Counted from the stretch's first letter, positions 1-64,000 are shown. The stretch: DNA of 64,000 bases from Chitinivibrionales bacterium (GCA_038247415.1 JBBRUX010000012.1:1-64000), one strand, 5' to 3'. The notes: a model not told the origin generated them from the sequence alone. Program-made: numbers and translations.

Positions 1-242
1 GCCGCCTCAATCGTGATGTTTTCACTCAATAAATCTATCGTGCGATCCTGCACCACATCAAAATTGACAATGTCGCCAAGAACCATCCTGAATTCTTTAA
101 TTTTTCCATTTATTTGACGTGAAAGGTAGGATAACGCACCCACTGTGAAATATCCAGTAACAATATCAATTTTACCGGCTTCAGTATATTCCTTTAGCCA
201 TTCGTAAACCTTCTGGTTTTCATTCTTATTGTCTAAAATCAT
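1..242 (-). CDS. 5' part of a helicase-related (SNF2-type) protein with N-terminal PLD-like domain; runs off the window
   Basis: Manual translation from ATG 242 (RBS AAGGAG upstream): MILDNKNENQKVYEWLKEYTEAGKIDIVTGYFTVGALSYL...; the 'IVTGYF' pattern resembles PLD-like N-termini of RM-associated SNF2 helicases. Confidence 0.6.
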   Translation of the reverse strand, partial: MILDNKNENQKVYEWLKEYTEAGKIDIVTGYFTVGALSYLSRQINGKIKEFRMVLGDIVNFDVVQDRTIDLLSENITIEA

Positions 243-258
243 TTTTTTTCTTTCTCCT

Positions 259-280
259 TGCCCAACATAAATGTTGGGCA
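259..280. repeat. Perfect inverted repeat TGCCCAACAT-AA-ATGTTGGGCA
   Basis: 10-bp arms seen directly; contains GCCCAAC-N6-GTTGGGC. Confidence 0.8.
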
Positions 281-371
281 TTCAAGACGGGCAAGTTTTA
301 TTTGTTTTTGCATTTAGCCGCCGCTATAAATTTCATCGTTTAAATTTATTGACACTAGCTATATGTTTGTT

Positions 372-1205
372 CTACCAGCCGATACTTAGATCAAGCTGCT
401 TATTCCAGTCGATCCACTTTTTTTTAGGAAGCCGTGTAGCGTCGAAGTGGCGCTGAGCATAATGATAGCTGCCAAGGCTTTTAAACTGTTTCCGTTCTTG
501 GGCAATAAAGTCGGCGTAGGCTTGATTCTGAGTGGTGTTGAAATCGGCTATTTCGCTATTCTGGGTATTTTCAAAATCCTTGATTGCATCTTCTTCTAAA
601 GAAGCAAATTCCTCGAAGGCTTTTTTAAGGTCTGAGCAATAGGTGTCGACATTGTGGACAAGGGTGAATTGTTCCCCCACGGTAATACTAAATGCCGATT
701 GGTTTTGTGTTTTTGATAAAGGAGAGACGCCAATAGTGCCTTTATGAACAAAAAAATCGGCTCCATTTTGTGAGCAGTCAACAGAATAAATTGTACCCCT
801 GATGGCTGCCGTGGCAGTGGGAGTTGTTATTGAAAAGTTTTCCTTTTCGGTAAGCTTTTTAACATTGATCCAAATCGAGCCCGTTAGGGTAGTAAGATTT
901 GGTTGTCCCGTCTGATCGCTTGATAAACGAGTGGTTGTGTTTTCATCAAAGCGAGCAACCCGTGTTTGGCCAAATCTGATTTCGCACCGCGATTCTTCGC
1001 CGGTTGTAAGAATATCCATGGCAAAGAGTGGCAAGGATAGGCGTGCCTTGAGGCTCACATTGTTGCGCATGATGGAAACACTCCCAATAAAAGAAGTAAT
1101 TGTCCCAAGGGGAGCCGCAGCTGTGGTTGCCCTGCTTTGGCCTGGAAGTGCAAAAATGCCAAGTACCATGAGGCTTATAGGGAATGTCGTAGAGCGCATA
1201 TGCAC
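372..1205 (-). CDS. FecR-domain exported protein
   Basis: Signal peptide; 'D.L.TG.ES...I.F' and 'F.ITTPTATAAIRGT.Y.V' FecR motifs. Confidence 0.85.
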   Translation of the reverse strand: MHMRSTTFPISLMVLGIFALPGQSRATTAAAPLGTITSFIGSVSIMRNNVSLKARLSLPLFAMDILTTGEESRCEIRFGQTRVARFDENTTTRLSSDQTGQPNLTTLTGSIWINVKKLTEKENFSITTPTATAAIRGTIYSVDCSQNGADFFVHKGTIGVSPLSKTQNQSAFSITVGEQFTLVHNVDTYCSDLKKAFEEFASLEEDAIKDFENTQNSEIADFNTTQNQAYADFIAQERKQFKSLGSYHYAQRHFDATRLPKKKWIDWNKQLDLSIGW

Positions 1206-1214
1206 TATCCTTTG

Positions 1215-3098
1215 TCAGGGAATTTGTGAGAGTGCCGCTTGAACCTTTTTAACAGTAAGTATATCTCGCATGACCGTAGGGTGCAAAGAATCCTTTGCAG
1301 AAAAAATCGCTAAAAATGGAATAGAACGGGACCCAAGCATTGTCATGAGCGATTCTGCCGGCGCGTTTGACGTAGTGAGATCCGCCAAAAGAGGGAGAAC
1401 GTTTTTAGTATTGATAAGATCAACGATGGTTTTATCAGAAAGAACGACCGCAGAATTATATTGACAGTTCATACACCATGATGCTGTAAAGTCAACGATT
1501 ACCGAACGGTTTTCTCTCTGGGCCCACAGGAGTTTTTCTGGTGAATAGGTTTCCCAAACGAGTTGGCTGTTTCGACTCTGCGCTGTGGCGCCTACGGAAA
1601 GCGTGGTAAAAAGACCAAACCAGAGCTGTAACCCAGCTGCAAGAATGAGTGTTCCAACAAGGCCGGCTATCAATTTTCGCAATCGATTCGATCCAAAGGG
1701 TGCAATTTTATTGTATAAAATTACCGCGGCACAAAGAAAAACAGCAAAACCAGCAGTTTGAGCTCCCAATTGCCCCGGCAAACCAAGCAAGAGGTATGCA
1801 GCAAATGCAAAGAGGGCAAAACCTAGGCTGTATTTAAAGTATTCCATCCAGGGCCCAGGACGAGGTATCAGACGCGCTAGAGGCGAAAAAAGCGAGAGAA
1901 GCAGATAGGGGAATGCCATCCCTATGCCAAGCATGGTAAAAACCAAATACGTGGTGAGTGCTGGTTGCGTTAATGTCCACGCAAGCGTGCCCCCTAAAAA
2001 TGGACCGCTGCACGGTGTTGCTAATAAGGTTGTAAGCATACCTTTAAAAAAATACCCGAGCAAAGTTTCTCGATTGTGTGTTGAAGCTTTACCAATAAGA
2101 GATGGTACGCCCATAATGTAAACATCAAACATCCCCAGACCAAAAATAACCATGAGCGAAATAAGTGAGATTAAAAACCAGGGATTTTGAAATTGTGCAC
2201 CCCAGGAGAGTCCTGCAAATGCAGCAAGGGTAGCCAGAGCCATGAACACAGAAAGCACCCCGAGTGAGAAAACCCCGCCAAAGAGCAATTTCTTTTTTAA
2301 ATTATCCTGGGCATTGTTTGCAAGCGCAATGATTTTAATGCCTATTACTGGTAAAACACACGGCATTGCATTAAGGATGATGCCGGCAATAAAGGCAAAA
2401 AGGAGAGCGAGTCCAAGGGTCATTGTAGAAGCTTGTGCGCGCGGAATATAATTGGGCAAGGTATTTTGCGGCGACTGTGGAGATGGTTTCAGCGTAATGG
2501 CACCCATGCTCATTTCGTTTGAACTTAGTGGGGGCGCGGAATTTGTTTCCACAAAGTCCATAGAGAGGGCAGTGGCAAAAAGGGTTGCCAATGAGACATT
2601 ATCAGCGAAGGAGGCGACCATTTTTAAGCTTCCCGTTGCTACAAAGGGTATGATTAGCGGCACATCTTTAGACACGGGTATACACGAGGTATTGCATATA
2701 AGCCCAGAAATAGAAATTGAGGTTGGCGGGACGGCACCACGTAGTAGTCCTTGTGCAAAGAAATGCGCGCTGTCTGAGTAGGCAAAAACATAGTCTCCAA
2801 ATGCGGGGTCAAATCGCTTGGGCTTGAGTTTGAAAGCCTTAGTCCATTGAATTTCTGGGAGCGCAGGAAGCTTAAGCGAAAATGGTTTGCCCACTCCTGG
2901 GCCAAGTGGGTTAGAGTATAAATGAAAAGAATCGGGAATACGCACGGCAATATCAATAAGAATAGTATCGTTGGTCGTATAAGCCCTTTTGTCAAAGGTT
3001 ATCGTGGCGCTCAATTCAGCAGGTGCTGCGTCGCTTCGCGAAATAATCCCTACGCAGAGCAACCAGAGAAGCGGGAGAATTGTCGGGAGTGTTTTCAT
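1215..3098 (-). CDS. dsbD: Thiol:disulfide interchange protein DsbD family
   Basis: N-terminal DsbD-alpha with CNTSC, TM domain with MPCVLP and TPCSGPFLG, C-terminal thioredoxin DFTASWCMNC; start moved to ATG 3098. Confidence 0.92.
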   Translation of the reverse strand: MKTLPTILPLLWLLCVGIISRSDAAPAELSATITFDKRAYTTNDTILIDIAVRIPDSFHLYSNPLGPGVGKPFSLKLPALPEIQWTKAFKLKPKRFDPAFGDYVFAYSDSAHFFAQGLLRGAVPPTSISISGLICNTSCIPVSKDVPLIIPFVATGSLKMVASFADNVSLATLFATALSMDFVETNSAPPLSSNEMSMGAITLKPSPQSPQNTLPNYIPRAQASTMTLGLALLFAFIAGIILNAMPCVLPVIGIKIIALANNAQDNLKKKLLFGGVFSLGVLSVFMALATLAAFAGLSWGAQFQNPWFLISLISLMVIFGLGMFDVYIMGVPSLIGKASTHNRETLLGYFFKGMLTTLLATPCSGPFLGGTLAWTLTQPALTTYLVFTMLGIGMAFPYLLLSLFSPLARLIPRPGPWMEYFKYSLGFALFAFAAYLLLGLPGQLGAQTAGFAVFLCAAVILYNKIAPFGSNRLRKLIAGLVGTLILAAGLQLWFGLFTTLSVGATAQSRNSQLVWETYSPEKLLWAQRENRSVIVDFTASWCMNCQYNSAVVLSDKTIVDLINTKNVLPLLADLTTSNAPAESLMTMLGSRSIPFLAIFSAKDSLHPTVMRDILTVKKVQAALSQIP

Positions 3099-3283
3099 AT
3101 AAAATTCCTTTTGAAAAAGAGACAGAGAAGCGGCTTGCGGTTCATGCAACGAATAATCATGTTTTTACAATATATGTCACGGAATGAGAACTTTTCCTCT
3201 ATGAAAATGAGCGTTTGGGGGATGTCCACTATTATATTAATACTATATGCTTAAGGAGACCAACACATTAGCAACCTGAAAGG

Positions 3284-4069
3284 ATGGTGCTTGTGGAATC
3301 TATACTTGATCGTGGTTCCGAACTGAGCTTTGCGCATGAGAATGAGCAGGCAGAGACCTTTATAACAGCCGAAGACCTTTCTGCTGCTGCTCGGATACTT
3401 GTTGATATTGTTGAAAAAGACTCTAAAAATTTTCGTGCCTTTAACAATATGGGAATAATTGCCTGGATGCAAAAGGCATGGGATGATGCCTATGCCATGT
3501 TTTCCACCTCCGTCTCTTTAAAACCCGATTATCTCGATGCACTCATGAATTTGTTTGATTCTGCCCTCAAATTGCATAAAGTGGGTGAGTGTGTACCACT
3601 CTTTGAACGTGCGGCGGCTCTTCTTCCTCAGAGCAAAGAACTAGAGGAAATAGTCGCGAGTATTCATACCCACAAAGAAGCCATTTATCAGACCCAGCGA
3701 GCTTTGACAATAGGGGCCTATAATAAAGATATTGCCGAAGCTGCAACAATTCTGGCCGAAGGGCGTCTACTTTCGGCAATGGAAAAATACCTTAGCATTC
3801 ATGATACGCAAGGGCCTCACGCCGAGGTGTACTCTGGACTTGGTATAATATCATATTATCAAGGTAAGTTTAGCGATGCCTATGCGCTCTTTGTAGAATC
3901 TGTCAAGCTTAATCCCTGCAATCTCGAAACGTTTCTCAATCTGGCAGATGCAGCAAAAGAGTGCGGAAAGATAGACGATGCCCGTGCAGTCTATCAAACA
4001 TATGCTCAAGAAATACGGGAATTGTCATCTATTGCATCCGAATTTGAGCGCGCCACAAACATGCCTTGA
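3284..4069 (+). CDS. TPR repeat protein
   Basis: TPR consensus repeats (AFNNMGII, VYSGLGII, TFLNLA). Confidence 0.85.
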   Translation: MVLVESILDRGSELSFAHENEQAETFITAEDLSAAARILVDIVEKDSKNFRAFNNMGIIAWMQKAWDDAYAMFSTSVSLKPDYLDALMNLFDSALKLHKVGECVPLFERAAALLPQSKELEEIVASIHTHKEAIYQTQRALTIGAYNKDIAEAATILAEGRLLSAMEKYLSIHDTQGPHAEVYSGLGIISYYQGKFSDAYALFVESVKLNPCNLETFLNLADAAKECGKIDDARAVYQTYAQEIRELSSIASEFERATNMP

Positions 4070-4098
4070 TGTGAACGTGTGAGTAGAAATGGTGCCGT

Positions 4099-6441
4099 GT
4101 GGTAGCTTTTGGTCATTACGAATTTAGATACGTGCGGTATTCTTGCCTGATTATTGCGCTGCTAGCATATTACCTAGCGCCATTGCACGCAAAGTCGCTT
4201 GCTCTTTTTGCAGACCAGGCTTCTGCTGCTCCCGCAGTTCTTGATACAAAATCCCGAACACATCTCGAAGCGAGACTATTGCCGTATTTTCGTTTGAGGG
4301 CAGCACGATTGCCTATTGTTGCCGGATGCGAAATCCCAACGCAGCAAGAACTATGGGTTCTCTCGCGCAATTATTCTGGTTTATCGACTGCCTTTAAAGC
4401 CGTGTATACGCAGGCGTATGGTGTACCCGCAGGATATCGTGTATTTGTAACGCCAAAAAAGAATGGTGAGATATGGTATACTCTCAATGGTTCCGATAAA
4501 GTCAATGGTGTTGATTCGCTCGACACAATGGGTTACGATACGCTCGATTGGCGAACGAAAAAGTTTGGTAAAAATAATATACCCGATTATATCGACGAAG
4601 TCGCCTTCGCTTTTGATAGCACGTATGCTATGATAATCGACCGTTTCGGATTTTCTGCGCCATTGCCCGCCGATAGCAGGTTTGGTAGCCCTGTGCGCTA
4701 CAAAATTATTATTTCTGCCTTGGGAACAGGAGATTATGCAATTACTACTCCGGGCGATCGTGCCGGTGCATCCCAAACGGGGTTTCGGAGCGAAATTATC
4801 CTGAGAAATTCCTGGAAAGGACCTCCCTGGGATCAGGCCGTTAACAATTACGACCTACACCCGGAACTTGCAGTGAGGGTAACAATCGCCCACGAGTTTT
4901 TTCATGCAGTTCAGTATGGTATGGCACGCACGTTGGGATCGAGAATGCCCATAGACGAATTCCCGCTTCAGTGGCTGGAGAGCAGTGCCGTGATGATGGA
5001 AGAACTCGCATTTAGTTCTGTAAACGATTATATCCAATATGCCAATGATTTTTATGCAAGACCCTCGGCTACTATTTTTTCAGATTTTTCCGATCCCTAC
5101 CAGTATAGTTTACTAGTGCTCTATCTTTATTATCATGCCGATAGCGCGCCGGGGATAGCTTTTATTAAAGATGTATTTCTTCAAAGCCAGCTGGGATCCA
5201 TAGATTTCTTTGCCAATCTCGATGCAATAGCACGCCGTTATCACACCCGATGGCTCGACCTCTTATCGAATTTCTTTACGGCAGCATATTTTAGCGGTGC
5301 AAGGGGAAATGCTTTTATTTTTATTCCCGATGCATCCCAATTACCCATGTATACAATAGTACAGGATCAACCCGATTTTTCGGGATCAATACGTAAAAGT
5401 GTTGCTCCCATGGGAATGCAGATGCTTTTGTTTGGTCAAGAGCCTTTTCGAGTCGACTCATTGCATGTTTCCTGGATTGGCACCAATGCGTCAAAAAGCG
5501 CGGTAAGTATTGGTTCCTGGAACATTTCTATGCTCTATAAAACTCAATCGGATGCCCTGTATGATACGATCGTTCCTTTTGATTCCGGATCAAGTGCCAT
5601 GAGTAGCTTGATTTGGGGAACTCATTCCGATCTGGTAATGATTGCAACAAATGGTGTTGCCGATTCGTCTCGGATAATTACAGGATCGTTTACTACCTGC
5701 GATCATCCCGTTCAAAATGGGTACATTTCAAAAGCGCTTGGGAATCAAAACGATACATTGGAATGCCGGAACTTTTTCAAAGGTAATTCGGTATGTCAGC
5801 CTGCCGTAATTTTTCCAGAAAAAGCATCAGTATCATTGGCAAACCTCAGTAGCTCAAACATACAAACCGGATCCACGGGGTTTACGATGTATGCAAATGC
5901 AGCACTTTTGTCGGTTCTTGATAGCTTTGTGGTGACCATCAAGGTGAATCCGCACCTCATTCGTTCGCTGTGCAATCAGCTCGATGCAACGCCAGAGTTG
6001 CTTAACGTCTATTTTTCTACCGACAATGGGCTATCCTGGCAAATTATTCCAAGTTCCTATGCTGTCCAAACAGGATATACTGCTACCCTTTTTAATTCCG
6101 GCATATGCATTGTGGGAGGCAAGAAACTTGGTTCTTCGGTACATGTTTATCCCAATCCTATACGGTACTCAAGTACGCACAAAGTTCACATTATTGCCAA
6201 AGATCTTTTAGAAGTTCGTATTTTCTCGGCTGGCGGAAAACTCTTGACATCATGGCGTGCGAGTGGTGTGCCTTCAGAGGATGGCTTATTTCAGCTTGAA
6301 ACAGGATCTCTGGTTGCACTGAATCCGAGGGCTCATATAAAGTGGCTCATTCCTGGAATATATTGGTTGCAGATCACTTCAAAGGATCCCATTACAAAGG
6401 GAATTAAATCGGAACGCAAAAAAATGATGGTTGTACCATGA
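4099..6441 (+). CDS. Secreted HEXXH zinc metalloprotease (MXAN_6640-like) with C-terminal T9SS-type sorting domain
   Basis: Signal peptide; 'PDYIDEVA..FD', 'TIAHEFFHAVQYG', 'WLESSAVMME'; C-terminal 'VYPNP...IFSAGGKLL...PGIYWL'. Confidence 0.75.
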   Translation: MVAFGHYEFRYVRYSCLIIALLAYYLAPLHAKSLALFADQASAAPAVLDTKSRTHLEARLLPYFRLRAARLPIVAGCEIPTQQELWVLSRNYSGLSTAFKAVYTQAYGVPAGYRVFVTPKKNGEIWYTLNGSDKVNGVDSLDTMGYDTLDWRTKKFGKNNIPDYIDEVAFAFDSTYAMIIDRFGFSAPLPADSRFGSPVRYKIIISALGTGDYAITTPGDRAGASQTGFRSEIILRNSWKGPPWDQAVNNYDLHPELAVRVTIAHEFFHAVQYGMARTLGSRMPIDEFPLQWLESSAVMMEELAFSSVNDYIQYANDFYARPSATIFSDFSDPYQYSLLVLYLYYHADSAPGIAFIKDVFLQSQLGSIDFFANLDAIARRYHTRWLDLLSNFFTAAYFSGARGNAFIFIPDASQLPMYTIVQDQPDFSGSIRKSVAPMGMQMLLFGQEPFRVDSLHVSWIGTNASKSAVSIGSWNISMLYKTQSDALYDTIVPFDSGSSAMSSLIWGTHSDLVMIATNGVADSSRIITGSFTTCDHPVQNGYISKALGNQNDTLECRNFFKGNSVCQPAVIFPEKASVSLANLSSSNIQTGSTGFTMYANAALLSVLDSFVVTIKVNPHLIRSLCNQLDATPELLNVYFSTDNGLSWQIIPSSYAVQTGYTATLFNSGICIVGGKKLGSSVHVYPNPIRYSSTHKVHIIAKDLLEVRIFSAGGKLLTSWRASGVPSEDGLFQLETGSLVALNPRAHIKWLIPGIYWLQITSKDPITKGIKSERKKMMVVP

Positions 6442-7010
6442 ATAAGAAGCATGAAGTAAAATCGTTAGCGCTGGTTTTGGGCTGCATTGTGAGCGCTGTA
6501 TGCATTGCTGCTGTCGGTAACGGGTGCGTCGTGGCTACAAAGCTGCATCGTAGCTTGGATATCGCCCACGAGAAAGTGTTTTTATTTCCCCTTGCTGATA
6601 GTACCGGATTGTTCGCATCTGTACAAGAGGGTGCAGGGTACGATGCCCTTCGTGATGATCAAGTAGCTTTAAAAAAGAATCTCGATACCGTCCTTCTGAT
6701 AGAAATGCGACGGTGCGAAAAGTTTGGTTACTATCAAATGGTAGATGATTCTTCTTCTGCTTCTGTTCACATGCAGCTACTGCTTAAACAGCCCCAATAT
6801 AAAAGGGATTCTTTGTTTGTTGTGGTGGAGTGTAGTGTTCAGCGTAAAGGAGTTGGCGTAACAGATACCTTTACTGTAGTTGCATCATGCCTTATCCCTC
6901 GTAAACAAAATTCCGATTCTCGGGAGATTAGCACGGGAAAAAATATTATCTCATTTGTCTACTATTTTCCTGCTAAAAAAATCGCTGGGCATTTTTACCT
7001 TGTTCACTAA
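6438..7010 (+). CDS. Hypothetical lipoprotein
   Basis: Overlaps upstream stop (ATGA); hydrophobic N-terminus ending in GNGC. Confidence 0.6.
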   Translation: MNKKHEVKSLALVLGCIVSAVCIAAVGNGCVVATKLHRSLDIAHEKVFLFPLADSTGLFASVQEGAGYDALRDDQVALKKNLDTVLLIEMRRCEKFGYYQMVDDSSSASVHMQLLLKQPQYKRDSLFVVVECSVQRKGVGVTDTFTVVASCLIPRKQNSDSREISTGKNIISFVYYFPAKKIAGHFYLVH

Positions 7011-7074
7011 TGGCCTTATTAAAATTTTACAATGCCTTGATTTTTTTATGAATACGATAAATTGTTCTAGACAG

Positions 7075-7094
7075 TATGCATAGTTAATTGCATA
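7075..7094. promoter_or_regulatory. Palindrome TATGCA-N8-TGCATA, candidate operator
   Basis: Inverted repeat ~70 bp upstream of the STAS gene. Confidence 0.35.
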
Positions 7095-7163
7095 ATCTGT
7101 TATGCGTGTCATTATCTAGTCTTTATAAACGCACGGTACTTCATCGTTAGCACTAGGATTATC

Positions 7164-8330
7164 ATGGATATTTCTTCGTCGCATTTTTTCGGTTACGATG
7201 TAATAAGTTTGTCTGGTGATATGCGGATCAGTGGAATACCATCTCTAACGCCGCTGCTCATGAAGCATATGCAATCAAGCATAGAGCCTAAACTTGTGCT
7301 TGATTTAACGGGCGTTATTTCTATAGACTCCTTGGCTATACGACTTCTTATCAATCTAAAAAAACGCCTCGAAGAGTCTTCTAAAACTCTTTTTTTCTAT
7401 AACCCATCATCTGTCGTTATGGAGGTACTTGTTTCAGTCAACCTAGATAAAGTATTTACCATTATCGAAAATCTTGATAGTATTAATCGGGATGTAGCAG
7501 CAACAACCTATGAACGCTATCTGCCGTATACAACTAAAATGGATGCCGTGAACAAAGTGGCATGCACGTGTGAAGTATGTGGATCATCCAATACAAGCGG
7601 CTATCTGATAGATAATTTTGCGTATGACTGGGGTTGGCTGGGTGATGAACCCTTCCCGGTTGCTTTTACGAAAGGTACCAAAGAGACGTTTGATGTGCTT
7701 TCTATTGTGCCAATAGTCTGCAATGACTGTTATATGGCATCATGCAATATCGCGCATTTTAAAGTGCGTGTAGGGGAAAAGGTTCGTATTCCTTCAATTC
7801 TCGACGAGCAATCCAAGAACATTTTGTCTAAGGGTATCAAAAAGCGCAAAAAGAAAATCGAGGATTTGGGCGAATTGCCTCCAAATTTCTTCGACTACCC
7901 CCGGGATAAAACTGCAGCCTGCATGGCCTACGAACTCGCGGAAAATTGCGCCCGCAGCATGGCTGTGGATAAAGCGGCTGCAACGCCTTTTGAAATAGGA
8001 TATCTCAATTATATCTCTATTAAATACGCTAAAAATGAACAAAAAGAAGAATTAATAAATAATTGCAGAACGTGGCTTACGCAGGTTTTGTCCGAAAAAG
8101 AACGCTATAACTGTTTCGATCTTGCACGAACCTATTTCGTCCTTGTCAATGCATCTCTCAATCTTGGTAAAGTTAAAGAAGCTGCTGAGTCGCATGCAGC
8201 GTTTACAACCATGATCAATGAGATTAAAATTGGGGCTCAAGGTATAGAAGATCCACACTTCTGGTATAAACAAGCCGATTTAATTTGGAAACGGGAAATC
8301 GAGGATCGTTCGGGTGGTCTGAAAATCTAG
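7164..8330 (+). CDS. STAS (anti-anti-sigma-like) domain fused to a Zn-binding DUF2225-like/helical domain
   Basis: 'LVLDLTGVISIDSLAIRLL' STAS motif; CTCEVC and VCNDCYMAS Cys pairs; C-terminal TPR-like helices. Confidence 0.7.
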   Translation: MDISSSHFFGYDVISLSGDMRISGIPSLTPLLMKHMQSSIEPKLVLDLTGVISIDSLAIRLLINLKKRLEESSKTLFFYNPSSVVMEVLVSVNLDKVFTIIENLDSINRDVAATTYERYLPYTTKMDAVNKVACTCEVCGSSNTSGYLIDNFAYDWGWLGDEPFPVAFTKGTKETFDVLSIVPIVCNDCYMASCNIAHFKVRVGEKVRIPSILDEQSKNILSKGIKKRKKKIEDLGELPPNFFDYPRDKTAACMAYELAENCARSMAVDKAAATPFEIGYLNYISIKYAKNEQKEELINNCRTWLTQVLSEKERYNCFDLARTYFVLVNASLNLGKVKEAAESHAAFTTMINEIKIGAQGIEDPHFWYKQADLIWKREIEDRSGGLKI

Positions 8331-8358
8331 CTCTGCGATCTCGCTTTTTAATGGAATC

Positions 8359-9261
8359 TCAGAGGAACTTTACCCCAAATAATTCAGAGAATTCTAACTT
8401 TTTCTTCTCGAGGATAGCAGGCGAAACGATATGGTTTTTAGTGGCGTAATCGCCCTGCGCAAGATTTTTCGAATCTTTTGCCACAATCGTATCGACATAC
8501 TGTTCTAAAATGGTAAAGAGGGGTTCCGTTGGGTACTTCTGGTATGCTTCTGCAAGTGTGTTTTTAAAGAGAAATTGGTTCTCTCCTGCCAAATACCATA
8601 ATCGAATTATTAATTCCTTTTTGTCGTAATGCTTTATAATAGACAAAATGCGCATGGTAAGAAATCGGGAATCTTCTCGGGTAAGTTCGCAAATTCTTAC
8701 AAGCATATGCAATCCGCGCATGTTTTCCGCGTCACGGTCCAAAAGTTTTTCGATGCAGCTGCGTGCCTCGGCGACTTTGCCTTTGTGCACGTAATGGTTA
8801 GAAAGTACCAGATATGATGAGTAGTCTGTTGGATCGAGGGAGATTTCTTGAATAAGACTTTGAATAGCTTTGTCGGTATTTCCGATTTTTATAAAACTTG
8901 CTGCTATGGATTGGTAAGGAATGGGGTTTCGGTCGTCTGCTGCAATTGCTTTTTCAAACCACTCGATGCTTTCGACGCTCTTGCCCGCAAATTGATATAG
9001 GTCGCCAATAAGAGTATAAATATGCGATAGATCGCGTATTATTTCTTCATTCTTGTCTTCGATCAATTCAAAGACGTGTGCTACCATTTCAACAGCATCG
9101 ACAGTATGCTCAAATCCATTACTTTCGCATGATAAGTAAGCACAATCTTCAAAAGCTTCTTTGCAATCGGAATAGGGGGCAGTAAATGAGCATATCTTTT
9201 TTTTATACGAAGAAAGAGTCTCTCTACATGGGTTAGTCTCTAGTGCTTTGCTTGTTTTCAT
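8359..9261 (-). CDS. TPR repeat protein
   Basis: TPR motifs (LIGDLYQFAG..EKAIAADD, EISLDP). Confidence 0.8.
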   Translation of the reverse strand: MKTSKALETNPCRETLSSYKKKICSFTAPYSDCKEAFEDCAYLSCESNGFEHTVDAVEMVAHVFELIEDKNEEIIRDLSHIYTLIGDLYQFAGKSVESIEWFEKAIAADDRNPIPYQSIAASFIKIGNTDKAIQSLIQEISLDPTDYSSYLVLSNHYVHKGKVAEARSCIEKLLDRDAENMRGLHMLVRICELTREDSRFLTMRILSIIKHYDKKELIIRLWYLAGENQFLFKNTLAEAYQKYPTEPLFTILEQYVDTIVAKDSKNLAQGDYATKNHIVSPAILEKKKLEFSELFGVKFL

Positions 9262-9479
9262 AGTGCCCCTTTCATTTAATAGTAGTGTTGGGGCAAAGAT
9301 TTGTCAATCAATTATCGTTCAAAAATCGTTAAAAAGAATGGTATCTGATTAAGTGATTGATATTGATAAAAATACATGAATGCGGGTGGCGACGGACGAT
9401 GAATTAAGCCAGAAAAAGATTGTTGTAATGGTAGAGGCTGCAGCGCACAAGTGATGCTATAGTTTCATTCTGATACGCT

Positions 9480-10790
9480 TTACTGGTATTTTCCTGCTAT
9501 CCCAATTCTTGCTCTGATGAGCCCATTGGTTTCTTTTATTCCATTCGCATATATGGTTGCAGGAACCGATAAAGGCCTTATTGACTCTGCCAGATCCTCG
9601 TTACTATGAGCAAAGAAGATCCAGTTTACAATGGGGTATCGGCCGATGGGTAAGTCGTTTATGGATAATTTGTAACCGCATTCGGTTTGATTGGATGCTA
9701 GACCTGAACGCCTCAAGAAAAAACTGCTTTCGCGCAGAAATATAGAGTCAATTCCTGCATCCAGATACCAGGTGTATCCAAGAGAGTCTTTAAAAAAAGT
9801 AGCAGCAACATGATTCGGATTGGTTTTTATAACATGTGCCGGCGTTTTTTTTGCCCCTACCACAAACGATGCATGAATAGAAGGTATTGCGTAAGTAAAT
9901 CCATCTCCTGCTTGGGTTATGGCGGGTGCCATTTCGATGTAGGCTTCGCTAAAGAACGATTTAAATCGAATTGGTGCATGCAGGCTTACGGGTACACACA
10001 CCATTTGAGCGTAACAAATCTGATTGACTGCTGCTTTGCTCACGCGAAACAGAAAACTAAGGTGCAGGCTGAAATCCCCGCGTTTAATGAGGCGAATTTG
10101 TCCTATCTTGTATCGCTTGACTGGGCAATCGAGGTTGTCTTGATTAAGTTGAAATTTAAAGTTTCCAATAAGCGTTTTAAAAAATATGTTGACATGTAAT
10201 AGTCCGGCAATGTTTTGGTAGTGTTCGCTGCCAGAACTTTTTATTCCAGCCTGCAGAAAATGGAATTTTCCTTTGTCAAATTGCGCAAAGTACCAGGGCG
10301 TTTCTACCAGATCTTTAACAGGATCATAAGTAATAGTATGATCGCTCGATAAGGGAAACGTGCTCTTAGAAACGATACGAATCAAATACGTGCGCTTGTT
10401 CGAAGCTTCAACAAAGATGTCGGAAGTGGCTGCGTTCTTTTTATAATCACGTTTCTGCGCTAAGGAATCGACCGGAAGAAGGTTGTTGGTTAAGAAGGCG
10501 ATCTCATCGCGTGAATCGAGAATCCCATTGCTAAGATTTGTATTAGGAGATTCACCTTTGTCGCAGATGTATTCTCCTTCCGGAGAAATTTCGTCGATCT
10601 GGAAAGGAATAGGTTTATTGTCGCTATCAAGCACCCGAATGGTATGCAATGGTTTTCCACAGAGCATAGGAAGCAGTGCCCCGGTAATCACAATGGGTTC
10701 ACCGTGCAATGCAAAAATAATTCCTATGCAGATGAGCGCTGTGTTTACTAATCTAGTAAAGCTAAAAAGCGTTCTCATCAATACTCTCAT
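9480..10790 (-). CDS. Hypothetical exported protein
   Basis: 436-aa ORF with signal-like N-terminus and 'PIPFQIDE' motif; 4-nt overlap with upstream GH gene. Confidence 0.7.
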   Translation of the reverse strand: MRVLMRTLFSFTRLVNTALICIGIIFALHGEPIVITGALLPMLCGKPLHTIRVLDSDNKPIPFQIDEISPEGEYICDKGESPNTNLSNGILDSRDEIAFLTNNLLPVDSLAQKRDYKKNAATSDIFVEASNKRTYLIRIVSKSTFPLSSDHTITYDPVKDLVETPWYFAQFDKGKFHFLQAGIKSSGSEHYQNIAGLLHVNIFFKTLIGNFKFQLNQDNLDCPVKRYKIGQIRLIKRGDFSLHLSFLFRVSKAAVNQICYAQMVCVPVSLHAPIRFKSFFSEAYIEMAPAITQAGDGFTYAIPSIHASFVVGAKKTPAHVIKTNPNHVAATFFKDSLGYTWYLDAGIDSIFLRESSFFLRRSGLASNQTECGYKLSINDLPIGRYPIVNWIFFAHSNEDLAESIRPLSVPATIYANGIKETNGLIRARIGIAGKYQ

Positions 10791-13099
10791 CGAGTTAATT
10801 CAATAAGAAAGACCGGCTTGTTCTGTGAAATAGCCAGAGTATTATTTGCAACAGTACCTGTTTCGATAGCTCCATAATTCCAATCGTAGCAGGTATACTT
10901 CATCCCATTAAGTGGGGGCACGGTAAGGGTTGCGCCAACCCGTGCTACATTGACATCGTGTGATTTCCAGTCTATGTCATAGGCTTTGGGATTCCAGTAC
11001 CACTCTCTGCCAGGGTTAAAAGGAGTGTTTTTAATAATATCATCATGAAAAACAATGTTGGCGTTGAAGCTTGTGCTCACAAGGCAGATGCGAACAGATT
11101 TCGATTTTGCAAGCGGAAGCGAATCGGTTGATGATATTCCGAAGGCAATATATTTTTCTTGTTCAGTAACCGGATAGGGCATTCCCTTGGGATTTGAAAT
11201 GGTTACATTGTCAAGAACTATTCCATTTTTAAAACGAACTGGGCCGCCATACTGTGCGTAAAATCCAGTAAACATTGCAGTTCCAGGTGCATCAAACAGA
11301 AGATATCCTTTTTGCCAATCATGCGTAATTTCAGGAGTGGGAACAATCGGGCAGGATTCATATACCCCTCGAGCGTTATAATAGGGGCCAATAATCGAAT
11401 CGTTTGGGCGGGTTGAGTCTATCAAGAGCCTCATCCCATATCGATAGGTCGTGGGTACAAAACGAGGCCCCATTTCACCGTAACCGTTAGCCTCCCAGTT
11501 GTAAAGGCTTTTTGAGCCCATAATGAACTGTGTTGGACGTGGTGCTTTTTTAAGCTTAAAATTTTTAAAAATTTCTGCAGCCACAGCCATAGATGCATTT
11601 TGGACTTCGTCGAATTGGAAATGATACCCTTGCGCATTATGGTCGGCATTGGCATAATCCATGCGATCGGAGTACGCGGTACCTTTTTCTGCGTTAAGTA
11701 CAGTACCAAAAAAATGCCAATTGATGATATCCCAATCTTGAATTGATCCAAGCTTTACAAGCTCCATAGGGTATTCGGCGCGATATTTGGCCGGCTGCAT
11801 GATTTGCGTTTCGTAAATAAAAAAGGGCTTGCCTTCCATTTTATTATGTTCGGTCCATGGTTGAATCCAAGAAACCTTAGGCAACTCCTCGAGCTGGCTC
11901 ATCCAGGGGAATCGTTTATGATTGGGATCGGAGATAAACCCAGCATTAAAGTAAGTGTCATGCGAAATCGCATCTGCATGTTGTTGCATAAATTGTGTAG
12001 GCAAATCCCACCCAATCCCATTGTCAAACACCATGGGAGCCAGTGCGAGCGATTTCCCTAGTTTTTTAAGCGCTGCGGTTTCGGTTTGCTTTCCTTCTAT
12101 CCAGATTTTAAGAAGAAAGGCAATAACATCGGCGCCTCGTTTGGCATTGAAATTAGATCGATCATAGGTTTGTTTAACGCCTGTTGCAGCTACGCCTACG
12201 CCAAGACTTGCCGCTTGTAAATCACTCACATCACCTAAAAGAGGCAATAGGGCAATAGTGCGTTTATCCAGCGATTCTCCAGGAAGAAAATTGCCAATCC
12301 ATGCGGCGCTCAAGGCTTCGTGGCTGCTATATTTTTGAGACAGATACCTGTTCCAGCGGGAAGATAGCTCTTGCTTAAAAAAAGCAGGGAGTTGTTGGGT
12401 ATACCATCCCTGTTTCATATTTTGAAACCACCACTCTTCATTACTAAGTTCCCACACTGCAAAGAGCGGGTCGTCGCAATAGCGCAATCCGGTATATTGA
12501 TTGACATGCTGCGCTATTGCTGTCATGTGGTTTATAGCGATGGCCTGAATTCGTGCATCCCAATAGCGTGCGGGATTATTACGAATTTCCATTTGTTTCA
12601 AGGCAGAAAGGCTTGCGCTCCACTTATGCTGGCCTGTGGTATCGGCAATAATGCTGCTATCGGCTGCAGTTGCAGAGCCAGTGCTATTGAGGCCGGCAAA
12701 CCAAACTTTAAAACCTTCTTTTTTAAGGCAAAAGAGAAAATGATCTATTAAATCTCCCTCTGAACCATCCCCTTTAACATAGGGTACCCCAACAGACCAG
12801 CTTCTTACAAGGTTAAATCCTTGCTTTTTTAAACGGCTTACGCATGCAACATTGTCTGCATAGTTTTTCCCTGGAAATTGTCCAATAACACCCCAGTAGC
12901 GTACCCGTTTCCCTTGCGTAAACAAGTGGCCATCTTTGATGCACACATATTCCGATGAATCGGGGAGTGTATCCTTTTTTTTAGGAGCAATGGGGGCGTT
13001 TGTGCCAAATCCTACGCTCATTCCCAAAAAGCAGATAAGAATTGCAATACGAAAAGTCATCATGATTACTCCAAAGAAAAGGTTAACTACACTACGCAA
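10787..13099 (-). CDS. Secreted clan GH-A glycoside hydrolase (GH5/GH42/GH148-like)
   Basis: 'GKRVRYWG', 'LKKQGFNLVR', 'HVNQYTGLRYCDDP..AVWELSNE' (acid/base), 'KPFFIYE' (nucleophile). Confidence 0.75.
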   Translation of the reverse strand: MRSVVNLFFGVIMMTFRIAILICFLGMSVGFGTNAPIAPKKKDTLPDSSEYVCIKDGHLFTQGKRVRYWGVIGQFPGKNYADNVACVSRLKKQGFNLVRSWSVGVPYVKGDGSEGDLIDHFLFCLKKEGFKVWFAGLNSTGSATAADSSIIADTTGQHKWSASLSALKQMEIRNNPARYWDARIQAIAINHMTAIAQHVNQYTGLRYCDDPLFAVWELSNEEWWFQNMKQGWYTQQLPAFFKQELSSRWNRYLSQKYSSHEALSAAWIGNFLPGESLDKRTIALLPLLGDVSDLQAASLGVGVAATGVKQTYDRSNFNAKRGADVIAFLLKIWIEGKQTETAALKKLGKSLALAPMVFDNGIGWDLPTQFMQQHADAISHDTYFNAGFISDPNHKRFPWMSQLEELPKVSWIQPWTEHNKMEGKPFFIYETQIMQPAKYRAEYPMELVKLGSIQDWDIINWHFFGTVLNAEKGTAYSDRMDYANADHNAQGYHFQFDEVQNASMAVAAEIFKNFKLKKAPRPTQFIMGSKSLYNWEANGYGEMGPRFVPTTYRYGMRLLIDSTRPNDSIIGPYYNARGVYESCPIVPTPEITHDWQKGYLLFDAPGTAMFTGFYAQYGGPVRFKNGIVLDNVTISNPKGMPYPVTEQEKYIAFGISSTDSLPLAKSKSVRICLVSTSFNANIVFHDDIIKNTPFNPGREWYWNPKAYDIDWKSHDVNVARVGATLTVPPLNGMKYTCYDWNYGAIETGTVANNTLAISQNKPVFLIELTR

Positions 13100-13114
13100 G
13101 AAGTTCGCTGCTAG

Positions 13115-13429
13115 TTATTTACCGTATGAGCAACAATAGTCGGTAACGGTTTTAACACGTAGCTTAAATGATTGACCAGAAGGAACCACAAAAGAGGTTC
13201 CTGCAGAGAATGTTTGATAGTCTTGTTTGCCAGGTAAAAGAACATCCAGGTCTCCTGCAAGAATTTCCATCAGTTCTTCTACCTCGGTGCCGAAGGTATA
13301 TTCTCCGGGAAGCATTATGCCAAGTGTTTTTTTTGTAGCGTCGGGAAAAAGAACGGTGCGGCTGGTTACTTTGCCATCGAAATAGATATTTGCTTTGCAT
13401 ATAATATTTACATTAGAAAACAGAGACAT
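13115..13429 (-). CDS. ppnP: Pyrimidine/purine nucleoside phosphorylase (DUF1255)
   Basis: 'KANIYFDGKVTSRTV..KTLGIMLPGEYTFGT..E.MEI..G...DYCCSY'; start ATG 13429 after GGAGG. Confidence 0.92.
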   Translation of the reverse strand: MSLFSNVNIICKANIYFDGKVTSRTVLFPDATKKTLGIMLPGEYTFGTEVEELMEILAGDLDVLLPGKQDYQTFSAGTSFVVPSGQSFKLRVKTVTDYCCSYGK

Positions 13430-13478
13430 TCTAACCTCCAAAGAAAGATTTATGCAGTATTATGTGTTTAAAAAAATA

Positions 13479-13847
13479 TTATACATACCAGATTGCCAGA
13501 CATGTTTCGCAGCCAAAAACTTCAACTCCTGCAAAACGAATTTTTTGGAACCATGTTTTTTTTTCTCGTAGAGTAACCGTTTTTGCCTGGCATGAAGGGC
13601 ATTGCTGCCGTAGCACGTTTTTTTCGGCTTGCTTTTTAGAATTAAAATCCAGTTGCCACTGTTTAAAATGGGGGAGCGCCATAGCCAGGTCTTTTTTATC
13701 CACCATAACAAGGTAGTTGCGAATGCCGCCTAAAAATTTTGGAAGGCCATAGGCTTTCGCGAAGGCGTTAAGATTGCTAGATTTTAATGTTTCAACAAGG
13801 TCATTAGCCTCAAATTGATCGAGGTATTTGCTCAAAATTGTACTCAT
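13479..13847 (-). CDS. DUF2007-like protein with C-terminal Zn ribbon
   Basis: 'EA.....L....I.AF' N-terminus; CPSC and CETC. Confidence 0.65.
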   Translation of the reverse strand: MSTILSKYLDQFEANDLVETLKSSNLNAFAKAYGLPKFLGGIRNYLVMVDKKDLAMALPHFKQWQLDFNSKKQAEKNVLRQQCPSCQAKTVTLREKKTWFQKIRFAGVEVFGCETCLAIWYV

Positions 13848-14139
13848 GAAAAGACCTTTGGATTAATTTTTTTGGGCACCTAGGCAGCAAGCTTCTACAT
13901 AACGTGGGGAACATTTATTCCTTGTATTGTATTCATAAAATACACCGTGGGCTCTGGAATAAAAGAATTGTGGTTGTCTTCCCTAAAAAATGCAGGAAGG
14001 ATACCTAAAAGTAATGAAATAAATGCATTACCAGCTACTTTTACTTCGACAAAATTTGTAACGATGAATTATACTTATTAAGAGTAGTATTTATTGTAAC
14101 GAGCGTCAGAGTATGTCATGTGAGGAGATTGTTTGACCT

Positions 14140-16971
14140 ATGATCTATCGATGGATTTTGAACCTATTTTTAATTGCTTGCTCTTTATATGGGACGCTTT
14201 GCGCGGAACCATCATCTCAACTGAAACAATCATTCACAAGCCAATTCCACTATGTCGATTCACTTTTTCTCTCTCTGGTTGCTGCCGACGAAATCCGCAT
14301 GAAGGAACTCGATCCCGCTGATGGCCTTTTTAAGGCATTTATTAGCAAGTATCCCGAATTTAAAACGCTTGTCAGGACAAGTTCCAAAGGTGTTGTTGTC
14401 AATGAAGTTGGCGATGGCATGAAAAGTCGAGATCTTTCAACCTCCGATTTATTTGTTATACCCAAAACAACCGGCAAGCCTTTTTTTGGCAAGATCGAAA
14501 TCGAAGGTGATAATTCCTTTATAGCATGTAGTCAACCAATTACCGTTTCTCTTTCCAATGGAGAAAAGCGTTTTGGTGGTGTTGTTATCTGTCGACTCGA
14601 TTATGTTGCAATAATCAAGCGGATCGTGCGACTTTTCAAGGATGAATCGTTTGAAATATTAGCCAACGATAAGCCGGTTGTTCGCAATAAAATGGAAAAA
14701 GTAGATCTGGATACTTTTTCCGAGCAGACCGTGTTATATAAAGCCCGGCAGCTCTTTGTAATTCGCTATGTTTCAACCGATGGTGAACCCGCAATAAAGC
14801 CCCAAAAAGATACCATGGTTGATCTTACTGCTCCCGCAAAGCAAGGTGCTCAAATTTCTCGCAGTCAGGATTCACTCTTTTCCGATGTTCCTGCAACTGC
14901 TAAACCAAATTCTGTTTCTAAAACTTCTGTATCGGTTACGCCAACGCCACCAGAAACGCCAGAAACGATGCCACAAGCTTCTTCTGCGCGTGAGCCGTTT
15001 TTTGTTCAGTCGTGGTTTTGGATGATACTCTTTCCGCTTGTGTGCTGCATACTTGCTGTTGGCCTTTATTTTTCTGTTTTCAGAAAACGCTTTGTCAAGA
15101 AGTTGCACCACGACGCCGACGAAACCCTCATCGATTTCTCTGAAGCAACCTTTGAGATGGACTCAACGGTAGAAGAAATCACGATGGTTGCTTCTGCACC
15201 CCCGTCGCTTAATCGGGAAGAGCTTGTAGCTCATTTACGCAAAGAAATTGCACAACAGATCAGCCGTAGCGAAATTAAAAAGATCACAAGCGAGGTTCGT
15301 CAATCGATTGTGGATGATGTAACCCAACAGATTCGTAATAACGAACTTGACACAATATCAGTTCGCCTCCGTACCGAGCTAACTGCAAAACTACGCGAAA
15401 ACCTTACGTCTGAGATACATCAGCACATTGTTGAAACCGAGACCCAAACGTTAACCAATGAAATTCGGGCATTGCATAGGCAATCGCTAGAAACTGAACT
15501 CATTGCAGCGCATGGCCAAGACATGGAGCTTGAACTCTATGAACAATTGCGCATAAATATCCAGGCCCGTGTAAAGCTAGAAAGTGAGCAGTCTCTTTAT
15601 GACGCTTCTAAAAACCAGCTATCACTTGAAATTCGCTCTGCTCTTTACGAAAAAGAATACCAATCCATTAAAGATGCCCTGCTTTTAGAAGCGCATGAAG
15701 CAATTAGGGCAGACATCGAAAAAAACGAATCGGTTAAGATTCAAAATGAAATTCGAAGGGAATTAGCAGAGCTTCTTACCCAGCTCATTCGCGATCAGGA
15801 AGAAAAGATTATTTATAATGAGCAACGCGAAAAAGTTGCAGCAGATGTGCGTAATGGAATCGTTGCCGATGAGATGGAGTCTATCATAGAAGAAGAACGC
15901 AGCGTTCTTGCACAGCAGATTCATAAGCAGATACTTTCTTCCGAAAAAGATGCGCTTACCGAAAAGGAACGCAAAAATGTTCGTGCCGACATCGTAGCAA
16001 TTTTGCAGCACACTGAGTATGCAGCCTTAGTTGCAGAGGAGCGTACACAGCTCCGGGCCACTATTACGAAGAAATTAGAAGAGACCGATGCCGAACGGAT
16101 TGCCGTAAGTATTCGAGATGAGATGCAGATTAAAATTCGTCACATGGTTCGTACTCGTGAAATCGGCTCTATTACAGAAAGAATGCGTTCTGAGATTGCG
16201 TCAACCATTCATAAAGAACTCTTGGAAACAGAATCTGAGGGGCTCAAAGATCTCCAGCGTGAAAAACTTTCTGGCGAAATTAGAGTCAAAATGGAGAAAG
16301 AAGAAAAAGCTACCATCGCTGATAAAATCAGAGACGCATTTATTTCCGACGAAATGGCACGTGTAAATGCCGAAGAGCGCCCAGAGATAGTTGCAGAAGA
16401 ACGTCGCAGAGTTCTTGTGGAAGAAGGATCGGGAATTAGGGAGAGCGTTCGTAAACAAATTCACGAAGAAGAGCTTGCGGCCTTGCACGAACGAATTAAA
16501 AAGGATATTTACGATGACACGGTAGAAATCCTTAAGCTCAATCTCGATGAAAAATACAAGGCGGTTTTGCAGGAAAAGCTCAGAGATCTCAAGGTGAAAA
16601 CGCGTTCAACACTTTCCGGAGAGCTTTTATCACTTGCAAAGGCCGATTATTCCCAGCTTCTCGAACATTTGGATCACGTGCAGGAGCATGTGGCAGGAAC
16701 AAAAATTCTCGATTCGTATAGAACAACGTTACATCTTTTAAAAGAAGAGAAAAAGAAGTACAAGTATTTCAATTTGAATTCTACTCAAACCGAAAGCTTG
16801 CTCGCGTATCTTGACAAACAAAATGGGTTATTCGAAGAATATTTCGAAGAACTAACCGAGGGGCTTAAAAAAGCAACTTTTCAAATGCAAAGTCTACTTA
16901 ACACATTCGAGAATAGGCTTGCGGATGAGAGTCATCATAGCGAAACCACCGATGCACATGAATCTGCTTAA
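14140..16971 (+). CDS. Membrane-anchored protein: Cache/PDC-like periplasmic domain, P/T/S linker, TM helix, long 24-aa-repeat helical tail
   Basis: Signal peptide; 'DLSTSDLFVIPKTTGKPFFG...SQPI...FGGVV' Cache-like pattern; TM WFWMILFPLVCCILAVGLYF; repeats visible in translation. Confidence 0.8.
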   Translation: MIYRWILNLFLIACSLYGTLCAEPSSQLKQSFTSQFHYVDSLFLSLVAADEIRMKELDPADGLFKAFISKYPEFKTLVRTSSKGVVVNEVGDGMKSRDLSTSDLFVIPKTTGKPFFGKIEIEGDNSFIACSQPITVSLSNGEKRFGGVVICRLDYVAIIKRIVRLFKDESFEILANDKPVVRNKMEKVDLDTFSEQTVLYKARQLFVIRYVSTDGEPAIKPQKDTMVDLTAPAKQGAQISRSQDSLFSDVPATAKPNSVSKTSVSVTPTPPETPETMPQASSAREPFFVQSWFWMILFPLVCCILAVGLYFSVFRKRFVKKLHHDADETLIDFSEATFEMDSTVEEITMVASAPPSLNREELVAHLRKEIAQQISRSEIKKITSEVRQSIVDDVTQQIRNNELDTISVRLRTELTAKLRENLTSEIHQHIVETETQTLTNEIRALHRQSLETELIAAHGQDMELELYEQLRINIQARVKLESEQSLYDASKNQLSLEIRSALYEKEYQSIKDALLLEAHEAIRADIEKNESVKIQNEIRRELAELLTQLIRDQEEKIIYNEQREKVAADVRNGIVADEMESIIEEERSVLAQQIHKQILSSEKDALTEKERKNVRADIVAILQHTEYAALVAEERTQLRATITKKLEETDAERIAVSIRDEMQIKIRHMVRTREIGSITERMRSEIASTIHKELLETESEGLKDLQREKLSGEIRVKMEKEEKATIADKIRDAFISDEMARVNAEERPEIVAEERRRVLVEEGSGIRESVRKQIHEEELAALHERIKKDIYDDTVEILKLNLDEKYKAVLQEKLRDLKVKTRSTLSGELLSLAKADYSQLLEHLDHVQEHVAGTKILDSYRTTLHLLKEEKKKYKYFNLNSTQTESLLAYLDKQNGLFEEYFEELTEGLKKATFQMQSLLNTFENRLADESHHSETTDAHESA

Positions 16972-17025
16972 AATCAGTCTTCTATCGATCTCTTTAAAGA
17001 TCCCGCTTCTAAGGAACTTTTATAA

Positions 17026-17059
17026 AACAGGTGATTTTCATCGCTGAAAAGAACCTGTT
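17026..17059. terminator. Hairpin between convergent genes
   Basis: AACAGG..TTTTCA-TCGC-TGAAAA..CCTGTT stem-loop. Confidence 0.6.
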
Positions 17060-17090
17060 GCCTGAGGTGTCTTTTCTCTTTTGATGTTGC

Positions 17091-18725
17091 CTACAAACTC
17101 ACGCTCGAATGCCCTTTGTACATTTTGTCCCGAAGTTTTCGCACATCGGGATCCATCATGTATTCGTCGAATGCCATCATTCTGTCTATGTATCCAGTGG
17201 GCGTAATTTCGATGATGCGATTCGCAATAGTATTGACAAACTGATGGTCATGGCTTGCAAAGAGCACTATGCTATTAAATTCGATAAGACCAGTATTGAG
17301 AGCAGAAATCGATTCGAGGTCGAGATGGTTTGTTGGTTCATCGAGAATGAGTACGTTTCCACCTGCAAGCATCATCCGTGAGAGCATACAGCGCACGCGT
17401 TCCCCTCCAGAGAGCACACTCGCTTTCTTGAGTGATTCGTCTCCCGTAAAGAGCATCCGCCCCAGAAACCCGCGAATGTAGGTTTCTTCTTGGTCTTTTG
17501 AATATTGTCTCAACCAATCGATAAGGTTGAGATCGGTATCGAAGTAGTGACCATTTTCTTTGGGGAAATAGGTTGGCGAAATGGTAACACCCCATGTTAT
17601 TTCACCAGAGTCTGGTTTAAGTTCATTTGCCAAAATAGAAAAAAGAGTCGACTTTGCTAAAGCGTTCGAGCCAACAAAGGCAATTTTGTCGCCTTGATTT
17701 ATGGTAAGTGAAAAGTTTGAAAGAAGAGGTGCCCCGTCTACCGACTTGTTTACATTATCTACAGTCAATACAATCCTGCCACAATCACGGTCTGCTTTAA
17801 ATCCAACGTAGGGAAATTTTCTAGATGAAATAGGAATTTCATCGATCGTCAGCTTATCGATAAGCTTTTTGCGTGATGTTGCCTGACGGGCTTTTGACGC
17901 ATTTGAAGAGAATCGGGCAATGAAATCGCTCAGTTCTTTAATTTTATCTTCTTTGCGTTTGTTTTCATTACGTTTTTGAGAAAGCGCAAGCTGGCTTGCC
18001 TGATACCAAAAATCGTAGTTACCTACATACACAGAAATTTTGCTAAAATCGATATCGGCAATATGGGTACAGACTTTATTAAGAAAGTGACGGTCATGAG
18101 AAACCACAATAACGGTATTCTCGAATTTGTAAAGAAATTCCTCGAGCCAGGTTATCGAATCGAGATCGAGATGGTTTGTTGGTTCATCCAGAAGAAGAAT
18201 ATCAGGATTGCCAAAGAGCGCTTGCGCCAAGAGAACCCTTATTTTTTCACCACTCTCAAGCTCCCTCATTTTTTTCTGGTGCGTGCCTTCTGCTATGTCT
18301 AAGCCCGAAAGAAGCGCAGCTGCCTCGGATTCGGCTTCCCATCCGTTAATTTCTGCAAGCTCCCCCTCAATTTCAGATGCACGCAACCCTTTTTCGTCGG
18401 TGAAATCGTCCGATGCGTAAATGAGTTCTCGTTCGTTAAGAATATCAAACAAATGTTTATGACCCATGATGACGGTATTGAGTACGGTCTGATCATCAAA
18501 AGCAAACTGATCCTGCCGAAGCACCGCGATGCGCTCCTTGGGAGCTTTAATCACATCCCCCGATGATTGCTCGATTTCGCCCGAGAGGATTTTTAAAAAC
18601 GTAGATTTGCCTGATCCATTTGCTCCAATAAGGCCATAGCAATTGCCTGGAGTGAACTTGATGTTAACCTCTTTAAAGAGGGTGCGTTTGCCATAAATAA
18701 GCGAAAGATTGGACGTACTGATCAT
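17091..18725 (-). CDS. ABC-F family ATPase (YbiT/YkpA-like)
   Basis: Two ABC cassettes (GANGSGKST; LLLDEPTNHLD twice; LSGGE), no TM segments. Confidence 0.95.
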   Translation of the reverse strand: MISTSNLSLIYGKRTLFKEVNIKFTPGNCYGLIGANGSGKSTFLKILSGEIEQSSGDVIKAPKERIAVLRQDQFAFDDQTVLNTVIMGHKHLFDILNERELIYASDDFTDEKGLRASEIEGELAEINGWEAESEAAALLSGLDIAEGTHQKKMRELESGEKIRVLLAQALFGNPDILLLDEPTNHLDLDSITWLEEFLYKFENTVIVVSHDRHFLNKVCTHIADIDFSKISVYVGNYDFWYQASQLALSQKRNENKRKEDKIKELSDFIARFSSNASKARQATSRKKLIDKLTIDEIPISSRKFPYVGFKADRDCGRIVLTVDNVNKSVDGAPLLSNFSLTINQGDKIAFVGSNALAKSTLFSILANELKPDSGEITWGVTISPTYFPKENGHYFDTDLNLIDWLRQYSKDQEETYIRGFLGRMLFTGDESLKKASVLSGGERVRCMLSRMMLAGGNVLILDEPTNHLDLESISALNTGLIEFNSIVLFASHDHQFVNTIANRIIEITPTGYIDRMMAFDEYMMDPDVRKLRDKMYKGHSSVSL

Positions 18726-18949
18726 GCAATAATGCCTTTCAACCGTGCGCGCTCAAACCTAAGCGCAAAATATGTATGTGTATAAGCCTAAGGGGTCTCT
18801 AAAATAGGTTAAAGAACGTAAAAATAAAAGTAATTGAGAACAATACTAAGTATAGGCATTCTGGTTTAGGTGTAAGTCATTAATACCAAACTTAAATAAG
18901 AATCTGGGCGTATCGGGTTTGCCTTGATCACTAAGCAATGATAAGATTT

Positions 18950-19097
18950 TGGGCGTATCGGCTCCGCCGTCGGGCCTCCTCCATGCTCTGGCTTCGCCAG
19001 CCGGTACAAAAATCCTTGCGGCGCAAAGCGCCTGAGTCTTTTTGCACTGAGGGGTGTCACTGCCGTTTTCCCCCTCACATTCCGTCCTCCCTTACGC
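18950..19097. repeat. GC-rich multi-hairpin intergenic element (REP/MITE-like or structured RNA)
   Basis: Closing GCGTA/TACGC; internal stems CGGC-TCC-GCCG, CTGG-CTTCG-CCAG, GGCGC-AAA-GCGCC, GTACAAAAA/TTTTTGCAC, TGAGGGG/CCCCTCA; TGGGCGTATCGG duplicated at 18905. Confidence 0.6.
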
Positions 19098-19110
19098 GCT
19101 TGACATGCGA

Positions 19111-19178
19111 CCCTTCGACAGGCTCTGGGCCCGCGGATCTGGGGCAAATTGATCAATCGCACTGAGCCGGTCGAAGTG
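19111..19178. repeat. REP-like inverted pair CCCTTCGACAGGCTC...GAGCCGGTCGAAGTG
   Basis: Imperfect inverted repeat resembling the widespread CTTCGACNNGCTCAG extragenic repeat type. Confidence 0.65.
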
Positions 19179-19282
19179 GTGAGGTTCTAAAGTAAATAAC
19201 TCCCACAGCTCTTCTCTGGGGGCAGTTCCGTTTCGCTTTCACCCTCAGTCCTGGCTAATGCGATTACCATGATTAATTCGGA

Positions 19283-19346
19283 CAGAAATCAAGATCATTA
19301 AGAGATTTATTAAGTAGTCGCCCAGAATTAAGATTATTAAGAGATT
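19283..19346. repeat. Two ~24-bp direct repeats CAGAA(A)T(C/T)AAGAT(C/T)ATTAAGAGATT
   Basis: Copies at 19283-19307 and 19323-19346. Confidence 0.7.
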
Positions 19347-19366
19347 AACTATTTATTATCCTGGAA

Positions 19367-20758
19367 TTAAGAAAAAGAAGCAAGGTTACTTTCGATGGTG
19401 GCAATAGTTTCTTGGAGGGCAGGATCGGAGGAGAGCGTGATTTCCATTCGTTTGCATGCATGGATGACTGTAGAGTAGTCGCGGCCTCCAAATTGTAAAC
19501 CAATGGTTCGTAGCGATTGGCGTGTCCATTTTTTGCATAAATACATTGCTGCATAGCGGGGGAGCGTTACTTCTCGTTTACTTGAATGAGCGGTGATTTG
19601 ATTCACGCTTATATTAAAGGCTTGAGCAACCTGGTTTTGGATGTGTTCTATTGATAATCGTAATTCTTTTTGCGCGATAATATCGCCGCATATTTCGCGG
19701 GCAACATCCAGAGTTATATCTCTTCCGGTAAAAGATGCAGAAGCAATCAGCTTAATAAGAATTCCCTCGAGTTCCCGGATATTTGAGGTGATATGGCTTG
19801 CTATATATTCGATGACAGCATCATCGAGCATCAGTCCATCCATTTCAACTTTTTTACGGAGAATTGCCATACGGGTTTCGAGGTTTGGTGGCTGGATGTC
19901 GGTAATGAGCCCGCCCATGAACCGATTGATAATATGATGCATCATATCGGGGATTTTATCGGGGGAACGATCAGAAGAGAGGACGATTTGTTTATTTTCG
20001 AGAAGTAGCTTATTAAAAATGCGAAAAAATTCTTTTTGAGTACCTTGTTTACCGCTAAAAAATTGAATATCATCGATGAGAAGAAGGTCGGTGTCTTTAA
20101 ATTGTTTATAAAAAGAGGTTGAATCCTTTTTCTCGATGACGTAGCCAATATATTGGTTCGTGAAATCTTCTGAAGTGAGGTAGGTGACATTTGAGGCAGT
20201 AGATTCACTCTGCGCAAAATGACCGATAGATTGCAGGAGATGGGTTTTCCCTAAACCGGTTGAGCCATATATAATAAGTGGATTAAACGTTGTTTTGCCA
20301 GGAGCTTCTGCAACAGCGAGCGCTGCAGCTTGTGCCATACGATTGTTATCGCCTATGATAAATTTATCGAATACATAATTGGGGTGGAACTGGCGTTTTG
20401 ATTTATTGGATGGAATTATTCGGGGCGTTTTAACGAGTGTAATTGATTCTTGAATTGGTTCTATGATTTTCCAATCTTTTTGAACCGATACAAAGCTTAG
20501 TGGCAGCGCAGAGATTCCTTGATTTGTAAGCGCTTCTGTAATAACGGTGCTAAAATGCTCTTCGATAAAATCTGCAAAAAATTGGTTAGGAACCAGAATC
20601 TTGGGAGACCCATTATCAGAAAATGCAAGGTCTGTAGACCTAAACCAGGTCTCAAAGCTGCTACTACCAATTTTTTCGGAGATATAGGTTAAACATGTCT
20701 GCCAGATTGGAACGTCTGGCTGGTGCACACTGTTGGAGGTTCTTAACATGTTATCCAC
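19367..20758 (-). CDS. dnaA: Chromosomal replication initiator DnaA (divergent domain IV)
   Basis: FETWF, VPNQF, Walker A GSTGLGKTHLL, LLLIDDIQF, NIRELEG, FGGRDYSTVIHA; start GTG 20758 or ATG 20749. Confidence 0.96.
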   Translation of the reverse strand: MDNMLRTSNSVHQPDVPIWQTCLTYISEKIGSSSFETWFRSTDLAFSDNGSPKILVPNQFFADFIEEHFSTVITEALTNQGISALPLSFVSVQKDWKIIEPIQESITLVKTPRIIPSNKSKRQFHPNYVFDKFIIGDNNRMAQAAALAVAEAPGKTTFNPLIIYGSTGLGKTHLLQSIGHFAQSESTASNVTYLTSEDFTNQYIGYVIEKKDSTSFYKQFKDTDLLLIDDIQFFSGKQGTQKEFFRIFNKLLLENKQIVLSSDRSPDKIPDMMHHIINRFMGGLITDIQPPNLETRMAILRKKVEMDGLMLDDAVIEYIASHITSNIRELEGILIKLIASASFTGRDITLDVAREICGDIIAQKELRLSIEHIQNQVAQAFNISVNQITAHSSKREVTLPRYAAMYLCKKWTRQSLRTIGLQFGGRDYSTVIHACKRMEITLSSDPALQETIATIESNLASFS

Positions 20759-20960
20759 ATTTGTTTTTATTTACAGATTGTTTTATATGAACAAATCAAT
20801 TTAAGCGCTTTTAGATTCCATTTTTTTTACTTAATTATTTGTAACTTATTATAAATTAAGAGTATACAAGGTTACGGTAATGTTATTTATCTGTTAGGCT
20901 AATGTTATCAACGGGTTATTAACATACTTTTAACGAGTTATCAACATACAGTTATCAACA
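20751..20960 (+). promoter_or_regulatory. DnaA-box cluster in AT-rich dnaA upstream region (oriC candidate or autoregulatory site)
   Basis: TTATCCACA 20751; TTATCAACG 20905; TTATTAACA 20916; CTTTTAACG 20927; TTATCAACA 20938 and 20952. Confidence 0.75.
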
Positions 20961-21237
20961 TCAAAAAATAGCCTCATTATTCAATATAAATTCCTGTTTG
21001 CTGATTGCAAGCAAAATGTATAAATTTTTTTATGAAAATTCCTGGTGTATCAAAAAAATGCTCAAAAACCAAAAAATCTGCTTAATAAGGTATCACAGAG
21101 ACCGAGCCGTTGCGATAAAACACACCCAATTCTAGGGGATTGTTAGCCAATAAAGGGATGTGAAAGGCCTTTTGAAGGTTTGCAGTCCCTTGAATTTTAA
21201 AACAGAGTGGGTTTGTTACACTTTTTTAAGAAAATGC

Positions 21238-21265
21238 TAAAGATTTACTTTAAGAATTCCGACAA
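21238..21265 (+). promoter_or_regulatory. Sigma28-like promoter
   Basis: TAAA-N16-TCCGACAA upstream of the DUF5610-like gene. Confidence 0.55.
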
Positions 21266-21304
21266 CTCTAGTACAACCATCAACAATTTCACGTGGAGGC
21301 AATC

Positions 21305-22048
21305 ATGGTTTCTTCACTCTCAAATGGAACACATAAGCTTTGGCCATCTGGTTCCCAGAATACATCACTACCTGGCAAAGATGCTGCCATGGATTCCTTT
21401 GTAAGCAAACGATATGCTACCCCGGTTGTTCCCTCGCGCACAATGACGCTTACGTCAACAACGCAGGTTTCCCAAAAGGAATCGATGTATGTTGAATTTT
21501 CTAATGCCGATGGTGACACGGTTAAGCTTTCGTATGCACGGTCTTTGGAGTATGCGCAAACAGTAAATCAGACCTCGACAGATGACGCAGGTTTAAGCCT
21601 TTCCCAAAAGGATCAAAAAGCTATAGTTGATAAAATGATAGATGAGTATAAAAATATGAAGCATTACCTTATGGCATTGATTGCAGATAGTCTTGATGGA
21701 AAAAAGGATACAACAAAAGACGTTAATCCTCAGGAATCAACGCAGCCGACCGAAACAGCTGATGTAACCGCAGGACTTCCAGAATATTGGAATGCCGAGA
21801 ATACATCGCAGCGTATTGTTGATTTTGCGCTTCAATTTGCAGGGCAAGGTAAGGGTAACTCTGCCGAATTCATTAAAACTATGAAGGATGCAATCGAAAA
21901 AGGGTTTGGGCAAGCTTCTGCTATTCTTGGGAGCGTGTCTTCGCAAACTGCAAAATTGACACAAGATACTCATGACCTCGTCATGAAAAAGCTCGATTCA
22001 TGGCTATCGGCACAATCCGGTTCAGATCAAATACAAGCGGCTGCTTAG
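21305..22048 (+). CDS. DUF5610-like protein
   Basis: 'EYWNAENTSQRIVDFA...DAIEKGF.QA..ILG.....T.DLV.KKLD' pattern; ATG 21305 after GGAGG. Confidence 0.7.
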   Translation: MVSSLSNGTHKLWPSGSQNTSLPGKDAAMDSFVSKRYATPVVPSRTMTLTSTTQVSQKESMYVEFSNADGDTVKLSYARSLEYAQTVNQTSTDDAGLSLSQKDQKAIVDKMIDEYKNMKHYLMALIADSLDGKKDTTKDVNPQESTQPTETADVTAGLPEYWNAENTSQRIVDFALQFAGQGKGNSAEFIKTMKDAIEKGFGQASAILGSVSSQTAKLTQDTHDLVMKKLDSWLSAQSGSDQIQAAA

Positions 22049-22053
22049 GCCTG

Positions 22054-22080
22054 CACGATAGCGCCAGCGTGTTTTTTTTG
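22054..22080 (+). terminator. Possible intrinsic terminator
   Basis: GCACG...CGTGT stem followed by a T-run. Confidence 0.45.
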
Positions 22081-22081
22081 C

Positions 22082-22978
22082 TTAATGCACTAACCGTGCA
22101 GGAAAATTAAAGTTATAGCGAATAAAATGGAGCAGCTCCTGCACTAAAGAAATCGCTTGTGCCAGGTTCGCTTCGAGAGAGTCTCGTTGGGTTCCATGAT
22201 ATTCCTTGAGAGAATCCAGAATCGGTTCTATCGTAGCAACCTGCATCTGTAAATTGTGCATATACCTCGAAAGAGTATCAAGCGATCCTTCGACAGCCGG
22301 AATTTGGGAGGTTGCAAAGGAGTCTGCTTTTGTCATTATTGTTTGCGTTTGAGAAAGAAGCTTTTGGGTAGTATTCACCACCGGAGGCACTGTAGCATCT
22401 GCCAATTTCACCCAGCCATGGAGCGAATTTGATAAAGAATCTATGGCGTCAAATACTTCATTAAAGCTCTTGGAAAATGATTTTTTTGTTGCACTTCCAA
22501 GCGCAAAGGTATCTGAAATTTCACGGAATCGTTTAACTTCCGCTTTAAGTTTCCAGGCAAACCCAATAGCTTCGGAAATTCCGGGTGAAAATGTTCCGAC
22601 CAGAGTATCTGCCGCCGAAATAAGTGGTCGAGATGGATCCCCACACAAGATAGAAATAACCCGCTCTCCCATAATGCCTTTATCTACCGTTGTGATTGAA
22701 TAGCCTTCATGTAGCTCTAGTTTCTTGTGTGTAACAATGGTTGCAATGGCACGACCTTCTTGCTGCTCATGATCAAGAATAATGTTTTTAATAGAACCAA
22801 TTGCTCCTCCATTGACCGTTACCAGGTCATCGATGCGAAGATTGGGCAATTGGGAAAATGCAATTACCCGCTTATCTGCAGGAAAATTGGCAGAGATGCC
22901 GATATATACGCACAATGTGGCAGAAAAAAGCAAAATTCCGCTTATGACGATATATCCAAGTCGTGTGTCGCTTTTCAT
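22082..22978 (-). CDS. MlaD/MCE family protein
   Basis: N-terminal TM; 'L.IDD.VTVNG..IG.I..I', 'GIMGER.ISI..G'. Confidence 0.85.
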   Translation of the reverse strand: MKSDTRLGYIVISGILLFSATLCVYIGISANFPADKRVIAFSQLPNLRIDDLVTVNGGAIGSIKNIILDHEQQEGRAIATIVTHKKLELHEGYSITTVDKGIMGERVISILCGDPSRPLISAADTLVGTFSPGISEAIGFAWKLKAEVKRFREISDTFALGSATKKSFSKSFNEVFDAIDSLSNSLHGWVKLADATVPPVVNTTQKLLSQTQTIMTKADSFATSQIPAVEGSLDTLSRYMHNLQMQVATIEPILDSLKEYHGTQRDSLEANLAQAISLVQELLHFIRYNFNFPARLVH

Positions 22979-23000
22979 GCGAATCCATTTCGTTTAAGCT

Positions 23001-23028
23001 TAAAGGTTTAAGAAACTTATACCGATAC
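23001..23028 (+). promoter_or_regulatory. Sigma28-like promoter of fliD operon
   Basis: TAAA-N16-ACCGATAC. Confidence 0.7.
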
Positions 23029-23082
23029 TATAAATATACCGTTTTGCACTTTGATTATTTGACAATTGTCTGGGAGGATTAG

Positions 23083-25051
23083 TATGGGTATAACCATGAA
23101 CGGCCCGTCGGGTCTGGATACAGCAAGCATTATCGATCAGCTTGTTAATCTGGAGACCTCTACACGGGTAACGCCAATCCAACGACAGAAAGCTACCTTT
23201 CAAATTAAAATCGATGCATACTCGAAAATGCAATCGTATATAAATGACATTGGCTCTAAAGCATCGGCTATTTCGGATGAGGCTGCCTTTAATGTTTACA
23301 AAACAACAACAACTAATAAAGATGTTGCAACGCTTACAGGAACTACGGGTAGTGTTGCAGGTGCCTATGACGTAAAAGTTTTCGGGCTTGCTACCTACGA
23401 AAAATTAATTAGTCTCGATGGAAAAATTACCGACCAAAATGCAGCGCTGAGCACCTTGGGAATTTCAACCGGTGCAATAACTATCGATGGCACTTCACTT
23501 ACGGTAACTAACACCGATACGCTCCAGGATTTGCGCTCAAAAATTAATTCTGCCACCGATGCAACGGGTAAAAAACTTAATGTTACCGCCACGGTGCTTA
23601 AAGTTGCAGATAATAATTATCGGTTGGTTCTTACGGCCAAAAATACGGGCAATGCTGGAGTTGTGTATAAAGGCGATACCTTTGCATCTCTGGGTGTGAT
23701 TGCCGATTCTATTACAGGCGACAAAGGATCAAAATCACAGATCGTTACTTCCGCAGCTGATATTTCATCGGCATTTAATGCGTTAGTCACCGGCGACGTT
23801 ATTACCTATGGTGGTACCGATTCATTTGGAAATGCTGTAACCGGACGATACGTTATTCCTGCAACAAAAGATATAAATGAATTACGCAAGAACATAGAAA
23901 ATGCGTTTCATGGTAGTATGACTACGTCAATAGATGTTTCTGGCAAATTACTTTTAACAGCTAATAATCAGGGTGATTCTGCCGCGAGTATGACAAGCTT
24001 TTCTATGGGTGCAACTCCATATGCTTTTTCTACCACTCAAGCAGGATCTCCCGGTGCTGGCATTCTAACAACGGGCAAAGATGCCTATTTTGGTATCGAT
24101 GGCATTTCTATGCGTTCGACAACCAATTCTGCCACAGGGTTTGTTGCAGGTGTTACTCTTTCTATGGTTAAAGTTTCGGCAACAGAATCAATTCATTTAG
24201 AAATAGCACGTGACGGCGATGCAGTGGTTGCAAAAGTACAGAGCCTCTTGGACTCCTTTAATGCACTTGTTCGCTTTGGTAAAGAGCAAACCGCCTATGG
24301 CGATCCAAAACTCAAAACGCGCAAAAAGGGCGACCTCGCAGGCGATATGACTATCACCAGTGCGATTGGTCAATTTAGAACTCTTTTCCAAAAGCAGTTT
24401 GGGGCATTTGGTGGAAATTTCCAGAACTTGGCGAATATAGGGCTTAAAACAGATTATTCAACTGCCGAAATTTCAATTGACAAGGATAAACTTAAGGCAT
24501 CCTTGGATACAAATTTTGATGAAGTTGTTCGTATGTTTGTAACACGGGGAGTTACCGATAATACCAGTGTAGCAATGGGCAGATCAACCAAAGATACGAC
24601 CTCGGGAAAATATTCGCTCGAAGAAATTAGTAGCAATACTCAAATTCGAGCTCAGCTTATTGGAGGCGATGGAACGTGGTTTACATCGGACGTTCGGGAT
24701 AATGATATTGTTTCTTTTTCGAGTGGTCCACTTAAAGGGCTTTCTCTGACTGCTCCGGCAAATAGTATTCCCGCACTAACTCCTACAACTTTTACTTTTC
24801 AGAAAGGCTTATCGGCAACGTTTAAAGAACTTGCAGATGGTCTTACTACCACGCAAACGGGGCTTATTGCAACACGTCAAGCATCGTTTCAACGCAGCAT
24901 GGATGATGCCGATAAGCGTATTGCCGATCAGCAGAATAGGATTGCAGAGTATAAATTGCGCCTTACCAATCAATTTAGCGCTATGGAGCAAGCCATACAA
25001 AAGATGAAATCTCAATCTGTCAATATGACCAATCAAATCAAATCAAATTAA
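23083..25051 (+). CDS. fliD: Flagellar filament cap protein FliD
   Basis: 'SGLDTASIIDQLVNLE' N-terminus, 'RLTNQFSAMEQAI.KM.SQ' C-terminus; ATG 23083 after GGAGG. Confidence 0.95.
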
Positions 25052-25069
25052 AAGCTCACGAGGTGGATC

Positions 25070-25498
25070 ATGCAAAGCGCGTACACGACCTACAAAAATG
25101 TTACTGTTGATACAGCCGATCAGGGAAAATTAATCCTAATTTCCTATGATGTTGCTATCAAGAGCTGCAAAATTGCCCTCGAAAAATTTGATGATCCTAC
25201 TTTGATCGAAGAACGAACCAAGGCTCTTTTTAAAGCTCAGGATGCAATTACCGAACTTATGGTAGCCCTTCGCATGGATGTTGGGGAGATATCAAGGAAT
25301 TTGTACCGGCTGTATGAGTACTTTTTGCATCGATTGGTTCAGGCAAATGTAAAGAGCGAATCTGCACCAGTACAAGAAATTGTAGGGTACCTGGTAGATT
25401 TACGAGATGCTTGGTCTCAGGCCATACTCTCACTTAAAAAGGAAGCACTTGTAACCACCCCTGTCGAAGCACTCGAAAGCTTTGCAATTACAGGATAA
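25070..25498 (+). CDS. fliS: Flagellin chaperone FliS
   Basis: 'TADQGKLILISYD', 'KAQDAITEL...L', 'NLYRLYEY', 'LRDAW'. Confidence 0.95.
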   Translation: MQSAYTTYKNVTVDTADQGKLILISYDVAIKSCKIALEKFDDPTLIEERTKALFKAQDAITELMVALRMDVGEISRNLYRLYEYFLHRLVQANVKSESAPVQEIVGYLVDLRDAWSQAILSLKKEALVTTPVEALESFAITG

Positions 25499-25504
25499 TA
25501 TGCT

Positions 25505-25900
25505 ATGAATACAATACCTTTAGAGTCGCTCTTGCACTCTGTTATCGAGTGGTATAAAAAAGTATACTCATCCACAGCGGCACTCGGATGTAATCCTCAT
25601 TTTGAGTCGATTGAAATGGTTTTAGAGCGCCGCGAGAGCTACATCGCGAGCGCTGCAGAGCTTGTTGCCCGGCTTGATGCAGAATTTCCACTGTGGAGAA
25701 CGGCACAGGAATCGAGTGTTCAATTGTTACGTCAAGAACTCCACGCTCTCATACATAACACAATCCAAAGCGATGCTCTTGTGGAAAAACTTTTAGAACG
25801 CAGGAAGGCAGAAGTGAAGAAGCAATTGTCGGTTATTGGCACAACTGCGCGTGCAACAAAAGGGTACATAACCTCAAAGTCTCTAGTCATGTCTGCATAG
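25505..25900 (+). CDS. FliT/FlgN-like flagellar chaperone
   Basis: Helical 131-aa protein after fliS, C-terminal 'A.KGY'. Confidence 0.55.
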   Translation: MNTIPLESLLHSVIEWYKKVYSSTAALGCNPHFESIEMVLERRESYIASAAELVARLDAEFPLWRTAQESSVQLLRQELHALIHNTIQSDALVEKLLERRKAEVKKQLSVIGTTARATKGYITSKSLVMSA

Positions 25901-25904
25901 CGAT

Positions 25905-28010
25905 TCACGAGAGTGCTGTATGCGGCTCAAAAACAGTAGGTTGATGCTCGTGGTGAGCTTTCATTTGCATAAGTGTTTCTTTATAAATTGCCTCCTGCGC
26001 ATTAGCCCCGGCTTTTTTAAGAGCAAGTTGCCCCCGCTGCCATCCTTTTTTTTCGGATAATTTCCACGCATTGCGGTTTTCTAAAAAGTACTTGTCGAGA
26101 AGTGACGTGAGTTTTTTTGCGCTTACAGTATCTTCTATTGGGACAAAGAGTTCAACTCTTTTGTCAAGATTTCGCGGCATCCAATCGGCTGTGGAAATAA
26201 AAACTTTTTCAGCACCGCCATTACAGAAATGAAAGATGCGAGCATGCTCGAGAAATCGGTCCACAATGCTTATAACGGTGATCTTTTCACTGATTTTGGG
26301 AACACCGGGAACAAGGCAGCAAATACCTCGAATATTAAGTGATATGGTAACACCAGCTTTAGATGCTTTGTAAAGCGATGCGATGATCTGTGGATCGACC
26401 AAGGAATTCATCTTGGCACGAATATAAGCTGCGTGGCCTTGTTTTTTATGTTCGATTTCGTTTTCTATTAAATCAACAATACTTTGTCGCAGGCCCAATG
26501 GGGCCGCTTCAACTTTACGAAAAGGTTGGGGTTGTGAGAAACCGGTGATTGCATTAAAAAACGCAGTTGCATCGGCCCCAAGATCTGGATCGGCGGTAAG
26601 AAAGCTTGCATCGCAATATAATTTTGCGGTATTCTCGTTATAATTGCCTGTTCCAAAGTGAATGTAGCGCATAATGCCGGTTGCTTCTCTGCGTACCACC
26701 AAACAAATTTTTGCATGGGTTTTAAACCGCTTTACGCCATATAAAACATGCACTCCAGAATCCTCGAGTTCGCGTGCCCATTCGATATTGCGAGCTTCAT
26801 CAAAGCGCGCTTTGAGCTCAACTATTGCCGTTACATTTTTACCGGCTCGTGCAGCGCGCATGAGAGCTGCAACAATCGCGCTATCTGAACTTGTTCGGTA
26901 TAATATTTGTTTGATTGCCACAACATCCGGGTCGTCGGCAGCATCGGAGATAAGCTTTACAACAGGATCAAAACTTTCGAATGGATGATAGAGCAGGATG
27001 TTTTCTGTTGCTAAACGAGTAAAAATAGATTTACCAGCAGGAATAAAAACCGTTTTGCAAGGCGCCCATGGGGCGTAGCGAAGGGCATCATAACCGCTGA
27101 GATTGGCCACATGCATGAATGCAGAGCCATCGATCGGTGATTGCAGTTCAAATACAAAAGATGGCTTAATATTCATTGAACGCATCAGAAATTCTCGAAT
27201 TGTTTTAGACATGGTTGCTGTGGTCTGAAGGCAGACAAAATGGCCATGTTTTCGTGCATTTATTACTTCTTCCATTTCCGAGAGCAGGTCGCACGCTTCA
27301 TCTTCGCGCACTGCCAAATCGGCATTTCGCATGATCCGAAAGCAAGCTGTTTCTATAATTTCTTCCCCGGGAAAAAAACGGGCAGCAAACATTTCAACTA
27401 CTTCTTCGATTAAGACAAATTGATAATTCGTGCGGCTTGGGAGAAGAATAAACCGAGGTATATTGCGTGTGATGGGTAACACTGCAAAGCGAATTTTTTG
27501 AGTTGTTTTTTTAGATTCGTTTGTTAATCGAACGCCCACATGTAAATGTCGGTTGAATATGAGCGAAAAATCTTTCGAATCGACAAGGGCCATGGGAGAG
27601 AGGATCGGGAATACTTCTGTTTCGAAAACCGTTTCCAGGTGTGTCCGTGATGCTTCGTCGAGTTCGGCTGTATCTGCGTGTACAATGCCATAGCTTTGCA
27701 ATGCTGCCATTATGGCGGTATGGGAAATGTCTTGCTCCTGATGCATGTGGGCAAGACGGGTAGCGCATGCCGCTAGCTGGGTAGCATAATCGAGGCCGCT
27801 TGGATCATTTGAGAGGTTGTCCCGATCGAGGGTGCATTGCTGCAGTCCGCCAATCCGCACCATGTAAAATTCATCGAGGTTTGAGTGGCTTATCGAGAGA
27901 AATTTGAGCCGTTCCAAAAGGGGGGTATCCGGGCTGTTTGCTAATGCGATGATCCTCTGGTTGAAATCGAGCCAGCTTAATTCACGATTAAAATACGGAA
28001 GTGATTTCAT
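25905..28010 (-). CDS. ppk1: Polyphosphate kinase 1
   Basis: YFNRELSWLDFNQR, ELKARFDE, KTHAK, GTGNYN, STADWMPRNL. Confidence 0.97.
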   Translation of the reverse strand: MKSLPYFNRELSWLDFNQRIIALANSPDTPLLERLKFLSISHSNLDEFYMVRIGGLQQCTLDRDNLSNDPSGLDYATQLAACATRLAHMHQEQDISHTAIMAALQSYGIVHADTAELDEASRTHLETVFETEVFPILSPMALVDSKDFSLIFNRHLHVGVRLTNESKKTTQKIRFAVLPITRNIPRFILLPSRTNYQFVLIEEVVEMFAARFFPGEEIIETACFRIMRNADLAVREDEACDLLSEMEEVINARKHGHFVCLQTTATMSKTIREFLMRSMNIKPSFVFELQSPIDGSAFMHVANLSGYDALRYAPWAPCKTVFIPAGKSIFTRLATENILLYHPFESFDPVVKLISDAADDPDVVAIKQILYRTSSDSAIVAALMRAARAGKNVTAIVELKARFDEARNIEWARELEDSGVHVLYGVKRFKTHAKICLVVRREATGIMRYIHFGTGNYNENTAKLYCDASFLTADPDLGADATAFFNAITGFSQPQPFRKVEAAPLGLRQSIVDLIENEIEHKKQGHAAYIRAKMNSLVDPQIIASLYKASKAGVTISLNIRGICCLVPGVPKISEKITVISIVDRFLEHARIFHFCNGGAEKVFISTADWMPRNLDKRVELFVPIEDTVSAKKLTSLLDKYFLENRNAWKLSEKKGWQRGQLALKKAGANAQEAIYKETLMQMKAHHEHQPTVFEPHTALS

Positions 28011-28018
28011 AGTGTTTT

Positions 28019-29605
28019 CTATAGGTCGTTAGAATGTTTGCGCAAAACAACGGGGTGTCCATACACTTCTTCAAACATGTTTGCTTTATTCTGGAGAGAA
28101 AATTGTTCCAAAGAGAGTTCGTCTATATCGCGCACTGCAATAATAAAACGGCTTTCTTCGAGAAAGCATTTGATATTTTTAACACGTTGAGAATGGGATC
28201 TGTCAAGCGCATCTGCAACACGCAAGATTGCAGCGAGCTTTGTTACGATAAGTCGATCGGTACGGTCGAGTTGCATATATTCAATGTGATCGGGGCGAGG
28301 GGTTGCTTTTCGGTGATAGCGGGCAATAAGCGAAACTATGATAATTTCTTTGTTGGTTAGACCAAAAAGATCGCTATTTTGGATAAGATACATCGAGTGT
28401 TTGTGATGGCTACGCGTGCTTACAAAAAGCCCAATGTCATGAACGTGGGCAGCAACCGAGAGCAGCATTTCTTCCCAAAATCCAAGGCAATGTTCCGGTT
28501 GGCATATGCGAAAAATCTCGCGGGCGAGAAGCGAGACATGTTCGGCGTGGCTTTCGTCGGTTTCATATTTGCGACCAATTTCACGCGCAGAAGAAATGAT
28601 TTGAGATGCAAAGTTTTCTACCCATGATCCCCGTCGAGCCATTTCCATAAGTAATCCGTGACGCATGGAAATTTCGGTGGCAAAAACCGTTTTGACTTGC
28701 AATGCTTTGGCAAGCCGAACATAAAAAAGCAGCGCTGGCCCAATCGTTTCGGCATCTGCAAATGTTAAATGGTGCGTTTTAACCAGATCATTGACTTCAC
28801 ACGAAGCAATGGTGTCGGTAAGTTTACTAAGCGCGCTCACCGATAGTGCAAGAGGAGTGTGGCCATTCCAGGAGGGGTGTAGGGTGCTTGCTGCAAACCG
28901 AAGGTCGCCGCCAACTGGAAGTATCGTAAGTGGCTTTGTGGTATCGATTGATCGCTTAATTTGATTAATGGTACGGCTCATTTGTTCCTGGATAAGTGTT
29001 TTTCCAGCAGAGAGCACCCCGTGAAATGATTCGAGCTCCTGGCGAATGCGCAATGAGCCCATACGAAATGATTGGGAAAGCCTCACATTGCCTTTGTTGA
29101 TATACACTAATTCGGTGTTGCCACCGCCCACCTCAATAATGAGCGTGTTGTCAAATGAAACTTCTTTACCCGATCCAAGATTAGCATAGGCAGATAAATA
29201 CGTTAGCCTGGTAACATCGATGTCTTCGATTGGTTCAACAACAAATCCTGTAGAAACTAATATTCTGTCAATAAAGGCATCTTTATTGGTGGCCTCACGT
29301 ACTGCAGCGGTTGCAATAGCGCGAATGTGCTTTGGTGAGATTATTCCGTATTCATCGAGTTTTAGTCTGAAACTCTTAAGCGTCTTAACACATTCTTCGA
29401 TGGAAGTTTTTTTAATAAAACCTTTTGTAAAGGTATCTTTGCCAAGAGAAATAGATTGAAAAAGAAATTCGATAGGGTGCACTTTCCCCATAGAGTCTAT
29501 TTGAGCAATGGTCATTCGAATTGCCGTTGTGCCGATATCGATAGCGGCCAAGGGTGGCAGCGATACTGGTAGTGTTTGAGATACTTTTTTTTGTCGTGAA
29601 GGCAT
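28019..29605 (-). CDS. ppx: Exopolyphosphatase Ppx/GppA with HD domain
   Basis: AAIDIGT, ATAAVREA, EVGGGNTE, HDIG, HHKHS. Confidence 0.93.
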   Translation of the reverse strand: MPSRQKKVSQTLPVSLPPLAAIDIGTTAIRMTIAQIDSMGKVHPIEFLFQSISLGKDTFTKGFIKKTSIEECVKTLKSFRLKLDEYGIISPKHIRAIATAAVREATNKDAFIDRILVSTGFVVEPIEDIDVTRLTYLSAYANLGSGKEVSFDNTLIIEVGGGNTELVYINKGNVRLSQSFRMGSLRIRQELESFHGVLSAGKTLIQEQMSRTINQIKRSIDTTKPLTILPVGGDLRFAASTLHPSWNGHTPLALSVSALSKLTDTIASCEVNDLVKTHHLTFADAETIGPALLFYVRLAKALQVKTVFATEISMRHGLLMEMARRGSWVENFASQIISSAREIGRKYETDESHAEHVSLLAREIFRICQPEHCLGFWEEMLLSVAAHVHDIGLFVSTRSHHKHSMYLIQNSDLFGLTNKEIIIVSLIARYHRKATPRPDHIEYMQLDRTDRLIVTKLAAILRVADALDRSHSQRVKNIKCFLEESRFIIAVRDIDELSLEQFSLQNKANMFEEVYGHPVVLRKHSNDL

Positions 29606-29617
29606 TTTACATTTTCC

Positions 29618-30598
29618 TCATTGTGAAGATTGCCGTGCGAATGAAGCGGCACCAAGAGATACCGCATCGTCTCCAAGAGAGGCGAGGGCTATGGTGTATT
29701 GCTGTTTATAGGCACCTAAAACATACTTTTCGACAGTGTCTGAAATCTCTTTTTTGTAAAGAATTGGCATCGCTTCAACAAGTCCGCCTCCAAGTATAAT
29801 TACATCGGGAGCTAAAACATTTACCATGCTCGCAAGAGCTTTGCCTACCCATTGTGCTGAGGTTCTAACAATGTTTTCGATAATTATATCTCCGCCTGCA
29901 ATCGATTCTGCAAGCGTCCCACTTCTGACAGCTGCGATATCTGTTCCTGCAAGTTGAGCAAGTTTTGGGGCTTCTCCGCGGGCGATTGCTATAACTGCAG
30001 CAGCAGCAATAGCCATGCGACCAGAAAGTGCTTCGAGGCAGCCACGTTGGCCGCATCCGCACAGCGGTCCCTCGGGAACCATTATCATGTGTCCAATTTC
30101 CATACACGAGCGGAGTGTTCCGCTAAAAATTGTTCCATTAAAAACGCAGCCGCCGCCAATGCCTGTTCCCGGAAAAATTCCAAGAGCACAGCGTGCATTT
30201 TTTGCTGCACCCAGTTGATATTCACCAAAAATGCCTGCGTCAACATCGTTGATTACCCACACAGGGCAGTTAAATCGTTTTGAGACAATTGCCGATAAGC
30301 TTACCTTTTCCCAGCCCAAATTGGGGGCAGAAAGGATAATTCCTTTACGGAGGTCGAGCATGCCCGGCGCCCCTATACCAATGCCGCCTAATTGCGCAGG
30401 GGTGATACTAGCTTCTGTCAATGCTTCAAAAATAAGATCGATAAGGCGATCGATTGTTGCGGCAACACCCTCGGCTGCTTTTGTTTTCTTCTTGAGGCGT
30501 GTAATAATTTTGAGTGAATCATCCATGACCGCCGCGAGCATTTTGGTTCCGCCAAGGTCAAATCCCACCCAAAATTTTTTGCTTTGATCAGAAGCCAT
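29618..30598 (-). CDS. ROK family sugar kinase (glucokinase-like)
   Basis: DLGGTK, NDVDA, GTGIGGG, EIGH, CGCGQRGCLE. Confidence 0.93.
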   Translation of the reverse strand: MASDQSKKFWVGFDLGGTKMLAAVMDDSLKIITRLKKKTKAAEGVAATIDRLIDLIFEALTEASITPAQLGGIGIGAPGMLDLRKGIILSAPNLGWEKVSLSAIVSKRFNCPVWVINDVDAGIFGEYQLGAAKNARCALGIFPGTGIGGGCVFNGTIFSGTLRSCMEIGHMIMVPEGPLCGCGQRGCLEALSGRMAIAAAAVIAIARGEAPKLAQLAGTDIAAVRSGTLAESIAGGDIIIENIVRTSAQWVGKALASMVNVLAPDVIILGGGLVEAMPILYKKEISDTVEKYVLGAYKQQYTIALASLGDDAVSLGAASFARQSSQ

Positions 30599-30690
30599 GT
30601 GATATCCTCAAATCTAAGTATAAATTAGTTATGTTAACGAATTGTTAGTGTAAGAGTGCACTACGTTTCATGGGTAGTTTTAGATACACT

Positions 30691-32055
30691 TTAATTTTTA
30701 AAAAATTCCTGGTAGAGAGCATTGACAGCTGCGTGCTCGTTATTTGCATCGATGCCAAAAATAATGCTTATTTCCGAGCTTCCCTGGTTAGCAATTTTTA
30801 TATTGACGCCTGCTCGGCTTAAAGATGCTGCAGCGGTTGCAAGAACGCCAACTTTATGTAAGAGGCCTTCCCCAACCACTGCTACCAAAGCTATGCCGAA
30901 TTCTGTTCTAATTTTGTCGGGGTTTAGTTCGGTTTCTATGTCTCTGACAATTGCATTTATAGTTTCGGGGGTAAGCTGACTTTGGTCAAGTATTACCGAA
31001 ATGTTGTCGACGCCAGAGGGGCAGTGCTCATAAGAAATGCCTCGATTTTCAAAAATGCCCAGAAGTCGTCGACCAAAACCTTTTTCGCGGTTCATGAGAA
31101 ATTTCTCAAGAGTAAAACTGCAATAGCCACTTTTGCTTGCAATCCCGATTACATCCCGCTCGCTGGGGAGTCTTTGCGCTACAATGAGCGTCCCGTTATT
31201 ATCGAGATTGTTGGTATTGCGAAGCCTAATGGGAATTTTTTTGCTCATTGTCGGGATAACAGCTTCTTCATGAAAAACATTAAACCCGATGTAGGAGAGC
31301 TCCCGCATTTCCTTATAGGTTAGCGCTTCTATTTGAATGGGGTTCTCAACAATTTTTGGATTTGTGCAAAAAATACCATTGACATCAGTCCAGTTTTCGT
31401 ATTCGGAAGCATCGGTAGCTTGCGCACAAATGGCTCCGGTAAGATCTGATCCTCCGCGACTAAATGTTGCAATTTCGCCGTTTTCGGTGATGCCAAAAAA
31501 ACCAGGAAAGATGACTACCGATTTCTCACACAGTGTTTTGAGAATGCCCATCTTTTCGATTGCAAGGGGTGTTGGTTGAGCGTTACCAAAATCTTCTGTT
31601 ACAATAAGCCCGGCTTGGGCAGGGGAGACATAGATCGCATTAATTGAGCGTGTTTTGAGATATTCGGCAAATAGCTGCGCGTTGTAATCTTCTCCGGCGG
31701 CAACAATAAGGTCTCGCTGCCGAGAAGAATCTTTTGTGGGTGTACTAACGCGAGTATCTATATCATCAATAATCTTTTGAATGGTGTCGACAGGTACATC
31801 AAGCGCAGTATATAAATCGAGAAAACGCTTTTTAAGATCTGCAATTTCACGAGCGCAGGGTTGATTAGTAGAAACTTTATTAAAAATTGCTATCAGAAGG
31901 TCGGTAACTTTTATCGTGATGCCAGGGCCTTTTCCCGGGGCAGAAACGACAATGAGTCTTCGCTGCGAATTAAGCGTAATGATTTTTTCGACTTGCTTAA
32001 GGTTTGTTGGGGTTGCAACAGACGTGCCTCCAAATTTTGAGACGACAATACTCAT
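30691..32055 (-). CDS. lysC: Aspartate kinase
   Basis: VSKFGGTSVA, VVSAPGK, FSRGGSDLTGA, ACT domains; ATG 32055. Confidence 0.93.
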   Translation of the reverse strand: MSIVVSKFGGTSVATPTNLKQVEKIITLNSQRRLIVVSAPGKGPGITIKVTDLLIAIFNKVSTNQPCAREIADLKKRFLDLYTALDVPVDTIQKIIDDIDTRVSTPTKDSSRQRDLIVAAGEDYNAQLFAEYLKTRSINAIYVSPAQAGLIVTEDFGNAQPTPLAIEKMGILKTLCEKSVVIFPGFFGITENGEIATFSRGGSDLTGAICAQATDASEYENWTDVNGIFCTNPKIVENPIQIEALTYKEMRELSYIGFNVFHEEAVIPTMSKKIPIRLRNTNNLDNNGTLIVAQRLPSERDVIGIASKSGYCSFTLEKFLMNREKGFGRRLLGIFENRGISYEHCPSGVDNISVILDQSQLTPETINAIVRDIETELNPDKIRTEFGIALVAVVGEGLLHKVGVLATAAASLSRAGVNIKIANQGSSEISIIFGIDANNEHAAVNALYQEFFKN

Positions 32056-32260
32056 GAAAAATCTGCTCCTGTGTTCACTGAATAAAAAACTCAATACCGT
32101 TGTAAAAATACTATTTGGACTCTTCTCGGGCATAGAAATTGGTTGAAATCGGTACGCTGATTGACTTGAGTAGAGAGAAAACGTATTTTTTACGTGCAGC
32201 TATTGCGAGGCATCTGCTCTGAGCTACCGATTTAAACTTTTCTAATGGTTTTGGACTCCC

Positions 32261-33121
32261 ATGATTGACCCACATTTAGACCCTCCCCCTCGTCCGAGCG
32301 AAGACTTTTCTATTAAGCAGTATTTTAGAGAGATTTCGCGCTTTAAAGTGCTTTCGGCCGAAGAAGAGTCTAGCTTGGCTCTTCGAATTCGAAAGGGCGA
32401 CCAGGATGCTCTCGATCAACTGGTTAGGGCAAATTTGCGTTTTGTTGTAAGTGTTTCCCGAAATTATCAGAACCAAGGGTTGCCTCTGGGCGATCTTATT
32501 AATGAGGGTAATCTTGGATTGCTTCGCGCTGCAAAACGGTTTGATGCGTCTCGCAATTTCAAATTTATTTCATACGCAGTATGGTGGATCCGTCAAGCAA
32601 TACTCTGCGCTCTGGCCGACCAATCTCGTATTGTCAAACTGCCACTTAATCGGGTTGGCACTATTCATTCGGTTCGCAAAACAGCAGGGGTGCTCGAACA
32701 GCAAAAAAGAAGAGCCCCATCACTCGAAGAAATCGCACGGGAATTAGATATTGGGGTTGTAGAAGTACACGAGAGCATCAATCTTGGGATTCATTCTATT
32801 TCTCTTGACAGTCCGTCAAGGGGTGATGCCGATGCAACGATGGGCGATTCGATCGGATATAACGATCAAGAGTCTGCGCATGAGAGTATGCATGCGCTCT
32901 TTTTATCAAAAGAAATTACCAGAGCCTTGGATTCTCTATCAGAGCGGGAGCGGGAAGTTATAATACTCTTTTTTGGAATTGGCCAGAGCACCGCACATAC
33001 ACTCGAAGAAATTGCATCCCGATTTTCGATTTCGAGAGAGAGGGTTCGTCAAGTGAAAGAGAGGGCTATTGAGAGGCTACGACATTTGTCGAGAAGTAAA
33101 CGATTAAAAGGTGCCCTTTAA
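32261..33121 (+). CDS. RNA polymerase sigma70 factor, RpoD/SigA family lacking region 1.1
   Basis: ANLRFVVSV, DLINEGNLGL, FKFISYAVWWIRQAI, TLEEIA..F..SRERVRQ. Confidence 0.93.
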   Translation: MIDPHLDPPPRPSEDFSIKQYFREISRFKVLSAEEESSLALRIRKGDQDALDQLVRANLRFVVSVSRNYQNQGLPLGDLINEGNLGLLRAAKRFDASRNFKFISYAVWWIRQAILCALADQSRIVKLPLNRVGTIHSVRKTAGVLEQQKRRAPSLEEIARELDIGVVEVHESINLGIHSISLDSPSRGDADATMGDSIGYNDQESAHESMHALFLSKEITRALDSLSEREREVIILFFGIGQSTAHTLEEIASRFSISRERVRQVKERAIERLRHLSRSKRLKGAL

Positions 33122-33126
33122 TAAAA

Positions 33127-33160
33127 AAGGCGAAGAACCTTTATTGGAGATCTTCGCCTT
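33127..33160. terminator. Bidirectional intrinsic terminator
   Basis: AAGGCGAAGA...TCTTCGCCTT flanked by A and T runs between convergent genes. Confidence 0.75.
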
Positions 33161-33181
33161 GAATTTTTTTTAAAAGAATCC

Positions 33182-33496
33182 CTATGTATTCTTCAAACCA
33201 AAATCTACCATGAGTTTATCAGCTAATTTGTCGGCAAATTCTGCAGAATTATAATAACCCTTTTGAATTTTTTCTTTGACCTCTGCAACCTTCTCGAGTC
33301 GAACATCTGGCTGATTTTGAATGTGCAGTGACACGGTAGCCATTTCAGCTTTTGTGTTGCTCAGCCTTTGCGCGCCCTCCGAAAATTCGGAACGATCGAT
33401 GGAACGCGTTTTGACTGGCTTCTCAGTTGTTTTGCGCACGTTGTCGCTTTTACGCAATTCTGCGCTAAAGGCTTCGTTAACCGAGTGTATACGCAT
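33182..33496 (-). CDS. flgM: Anti-sigma28 factor FlgM
   Basis: 'DRSEFS', 'PDVRLEKVAEVKEKIQKGYY...ADKL'; sigma28 promoter upstream. Confidence 0.9.
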   Translation of the reverse strand: MRIHSVNEAFSAELRKSDNVRKTTEKPVKTRSIDRSEFSEGAQRLSNTKAEMATVSLHIQNQPDVRLEKVAEVKEKIQKGYYNSAEFADKLADKLMVDFGLKNT

Positions 33497-33545
33497 TTCT
33501 CATCACCACCTTCCAGGCTTTCGCCTATAAATACTCCTATTATGT

Positions 33546-33572
33546 TTATCGGCCCTTTTGGGGGAAACTTTA
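33546..33572 (-). promoter_or_regulatory. Consensus sigma28 promoter of flgM
   Basis: Minus strand TAAA-N15-GCCGATAA (TAAAGTTTCCCCCAAAAGGGCCGATAA). Confidence 0.88.
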
Positions 33573-33696
33573 GGCCTAAATCGATAAATAGTTGTAGATT
33601 CGTTATTAAAGCTCAAATAACACAATATATCAATAACTTACATCGTTTGCCAATAACAGACAATACTATTATTCTAGCGTAATATAAAACTTTTTG

Positions 33697-34893
33697 CTAT
33701 TGAATATTTCCAATCAGATCAAACATTGGCATATACATGGCAATGAGAAGCCCTCCTATTATAACACCCATGAAAACGATCATGATTGGTTCTAATATCG
33801 AAGTAAGTGCTTCGACTGCAGCATCCACTTCTTCGGAATAGAATTGAGCTATTTTTGCAAGCATGCCAGCAAGATCTCCTGTTTTTTCACCAACGGAGAT
33901 CATATGAATAACCATTGGTGGGAATACGCCGGTTTCTTTGAGAGGCTCGGCAATTGTCATACCGCCTGAAATTTTCTCTTGCGTTCGCACTAATCCTCTT
34001 TCCAAAACTTTATTGCCAGAAGTTTTGCTGGTGATAGCGAGCGCATCAAGAATGGTAACGCCACTAGAAAGGAGTGTCGAGAGTGTCTGGGAGAATCGAC
34101 TAATGGCGCTTTTCCTCTGGAGTCCACCAAGAATAGGAATGTTGAGTAAGAGCGCATCAAGATTGTATTCTCCTTTTTCGGTGCCTCGATACATAGTGAA
34201 TGCCACAGCTGCTCCAATTGCACCGGCAATCAAAAAGTAATAATAATTCCGCAAGAAATTAGAAAGATCGACAACAAATTGTGTCGGGGCAGGTAATTTG
34301 CTGCCTAAACTCGAAAACATTGCAGAAAATGTTGGAACAACAAACGCAAGCATGACAATAACAACGCCAATTGCAATAATGCCCAGGATCAAGGGGTAGG
34401 TCATAGCCCCTTTGATTTTGCGTTGGATAGCCGCAGATTTTTCTTGATAGTCTGCGAGCCGGATTAAAATTGTGTCTAAATTTCCAGAGGCTTCACCGGC
34501 AGAAACCATGCTGCAATAGAGTGTATTAAAAACAGCAGGAAATTTCGAAAGCGCATCGGCAAGACTTGCACCACCTTGAATATCGTTACTTGTTGCGCCA
34601 ATCGCTTTGGCAAGTGTTTTATTTTCTGTTTGGCTTGACAAGATATCAAGGCATTGTACGAGCGGTAGACCCGCAGAAGTCATGGCAGCAAATTGGCGTG
34701 TAAATCGGCTTAAATCATTAAGAGAAACGGTGCTAAAGGTAAAACCAAAACCCATAGGTTTACCCTTGACAGAAATTACCTTGATCTTTTTTTTGCGTAA
34801 AAGGGTGATAACTTCATTTTTCCCTGGTGCGTCAATCTCCCCTTTAATCTGCTTGCCATTGGCACCAACACCAGTATACAAAAATTTGGGCAT
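33697..34893 (-). CDS. pilC: Type IV pilus platform protein PilC (GspF family)
   Basis: FTRQFAAM..AGLPL, GEASGNLD, GEKTGDL, MYMPMF. Confidence 0.95.
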   Translation of the reverse strand: MPKFLYTGVGANGKQIKGEIDAPGKNEVITLLRKKKIKVISVKGKPMGFGFTFSTVSLNDLSRFTRQFAAMTSAGLPLVQCLDILSSQTENKTLAKAIGATSNDIQGGASLADALSKFPAVFNTLYCSMVSAGEASGNLDTILIRLADYQEKSAAIQRKIKGAMTYPLILGIIAIGVVIVMLAFVVPTFSAMFSSLGSKLPAPTQFVVDLSNFLRNYYYFLIAGAIGAAVAFTMYRGTEKGEYNLDALLLNIPILGGLQRKSAISRFSQTLSTLLSSGVTILDALAITSKTSGNKVLERGLVRTQEKISGGMTIAEPLKETGVFPPMVIHMISVGEKTGDLAGMLAKIAQFYSEEVDAAVEALTSILEPIMIVFMGVIIGGLLIAMYMPMFDLIGNIQ

Positions 34894-34909
34894 GATAAAC
34901 TCCAGAATA

Positions 34910-35974
34910 TTAAGTAGGGCTATTTCCTATAAGTTTCTGCAGACCGGCAGGGTCGGGACTTTTTCCTACCGCATCTTTCATGGAAATAAGTCGCTTTTGA
35001 TAAAGTTTTGCTAACGATGCGTTCATTGTTTGCATGCCAAATTGTTGTCCAATTTCCATCATACCTTGAATCTGATGGGCCTTGTCATCGCGGATAAGGG
35101 CCCGAACAGCAGGCGTTGCGATAAGAATTTCGCACGCAAGAATTCGGCCTCCACCAATGAGGGGGACCAGCGCCTGGCTTATAATGCCTTCTAAAACCAT
35201 CGAGAGTTGCGCTCTGACGGTGGCTTTCATTTCGGCGGGGAATACGTCTATTATTCGATTGACTGTTTGGGCGGCCGAATTGGTATGCAATGTTCCAAAT
35301 GTTAAGTGGCCTGTCTCGGCAATGGTAAGTGCAGCCTGTATTGTTTCCAAGTCTCGCATTTCGCCAATAAGAACGTAGTCTGGGTCTTGACGAAGTGCTA
35401 CTCTTAAAGCGCTTGCGAAACTTTCGGTGTCTTGCCGTACTTCGCGCTGATTAACAATGCATTTTTTGTGATGATGAACAAATTCAATAGGGTCTTCTAC
35501 GGTAAGAATGTGCCCTTCTTTTTCGGTGTTGAGTTTATCGATCATCGCTGCCAAGGTAGTGCTTTTGCCGCTGCCGGTTGGACCCGTTATAAGAACCAGC
35601 CCGTTGGGTTTTTCGATAAGTTGAGAGGCGTTGCTTGGGACACCCAATGATTCTAGCGATCGAAGCTTATACGGTATCTGTCGAATTGCAGCACTGGTAC
35701 ATCCCCGCTGCAAGAATACGTTGGCTCTGAATCGCGAAAGATTTTGAACACCAAATGAGAAATCTACTTCCTTTTTTTGCTCGAATTGCTTTTTTTGAAG
35801 CTCATTCATAACGCTATAGGCAAGTTTGAGCACTTGATCTGGTGTCAATTTTTCGGAATTGATAGGTGATAATTTACCATCAATACGAAAGAGCGGAGCC
35901 GACCCCGCTGTAAGATGAAGATCTGATGCATTAAGGTCTAGCATCTGGTGGAGGAGTTCTTGAATAGAAACCAT
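34910..35974 (-). CDS. pilT: Type IV pilus retraction ATPase PilT
   Basis: ASDLHL, TGPTGSGKSTT, EDPIE, ALRQDPD, AETGHL, ALIRD. Confidence 0.96.
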   Translation of the reverse strand: MVSIQELLHQMLDLNASDLHLTAGSAPLFRIDGKLSPINSEKLTPDQVLKLAYSVMNELQKKQFEQKKEVDFSFGVQNLSRFRANVFLQRGCTSAAIRQIPYKLRSLESLGVPSNASQLIEKPNGLVLITGPTGSGKSTTLAAMIDKLNTEKEGHILTVEDPIEFVHHHKKCIVNQREVRQDTESFASALRVALRQDPDYVLIGEMRDLETIQAALTIAETGHLTFGTLHTNSAAQTVNRIIDVFPAEMKATVRAQLSMVLEGIISQALVPLIGGGRILACEILIATPAVRALIRDDKAHQIQGMMEIGQQFGMQTMNASLAKLYQKRLISMKDAVGKSPDPAGLQKLIGNSPT

Positions 35975-36027
35975 GGGTATCCTTTTATGTGGTGGATCAG
36001 TGCTGGTGTGCGCGAATCTGCCTCTAT

Positions 36028-37086
36028 TTACAAAGTTTCGTGATATTTAATGTAATAATCCCATTGTACAGTTTTGCCGGGGGGCACGACAAGAGGAACA
36101 AACGGTTCAGGACAAATTGCTGTTCGCGACCAGAGGTCAAATTTTGCAAGTGTCCCAGATGCGCCTATAGTTACTGCACCTTTAGTGCGAGAATTAATAA
36201 CCGTCGCATAGTTTTTGGGATCCTTAACGACGGGCGATCCAAAGGGAAGACCAGAAGCGTTGCCACCAAATTTTCTTAGAAATAGGACAGTATCCCCGGA
36301 TAGTGCGTTAAGATCACCACAGGCTTTTTTCAATTCTTCGGTAATCGTGGGAGTAAATCCAAGGAGCACCCGATATATAGGACCAATTGAATCATCGTCG
36401 ATAATGGTAATGTTATGGCTAAATTGTTCCGACTTAAGGGTGTCGGTAGAGGTGTTTTTGAGCTCGTGGTGAATGGTTATGGAATTATTGATAAGGGTTA
36501 TTTTTTTGCTATAGTTGTAAGAAACATGCCCTTTGCATACAGGAATACTTTGCTTAAAAACAATGGCCGTTGAGCACGCCAAAATAGCCCACGGCGGTTG
36601 CAGGGCAAAGGTATAGGGGGTATTGAAAAAATAGTTTTTGTGCTCAGATTTTTTAATGAGTTTGCCAACCCCAATTTTAGTGAATGCACTATCTACAGGT
36701 GTTTTATCAAACTCTTGAGCATTACCGATATCAAATTCTTCTGCAGGACCAATGGCATGCTCAGGATTTTCTGCATTATGGGGCCAAAAATCCCAATGTC
36801 GATAAAATGTGTGATTCTTGTAGGTGACGCGTCCTATCATGCCCGACCAGTCAAACCGGCTGCCACGATAAAACCCATTTTTTGCTTGGGGGAGGTAGAT
36901 AACTACTTTGAGGGAATCGTTGCGCAATACAATTGATGGAGCTAATGCTGTGTCAGAAACGGAAACAGTTTTCCACGCTGAGGTCTCGCTGTTTTTTGTA
37001 GATTGCGCAGCTTCAGTCCTCTTTAAACAAACCATCGTCGCAAGCAATGCTATTAAAATCAGTTTGTTTGAGTATAATCGCTTCAT
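36028..37086 (-). CDS. Exported galactose-mutarotase-like hypothetical protein
   Basis: Signal peptide; 'GFYRGSRFDWSG', 'GPAEEF', 'HN', 'ICPEPF'. Confidence 0.6.
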   Translation of the reverse strand: MKRLYSNKLILIALLATMVCLKRTEAAQSTKNSETSAWKTVSVSDTALAPSIVLRNDSLKVVIYLPQAKNGFYRGSRFDWSGMIGRVTYKNHTFYRHWDFWPHNAENPEHAIGPAEEFDIGNAQEFDKTPVDSAFTKIGVGKLIKKSEHKNYFFNTPYTFALQPPWAILACSTAIVFKQSIPVCKGHVSYNYSKKITLINNSITIHHELKNTSTDTLKSEQFSHNITIIDDDSIGPIYRVLLGFTPTITEELKKACGDLNALSGDTVLFLRKFGGNASGLPFGSPVVKDPKNYATVINSRTKGAVTIGASGTLAKFDLWSRTAICPEPFVPLVVPPGKTVQWDYYIKYHETL

Positions 37087-37295
37087 GGCCGCCCTTTTAA
37101 AAATGTCATAAAATGTCAATACGTACACTGTTGGATTGGCTATCTTATCTACTATATATTTGAAAATACTTGTATTGGAAGGATGTGGGCAACTTAATAG
37201 AGCAAATCGTAGCGATTGCTAAGAATTGTGCCGTATCGATCATTGCCTAAAAAAGCCTGCTGAGGAACATGTCCGTGTTATATTTTGCATGCACT

Positions 37296-38630
37296 ATGAA
37301 CAAACCGTTCCAATTCCCCCCGACAGATGAAATGGTACTTTCTAATGGGGTTCGTTTTATCGTAATTCCCGTTGCTCAGGAAGGCCTTTCGATAGCAGTT
37401 TCATTGGGCAGAGGTCGATATGCGGATCCTCTTACGCTCGAAGGATGTGCTACCCTCACTGCCTCCATGCTTTTAAAAGGCTCGCAGGCTATGTCTCGCG
37501 ATGCATTTTCTCACTTTTTTGAAGAGCGAGGGGCATCTTTATTCGCAGACGTTACCGATGAACGGATGGTCATTGGTTGTCGCATGCTCTCCCGATTCTC
37601 TGGCGATCTCCTCGATCGATTTTGCGAAATGCTCTCAGAGCCGGCATTCGATGCGGAGGAACTCGCGCGCATGAAAAAAGAGTGCATAAGTGCGCTTGCC
37701 TCCGAATCAACAGATCCTTCTACGCTTGTCCACCATTGTTTTGCTCAGCAAATGTTCCCGTCTACCCATCCTGCCGGACGAATCAGTACTGCTCAATCCA
37801 TTAAAAGAATTACCCGGGATTCTCTTGTTGATTTTTATAGAAAAGCGTATACGGGAAATCAGGCTATCGTGGTACTTGCAGGAGATAGTGGGAATCTATC
37901 GATTCAAAAGATACGAGAACGATTTGAGTCGATTCCAGCCGATACCTTAGGCGCAAACAAAGAAAATTTTACACTAACAGCAACGCTCAGTAAAATTGCA
38001 ACCTATGTTGTTGACAAGAGAGATCTTACACAGACAACTATTCTGGCTGGATATGCCATGCCAGGCGAGTATTCGCCCGACAGACTTGCGTTGTCGATTG
38101 CGAATTATATCTTTGGTGGTGGAAATTTTTCATCCCGGCTTATGGAGCGCATTCGAAGTAAAGAAGGGTCTACGTATGGGGTTTCTTCACAACTGGTAAC
38201 GAATGCTTGGTTTGGAATTTTTACCATGAGCACAACTACGCAAACATCCCGTACCAAAGCTATGATCGAAGCCCTCGTAGAGGAACATGCCCGTTTTGTT
38301 GATAAGGGAATTACTTCGGAAGAACTCCTGTTTGCACAAAAATATGCTGCTGGTAGCATGGCTTTTGAGCTTGAAGGCCTGAGCAGCATTTCTGAAAAGA
38401 TATTGTATCTGCGCACCTATGGACGAACAAATGAGTATATCGAGAAGTTTTGTGACTTGGTATATTCATTGACTTGCGATCAGGTTAATGATGCACTTTT
38501 TCGGCACCATAAAGATAAGCATCTCACCATTGTGGCAGTGGGCAACAGCCAGCTTTTTAGCAATGAGTTATCGCAATTTAATGTCCAATGCGTTATTCCG
38601 TTTAGAAAAATAGCAACTGTCAATGCGTAA
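37296..38630 (+). CDS. M16 (pitrilysin) family protein, non-catalytic type
   Basis: LSNGVR, ANYIFGGGNFSSRLMERIR..EG.TYG; HXXEH replaced by TLTAS. Confidence 0.85.
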   Translation: MNKPFQFPPTDEMVLSNGVRFIVIPVAQEGLSIAVSLGRGRYADPLTLEGCATLTASMLLKGSQAMSRDAFSHFFEERGASLFADVTDERMVIGCRMLSRFSGDLLDRFCEMLSEPAFDAEELARMKKECISALASESTDPSTLVHHCFAQQMFPSTHPAGRISTAQSIKRITRDSLVDFYRKAYTGNQAIVVLAGDSGNLSIQKIRERFESIPADTLGANKENFTLTATLSKIATYVVDKRDLTQTTILAGYAMPGEYSPDRLALSIANYIFGGGNFSSRLMERIRSKEGSTYGVSSQLVTNAWFGIFTMSTTTQTSRTKAMIEALVEEHARFVDKGITSEELLFAQKYAAGSMAFELEGLSSISEKILYLRTYGRTNEYIEKFCDLVYSLTCDQVNDALFRHHKDKHLTIVAVGNSQLFSNELSQFNVQCVIPFRKIATVNA

Positions 38631-38691
38631 ACGGTATTGAGCAAAAATAGCGTTGGGTAAAGCAATGCATATTTCACCTTGAAGGTGCTTT

Positions 38692-39192
38692 ATGGAACGA
38701 GTATATGTTTCACTTGGAACAAATATGGGAGATCGTGAAGCAACTATTGCATCAATGGAAAAAAGAGTTTTTGAGTTGCTCGTTGGGGAAATCAAATCCT
38801 CATTACTCATGGAAACACAGCCGGTGGATGTTCTGGAAGTTCAACAGTGGTATCTTAATAAAATCATATCTGGTTATTATCGGGGGAATGCGCACGAGCT
38901 TTTGACACAATGTCAGGAAATAGAAACAATACTGGGGAGAACTAGGATTGGGTATCATGCAAGCAGAACAGCAGACATCGACATCGTACTTTTTGGCAAG
39001 CTTGTTATTACTACTGCTTCGCTTACGATTCCGCATCCAGCAATTGCACAGCGTCGATATTTGATAGAGGGTATCTGTCAGATCGATGCGTGTGCCCCTA
39101 TTGCGGGTTTGGGTAGTGCGGCAAAGGTGCGTGCAACACTTTCTCCGGGTGTAGCAGAACAAAAAGTAATATTTACAGAGCGCGGCAGTTAA
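38692..39192 (+). CDS. folK: 6-hydroxymethyl-7,8-dihydropterin pyrophosphokinase
   Basis: YVSLGTNMGDR, ET.P, IE..LGR.R, RTADIDI, LTIPHP. Confidence 0.93.
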   Translation: MERVYVSLGTNMGDREATIASMEKRVFELLVGEIKSSLLMETQPVDVLEVQQWYLNKIISGYYRGNAHELLTQCQEIETILGRTRIGYHASRTADIDIVLFGKLVITTASLTIPHPAIAQRRYLIEGICQIDACAPIAGLGSAAKVRATLSPGVAEQKVIFTERGS

Positions 39193-39234
39193 GAATTTGT
39201 ACTATACACGTTTTGGATGAGAGGGTATTCTATA

Positions 39235-39924
39235 ATGCACAAATGGCCATTTAATCATATTTGCATCGAAGGGGTTATAGGGGCAGGTAAGACATCTCTT
39301 TGTCAATTATTATCAGAGCAATGTGATGGCAAAGTTGTCCTGGAAAAGGTAGAAGAAAATCCTTTTTTGTCTCGATTTTATAAAAATCGATCTGCCTATG
39401 CTTTTCAGACGCAACTCTGGTTCCTTCTTGCCCGTTTTAAGCAGCTTTCCGAAGAACTTGTTCAGCAGGATCTTTTCCATAGTATGGTTTTTGCCGACTA
39501 TATGCTTGCAAAAGATCGGATTTTTGCGCAAATCAATCTGGATGAAAATGAGCTTATGCTTTACTCCGCCTTGGCGGAGGTGCTTGATAAAAAGGTACCG
39601 CGACCCGAATTGGTAATCTATTTGCAAGCTTCCACGGATGTTCTATTGCAGAGAATCGAAAAACGCGGAAGACCTTTTGAGTTTAATATGGATCGATCAT
39701 ATATCGAATCGCTGAATGAAGCTTATAATCATTTTTTCTTTCATTTTGAAGATTGCCCTTTACTTATCATTAATACTAACGAAATTGACTTTGTTGCTGC
39801 AACCGAAGACCTGGATACCATTATCGAACAAATTATGGCGATTCGCTCTGGGGTACAGTATTTTCAGCCACCAACTGCATTAGATCGCCAAAGATTTAAA
39901 GAACAAAAGCGGAATTCACTGTAG
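39235..39924 (+). CDS. Deoxynucleoside kinase
   Basis: IEGVIGAGKTSL, NPFL..FY, QLWFL..R, RIEKRGR. Confidence 0.92.
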   Translation: MHKWPFNHICIEGVIGAGKTSLCQLLSEQCDGKVVLEKVEENPFLSRFYKNRSAYAFQTQLWFLLARFKQLSEELVQQDLFHSMVFADYMLAKDRIFAQINLDENELMLYSALAEVLDKKVPRPELVIYLQASTDVLLQRIEKRGRPFEFNMDRSYIESLNEAYNHFFFHFEDCPLLIINTNEIDFVAATEDLDTIIEQIMAIRSGVQYFQPPTALDRQRFKEQKRNSL

Positions 39925-39970
39925 GCTTTTGCATACAGCAATAACCTACCTCTAACAAAGGCGAATAAGC

Positions 39971-40828
39971 GTGGAAGTGTTTAAAACGATAGAAGAAATG
40001 CAGGATTTTAGTCGCATACAGCGCACGATGGGTAATCGAATTGGTTTTGTGCCTACCATGGGGGCTCTTCACAAAGGACATTTATCTTTATTAAAATATG
40101 CTCAGCAAGTTTCCGATGTGTCGGTGATGAGCATTTTTGTTAATCCAACTCAATTTGGGCCTGCAGAAGATTTTTCAAAATACCCCCGCCCTTTCGATGC
40201 TGATTGTGAGCGTGCCAAAAGCAATGGATGTCAGGCACTGTTTGCACCTACACCTGCAACCATGTATCCTAAAGACTATGTAACCTATGTTAATGTCCGT
40301 ACGATCACGGAACCATTATGTGGGGCAATCAGGCCAGGGCATTTTGAAGGCGTAACCACAATTGTGCTAAAACTCTTTAATTGCGTTATGCCTCATATTG
40401 CTATTTTTGGACAAAAGGATGCGCAGCAATGCATTGTTATTAAAAGAATGGTCCTTGATCTTAACATGGATATGCACATTGCTATTGCTCCAACGCTTCG
40501 AGAATCCGATGGCGTAGCAATGAGCTCGCGCAATAGTTACCTAACTCCTTTAGAGCGAAGTCAAGCAATATCGCTTTCTAAAGGATTGGGAATGGCGCAA
40601 GATTTGTTTTGTAAAGGGGTTGTTCAAACAGGAGAACTTCTTACGGTTATTACGCAGCAGATCAATCAAGCAACCGAATTGCACATCGAATATGTTGAGG
40701 CGGTTTCAACGCTTTCTCTTGAAAAAACCGATATCATAGCCGGCCCAACGCTCTTTGCCTGCGCGGTTCGTACAAAAACGAGCGGTACCAGATTAATTGA
40801 CAATTGCATTATTGGAGGTTCTTTGTGA
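39971..40828 (+). CDS. panC: Pantoate-beta-alanine ligase
   Basis: VPTMGALHKGH, SIFVNPTQF, RPGHF.GV, FGQKD.QQ, AMSSRN, RLIDN. Confidence 0.97.
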   Translation: MEVFKTIEEMQDFSRIQRTMGNRIGFVPTMGALHKGHLSLLKYAQQVSDVSVMSIFVNPTQFGPAEDFSKYPRPFDADCERAKSNGCQALFAPTPATMYPKDYVTYVNVRTITEPLCGAIRPGHFEGVTTIVLKLFNCVMPHIAIFGQKDAQQCIVIKRMVLDLNMDMHIAIAPTLRESDGVAMSSRNSYLTPLERSQAISLSKGLGMAQDLFCKGVVQTGELLTVITQQINQATELHIEYVEAVSTLSLEKTDIIAGPTLFACAVRTKTSGTRLIDNCIIGGSL

Positions 40829-42120
40829 GTACTGTTAATGCCCCCATGCAGCAAACACCTATTATCTATAATTTGTTTCCACGGCATTTTAAAAAAATAG
40901 GGGATTGGTCTAAAAAGCTCGCGCACATTGCTGCTTTGGGCTGCAATTGGGTGTACGTTAATCCTTTTCATGAAACGGGCTTTTCGGGAAGCCTGTATGC
41001 TATTAAAAATTACTATAAGCTCAATCCACTGTTTTTGACAAAAAAAAACGACCCCTCAGATCTTAGCCCGTTGGTTTTGTTTGTTGATGAATGCGCAAAA
41101 AAGAAGCTGGCTGTCATGATGGATTTGGTTATTAATCATACCGCCTTCGACTCTGTGCTTGTTGACGAGCATCCATCATGGTTTAAACGCGATGCAGCTG
41201 GCAAGCTTGTTAGTCCTTCTGCTATAGATCCAGCAAATGCCGATTCTGTAACGGTGTGGGGTGATTTAGCGTCCATTGATAATCAAGAAAGTTCCGACAA
41301 AAAGGCACTCTGGCGCTATTGGGATACCCTTATTGCTTTTTATCAGAATCTTGGAATTAAAGGATTCAGATGCGATGCCGCTTATCAAGTGTCAAGTGAC
41401 CTGTGGAAGTTTCTTATAACAGCAGCATGCAAACGGGATCCCACAACGGTCTTTGTTGCAGAAACCCTTGGGTGTCGCCTTGAGGAAATAGAAGCTTTGA
41501 AACCGGCTGGTTTTCATTTTCTTTTTAATTCATCAAAGTGGTGGAAATTTGATGAGCCCTGGTGTCTCGATCAACATGAGGCTAACAGGATGATTGCTCC
41601 TTCGATTAGTTTTGCCGAATCCCACGATACTCTAAGGATTGCCTTGGAAGCAGAAAATAATGTAAATGTTGTTAAAGCACGCTATGCATTTGCTTCTGTT
41701 TTTTCTGCCGGGATTCTCTTAACAATGGGGTTTGAATATGGCGAGCATGTCAAAATGGAAGTCGTGCATGGCACCCCTGCCGATGTATCTGAGCCAGTGT
41801 GGGATTTGTCGGGTTGGATTAAGAAAATTCACGCTCTTAAGCTTTCTCTGCCGGTGCTTGGGGAAGAAGGCACATGGGTTGTTCTCACTTTATTGACAGA
41901 TCCGGTAGTTGTTCTCCAAAAGACTTCTTTGCAAGGCGAGTTGCCTTGTTTGGTGTGTATTAACAAAGAAGCAACGCAGGCACTACTAGATTTAAAGACC
42001 GTTGCGGGGCTTGTCTGGAATGTTAAAAACGCTCTACGCATCTGCTCAGAGAATCCGGTGTCTGAATCGTGTTCGGGTTCTCTACAAATTAATCCTGGCG
42101 AAATAGTTCTTATTGTGTAA
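40825..42120 (+). CDS. GH13 alpha-amylase family protein
   Basis: DLVINHTA, GFRCDAAY, AETLG, ESHDT. Confidence 0.9.
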   Translation: MSTVNAPMQQTPIIYNLFPRHFKKIGDWSKKLAHIAALGCNWVYVNPFHETGFSGSLYAIKNYYKLNPLFLTKKNDPSDLSPLVLFVDECAKKKLAVMMDLVINHTAFDSVLVDEHPSWFKRDAAGKLVSPSAIDPANADSVTVWGDLASIDNQESSDKKALWRYWDTLIAFYQNLGIKGFRCDAAYQVSSDLWKFLITAACKRDPTTVFVAETLGCRLEEIEALKPAGFHFLFNSSKWWKFDEPWCLDQHEANRMIAPSISFAESHDTLRIALEAENNVNVVKARYAFASVFSAGILLTMGFEYGEHVKMEVVHGTPADVSEPVWDLSGWIKKIHALKLSLPVLGEEGTWVVLTLLTDPVVVLQKTSLQGELPCLVCINKEATQALLDLKTVAGLVWNVKNALRICSENPVSESCSGSLQINPGEIVLIV

Positions 42121-42133
42121 TAACCGTTGGGTG

Positions 42134-42166
42134 GATGCAATCGGTATCCTTGTGTCCGATTGCATC
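42134..42166. terminator. Hairpin between convergent genes
   Basis: GATGCAATCGG-N11-CCGATTGCATC. Confidence 0.7.
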
Positions 42167-42185
42167 GACTCTTTGGTTCATTGTA

Positions 42186-44636
42186 TTACTTTGATTTCTT
42201 CCTTCGCATCTGCCATCCCACCGCGCCAAGAAGTACCAGAACATAAACTCCCAGCGCAACTGTCGTAACTTTTCGCCACTTAACGGCGCTTGGAGAGTTG
42301 TAGGTTAGAATTACAGTGCTGATGCCTTGAGGAATAGCAATCCCTTTACAGGCAACGTTAACTCGATAAACTTGAGCCTTTTTGCCGTTAACAGTTGCTG
42401 TCCAACCTGGATTATAGTTTTCTGTAATAACGAGAACTTGTTCTTTGTTTGATGTTACGTGCAGAGCAATGTGCCCTTTACGAATCTCATACTTTGTGAT
42501 TACTATGGCATTCTGTAGTGTTGAATCGATGGAGTTTTGCTTGGGAAGTAGCGGCAAGTCCCGATTGTTAACAATAATCGTGTTTTGCGGAATAATGCTT
42601 TGGTCAAGCATTGCGGTAAGGGAAGCTATTTGATCTTGCGCCCCAATGTATTCTGATGCAAAATAAAACCGCGGGAACACAGTAGTGTTTTTGTAAATCC
42701 GCAATCCATTCGAATTTAAAATAAGCGAGCAGCTCGGGGTAGTAACTTCCTGCAAAGCGAGGATGTATTTAGCATTAATAATATTGAGAAGGTTAGAATA
42801 CCGGTTCATGAGCTGCGGTATGTTCTGGTATTGAGGCTGCCCAATTGCATACGAGGCACTTTGGAGAACTTGGATTAAGTCATTATAATTTTTATCGGGA
42901 AAGTCATCAAAAATAAAGGTGAAATCTATTCCGGATATGTTAAGTCGGCCATCGGGGATCATCGAATGCACCCGATACAGCGATGTGTCTATCTGGGTAA
43001 AAAATTGTCCAATAGAGTGTTCGCCTGCTTCCTGGCGTAAAAAGGCGGTTTTTGGTTTTGCTGCTTGCGAGAGAAATGGGTAGGAGATTCTAAGTGCGTC
43101 GATAAGGATACAGGCGAGTGTTAGTCCAATAAAAACGGGCATGGAGATCTTTTTTTTCATGACCATATGTGCTGCAATGCAGAAACCTGTTATCACAATA
43201 AATGTAAAGACTGCACCTGTTTGCATTGTGGGCAAATAAGCTTGCAAAATGCGAAATTTTTGATCTTCACGTGCTGCAAGAGTATATATTGACGAATACC
43301 ACCATTGAGCCAAGGGCCCCGTCGCGATCATGAAGAGAAATGCGCCACCTACCGATATTCCGCTTGCCCATAAAAACTTTTTGAAGTAGAGTGCATTATT
43401 TTCTGCTACATTTTTTCGGATTGCTTCAAGAGAATAGGCAGCGAGAGCAAAAGCCGAAAAGTAGCACCATATATACATCATACTGGGTGCTCGAAATGAT
43501 TTGATCCCCGGTAAAAGCTCGTAAGCTAATCGATGAAATGGGGTGTTTGGACCCAGGGCATAAAAAAGTGCCACAAGAAACGCTATACCAAAAAGAACTT
43601 GGTTGTGATTTGGTTTTTGAGCCACAAATAATAAAATTGCAAGAAATAAGAAGAGAATTCCAAAGTATTCAGAGTTAAGCTTAAGGCCATTCTGGCCCCA
43701 ATAATATTCTTTCCAGCCAACAAAATCGGGTTCTATAAACGAGGCTACTTCTTCCGCATGCAAAGCATAGGATGAAGCGTAATCATAATCTACACCCCCG
43801 GCTCGCTTTGATGTTTCTGTAGTGTTTTTCATGGACGGGAAGGTGTTCATTGCAGTGGTCGTTGCCCCCAAAGTCAGGGCTGCGACAAAAAATAGTGTTG
43901 ATCGGATTGCGCTCGATACAAGGCGTTTTTTTGTGATTATTTCAATTGTCATGCGTGCCGCAAAATAAAGGCCCATGCCAACAAGTACGAAGTATGCCAT
44001 CTGTAAATGTTGAGAATATATTGACAACGCAATAAGCGGGACAATGCCCAAAATATCCCATATCGATGGTTTCTTAAATATTCGCTCCACAAAAAACATA
44101 AGTCCTGGAAAACATGCAATAACCTCCATTTTTGCAAAATGGCCGGGAAAAATGTTAGAGACTAGGCCGGGGGCAAACATGAATCCAATCCCACATACAT
44201 AGGCAACAGATCTAGATATACCAAGGGATCTCACGTATAAAAACATGAATAGCCCAGCACAAAAAATCCAGAAAATGTACTCGAATATTCGGGCTTGATA
44301 TTTAGGCATAATAAGGTAAAGCGGGTAGGTTGGGTTAATAAACCTTCCAAATCGCCGTTCCATCATAGCCGAACCACCGTCAAGTGGAACCCATTTGTCG
44401 AGTGGACTGGTAAACGCATGGCCAAGGTCGCCATTCTGGCTATACCAACCCCGTGGGCCGTCGTCGGTACCGGCAATAATCGAAGAAAAATTGAGGTAGG
44501 GGAGGAAGTAGAGCGTGGCTAATACAAGGAATAGGGCTGCTGGGAACCATCGACTTGATACATAATTCTTTAAATTTATTTTGCTCGACAGAGATTGGCT
44601 GTTTGTTTGAGTTTCAGTATGGTGTTGGGTGTTCAT
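42186..44636 (-). CDS. YfhO family GT-C membrane glycosyltransferase
   Basis: Multi-TM protein; H.QMAY, YWG, FRAP, 'ENYNPGW.A.VNGK' C-terminus. Confidence 0.85.
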   Translation of the reverse strand: MNTQHHTETQTNSQSLSSKINLKNYVSSRWFPAALFLVLATLYFLPYLNFSSIIAGTDDGPRGWYSQNGDLGHAFTSPLDKWVPLDGGSAMMERRFGRFINPTYPLYLIMPKYQARIFEYIFWIFCAGLFMFLYVRSLGISRSVAYVCGIGFMFAPGLVSNIFPGHFAKMEVIACFPGLMFFVERIFKKPSIWDILGIVPLIALSIYSQHLQMAYFVLVGMGLYFAARMTIEIITKKRLVSSAIRSTLFFVAALTLGATTTAMNTFPSMKNTTETSKRAGGVDYDYASSYALHAEEVASFIEPDFVGWKEYYWGQNGLKLNSEYFGILFLFLAILLFVAQKPNHNQVLFGIAFLVALFYALGPNTPFHRLAYELLPGIKSFRAPSMMYIWCYFSAFALAAYSLEAIRKNVAENNALYFKKFLWASGISVGGAFLFMIATGPLAQWWYSSIYTLAAREDQKFRILQAYLPTMQTGAVFTFIVITGFCIAAHMVMKKKISMPVFIGLTLACILIDALRISYPFLSQAAKPKTAFLRQEAGEHSIGQFFTQIDTSLYRVHSMIPDGRLNISGIDFTFIFDDFPDKNYNDLIQVLQSASYAIGQPQYQNIPQLMNRYSNLLNIINAKYILALQEVTTPSCSLILNSNGLRIYKNTTVFPRFYFASEYIGAQDQIASLTAMLDQSIIPQNTIIVNNRDLPLLPKQNSIDSTLQNAIVITKYEIRKGHIALHVTSNKEQVLVITENYNPGWTATVNGKKAQVYRVNVACKGIAIPQGISTVILTYNSPSAVKWRKVTTVALGVYVLVLLGAVGWQMRRKKSK

Positions 44637-44894
44637 GGAAATCCTTATTGGGAAAATCTTTGAAAAAGGTATTATTTCTGAATGAATATATTTTCTTAAT
44701 ATAGTTTAGAGCTTCTCATAATTAAATGAAATTATGCTGGAAATTATTAATTCATTTTCCTACTATTTCGTGATTTTATTAAGCATTGGTTTGCATTATA
44801 TGAGAATACGAATCTGTATTTTATCAAAAATTGGCGTAAAGAAGAACTATTCACTAAATTTTACAGGATGATCTTTTAAGAGAGGCTAAAGAAG

Positions 44895-46013
44895 TTGAAA
44901 ATTTCATTGTATTCCTATGATAGTATGAGAAACCCACGCTGTGGGGGCGGAGGTGCGTATCGCTTATGGACAATTCACACATTGCTCGCTAGCAGGCATC
45001 AAATTGCATTCTTTGGGGGTAAGTATCCGGGCGCTCATAGCGAGATTGAACCGGGTATTAGCAAGAAGTTTTTAGGACTATCATCTCCGTATATTCTGAG
45101 CCGTATTAGCTATACCATTATTGCTACTATTCATGGCATATTTTCATCTGCAGACCTAATCATTATTGATTATTCTGTGTTTTCTCCAGTTTTGTCATTC
45201 CTTGTTAACAGAAATAAAACCATAATCGAATTTTACCATATTGTTGGCAAGGAAGCCTTTGGTAAATATGGCATGGCTGGTATTTTCCCATGGGGTTTTG
45301 AAAGTGCAGCGTTGCGATGTGGTAAAAACTTTATAACGCTTACCGATTCGATGGCTGATGTATTGCAAACGAAATACAACCACACAGCTGTTTGTGCATC
45401 GTATACCGGATATGATACTGCGATAGATAACCGTGATTTAAATGACGGTAGCTATATACTTTTTTTTGGAAGAATTGATATTAGGATGAAAGGTATCGAT
45501 ATCCTAATAGACGCATTTGATAAAATTGCTTTTGATTTTCCTCATAGGCTAAAAATTGCAGGGCGCGGCGCAGATGCAAGTATTGCATGGCTTAACAAAA
45601 GGATTAAAACCTCTACCTTTGGCAATCGGATAGACTTTTTTCAAAATGTTGCTAGCAAAGAGAAGTATGCGTTGTTTCATGGTGCAACATTTGTTTGCAT
45701 GCCGTCACGTTTTGAAGGGTGGTGTATTTCAGCAATCGAAGCAGCAGCAAGCTCTAAAGCAACGCTTGGAACTCGAATTCCAGGTCTAAAAGATTCTATT
45801 CGCGAAGGAATTACAGGACTCTTGGTAGAACCCAATAATGCAGGTGAGTTGGCTTTGGGTATGCAAACGCTTCTCAAAGATCGGGACTTACGTAATCGAT
45901 TAGGATCGGCAGGCAACGTATGGTCCAAAAATTTTAGGTGGGAAGTTGTGGCGCAAAAGCAAGAGCAATTTTATGAACAAATATTTAAGGAATTAAAACA
46001 GAATAAGGGTTGA
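44895..46013 (+). CDS. GT4 glycosyltransferase
   Basis: FFGRI..KGID.L, PSRFEGW....IEAAA. Confidence 0.92.
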   Translation: MKISLYSYDSMRNPRCGGGGAYRLWTIHTLLASRHQIAFFGGKYPGAHSEIEPGISKKFLGLSSPYILSRISYTIIATIHGIFSSADLIIIDYSVFSPVLSFLVNRNKTIIEFYHIVGKEAFGKYGMAGIFPWGFESAALRCGKNFITLTDSMADVLQTKYNHTAVCASYTGYDTAIDNRDLNDGSYILFFGRIDIRMKGIDILIDAFDKIAFDFPHRLKIAGRGADASIAWLNKRIKTSTFGNRIDFFQNVASKEKYALFHGATFVCMPSRFEGWCISAIEAAASSKATLGTRIPGLKDSIREGITGLLVEPNNAGELALGMQTLLKDRDLRNRLGSAGNVWSKNFRWEVVAQKQEQFYEQIFKELKQNKG

Positions 46014-46015
46014 TT

Positions 46016-46031
46016 TGTGATGTAGATCACA
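46016..46031. promoter_or_regulatory. CRP-type box TGTGA-N6-TCACA
   Basis: TGTGA TGTAGA TCACA. Confidence 0.75.
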
Positions 46032-46128
46032 TTTTAGAAGACTCTCACACTATCACAATTTATATTATGATCCGTTTTTCATTTTCAGTTTCATCAGTTT
46101 TGAATGATCCACATCTTTTAAGGAGTAA

Positions 46129-46445
46129 ATGGTTTTGAGAACTAGAATAATTTAGAAATATTGCCTTCTCCCAAGCTTTATTATGAGTCTTTTATTATTC
46201 GGTTGTCGCGCCCCAATTACACCTGCATTCAAACCAACGAATCTTTTATATACGCCAAATCAGGTAACAATTTATAAGGGTGCTGGTATGGCCCCAATAG
46301 CGCCTAGTCTAGATGGACAAGCAGACACTTTTATGGTATCTCCTGACTTACCTAATGGGATTGTTTTATAGAGGGATGGTATTATTTCAGGAATTCAATT
46401 AAAAGCTATTTCAAGGGTAGCATATACTCTAACTGCCATTTGCTT
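46129..46445 (+). pseudogene. Degraded lipoprotein with putative Ig (He_PIG-like) domain
   Basis: AGGAG RBS then ATG 46129; lipobox LLFGC; 'PDLPNGIVL*..GIISG...YTLTA'; in-frame TAGs at 46153 and 46369; truncated by the opposite gene. Confidence 0.65.
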
Positions 46446-46446
46446 T

Positions 46447-48129
46447 TTAGCGGATAGAGAAAAACACAGTAGCAGATCTACCTGTTGTATTTTGATAATC
46501 GGTCGCAATTGCGTACAGAGCGTGTGATCCAATTGATAAGTTTTTAAGCTTTGTGCTATAGGGTGAAATTGAATCAACAGCAATTTTTACACTATCTCTA
46601 AAGAAGGTAACTTTTCTGATAGTGCCATCGGTATCAGAAGCAGTTGCTCTAACTAAAATAGAGTCGGTTGCTAAATAATTTGAATTGTTTGTGGGTGATG
46701 TTAGCGATACTCGTGGTGCCTGATTTACAGGATTCGCAGTAACAGTAAAATTGACTAGCATTGATTTTTTAGTTCCATTTGAATTGTCATAGGCTACTGC
46801 ATAAATCTGATGAGGACCTACTGGCACGTTTACCAATTTAATGGTATACGGGGCGATACTATCGGTGGCAATCAGTGCACTGTCTCTATAGAGTATGACT
46901 TTCTTGATGGTACCATCAGAATCTGATGCGACCATAGATACCACAACACTATCTGTTCCTAAAATAGACGCATTGTGAGCAGGAGAAATAATGCTTACAG
47001 AAGGAAGCTTGTTAGTTCCTTGTGTAACATTAAAACTTATGGTTGCAGATTTAGTGGCAGCATTCTGGTTATCATACGCTATAGCGTAAACCTTATGTGA
47101 GCTTGGAAATACATTTCGGAACGCTGTTTTATAGGGCGCAACACTGTCGATGGCAATAAGAAGTGTGTCACAATAAAAAAGCACTTCTTTAACTATTCCA
47201 TCAGAGTCTGATGCGGTTGCAGAAACAACGATACTGTCTGTAGTCTTGTAAGAAGCATTATTTATAGGGGATGTTATCGCTACCCGGGGAGCCTTGTTAA
47301 CAACAGCGGGTTTAACGGTAATGTTGACTTTTGCGGATTGAGCGCTAGCATTAAAATTGTCGTATGCTCTGGCATAAAATTGATGACCACCGACAGCTAA
47401 ATTACTAAGCATAACTCTAAAGGAAGCAGTACTATCAGTCCCTAATGGTAGACTATCCATAAAAAATATCACCCGTGAAATTGTTCCATCTGAATCGGAT
47501 GCCAATGCAATAAGAGGGACGCTATCAGTAGTTGTATACGTTGCGTTATTGGTAGGGGATATAAGGGTTATTTTTGGGGCGACGTTGGGAGTCGTATCCC
47601 GTATTGTAACACCAAATTTTGTAAATCCAAAATCGGCTGACATATTTGCCTGATAAGGAATGACCTGCAAAGCTAGTGAAGTTGTGTTTTTTGCAGATAT
47701 TTTGAAGAGAATGGGAAGAGATGTTGATACGAATTTGGCTGATGTGGAGCATGTTAGCGGTGTGCCATAGAGTAATTCGTTTGTAGCGCTTACAAGTGCG
47801 AATTGGGTTAATTTATAAGATCCGACTGGCATTAATATCCCATTGCTTATAAATTGATTGTTGCTATTAAAAAGCTGTATTCTTTCTTGGTATTTGACAT
47901 TTTTGTTAGTACTTGAGTCTGTAATAGTAACAATTGCTGCATCAATCTTTTTAACTGTACCGGAATCAATTGCAAGACTTTTTGCGAGTGAAGCAACGGT
48001 TCCACATGAAAAGGTGAACTCACCAGTTTCTGCTGGGGCTTTTGATGAAAGATCATTGGGTCCCTGACAACCCCACATAACAATTCCTGCAACTAGAGAG
48101 GAAGCGAATAACAAACGAGACATCTTCAT
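46447..48129 (-). CDS. Lipoprotein with four tandem Ig-like (Big_7-type) domains
   Basis: Lipobox VMWGC; four 'N..P.V.I.SP.N...A.ASDSDG.I..V.F...D..APY...G.H..YA.A.D' repeats. Confidence 0.88.
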   Translation of the reverse strand: MKMSRLLFASSLVAGIVMWGCQGPNDLSSKAPAETGEFTFSCGTVASLAKSLAIDSGTVKKIDAAIVTITDSSTNKNVKYQERIQLFNSNNQFISNGILMPVGSYKLTQFALVSATNELLYGTPLTCSTSAKFVSTSLPILFKISAKNTTSLALQVIPYQANMSADFGFTKFGVTIRDTTPNVAPKITLISPTNNATYTTTDSVPLIALASDSDGTISRVIFFMDSLPLGTDSTASFRVMLSNLAVGGHQFYARAYDNFNASAQSAKVNITVKPAVVNKAPRVAITSPINNASYKTTDSIVVSATASDSDGIVKEVLFYCDTLLIAIDSVAPYKTAFRNVFPSSHKVYAIAYDNQNAATKSATISFNVTQGTNKLPSVSIISPAHNASILGTDSVVVSMVASDSDGTIKKVILYRDSALIATDSIAPYTIKLVNVPVGPHQIYAVAYDNSNGTKKSMLVNFTVTANPVNQAPRVSLTSPTNNSNYLATDSILVRATASDTDGTIRKVTFFRDSVKIAVDSISPYSTKLKNLSIGSHALYAIATDYQNTTGRSATVFFSIR

Positions 48130-48247
48130 GCGAGACTCTTTTAAAAAGGTATGATTGGGAAAAAAATGTTGAGGCATCTGCCAAAACACTCTTTAAAACT
48201 AGTTTGCTTTTGTATACATTCATAAATTATTGAATTTTTTCCATTAC

Positions 48248-48269
48248 AAATGTGATGTGCGTCACATTT
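48248..48269. promoter_or_regulatory. Full-consensus CRP box AAATGTGA-N6-TCACATTT
   Basis: AAATGTGA TGTGCG TCACATTT, ~120 bp upstream of the Ig lipoprotein start. Confidence 0.82.
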
Positions 48270-48340
48270 GCAGATTCCAGTGCTTCAGCTCAAAAAAGAA
48301 AACTAATGCAATTAAAACTAATATGACATGTATTTAGGCA

Positions 48341-48522
48341 ATGAGCCCGAAAGATAAACCTCTCGTTTGGTTGCGTGAAACGATACAATAGCCTCCCCTT
48401 TCTGAAAGTGCTTGTTTGGAAGCGGGGTTTTTGCTCAGGAGATTGCAGCGAGGAGAAAAACTTGCGCTGCCGCACTCTCGCCTAATGCCACGCGTTGGAA
48501 AAGATGTCATGAGTTGAGGATA
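48341..48522 (+). pseudogene. RelE/HigB (Gp49-like) toxin remnant
   Basis: MSPKDKPLVWL..IQ*PPLS..A.LEAGFLLRRLQRGEKLALPHSR.MP.VG then frameshift into CHELR; truncated. Confidence 0.75.
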
Positions 48523-48711
48523 ATGGTATGAATGATGCAAGCGGCTTCATGAGCATGATAATATTGTGAATATTCTTACTGTAGAATTTCGAAAAGATGC
48601 ATAGTAAATGACAAATTGAGCTGTTTTAGACGACAAGAAACATATTCAGCGCTTAAAATTGTCAAATAAGACTTGCTTTCAAGTCTTTCATCCATGGCTA
48701 AGGAATACACA

Positions 48712-49336
48712 ATGAACAATTACCCTTGCGAGATATGCGGTAAATCATACCCGGAAGATACTTTGATTAAGGGTCATGGAATACGCCATGAAATTGAGCG
48801 GCTCCTGATCGCCGATCATCCGGGTTGGAATGGTGATTGTCGCATTTGTCGTGCTGACTTCGATCTCTATCGCGTGAAGTACACAACTGCCGTGATTTCG
48901 GAAGAAAGAGAAACAATCGATAATTTTGACAAATATGTGCTCAAGAGCATTCAGGAAAATGACTTGATAACATCCAATGCCAACGAAAGCATGGGGGGGG
49001 GGGCACGCAAAGTGTCGGTGAGAAAAGAGCCGATAAAATGGCTTCGTTTGGGAGAAGCTGGAGGTTCATTCTTCTGTTCTTTGGCATTCTGCTTGTATAG
49101 CCGCGATTCAGGCGCCCATCATCATGATGAGTCAGAACCGGCAGGCGGCAAAGGATCGAATCCGATCTGAGAATGACTACAAAGTAAACCTCAAATCGGA
49201 GATCGAGATCAGAACTCTTCACGAGAAAGTCGATCACCTTTTGCTCGATCAATGGTCGAAGATGATGAGCGTGCAGGAAATGCAGATTGAGATACTGGAG
49301 GAGATTCGAAACGGGTTGGATTCTCACAAGGAATGA
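48712..49336 (+). pseudogene. DUF1003 protein pseudogene
   Basis: N-terminal CxxC region; frameshift at G11 tract; ADKMASFG.SW.FI; internal deletion; AAIQAPIIMMSQNRQ..KDR...DYKVNLKSEIEI. Confidence 0.8.
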
Positions 49337-49879
49337 CCTATACCGGCTTGCAAACAACCACGAAATCCCTCAAAGGCGAACATGTTGGGTTACTCTTATG
49401 CAAATTCCGCATCCGGCGGCTTCCGAGCATTGCCCTACTGGTTTCGTTTGGCTGCGACACACCTTTCCAAACCGAATACTGCTAATGATTTTATACTTGA
49501 AAATGTTCCAATGATAAGTATTTTGCAATGACTTTTGAGTTTAGGAGTGGACTCATTTTTATCCCATTTGAAATCCAATACGAAAATTCTTGGATTTTAA
49601 TTGAAAATTGAATTCGGATTGTTTGAAACAAAGCTGAAAATAAATGGATTCATAGGAAATAATATTCTTAGTCAATTTGATATTTCTCTTAACTTTTCAA
49701 ATCACCAGTTATTGCTGCAAAAATAAATCGATGAACCCAGTGATAAGACTGCGGACTCTGGAAGATTTCGCCCGTTACGCCATTTTCCATTGCTACTTGA
49801 CATTCCTTCTAATTGCAGGTGATATCGAAGACCGATGCGCTGCGGTTTTACCTGAAATGTCAAGCATTGATCAGCTGTT

Positions 49880-51000
49880 CTAATTTCTTCGAGACGAAAT
49901 AAGTGTTTTGGTTATACGGCCATTGTGCGAGGTGATTACTATTCCTGATGTGTAAATTTTATTGTTAGGGCATTTTTTGCCAGCTAATGAATAAACTACT
50001 CTATTTTTAAGACCCGTTGTGAGGTCCTTAGAACCTAGATTCTTTAATTCTTGAGAGGATCTAAACTGAAACGTCTGTATTGCAGATGTTGGGTTGTATT
50101 CATACGCGCCGATGTCAATTTGCTTCCCTTGTGGCCGTGCAATGCTTTCGAGGTCTAGTGATGGTGCTACATCTGCTGAGCCAGAATCGATTGCTGGGGA
50201 GGATGATTTTAGATGGAAGTTACTTTTGGTATAATCGACAAAAAAAGCTTTATACGCTGAGTCAGAATTCTTTATTTGTATATTATGGTCGCTTGTGCTG
50301 CCGGTAAGGTTGAAGGCCGTTGCAAGGTTATTACGAATTATGCAGCCTCTGCTTGGAGTTCCATTTTTATGAGCAAAGACGCCTATCCAAGGCGGGCCAG
50401 GGGTGGTGAAGTTTTCATCGAGTACTGTGTTGTTAAGAATTCGACAATCGATAGCGCCGTACAGCGAAATGCCATGCCATGTATCTGTAAATACGACATT
50501 GTTTTCTATGAGCCAATCTTTACAAAAGCCGTCGAAACAGCCGATGCCCTGAACATGCCCCCGCAGAGGTTGGGCGGAATCGAGGTACGATATAATTGTA
50601 TTTCCTCGAATAATCATGCCTCTCACGGTATCTGTTCCAACACCGCTCGGGCCAACAGACCACGATTGAAACCCATCATCATGATTGACATTGACAGCAT
50701 AGCATCCCGATATGAAATTATATTGAAAAACATCGTAGTCTCCAAGGCCCCGCAATCCGTCGCCTGCAAAATTTTCTACTTTACAATATTCTACAAGGCA
50801 TGAGTCTCCTGTAACAGAAATTGCAAAATCTACATTTTTGAAATGACAGCGACGCGCAATTTGCTTGTTCCCACTCAGAGAAATGCCATTTGAAGTTAGG
50901 GTGTTCCATGCCAAGCTATCCCATGGAGCGCTGTTTTCTATACAAAATGCGTAACAATCCTCTGCGATACAATCGTAGCTCAATGATGAAAAATTGATCA
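49880..51000 (-). pseudogene. N-terminally truncated right-handed beta-helix protein (choice-of-anchor-Q-like) with C-terminal sorting domain
   Basis: NFAGDGLRGLG, NHDDGFQSWS, WHGISLYGA, SPAIDSG, DIGAYEY; no signal peptide, begins mid-domain. Confidence 0.7.
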
Positions 51001-51004
51001 TGAC

Positions 51005-51252
51005 GCGTGCGTCAAATGTTGCGGGTGGTTCGGGTGGCGAAACTACAAACGGCATCACAGCATGTATCGTGGATACGAACGGAGTGCCTGTTAAGGGGGC
51101 AGTTGTTCGCTTGCGCCGTAGCGACTATGTTACACGGCCCCCATCACTTGGCAAGTCGTCAACCTATGGGGCTGACATCCTGACGGATTCCCTGGGACGG
51201 TTTGCGCTCTATGATATCGATATGGGCCACTATCGTTTGGAAGTCACGGCAA
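51005..51252 (+). pseudogene. Fragment of lipoprotein with carboxypeptidase-regulatory-like domain
   Basis: VAGGSGGETTNG...G.PVKGAVVRLR...TDSLGRF......G.YRLEV; both ends missing. Confidence 0.65.
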
Positions 51253-52290
51253 AGCCGGGGGCATTGATGATCAGATTGACATCACGGATCCTGCGGATGA
51301 GATCCGGGTACAGCGCAAAGCTCTCTCTCAATCGTGGATTGCATGGACATACGAAAACCAGAAGCCGGGCTCGAAGCTTTTTGTCGTCAGGAAAACTGTG
51401 GGATATTGATCTGAATCGTGCATCGAACACCATGTATGAAGGGGCTACCAGGCATGAAATCATGGATCTCGATATCGGCGCCGGTCCCTACCGCAAGAGC
51501 GCAGACGCCCGGGATTCCAGTGCTTGTTGACGTAGAGAATCAGGAGATGATCTGCGGCCAGACGGGGCAGAGCTGATGTTCGCTCATTCAGGCCGGCAGC
51601 GTGAGTATTTACCGATACGAGAAGAGCGACATTCTCGTCCAGTTGAAGAACAACGGCTACGTTGACGGCTTCTTCATTGCCGAAGCACCCGGCAACCTTC
51701 AAACGTGCAATGCGCTTTTGGCCTACTATCAAACGGGGGCGCATCCTGATGGTCTGCAAAGGTTTGTACGTCGTTGGGCCTTTAGGCAGCACATCGCAAT
51801 CAGTCGCTATCGATCCGATGCTTATTTGGAAAGCGGTTAATGTTCGAAAGCACTATGGATGATGAGACGCTTGGTATCACGAGATCATCCAGGCAACAGT
51901 TGCTTTCGAGGAGCCTTTTTCGCAGGGTGTTGCATAACCGTGTAACACTGTCGCAAACAAAACCACTCAAAGAGAAGGAATTTCTGCTATCTTATCTGCA
52001 GGTTACCAGACGTGAATTTCGGCGTCCCTTGGGGAGAACAGCATACCCTTGAATCGGTTGATTTGCTGCTTGCGGGGTTGGCCGTTGCATCAACCGGCGC
52101 CGGATCATCACAACCGGAGTTCGGGCTTCGGCATTGGCAGGCGTCTGATCCTGGGGATTCTCGCAGATAAGGTCACCGCGGATCGAACGACCCAGACATC
52201 GCGGTAGGGACTCGCGGCTTTTGCAGTTTAGACAGCGCAATCGTATCTTTGTGAAGCAAGTCAATTTATCCAATTCCTGAGGAGGGGACC

Positions 52291-53418
52291 ATGTTTTTTC
52301 GAATTATATTAGTTTTGTCAGTAGTATTGGCGCTTACTATAGTGAGTGAGGCTAATCAGACCATCATAGCGTATGGTGACAGCAGGACAAATGCATCTCA
52401 GCATCTGCAGGTACTGACAGCATTTGCAAAAATGAATCCCAATCTGGTACTGCATACGGGGGATTTGTGGGATGGGTATCCGCAGGCTATCTGGCAAGAG
52501 CACATTACCAGAAACCCGGTTACAAAGAAACTTAATGATGATTCGCTATACCTCATTGCGCGGGGAAATCATGAGACCGAAGCTGCTGTTCTGGCGCTAA
52601 GGCCGGCCATGGTGAGAAATAACAGCATCAAATACTCTTTCGTGAGGGACAATTGTTTCTTCCTTTGCCTGGGGTATGAGCCCTCATCTTCCAACCTTAC
52701 CTACGCACGCCAGCAACTCACTTCCACGGCAGCAAAAACGGCGGATTGGCGGATCGTCTTTTTTCACGTCCCCATCTACAGCAGCGGAGAACACGGCGGA
52801 AGTCAGAACTCAACCTTCATCGGACTGTGTGATAGCTTTAAAGTCAACGCTGTCTTCAGCGGCCACGATCACATCTACGAGCGTAGCTATCTTATGTATA
52901 AGAATCTTCCTCGATCAACTTCCAAGACTATCACCGACAGCCTTGGCACCTTATACATCGTCATCGGTGTTGGCGGAGCGCCGTTTTATACGGTAACAGG
53001 CGGAACGTGGACAGGATTCAAGTTGGCAAACACGCTTGCCTTTTGTGCCATCAAGACAACGCCGACATCATTGAGAATCGAGACGCGGAAGACTGATACG
53101 ACCTTGATCGAAGCAATTACCTGGACCAAGCCCTCAACAGGAGTCGCGCCCCGAGTAGCCCAGGAAGTTTCGCAGACTGCGGGTATGACAGCGCAATTTT
53201 CTGCTTCATCAAAAATGGTCACGCTCTCAAACGTTCCGTTCACTGGCAATCTGATAGTTGAGATTTATGCGCTCGATGGCAAGAAGGTGTCAACCAGCGC
53301 GATTACTGCGACCGGCTTATCGGCGCAGGTGTCGATCGGCAATGTAGCCTCGGGAGCGCATGCGGTATGCGTGCGTAAAGGAGAAGCCTGGCTGTGGACG
53401 CCTCTGGTGGTGAAGTAG
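52291..53418 (+). CDS. Secreted metallophosphoesterase (purple acid phosphatase-like) with sorting domain
   Basis: YGDSR, HTGDL, GNHE, FHVP, SGHDHIYER; GAGGAGG RBS. Confidence 0.9.
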   Translation: MFFRIILVLSVVLALTIVSEANQTIIAYGDSRTNASQHLQVLTAFAKMNPNLVLHTGDLWDGYPQAIWQEHITRNPVTKKLNDDSLYLIARGNHETEAAVLALRPAMVRNNSIKYSFVRDNCFFLCLGYEPSSSNLTYARQQLTSTAAKTADWRIVFFHVPIYSSGEHGGSQNSTFIGLCDSFKVNAVFSGHDHIYERSYLMYKNLPRSTSKTITDSLGTLYIVIGVGGAPFYTVTGGTWTGFKLANTLAFCAIKTTPTSLRIETRKTDTTLIEAITWTKPSTGVAPRVAQEVSQTAGMTAQFSASSKMVTLSNVPFTGNLIVEIYALDGKKVSTSAITATGLSAQVSIGNVASGAHAVCVRKGEAWLWTPLVVK

Positions 53419-53463
53419 TGTGTAGGCGGTTTTGAAATGTGTCATTAAAGCGAAGGAGTAATT

Positions 53464-53958
53464 GTGCTTATAAAACAAGTATCGAAAAGAGCGACGTTCA
53501 TTCCGAACGTTTTGATGGTGCGACTGGAAGGGTCAAAGCTCTTCCTCGAATACAATGGAACCAGTGGGGCTGTACTGACAAACTCATATCAGCTAGGCAC
53601 GATTTTCACTATAAAGTTCGAGGCATCTAGCGGCCATGTCAAGACCTACTTCAATGATGCTTCGATCCCGGCCGATGATTTTGCTGCAAACGAAACCGGG
53701 TGTTACTTCAAAGCCGGGTGCTACACGCAGTCGAATGTCTCCAAGGGCGATATCGCGACGGCGTATGGCGAAGTGGTGATTTACGATGTTCGTGTGACGC
53801 ATCAGGCTTCAGCAGGACTTAGCGAAAAAACTCTACCGGTTCCGGTGTCCCACTCTTTGTCAATACCTAACGGTCGAAGTGGGTATACCGCATCGGGTCG
53901 GAGAGTTCCGCGTATGTCAGCGCAGTACCTTCATGCGCTAGGACATATTCTTCCATGA
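53464..53958 (+). pseudogene. C-terminal fragment of a PL7 (alginate lyase-type) polysaccharide lyase
   Basis: VLMVRLEG and YFKAGCYTQSN present; N-terminal QIH region and signal peptide absent. Confidence 0.7.
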
Positions 53959-54635
53959 TTCCTTGGAAATTACTCGACTCAGTACAGGTGCCAGGTGGCA
54001 GCGGGAAACTCGATCTTTACAAACGTGACGACGAGTACTCCATTCGCGTGGATGGTCGGGAGCTCATGAACAGTCGCATGTGTGGATCCGAAGAAGCCCT
54101 GGCGAAGCTCGCCTGTGAGCGAATGAAAAAACGTCCAGATCCACGGGTTTTGATTGGGGGTTTGGGCATGGGCATGACCTTAGCTGCTGCACTGGGGCAG
54201 CTTGGTTCGCGCGCGCGGGTCGACGTAGCCGAACTAGTGCCTGCGGTGGTTTCATGGAATCGGAGTCATTTGGCTCTTTTGAGTCGGAACGCGCTTAACG
54301 ATCCTCGGGTGTCGGTCCATGTTGTTGACGTTATGCTCATGCTGGGAAATGCATCGGGGATCTTTGACGCGATAATACTAGACGTAGACAATGGCCCTCA
54401 CAGTCTTACGAGTAACGCAAATGACAAGCTCTATTCTCTTGCTGGACTCTCTGCCTCTTTTAAAGCTCTGCGGTCAGGAGGCGTTTTGGTAATCTGGTCG
54501 GCGGAGCCCAATAAGGCATTTGCGCAGCGGCTGAGACACATCGGTTTTGACGTGGAAGAGGTCTGCGCCCGGGCCCGAACTGGCAGTAGGCGAGGGGGCC
54601 GGCATACGATTTGGGTGGCGGCACGGAGGTCGTGA
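53955..54635 (+). CDS. Spermidine synthase-like SAM-binding protein
   Basis: ELMNSR..GSEEALA, VLIGGLGMG.TL, FDAIILDVDNGP. Confidence 0.88.
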   Translation: MIPWKLLDSVQVPGGSGKLDLYKRDDEYSIRVDGRELMNSRMCGSEEALAKLACERMKKRPDPRVLIGGLGMGMTLAAALGQLGSRARVDVAELVPAVVSWNRSHLALLSRNALNDPRVSVHVVDVMLMLGNASGIFDAIILDVDNGPHSLTSNANDKLYSLAGLSASFKALRSGGVLVIWSAEPNKAFAQRLRHIGFDVEEVCARARTGSRRGGRHTIWVAARRS

Positions 54636-55270
54636 TAGAAACCCTCTATGCGCCCCAATGTCAAGGGTCAATAGAAGATACCTGACCAATAAGAAATAGT
54701 GCGCGGTTGGGGATCGATGCTTTTGAGAAATGCATTTTGAGTGCTCGATGAAAATGCAAGTTTAGTAACTGGCAGGGTGCTGAAATGATTGTCCAGAATG
54801 CTGCAGAAGGGATACGTTGTTTCCGATAGCGCATTGTTAAGCGCTATCCAACCGCCCTTGTCAAAAATACTATCCTTGCGATACAAGATGACATCTGAGG
54901 CAAAAAGAGCGTTGCTTATCAATTGTATAGGCAGCTATAATCGACGGCGGCAAAAAGGAAGGCGTCTAAGGGCCGGGGTATCTTCTGCGTACCTGAAAGG
55001 ATCCGATCTAACAACGGGTTTGTATCTCCTCACAGCAGATAATTGGATTCGATTGGGGGCGAATCAACTACGTATTACTCGGTGACAATGCTAATCTGCT
55101 TTTTGTGTTGATTTAGTGCTCAATACCTGCTATTTTAAAAAGTTCCGAGACTGGAAAAGCCCGTTGGCCATGGCGGCACGGCAAAAAAAGTGCAAATGTA
55201 AATATTATTCTTTTACAAGCTAGCCCATTCCAATAAATTCAAGTAACTTTTATATGTCAATAGTATTCGC

Positions 55271-55996
55271 ATGAACGCAACAATTTCTCAACGACTTATT
55301 TTTTGGAGCCGCAATCTTCGCTATCGTCGAATATTCGATGTGTTACGTCGCGTCTGCACGGGGTCGGTCTTGGATATTGGCGGTGGATTCTTTTTTGAAG
55401 CGAGTATACGTAAACAGAATTTTCAATTCGACCACTGGATCATTCTCGAGCCCAATGCCACGCAAGCGGAAACCGTTGGCGCGCAGACGGTGATTGCCGA
55501 TGGATGCACGCTTCCGTTTGAATCAAATAGCTTCGATACAATTCTTTGCATTCATGTACTCGAACATGTCTTTGAGCCAAATAAACTTATTGCAGAAATT
55601 AGTCGTGTGTTAAAGCCGGGAGCACAGGCGGTTATTGTGTTTCCGCAAACAGCTGGCCTTCATTCGATTCCTCAAATCTATTACAACTTTACTCCCTACT
55701 GGATAGAAAAGGCATTACAAACAACTGGGTTGACTATTGAGCATTATGCTGGACTTGGTGGCGTTTGGTCATCGGTTGCATCGGATATGGCATACTTCTT
55801 TTTTAAGATTTTTAATCTACCCGGATACTCCGAAACACGTTTTCAATCCAAACGCCCATTTCTTTTTTATCCGTTGCTACCGGTAATGATTCTTGCAGCA
55901 ATAGTGCTCCTGCCATTGGGGTTAATTTTGAGCTTGGGGGATTTGCGCGAAGAAGCCAATAATCATATTGTCGTAGCTGTCAAGCCACGATCCTAA
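55271..55996 (+). CDS. Class I SAM-dependent methyltransferase
   Basis: VLDIGGG, LPFESNSFD, VLEHV, RVLKPG. Confidence 0.88.
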   Translation: MNATISQRLIFWSRNLRYRRIFDVLRRVCTGSVLDIGGGFFFEASIRKQNFQFDHWIILEPNATQAETVGAQTVIADGCTLPFESNSFDTILCIHVLEHVFEPNKLIAEISRVLKPGAQAVIVFPQTAGLHSIPQIYYNFTPYWIEKALQTTGLTIEHYAGLGGVWSSVASDMAYFFFKIFNLPGYSETRFQSKRPFLFYPLLPVMILAAIVLLPLGLILSLGDLREEANNHIVVAVKPRS

Positions 55997-56073
55997 TACT
56001 CCAGCGCACAACAGCCATCAACCCGTGGTCGATCGTTTTGCACGCGCCAGGCGGCGTTACTATGAAGCTCTAC

Positions 56074-56979
56074 CTACGTTCGTAAAGAAGCCAACGTACT
56101 AAACAAATCAATCTCTTGTGCGCTGAGATGGTCGGGAATTTGTATGTCGAGTTTTACAAATACGTCGCCGAAATCATTTTTTTGCCCAAAGAGAGGCATT
56201 CCTTGTCCGTGAAGACGTAGCTCCGTACCGTTTTGAGTTTCTTTGGGGATTGTTACTTTTACTGCACCTTTAAGTGTTTTGACCAACGCTTTGCCACCAA
56301 GAACTGCGGTGTATAGTTTTACTTGACAGGAACAAAAAAGATCGTTGCCTTTACGATGAAATTCCTGGTGGGGTGCAATTTTAATGGTAAGATAAAGATC
56401 CCCATTTGAACCATTATTGTACCCGGGCATTCCTTTTCCTACAATTCGCAAAACGTGAAGGTGCGCAATACCTGGTGGGATTGTTACCCTAATTTTCTGC
56501 CCTTCGAGTTGAATGGTGCGCGTCGTACCGTGATATGCTTCGTCTAGCGTTAGTGTTGTTTCGGTTTTGAGATCTTCTCCTGAAATAGCGGGGCTTTTCC
56601 GCTGTCTGGGTCCGCCCTGACGCCCGAAAAGAAACTCAAAAATGTCTGACTCATCGCCGTCAAACTGTGTCCCGAAATCCCGGTCATTTTGAGATTGCGC
56701 TGGCCTGTACTTATTCCAGTCGAACCCCTGTTGCTGCGGGCCTCTTTCTTCGTACTGTTTGTATTCTGCTCCAAAGGTATCATATTTTTTTCTTTTGTCG
56801 GGATCGCTTAAAACCTGGTTTGCATCGTTAAGATCGTTGAATGTTTCAGCAGCAGCCTTATTGCCCTTGTTTTTGTCGGGATGAAATTTGAGTGCAAGTT
56901 TCCGATAGGCCTTTTTAATTTCGGCCGTTGTTGCCGTTTTTGGCACTCCTAATATCTGATAATAATCTTTAATATTCAT
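56074..56979 (-). CDS. DnaJ-class II chaperone (CbpA-like)
   Basis: J domain with HPD, no Zn finger, DnaJ C-terminal domains. Confidence 0.92.
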
Positions 56980-57041
56980 GTGCTTTTTTCGTATTGTTGA
57001 GGGGTTTGATTTTTAAAACAAATTCTTAGCAATTTAAATAA

Positions 57042-57644
57042 CTACCTTTGCAGGTTAACGTAGGTTTCCAATGGTTTTCCACTTGAAACAACAACTCGCG
57101 CATGCTGGATTATTTTTCCTTTAAGGGTATAACCATGACCTAGCACTTCTACGATATCTCCTTCGGATAGTGTTTGGTGAGGTATATACATAAGTGCATC
57201 GTGAAGCTGGGGGTCAAATTTCTGACCCACGTCTCCGTACATTTCCAAACCATTTTTTTTTAATAGAGCATTTAACTTTGCAGCGTTCAGTTTCATTCCT
57301 TCAAAAAAGATTTCGCTCGTGCTTTTTGATTTAAAAGCACTTTCGAAATTCTCGCGCACTTCAATAATGTCTTTAATTAAGAGCTCATTTGCTGTCTCAA
57401 TGATACGCTCATATTCGTGAGCAGTTCGTCGCTTGTAATTGTCAAATTCGGCCATAAGACGAAGATATTTATCTTTTGATAAGGTACCTTGTTTCTGGAG
57501 ACTCTCGTTATTTTGAGCTTTTTCACCCAATAATCCCTCTTTGGATTTTTCCAAAGGGCTCATTCCCGTGTGTTCTGAGAGACCAAAAGGAAGCTCTTCA
57601 TCTAAAAATTCGGGGTGCTTGTCTGAACTATGCTTCATGTTCAT
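57042..57644 (-). CDS. grpE: Nucleotide exchange factor GrpE
   Basis: YLRLMAEFDNYKRR, FDPQLHDA, GYTL....I..A.VVV; ATG 57644. Confidence 0.93.
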   Translation of the reverse strand: MNMKHSSDKHPEFLDEELPFGLSEHTGMSPLEKSKEGLLGEKAQNNESLQKQGTLSKDKYLRLMAEFDNYKRRTAHEYERIIETANELLIKDIIEVRENFESAFKSKSTSEIFFEGMKLNAAKLNALLKKNGLEMYGDVGQKFDPQLHDALMYIPHQTLSEGDIVEVLGHGYTLKGKIIQHARVVVSSGKPLETYVNLQR

Positions 57645-57786
57645 AATCCCTTTCGTTCCTTTCTTGAGTGCCAATGGATACTATACTGGTAAGGTTTATG
57701 CTTTTTGGTTTTTAACGCATGCACATGAACTATATTGGCAAGATAAGCCATTGCAGCAGGGCCCCTTATAAAAGGACTAATGCCTT

Positions 57787-58470
57787 ATGGAAAATACAAT
57801 CCGCTTTTTTTTATTCGTCCACCTTATTCTGGCAACAACCATTCTCTATGCGACCGACCGCGATGTCATTAAAGATGTTCCCGATGACGTTTATACTGCT
57901 TTACAAGTATCTGAAGCTGGACTAACTTCCAATGTTTACAATCTTGCAATCAAGGGCCTCCGAAAACTTGAGGCAGAAGGCAAATTACAGAATTTAAATA
58001 TTGTAACCATCGTTGACTATTCGCAATCAAGCAATAAAAAACGGCTCTATGTCATAGATTTGATACACAAAAAACTTTTATTCAATACCTATGTTGCCCA
58101 TGGCCGTAAAACTGGTGAAGAATTTGCCAAAACTTTCTCTAATTGTGATGGCTCCTATCAAAGTAGTTTGGGCTTTTATGTTACCGATCAAACGCTCATA
58201 GGTTCGCATACCGGATTTGCATTAACACTCAATGGCGTTGAAAAGGGCTTTAATGATAATGCTTGCAGACGTGCTATCATTATGCATGCCGCCGATTATG
58301 TCTCCGAAAGTTTCATTAAAAAGAACGGGCGATTAGGAAGAAGTTTGGGCTGCCCTGCGCTTCCTCCTGAATTGAATAAACCGATCATTGAAATCATAAA
58401 GGGCGGAACGTGTTTGTTCCTGTATAATCCGGATCCAATATACATGTGTCAATCAACGCTCCTTAATTAA
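57787..58470 (+). CDS. Murein L,D-transpeptidase catalytic domain protein (YkuD_2)
   Basis: VAHG, FSN...SSLGF, R.IIMH.A.YV, LGRSLGCPA. Confidence 0.9.
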   Translation: MENTIRFFLFVHLILATTILYATDRDVIKDVPDDVYTALQVSEAGLTSNVYNLAIKGLRKLEAEGKLQNLNIVTIVDYSQSSNKKRLYVIDLIHKKLLFNTYVAHGRKTGEEFAKTFSNCDGSYQSSLGFYVTDQTLIGSHTGFALTLNGVEKGFNDNACRRAIIMHAADYVSESFIKKNGRLGRSLGCPALPPELNKPIIEIIKGGTCLFLYNPDPIYMCQSTLLN

Positions 58471-59775
58471 TCCGTACACATCATTTAAAAAGGTGACTGT
58501 TTTCCCATCGATTCGTACGGGCATGTAAATAATGAACGTTGGGATTTTATCGGGTAGCGGTTTGACACTTTGGACTTGATCTTTTTTACCTTCCTTCAAT
58601 TCTTCTATGTCAAGTTTGCCTCGTAGTAATGCATTGGCAAGGTCAAACGGGTTTTCCAATCTGATACAACCATGACTAAGAAACCGGTACTCGTTTGCAA
58701 ATGTTTTTTGATTGCTTGTTCCGTGCAAAAAAATACTAAAAGGGTTCTCTAGGTTGAATTTTACAACACCCAAAGCATTGTCTGAACCCGTAGCTTGACG
58801 GAAATAATAAGGAAAGTCTTTTTCGTTGAAATCGTTCCAATTGAGCCCATCATCATCAACCACAGTACTATTGGCATCAACTACATCAAAGTTGTTTTGT
58901 TCGAGGTAGTTTTCGTTTTTTTGGATTTTGGGCAAAATTTCCTTGATTGCAATATCGCGGGGCACATTCCAATAGGGAAATGTTGTTATGCTCGGTATGT
59001 ATGATGCGATTGTTGGTGTTTGAGTTGTTTTTTTACCCACTACCGTACGCATTTTTAAAGCAAGCGCATTGTTCTTGAAATACCATGCCTCGGCTTCCGG
59101 AATATTTATCAAAACAAATTCCGAAGTGTGATTGAGACTGAGATATCGTCGGTAATTCATTGCTACAATAATGATTGCGCGCTTTACTGTATCGGTTATT
59201 GTAAGGGAATCTTTCAAAAACTTTTTGTAAATAGTATAATCGTGATCTTTGCAATCCAGCGACGAAATACTAGTAGAAACAGAATTCATGAACCCTGGTT
59301 TGAGCAATTGTGAAATGTACAGCGAGTCGCGATTAATGGAAATTTGATCATGATCGAAACGAGTACTGCCTTGCTGCAAACTCTTTATGAAATGCAGAAT
59401 AACATCAGTGATAAGCGTATCAGTTTTTGCTTTCGAAGCGGCATCAATGGGGGGTTTCTGCGATAATAAAGCATGTATTTGGTCGATTTGGCCATGGTTT
59501 ATAAGTACCCCTAAATTCTCCGATTCCTCAATAGCTTTAAGCCATTGGTTTGCTCGATCTATGCTTTTTCCTGACCAAAAATAATTTTTAGCCATCGAAA
59601 ACCAGTTTACATTCGATTGAAACCAATACAGAGGCTGATGAATTGTAGTATAAAACTTCTCCACCAAGAAATCCGTTTTTACGATTGTATCTTGAGCGAA
59701 AATCGCGCTTATACAACAACTGATAATTAAAGCTGCTCGGTGTATCGATTTAATAGTAATACCTTTGTTAGCCAA
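58453..59775 (-). CDS. L,D-transpeptidase (YcbB-like)
   Basis: INIP, VVGK...TP, PYWNVP..I, NALG.VKF, FLHGT, SHGCIRLE. Confidence 0.9.
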   Translation of the reverse strand: MANKGITIKSIHRAALIISCCISAIFAQDTIVKTDFLVEKFYTTIHQPLYWFQSNVNWFSMAKNYFWSGKSIDRANQWLKAIEESENLGVLINHGQIDQIHALLSQKPPIDAASKAKTDTLITDVILHFIKSLQQGSTRFDHDQISINRDSLYISQLLKPGFMNSVSTSISSLDCKDHDYTIYKKFLKDSLTITDTVKRAIIIVAMNYRRYLSLNHTSEFVLINIPEAEAWYFKNNALALKMRTVVGKKTTQTPTIASYIPSITTFPYWNVPRDIAIKEILPKIQKNENYLEQNNFDVVDANSTVVDDDGLNWNDFNEKDFPYYFRQATGSDNALGVVKFNLENPFSIFLHGTSNQKTFANEYRFLSHGCIRLENPFDLANALLRGKLDIEELKEGKKDQVQSVKPLPDKIPTFIIYMPVRIDGKTVTFLNDVYGLIKER

Positions 59776-60011
59776 ACTTAGAATGTCGACTCAATGTGCT
59801 GATTAATAGTAAATTAGCAATAATCAAGCCATGGAGAAAATCGCTGTGGGATTGCAGAAACAACAAATTTGCACGGTAAATCAGAACGATTTCCCAAATA
59901 TGGGGAGTAGTGTATCGTTTACGCGAAATTTTAAGACGGTATACAGGCACAACATTTTTATACTATCGAAATATTATCGAATCAGTCATTTTTGAAAGAT
60001 CACCTAGGATT

Positions 60012-61406
60012 TTACCTACAAAACCACAGGCCGAACTCCGAGAGCGCTGGGCATGATCCGTGCGCAATCACCCGCAGCCTGACCTTCTGCGTCGACACTG
60101 TTTGTGTGCGTTCTATGCGACGCGGGCCAATTGACAATCCGGATGCAATCGTACACCAGGCTTCATTGATTTCGACTGCTACTTCATATTTGTCAATTCT
60201 CTGTCCAAGAGGCAGATGTTCCCGTAATCCCACCATATTGAAGGTGACCGGGTTTGCGAACTCAAAAACAACTTTCCGCGGTTCCGGGCCATCATCTGTT
60301 GCCCAGTACGTTGCTTCATTGCTAGTAATCAAATTTTCGGGTCGGAATTGAGGATCATGCCCACGTGATGGGCCTAAAATCCTGCTGGCGGTAAGTGCGA
60401 TATTTTTTGCAAAGGCCATTTCGCGAAGCTTGCGAAAAAGGGTAAGTTCCCTGATATCGTTCTCACAAATCAATCCGCGCCGGTCTGGCGGAACGTTAAG
60501 CAAGAGTGAAGCGCCACGGCCAACGGATTGTAGGTAGAGCTCGAAAAGCTCGCTCCCCTTTTTCACTTTTGAATCCTCTTCCTCGTGATAAAACCACCCA
60601 GGTCTGATCGAAACATCGCATTCGGCCCCAGCCCAATGGGTTCCCAAGCGTTCGCCGGAATTGAGCAGTTCTGTATCCGCAAGCCCCGGGTAAAAGTTGT
60701 CGCGGTTGTACGTGGCCCAACAGGGCACCCCGGCTATCCCGTTTTCGTTCCCAACCCAGCGGATATCGGGGCCACCATCACTGAAAATCGCCGCATGTGG
60801 TTGCAGTTTTCGCACAAGTTCCCAGGTAGCTTGCCAGTTGTAATATAATCTTTTGTCAATAAGTCGTTCCTCGCGCGCTCCGCCGTAATAGCCCTGCCCG
60901 CCATTTGCCCCATCAAACCAGACCTCAAAGAGTGGCCCATAGTTTTCGAGAAGTTCCCTCAGCTGGTTGCGATAATAGTCGAGGTAGGATGGAGCGCCAT
61001 AATCCGCCCGGTTGCGATCCCAAGGCGAGAGATAAATTCCGAATTTGACTCCTTGACTCTTGCATGCAGCAGACAATTCACCAACAATGTCGCCTGTGCC
61101 ATTTCGGTAGGGACTGTTCTTGATTGAATGCTCGGTATAGCGAGAAGGCCACAAGCAAAACCCGTCATGATGTTTACAGGTAAGAATTAAGCCTTTCATT
61201 CCAACTCCCGATGCAACAGAAACTATCTTTTCTGCATCAAACTGCGTTGGGCTAAAGACGGCTGGGTCTTCATCGCCATAGCCCCACTCTTTTCCTGTAA
61301 AGGTATTGGCGGTGAAATGAAGAAACCCGTAGTATTCGAGGTCGTGCCACTTGAGTTGCACGGGGGAGGGGATCGGGCCGAATGGTAAAGGAATGTGTGG
61401 AGACAT
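60012..61406 (-). CDS. GH29 alpha-L-fucosidase with F5/8-type C domain
   Basis: FLHF..NTF...EWG.G, KHHDGFCLWPS, YLSPWD, WFDGA, RPGWFYH. Confidence 0.93.
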   Translation of the reverse strand: MSPHIPLPFGPIPSPVQLKWHDLEYYGFLHFTANTFTGKEWGYGDEDPAVFSPTQFDAEKIVSVASGVGMKGLILTCKHHDGFCLWPSRYTEHSIKNSPYRNGTGDIVGELSAACKSQGVKFGIYLSPWDRNRADYGAPSYLDYYRNQLRELLENYGPLFEVWFDGANGGQGYYGGAREERLIDKRLYYNWQATWELVRKLQPHAAIFSDGGPDIRWVGNENGIAGVPCWATYNRDNFYPGLADTELLNSGERLGTHWAGAECDVSIRPGWFYHEEEDSKVKKGSELFELYLQSVGRGASLLLNVPPDRRGLICENDIRELTLFRKLREMAFAKNIALTASRILGPSRGHDPQFRPENLITSNEATYWATDDGPEPRKVVFEFANPVTFNMVGLREHLPLGQRIDKYEVAVEINEAWCTIASGLSIGPRRIERTQTVSTQKVRLRVIAHGSCPALSEFGLWFCR

Positions 61407-61784
61407 AACGGTACTTTCTAATGTAATAAAAACCTACTATTTAACGCTTTTTATTAAAATACGTTAAAAATGAAAGCCTGTTTTGAAGAATCTCTTTCCT
61501 GAGAATTCTACTCTATTATACACGAACTGCAACAGCGCCACTGCTTTCTGAACAATGATTTTAATGTGATACGCGAGGCATATTCCATCCTTTCACGGAA
61601 TCCCCCTCAAAAAGTAATTTTTGGCTCTTAGTTGGCAATCATGCATTTTTATTGTTGGCTCTAGTTTGGGCAATAAAATTACTATCACACTCTAGAAAAC
61701 ATGATACAGATCAGATACTTTCATCTTTTACACAAAAGGAGACGATAATGGCTTTAACAAAAAGTTTGCGACTGAAAAAAAACA

Positions 61785-62690
61785 ATGACTGCAGGTTCGA
61801 AGAGCATAGTGTATGGGGCTTTTGCTCTTATGTGCGGAATGTCCCAAGAAGTTGCAGGTTTGAATTCTATCGGCGATATAAGCCCTTGGGAAGATAATCA
61901 GCTCAACGCCAATTCAATATACGTAACAAAGTTTACCGCATCATCATCCTTTACAGCCACCACTATGGGACTATTTTGGGCGGGCGCTCCAACGGGAACC
62001 ATGAGCATGGCTATTTATGTAGACCTAGATGGAACTCCCGGCGCATTGCTTGACTCTACGGCAACTCTTACTGCGCAAGCTCCTAGAGATTCTGCAGGCT
62101 ACCAGCAAGTGCCTTTGAGCACCCCGCTTCCCATGGTGAGTGGAACATCGTACTGGCTAGGCTTTAATCAAAGCTCTGCTTTGAATTATGTGGGGTTTGA
62201 CCAAGGGGGAAGCGGCTATTCACTTGATACTGCCTGCTGTGGGTGGATTACAGCGTGGAGTGGTGGCACACAATGGGATGGAACTTTAACTATTTTTGCC
62301 GCCGACAGTATGTTAGGCACCGGTACTCCCCCTGATACCACTACCGACACTACTGGAAACGATACAAGCGGAATAGAGTATAGGTACACGAGCCACCGGG
62401 GAACCCTAGGTTTGCAATCAATTGTTCTGAGAAATACGCCAACCATCCTCAGTGTTAATCTAGGACTTTCACTTTCTGCATTGTGCGGCGAAATTCGGCT
62501 TGAAATGTTTGATATGAATGGCCGCCGGGTTTGGAACTCGTTAGTCAACCGCCAGGTTCGAGCTGGCACATCCGTTCTTGCATTTGACCATGCCCAACCT
62601 GCCGGGACCTATCTCGTGCGAATTCATGCAACCGACCGGCAGGGAATATCCATAGGTAACTTCACAGCGTCTGTTATGATAACACGATAG
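61785..62690 (+). CDS. Secreted hypothetical protein with T/D-rich linker and C-terminal sorting domain (true start may be 61748, frameshifted)
   Basis: Signal-like segment; TPPDTTTDTT linker; MFDMNGRRV...AGTYLVRI. Confidence 0.65.
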   Translation: MTAGSKSIVYGAFALMCGMSQEVAGLNSIGDISPWEDNQLNANSIYVTKFTASSSFTATTMGLFWAGAPTGTMSMAIYVDLDGTPGALLDSTATLTAQAPRDSAGYQQVPLSTPLPMVSGTSYWLGFNQSSALNYVGFDQGGSGYSLDTACCGWITAWSGGTQWDGTLTIFAADSMLGTGTPPDTTTDTTGNDTSGIEYRYTSHRGTLGLQSIVLRNTPTILSVNLGLSLSALCGEIRLEMFDMNGRRVWNSLVNRQVRAGTSVLAFDHAQPAGTYLVRIHATDRQGISIGNFTASVMITR

Positions 62691-62790
62691 GCTAGTTTCT
62701 CAAGCCATCAATCATTGTAGATCCCGCTTTGTGAATCAAGCATACTTTCACAAAGCGGCTCCGTCGATCCGCATATCCCTGCCGCCGCGC

Positions 62791-63049
62791 GGGCAAACAA
62801 AACGGCATCGAAGTTTCACCGAGCAGCACGACCATGGCTGTGCAGGGGCGTCCGATGAGCGCGTCGGTGACGAAGGCGTCGAAATCGGTCGTGTACACCC
62901 TGCAGGGACGCAGAATCGCCGAGATCAACGATCCGGTCGCCGGCATGCTCCGAACGAACTCCACGCTCAAGCTGGCGCGTGGCATGTACTGCATCGTGAA
63001 CGAATCGGCGAAGAAACCCGCTGTGATGTTGATTGAGCCATCACGATAG
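62791..63049 (+). pseudogene. Orphan C-terminal fragment of a secreted protein (domain end plus sorting domain)
   Basis: GKQNGIEV...VYTLQGRRI...ARGMYCI; no 5' part. Confidence 0.55.
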
Positions 63050-63076
63050 TCAAAATTTATCAAAAGGAGGTTCGCA

Positions 63077-64000
63077 ATGTTTCGAGCAGCAATTCTTGTG
63101 GCAATGGTAGCGCTATCGGTAGCCGCGCAGGTCAATGTTTCGGTTGACTGGAATACTGTCAAGTACGCAATCAAGGGACTCAAAGACGCTGGCATCACCA
63201 ACATCTGCATCAATATCCCCGATGGGCTGACCTCCTCCAATCAGGTAACGAATATCGCAGGATTCGCTTCCTTCTGTGCCGATCTGGTGAGAATCGTAAA
63301 TGTGGACAATCATCTTGGTGTCAAGTACTGGGAGCTCCCCAACGAACGCGACGGGACTCTTAACGGCAAACAAGAAGCTGCGGTCTTTAACGCCGCAGCC
63401 ACCGCCATGAAAAACGTTGATAATACAATAAAAACCGGCGGCCCCGCAGTGTCACGTCCCAATTACTCCGATCAGATCAAAACGTTCGTTGATTCGACAC
63501 TCAGCAATCTCGACTTTTTGAGCTTCCATTGCTATGGTGGCGGTGGCGGCATGACCGATGAGGCCGTGTGGAACGCAGCCGGCGCCACGTGGTATAGCCA
63601 GTACATGTCGGACTATCTCAAGCAGAAAAGCCCGAATCGGCGAATTCCCGTTTTCTATGATGAATTCAATGTTGCGTGGTCGTGGAATCTGGCTCAAGCG
63701 CAGCAGAACGGGATATGCGGGGCGATCTACGATGCGCTCAGTATGTGTTTGTCAAGCGATGCCGGTCCCGGATCAATGGTATTTGCTGCATGGAATGAGA
63801 TGGACGGTTCGTACGGAAAGATGGATAACAGCTATACCCTTCGCCCTGCAGCACACGTGTACCACATCTTCAACACCTTTGTCTACGGCGACCGCATAGC
63901 CACTAACAGCGGCAAAGACTCGGTTATTGTTCCGTTTGCATCTAAGTCGCCGGACGGACGGCATTCACTGGTCTTGACCAACCGAACCAAATCGCAGCGA
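63077..64000 (+). CDS. Secreted clan GH-A glycoside hydrolase (GH39/GH51-like), partial, probable internal deletion
   Basis: Manual translation from ATG 63077 (AGGAGG RBS): signal peptide, VKYWELPNE, IKTGGPA, LDFLSFHCY, IPVFYDEFN; frame open to the window end. Confidence 0.8.
   Translation, partial: MFRAAILVAMVALSVAAQVNVSVDWNTVKYAIKGLKDAGITNICINIPDGLTSSNQVTNIAGFASFCADLVRIVNVDNHLGVKYWELPNERDGTLNGKQEAAVFNAAATAMKNVDNTIKTGGPAVSRPNYSDQIKTFVDSTLSNLDFLSFHCYGGGGGMTDEAVWNAAGATWYSQYMSDYLKQKSPNRRIPVFYDEFNVAWSWNLAQAQQNGICGAIYDALSMCLSSDAGPGSMVFAAWNEMDGSYGKMDNSYTLRPAAHVYHIFNTFVYGDRIATNSGKDSVIVPFASKSPDGRHSLVLTNRTKSQR

Follow-up and report, generated by a model that had tools for sequence, protein, structure and literature searches.

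An inner-membrane protein with a Cache-type ectodomain, a predicted period-4 helical rod and a conserved C-terminal tip in a sediment Fibrobacterota bacterium

The inspection of a 64,000-nucleotide stretch of DNA (hereafter the window) from a sediment Fibrobacterota bacterium showed it to encode an inner-membrane protein, P0001, whose tail consists of eight-residue units with a hydrophobic period of 4.00 residues. The tools used support the domain order, this periodicity and its conservation, the dCache fold of the ectodomain, the helix predicted for the tail, flexible linkers, a conserved tip and variation in length among relatives (Table 1). The reading favoured here, with a probability of about 0.4, is that P0001 is a length-tunable stalk or scaffold that offers its conserved tip to a partner, rather than a conformational signal transducer.

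The gene was found in a single copy in the host genome. The full locus is present in three sequencing runs, all of them from sediment metagenomes that may be where this DNA came from, and no RNA run is listed. The ATG is preceded by a Shine-Dalgarno-like sequence and, further upstream, by a promoter-like sequence; promoter-like sites around the ORF are no more numerous than expected from shuffled sequence. An Rfam scan of the whole window gave no match. In related loci, ispF lies after the gene in nine of 11 distinct cases, but not in the window, and tssM precedes the gene in four; no conserved neighbour in these loci hints at a function.

Table 1. Features of the P0001 locus (positions counted from the first letter of the window; all on the + strand).
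Feature	Residues	Position	Strand	Basis
Promoter-like TCGACA-18-TATACT, 10/12 matches		14046..14075	+	consensus match only
Shine-Dalgarno-like GAGGAG, 12 nt 5′ of the ATG at 14140		14122..14127	+	sequence inspection
Whole ORF, P0001 (943 aa)	1-943	14140..16971, stop codon within	+	intact full-length relatives, 25-34% identity
N-terminal hydrophobic segment, signal peptide or signal-anchor (TM1)	1-21	14140..14202	+	sequence; AF2 helix 2-20
Tandem-PDC (dCache-type) periplasmic domain	25-211	14212..14772	+	AF2 pLDDT 84-93; Foldseek
Disordered P/T/S-rich periplasmic tether	215-289	14782..15006	+	AF2 pLDDT < 50
Transmembrane helix, then basic RKRFVKK	291-313	15010..15078	+	hydropathy scan; AF2 helix
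Disordered cytoplasmic tether	314-360	15079..15219	+	AF2 pLDDT < 50 at 314-353 and 356-359
Octad-repeat rod, ~60 units E-[I/L/E]-R-x-x-[I/L]-x-E	361-836	15220..16647	+	autocorrelation, Fourier, AF2
Six 24-residue units quoted in the earlier note	554-697	15799..16230	+	exact substrings
Conserved C-terminal hairpin module, heptad-like periodicity	837-943	16648..16968	+	conservation; AF2
Near-invariant tip motif KKYKYFNLN..QTE..L..YL, hairpin loop	871-891	16750..16812	+	conservation; loop from AF2

The ectodomain lies between the hydrophobic N-terminus and the transmembrane helix, and in the AF2 model a long helix at its N-terminus leads into two PDC modules of the alpha/beta type. A Foldseek comparison of this model matched KinD (4jgo/4jgr; E 6e-9, probability 1.00, TM 0.68–0.70, rmsd 3.3, 189 columns), with the sensor domains of Mlp24, LuxQ, PctC and Tlp3 ranking behind it, and the ESM Atlas placed P0001 among Cache clusters (0.90). 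Judged by these models, the ectodomain has a tandem-PDC (dCache) fold, and the Cache-like periplasmic domain proposed in an earlier note on this DNA is borne out. The membrane-proximal module looks reduced, with four strands in the AF2 secondary structure. The Pfam profile dCache_1 (PF02743; gathering score 45 bits) gave no match to P0001 at E <= 1; sub-threshold matches, with E 7.5e-4 at best, were obtained in seven of 25 family members, and its top score among relatives sharing the N-terminal domain only was 35.6 bits. Three ectodomain motifs, RTNSKG..VN, WSRPI and RFGGVVA, are strongly conserved in the family.

The hydrophobic N-terminal segment scores as transmembrane in several relatives of P0001. 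Within the periplasmic linker, residues 236–285 are 66% P, S, T, G, Q, A or N, and the equivalent segment is unconserved in relatives; the linker measures 41–75 residues in 19 of 24 family members and 6–28 residues in the remaining five. The DNA encoding it contains the sole match obtained with Tandem Repeats Finder, a 9-bp unit present twice at 14950–14967. The basic cluster after the transmembrane helix indicates that the tail is cytoplasmic, and the tether that follows is again unconserved in relatives. The presence of disordered linkers on both sides of the helix argues against piston-type signalling.

The tail contains octads in one unbroken phase over residues ~345–836, the in-register rows starting at residue 345. 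The Fourier spectrum of its hydrophobicity peaked at a period of 4.00 with a power of 335; the power at 3.5, 3.6, 3.67 and 3.75 was 5, 14, 2 and 1, respectively. In 300 shuffled controls, the maximum over all periods had a mean power of 65 and a 99th percentile of 102. There is also a super-period of 24. In the BLOSUM62 autocorrelation of residues 346–850, lags 24, 72, 8 and 16 had z values of 9.0, 8.0, 6.6 and 6.1, respectively, and the heptad lags 7 and 14 had z = -0.5 and -2.0 (200 shuffles). Heptad-like power (36–53) was confined to the last ~90 residues of the protein. P0001 is the sole strong period-4 outlier among the long ORFs of the host genome: its period-4 power was 173, that of the runner-up 92, and the 99.9th percentile 91 (2,381 ORFs, each 200 aa or longer).

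Position 6 of the octad is I, L, V, M, F or Y in 57 of 61 units (93%). At position 2, 48% of units have a hydrophobic residue and 21 of 62 an E. An R occupies position 3 in 21 of 62 units and an E position 1 in 19 of 62. Taking every fourth residue, the 123 positions include 38 I, 32 L, 21 E and 11 V, and some 120 successive four-residue steps carry Ile, Leu or Val with charged flanks. Charged residues make up 38% of the rod, with opposite-charge pairs at z = 0.4 for i/i+4 and -0.6 for i/i+3, and along it the direction of the hydrophobic moment shifts by 8.8 degrees with each residue. The 492 residues of the tail include only 8 Gly and 3 Pro, and no regular breaker. No DNA repeat was found within the tail by Tandem Repeats Finder, and a recent tandem duplication was thus ruled out.

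These results uphold the period-4, non-heptad repeat described in the earlier note, as well as its account of a single transmembrane segment with a long, helical, non-heptad tail behind it (hydropathy, Fourier and AF2). The six 24-residue units it quoted are all exact substrings of P0001, and its 24-residue consensus recurs over 20 rows (E at position 1 in 11/20, a hydrophobic residue at position 5 in 19/20, R at position 10 in 12/20, and a hydrophobic residue at position 21 in 19/19). Of its claim of about 15 copies of such a unit, the period of 24 stands but the count does not: there are 20 rows, and the basic unit is the octad, present about 60 times. Variant units of 8, 16 and 32 aa, which had been invoked as well, are not needed.

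The tail is predicted to form very long continuous helices. AF2 placed helices at residues 367–478, 485–622 and 628–852, uninterrupted over 112–225 residues, and in a fragment covering residues 628–943 it drew a single helix of 224 residues, where pLDDT reached 97, although AF2 has a tendency to produce long helices from any helix-prone sequence. The pTM of the full-length model was only 0.32, and the global arrangement is not fixed by it. The helix breaks at 479–484 and 623–627, together with a ragged family alignment near residues 486–536, suggest that the rod may be hinged or folded back.

The earlier note had assigned no output domain to the protein. This was not supported: at its end the rod carries a conserved antiparallel hairpin, whose tip motif is nearly invariant. 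The AF2 model of this module comprises a helix (855–873), a loop (874–880) and a second helix (881–941) that folds back on the first, and the near-invariant columns of the tip are K871, N878, L879, N880, Q883, T884, E885, L887, Y890 and L891. Conservation within the family is highest over the last ~110 residues, and the module is present in 47 of the 94 proteins collected, the query included. Foldseek found no match to the C-terminal model at E <= 0.001, and a search of the ESM Atlas with residues 745–943 gave no usable match. VIA-align returned generic antiparallel hairpins only, with Z values of 9–11 that fall under the helical chance level of ~13.

The family is small and has so far been found only in metagenome-assembled genomes of Chitinivibrionales and other Fibrobacterota, with about 25 full-length relatives. 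A word-index homolog search retrieved only P0001 itself, and a scan of contigs with P0001 as the single query found no relative. Searches of Pfam and NCBIfam with P0001 gave no match of any kind, and a recognised signalling output domain was present in 0 of 27 relatives sharing the N-terminal domain and in 0 of 25 full-length members. A PDB-sequence profile search suggested ZipA (E 0.45), a match over the transmembrane helix and charged linker that was dismissed as meaningless.

The periodicity is shared by the family. In regions of more than 100 residues, a period of 3.95–4.00 had the top power in 22 members of the full-length set of 25 (P0001–P0025); the exceptions were P0023 (maximum at 8.05), P0024 (5.10) and P0025 (4.30). 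Lags 8, 16 and 24 were strongly positive in all 29 tails tested (29/29), and lags 7, 11 and 14 were never significant. Alignment-free phase tracks of 34 tails showed a single phase for 300–480 residues in P0001–P0004, P0010, P0017, P0018, P0020 and P0023, a change only at the terminus in P0014 and P0019, and a single -1 slip in most others.

Repeat number varies among homologs, as the earlier note had proposed to check: tails range from ~73 aa (P0032 and P0026) to ~520 aa, all of them accompanied by the N-terminal domain, the transmembrane helix and the C-terminal module. Residues 337–480 of P0001 correspond to the variable, low-occupancy stretch of the tail. Within residues 537–830 there are three large indel events, each with a length divisible by 8 (16, 48 and 104 residues), and the ragged stretch at 486–536 contains indels of 1, 3, 5, 6, 9, 10, 15, 16 and 29 residues. 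Multiples of 4 were not enriched among the gap lengths of individual MAFFT rows (38/209), a statistic of no informative value, since an event shared by several rows in a single column enters it many times; the evidence on length change was taken from unique indel events and the alignment-free phase tracks. The preservation of octads by indels could be partly due to the mode of repeat duplication and not to structural constraint.

A period of 4.00 does not fit known coiled coils. According to the available excerpt of Hartmann et al. (2016; PMC4786415), the periodicities accessible to coiled coils are ~3.33–3.9, 4.0 is stated to be inaccessible, and the most extreme value known is 3.8; the peak of the rod falls outside this range. 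As no known coiled-coil geometry can bury a 4.0 periodicity (PMC4786415), the actual structure may depart from a simple rod. The analogy with right-handed coiled coils of the FliH and ATPase-stalk type, drawn in the earlier note, fails since 4.0 lies beyond the published limit of ~3.9 (PMC4786415, as excerpted); further, the periodic residues are Ile, Leu and Val, not the Gly/Ala placed at each fourth helix position of FliH repeats in the excerpt available of that work (PMC2674601). The rod was likewise rejected as a FliH-type GxxxG repeat, its periodic position being I, L, E or V and the tail holding only the 8 Gly mentioned above. When the open-access literature was surveyed for helical families with octads or a period of 4, nothing emerged beyond the GxxxG repeats of FliH and E4K4 single alpha-helix (SAH) peptides.

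It is tentatively proposed that the rod may be a fibrous alpha-helical structure of a new class, in which a periodicity of exactly 4.0 is selected over ~300–480 residues to give a length-programmable stalk, by way of a novel assembly geometry, a strongly right-handed bundle, or a monomeric helix stapled by a continuous ladder of Ile/Leu at i/i+4. A novel geometry would be, for example, one of straight helices in which the winding ridge touches several lattice neighbours, while the stapled monomer would amount to a hydrophobic version of the ER/K single helix.

Other explanations were weighed against the stalk. The octad rod might self-assemble, its copies lying side by side in a bundle, lattice or filament of non-canonical kind, making the protein a membrane-anchored component of a cytoskeleton or array; this is considered unlikely. 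About 25% of its positions form a conserved I/L/V ridge, which must be buried somewhere, and this ridge is flanked by E (position 1) and R/K (positions 3 and 7), as occurs around coiled-coil cores. The drift of the hydrophobic moment also speaks for self-assembly, as do the maxima of the autocorrelation (lags 24 and 72), the second lag equalling 20 turns of a 3.6-residue helix, and Cache-type receptors are normally dimers. On a straight alpha-helix with ideal angles, the ridge would wind once per ~36–41 residues and successive 24-residue units would be turned by 240 degrees, which could bring the rod into contact with three neighbours; such a geometry, however, derives from ideal angles, the protein is tethered to the membrane through a flexible linker, and only one gene copy was found in the genome. 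Moreover, we know of no fibrous protein with such packing. A two-copy complex prediction for residues 554–745 with the family alignment gave ipSAE values of 0.00 and 0.00, which by the rule of the tool count neither for nor against self-association.

A transmembrane receptor of a new, chemoreceptor-like type, in which ligand binding to the dCache domain is relayed to the hairpin tip, for example by clustering or oligomerisation, and the tip controls an effector, appears less likely still. The fold of the ectodomain and its strongly conserved motifs would suit it, and the distal hairpin recalls the tip of methyl-accepting chemotaxis proteins (MCPs), although the matches to MCP hairpins (3g67, Z 9.4; 2ch7, Z 9.0; 6s1k, Z 8.9) are generic and under the helical chance level. 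In most members, unconserved disordered linkers of ~40–75 residues flank the transmembrane helix and break the rigid link that a piston or rotation would use, and MCPsignal, HAMP, kinase and cyclase domains occur in no family member. Nor does the presence of the protein track flagella: in one family of genomes (f9), FliD was present in 7/7 and the protein in 0/7, and in G008, G027, G034 and G037 the protein was present and FliD not found. A flagellar link was rejected on this phyletic mismatch. The least probable reading, and a very improbable one, is that the tail forms an alpha-solenoid or zig-zag of ~24-residue helices similar to MgtE_N or FliG, capped at S/T/D-E boundaries. It draws on a match of P0002 to Pfam MgtE_N (27.2 bits, cut-off 25.9) and on the many 24-residue boundaries at which S, T or D is followed by E, resembling a capping box. 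However, MgtE_N (PF03448) matched this one member of 25 and not P0001, the tail has no regular Gly, Pro or Asn, the AF2 helices continue unbroken, and the octad phase runs on across every unit boundary; membership of the MgtE_N/FliG superhelices was rejected on the missing PF03448 match and the continuous helices.

P0001 is arranged as a signal peptide or anchor, a dCache-type domain, a tether of ~75 aa, the transmembrane helix, a tether of ~50 aa, ~490 residues of nearly unbroken predicted helix made of ~60 octads, and the hairpin. In the stalk reading, the ectodomain would bind a small ligand or a component of the envelope, and the rod would extend from the membrane for tens of nanometres (at most ~70 nm, if straight), displaying the conserved tip to a putative partner in the cytoplasm. 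Its length would be tuned by the gain or loss of octads, mainly at the membrane-proximal end. A role as scaffold or molecular ruler, which the earlier note had also raised, is plausible; this role is inferred, as are the partner, the oligomeric state and the way in which the rod packs.

No protein fold is better parameterised than the coiled coil. A family that holds a period of 4.00 for hundreds of residues, against a bound of ~3.33–3.9 in the excerpt of Hartmann et al. (PMC4786415), offers a natural test case beyond that bound. The register of the rod is kept across 25–34% identity, and its length shifts in whole octads. A new supercoil, lattice contact or stable single helix, if true, would be useful for the design of rigid-spacer proteins. 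The protein further represents an uncharacterised envelope-spanning family of Chitinivibrionales/Fibrobacterota that combines a Cache-type ectodomain, flexible tethers, a very long stalk and a conserved tip.

Comparison with known systems starts at the ectodomain, whose predicted fold is common to the sensors KinD (Bacillus subtilis), Mlp24 and LuxQ (both Vibrio), PctC (Pseudomonas) and Tlp3 (Campylobacter). In dCache receptors and in P0001 alike, the sensor domain lies outside the membrane and N-terminal to a transmembrane helix. The joint between the two is a rigid helix in dCache receptors and a disordered segment of ~75 residues in P0001; further, unlike typical dCache_1 sensors, P0001 has no match to that profile and its relatives match below the cut-off. 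The MCPs resemble P0001 in that a sensor ectodomain and a transmembrane helix precede a long, helical stalk in the cytoplasm, which bears a hairpin tip of high conservation, and in both families the stalk changes length by whole repeat units. The MCP stalk, however, is a four-helix bundle built on heptads (3.5), and that of P0001 is built on octads (4.0). P0001 also differs in having flexible linkers beside its transmembrane helix and in pairing only its last ~60–90 residues as a hairpin, the arms being unpaired along the rest of the stalk. With neither MCPsignal (PF00015) nor HAMP in P0001 or the 25 family members, and a power of 5 at period 3.5 against 335 at period 4.0, membership of the MCPs was rejected.

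By analogy, the architecture of P0001 seems to resemble positional markers or hubs more closely than classical receptors. HubP/FimV proteins are characterised by a periplasmic LysM domain and a C-terminal FimV motif. Presumably the likeness of these hubs to P0001 is one of architecture only: a periplasmic binding domain, a single transmembrane segment, a long acidic repetitive region and a small C-terminal module. P0001 is not a member, as neither LysM nor FimV was matched in it (Pfam and NCBIfam), its ectodomain is dCache-like and the repeats are unrelated.

For the rod itself, the helices available for comparison are of three kinds. Charged single alpha-helices have a very high charge and an enrichment of opposite charges at i/i+4. 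The ER/K and E4K4 helices share with the rod a long predicted helix rich in Glu, Arg and Lys, an eight-residue element and a possible function as spacer. The rod differs in that only 38% of it is charged, i/i+4 pairs are not enriched (z = 0.4) and 93% of octads are hydrophobic at position 6, and this reading was ruled out. Non-heptad coiled coils, such as hendecads (3.67), pentadecads (3.75) and the local 19/5 = 3.8 of YadA, have, like the rod, a regular hydrophobic seam with a period above that of the heptad, and relative to them the rod is formally the limit of endless stutters; it holds 4.00 over ~480 residues, whereas non-heptad coiled coils top out at 3.8 in the excerpt of Hartmann et al. 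(PMC4786415). Finally, the AxxxG(xxxG)n segments of FliH and YscL, as described in the excerpt cited above (PMC2674601), also place one residue class at each fourth position, with small residues in short runs in FliH and with Ile, Leu and Val over ~120 steps in the rod.

The open reading frame proposed in the earlier note was borne out at its stated limits; it lies on the + strand and encodes a protein of 943 aa (P0001, referred to here as the octad protein). A GAGGAG motif is present 12 nt ahead of its ATG, and a promoter-like site lies further upstream. Judging from these signals, and from the divergent gene on its upstream side and the convergent ABC-F ATPase gene on its downstream side, the octad gene looks monocistronic.

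After the TM segment of P0001 (residues 286-316 by hydropathy, 291-313 as a helix in AF2), the sequence shows a periodicity that shuffled sequences never come near. BLOSUM62 autocorrelation of residues 346-850 was strongly positive at lags 24, 72, 8 and 16 (z = 9.0, 8.0, 6.6 and 6.1, respectively), and lags 7 and 14 gave no heptad signal (z = -0.5 and -2.0). The hydrophobicity spectrum of the tail (the cytoplasmic part following the TM helix) showed a single dominant peak at period 4.00, with a power of 335 (shuffle maxima across all periods had a mean of 65 and a 99th percentile of 102), and was nearly empty at 3.5, 3.6, 3.67 and 3.75 (power 5, 14, 2 and 1). Heptad-like power was confined to the C-terminal region, where it fits ordinary antiparallel packing. 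Set out in rows of eight, the tail proves to be an octad repeat whose phase is kept without interruption between residues ∼345 and 836. Of the 61 rows, 57 have I, L, V, M, F or Y at position 6; position 2 carries a hydrophobic residue in 48% and mostly E in the remainder, position 3 is mostly R, and acidic residues predominate at positions 1 and 8. The 24-residue consensus put forward earlier (E1, hydrophobic residues at 5, 13, 17 and 21, R10) held across 20 rows of 24, and the six units quoted for it correspond to residues 554-697. No tandem repeat was found in the tail at the DNA level; the units are therefore old and diverged. Its own assembly has 2,381 ORFs of ≥200 aa, and the octad ORF is the only strong period-4 outlier among them (power 173, versus 92 for the next ORF and 91 for the 99.9th percentile). 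Ordinary heptad proteins (3.5-power of ∼200) also occur in this genome.

P0001 had no match in Pfam or NCBIfam, and a word-index search retrieved only P0001 itself. When 1.84 billion representatives were searched exhaustively with HMMER, 94 proteins were identified at E <= 0.001, of which about 25 are near-full-length relatives (25-34% identity); the named records among the relatives are Chitinivibrionales, Fibrobacteria and Fibrobacterota MAGs. Searches covered 41 genomes from the order to which the window belongs (its own genome among them), and 28 had some match. By our reading of the match table, it reached the tail and C-terminal module in 16 of them (families f1, f2, f3 and f6); within these 41 genomes, the octad protein was not found in families f5 or f9.

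On the sequences compared, period 4 is a property of the whole family. Of the 25 full-length proteins (P0001-P0025), 22 had their strongest period at 3.95-4.00 over a region of >100 residues, and the pattern of lags 8, 16 and 24 was seen in all 29 tails tested, lags 7, 11 and 14 being significant in none. Alignment-free phase tracks kept one phase for 300-480 residues in P0001-4, 10, 17, 18, 20 and 23, and in P0014 and P0019 the only change was a terminal one; most other tails had a single -1 slip, a shared one-residue event after P0001 residue 672. Tails range from ∼73 (P0032, P0026) to ∼520 residues in proteins that share the N-terminal domain, the TM helix and the C-terminal module, the variable part corresponding to P0001 residues 337-480. 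In the well-aligned region 537-830 there were three large indel events, of 16, 48 and 104 residues, gaps of a kind that alignment of periodic sequences favours. Near residues 486-536 the alignment is ragged and the indels are not multiples of 4.

The spectrum at 3.5-3.75 rules out a heptad, hendecad or pentadecad coiled coil for the rod (the octad-repeat part of the tail). An ER/K single helix was rejected, since charged residues account for only 38% and opposite charges show no enrichment at i/i+4 (z = 0.4), as was a FliH-type GxxxG repeat, the periodic position being I/L/V and the tail containing only 8 Gly. It is very improbable that the rod is a short-helix solenoid: regular breakers are absent, MgtE_N matched just one of 25 members, and AF2 draws continuous helices, although AF2 helices of helix-prone repeats are weak evidence. 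The octad phase passes unbroken through the AF2 breaks at 479-484 and 623-627, as would be explained by a continuous structure but not by a rod folded back on itself through arbitrary loops. Plotted on an ideal alpha-helix, the hydrophobic moment rotates by 8.8 degrees with each residue, completing one turn every ∼36-41 residues. The I/L/V ridge is flanked by E on one side and R/K on the other, and the resemblance to the charged flanks of coiled-coil cores hints at side-by-side packing. According to Hartmann et al. 2016 (PMC4786415), coiled-coil periodicity has an estimated ceiling of ∼3.9, 4.0 lies outside the accessible range, and the most extreme case known is a local value of 3.8 in YadA; the rod periodicity contradicts these bounds. 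Literature searches of open-access text turned up no description of an exact 4.0/8/24 rod periodicity kept throughout a family, and we tentatively suggest that the rod might be a structurally new class.

Coordinates of the features (nucleotides for genes and loci, residues for P0001)
Feature	Coordinates	Strand	Basis
Three-gene block, window	4099-8330	+	
Three-gene block, related locus L012	8162-12426		
Three-gene block, related locus L014	6777-11147		
tssM/icmF, related locus L012	1-3582		
436-aa ORF	9480-10790	-	
770-aa ORF	10787-13099	-	
Divergent gene upstream of octad gene	13479-13847	-	
Promoter-like site	14046-14075		
Octad gene	14140..16971	+	
ABC-F ATPase gene, convergent	17091-18725	-	
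dnaA	19367-20758	-	
Cluster of DnaA-box-like 9-mers	20751-20960		
DUF5610 protein gene	21293-22048	+	
fliD (flagellar cap protein)	23066-25051	+	
Confident alpha/beta domain	25-211		AF2
Disordered stretches	215-289, 314-359		AF2
Three very long helices	367-478, 485-622, 628-852		AF2
C-terminal hairpin: helix, loop, terminal helix	855-873, 874-880, 881-941		AF2

AF2 run on the family alignment gave P0001 a mean pLDDT of 68.4 and a pTM of 0.32. The ectodomain is of a known kind: Foldseek matched the N-terminal domain to tandem-PDC (dCache) sensors (best KinD, E 6e-9, with TM 0.68-0.70 across 189 columns; then Mlp24, LuxQ, PctC and Tlp3), in line with ESM Atlas neighbours and with sub-threshold dCache_1 matches in 7 of 25 family members. 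Fragment 628-943, modelled separately (pLDDT 84.9), formed a single 224-residue helix and then the hairpin. Structure searches with it returned generic antiparallel helical hairpins only (IpaB, EmrA, dynein stalk, Rad50, PspA; Z 9-11, model residues ∼137-316), and Foldseek no match at E <= 0.001. The best-conserved residues of the family (K871, N878, L879, N880, Q883, T884, E885, L887, Y890 and L891) sit, in the model, in and around the hairpin loop, predicted to be the rod point farthest from the membrane.

The order also has many paralogs of ∼290-330 aa (e.g. P0037, P0043, P0048, P0049, P0054 and P0056) with the same dCache-like ectodomain and TM helix and almost no cytoplasmic part, and in others, of 450-580 aa, the tails are unrelated and unannotated.

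The gene neighbourhood offers no functional lead. In 9 of 11 distinct related loci (L002, L004, L006/L009, L007, L008 and L012-L015; L003/L010 and L006/L009 are the same contigs, each counted once), ispF (YgbB family) is found 3′ of the octad gene in the same orientation; in the window the convergent ABC-F gene is there instead. A block encoding a 780-aa orphan, a 190-aa orphan (both without a Pfam family) and a 388-aa N-terminal-STAS protein is conserved close to the octad gene in relatives, where it is convergent after ispF, and lies ∼6 kb upstream of the octad gene in the window. In L012-L015 the T6SS gene tssM/icmF ends 1-1.5 kb upstream, a small ORF lying between (plus a cold-shock protein gene in L014); the Pfam scan of the window ORFs between 372 and 25051 identified no T6SS gene. 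Two overlapping window ORFs with hydrophobic N-termini and no Pfam match (436 and 770 aa) apparently form an operon of orphan exported proteins adjoining the octad gene. The dnaA gene lies 2.4 kb downstream; just upstream of dnaA, the most AT-rich part of its stretch (GC 0.38) contains a cluster of one exact and two one-mismatch DnaA-box-like 9-mers and is possibly oriC; over the whole window the number of boxes (23, with 16.4 expected) does not rise above shuffle expectation. The fliD and DUF5610 genes are a few kb from the octad gene. A link to flagella was rejected, since presence of the octad protein does not follow them: FliD is present in all seven of the seven f9 genomes, and the octad protein in none of those searched, while G008, G027, G034 and G037 (completeness 96, 96, 94 and 73%) have the octad protein and no FliD was found.

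In most family members the TM helix is bordered on either side by non-conserved, low-complexity linkers; AF2 pLDDT is < 50 in these stretches, and the periplasmic linkers have 41-75 residues in 19 of 24 members and 6-28 in the other five. Such linkers break the rigid helical connection used in chemoreceptor- or kinase-type signalling. No recognised output domain was found in the 27 scanned relatives with this ectodomain, or in the 25 full-length members. That the protein is a new type of receptor is thus improbable, and a self-assembling lattice or filament, to which the hinted ridge packing might lend itself, is rather unlikely. Given the linkers, the lack of a recognised output domain, and the absence of a flagellar or neighbourhood lead, we favour a tethered stalk or scaffold, at a probability of about 0.4. 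In such a stalk, the ectodomain would bind a ligand or envelope component, the rod would set a distance of up to ∼70 nm if straight (486 helical residues at the alpha-helical rise of 0.15 nm each), and the conserved tip would dock a partner. MCPs have an analogous overall layout, as presumably do the HubP/FimV hubs, and we rate the octad protein among the long helical stalk proteins.
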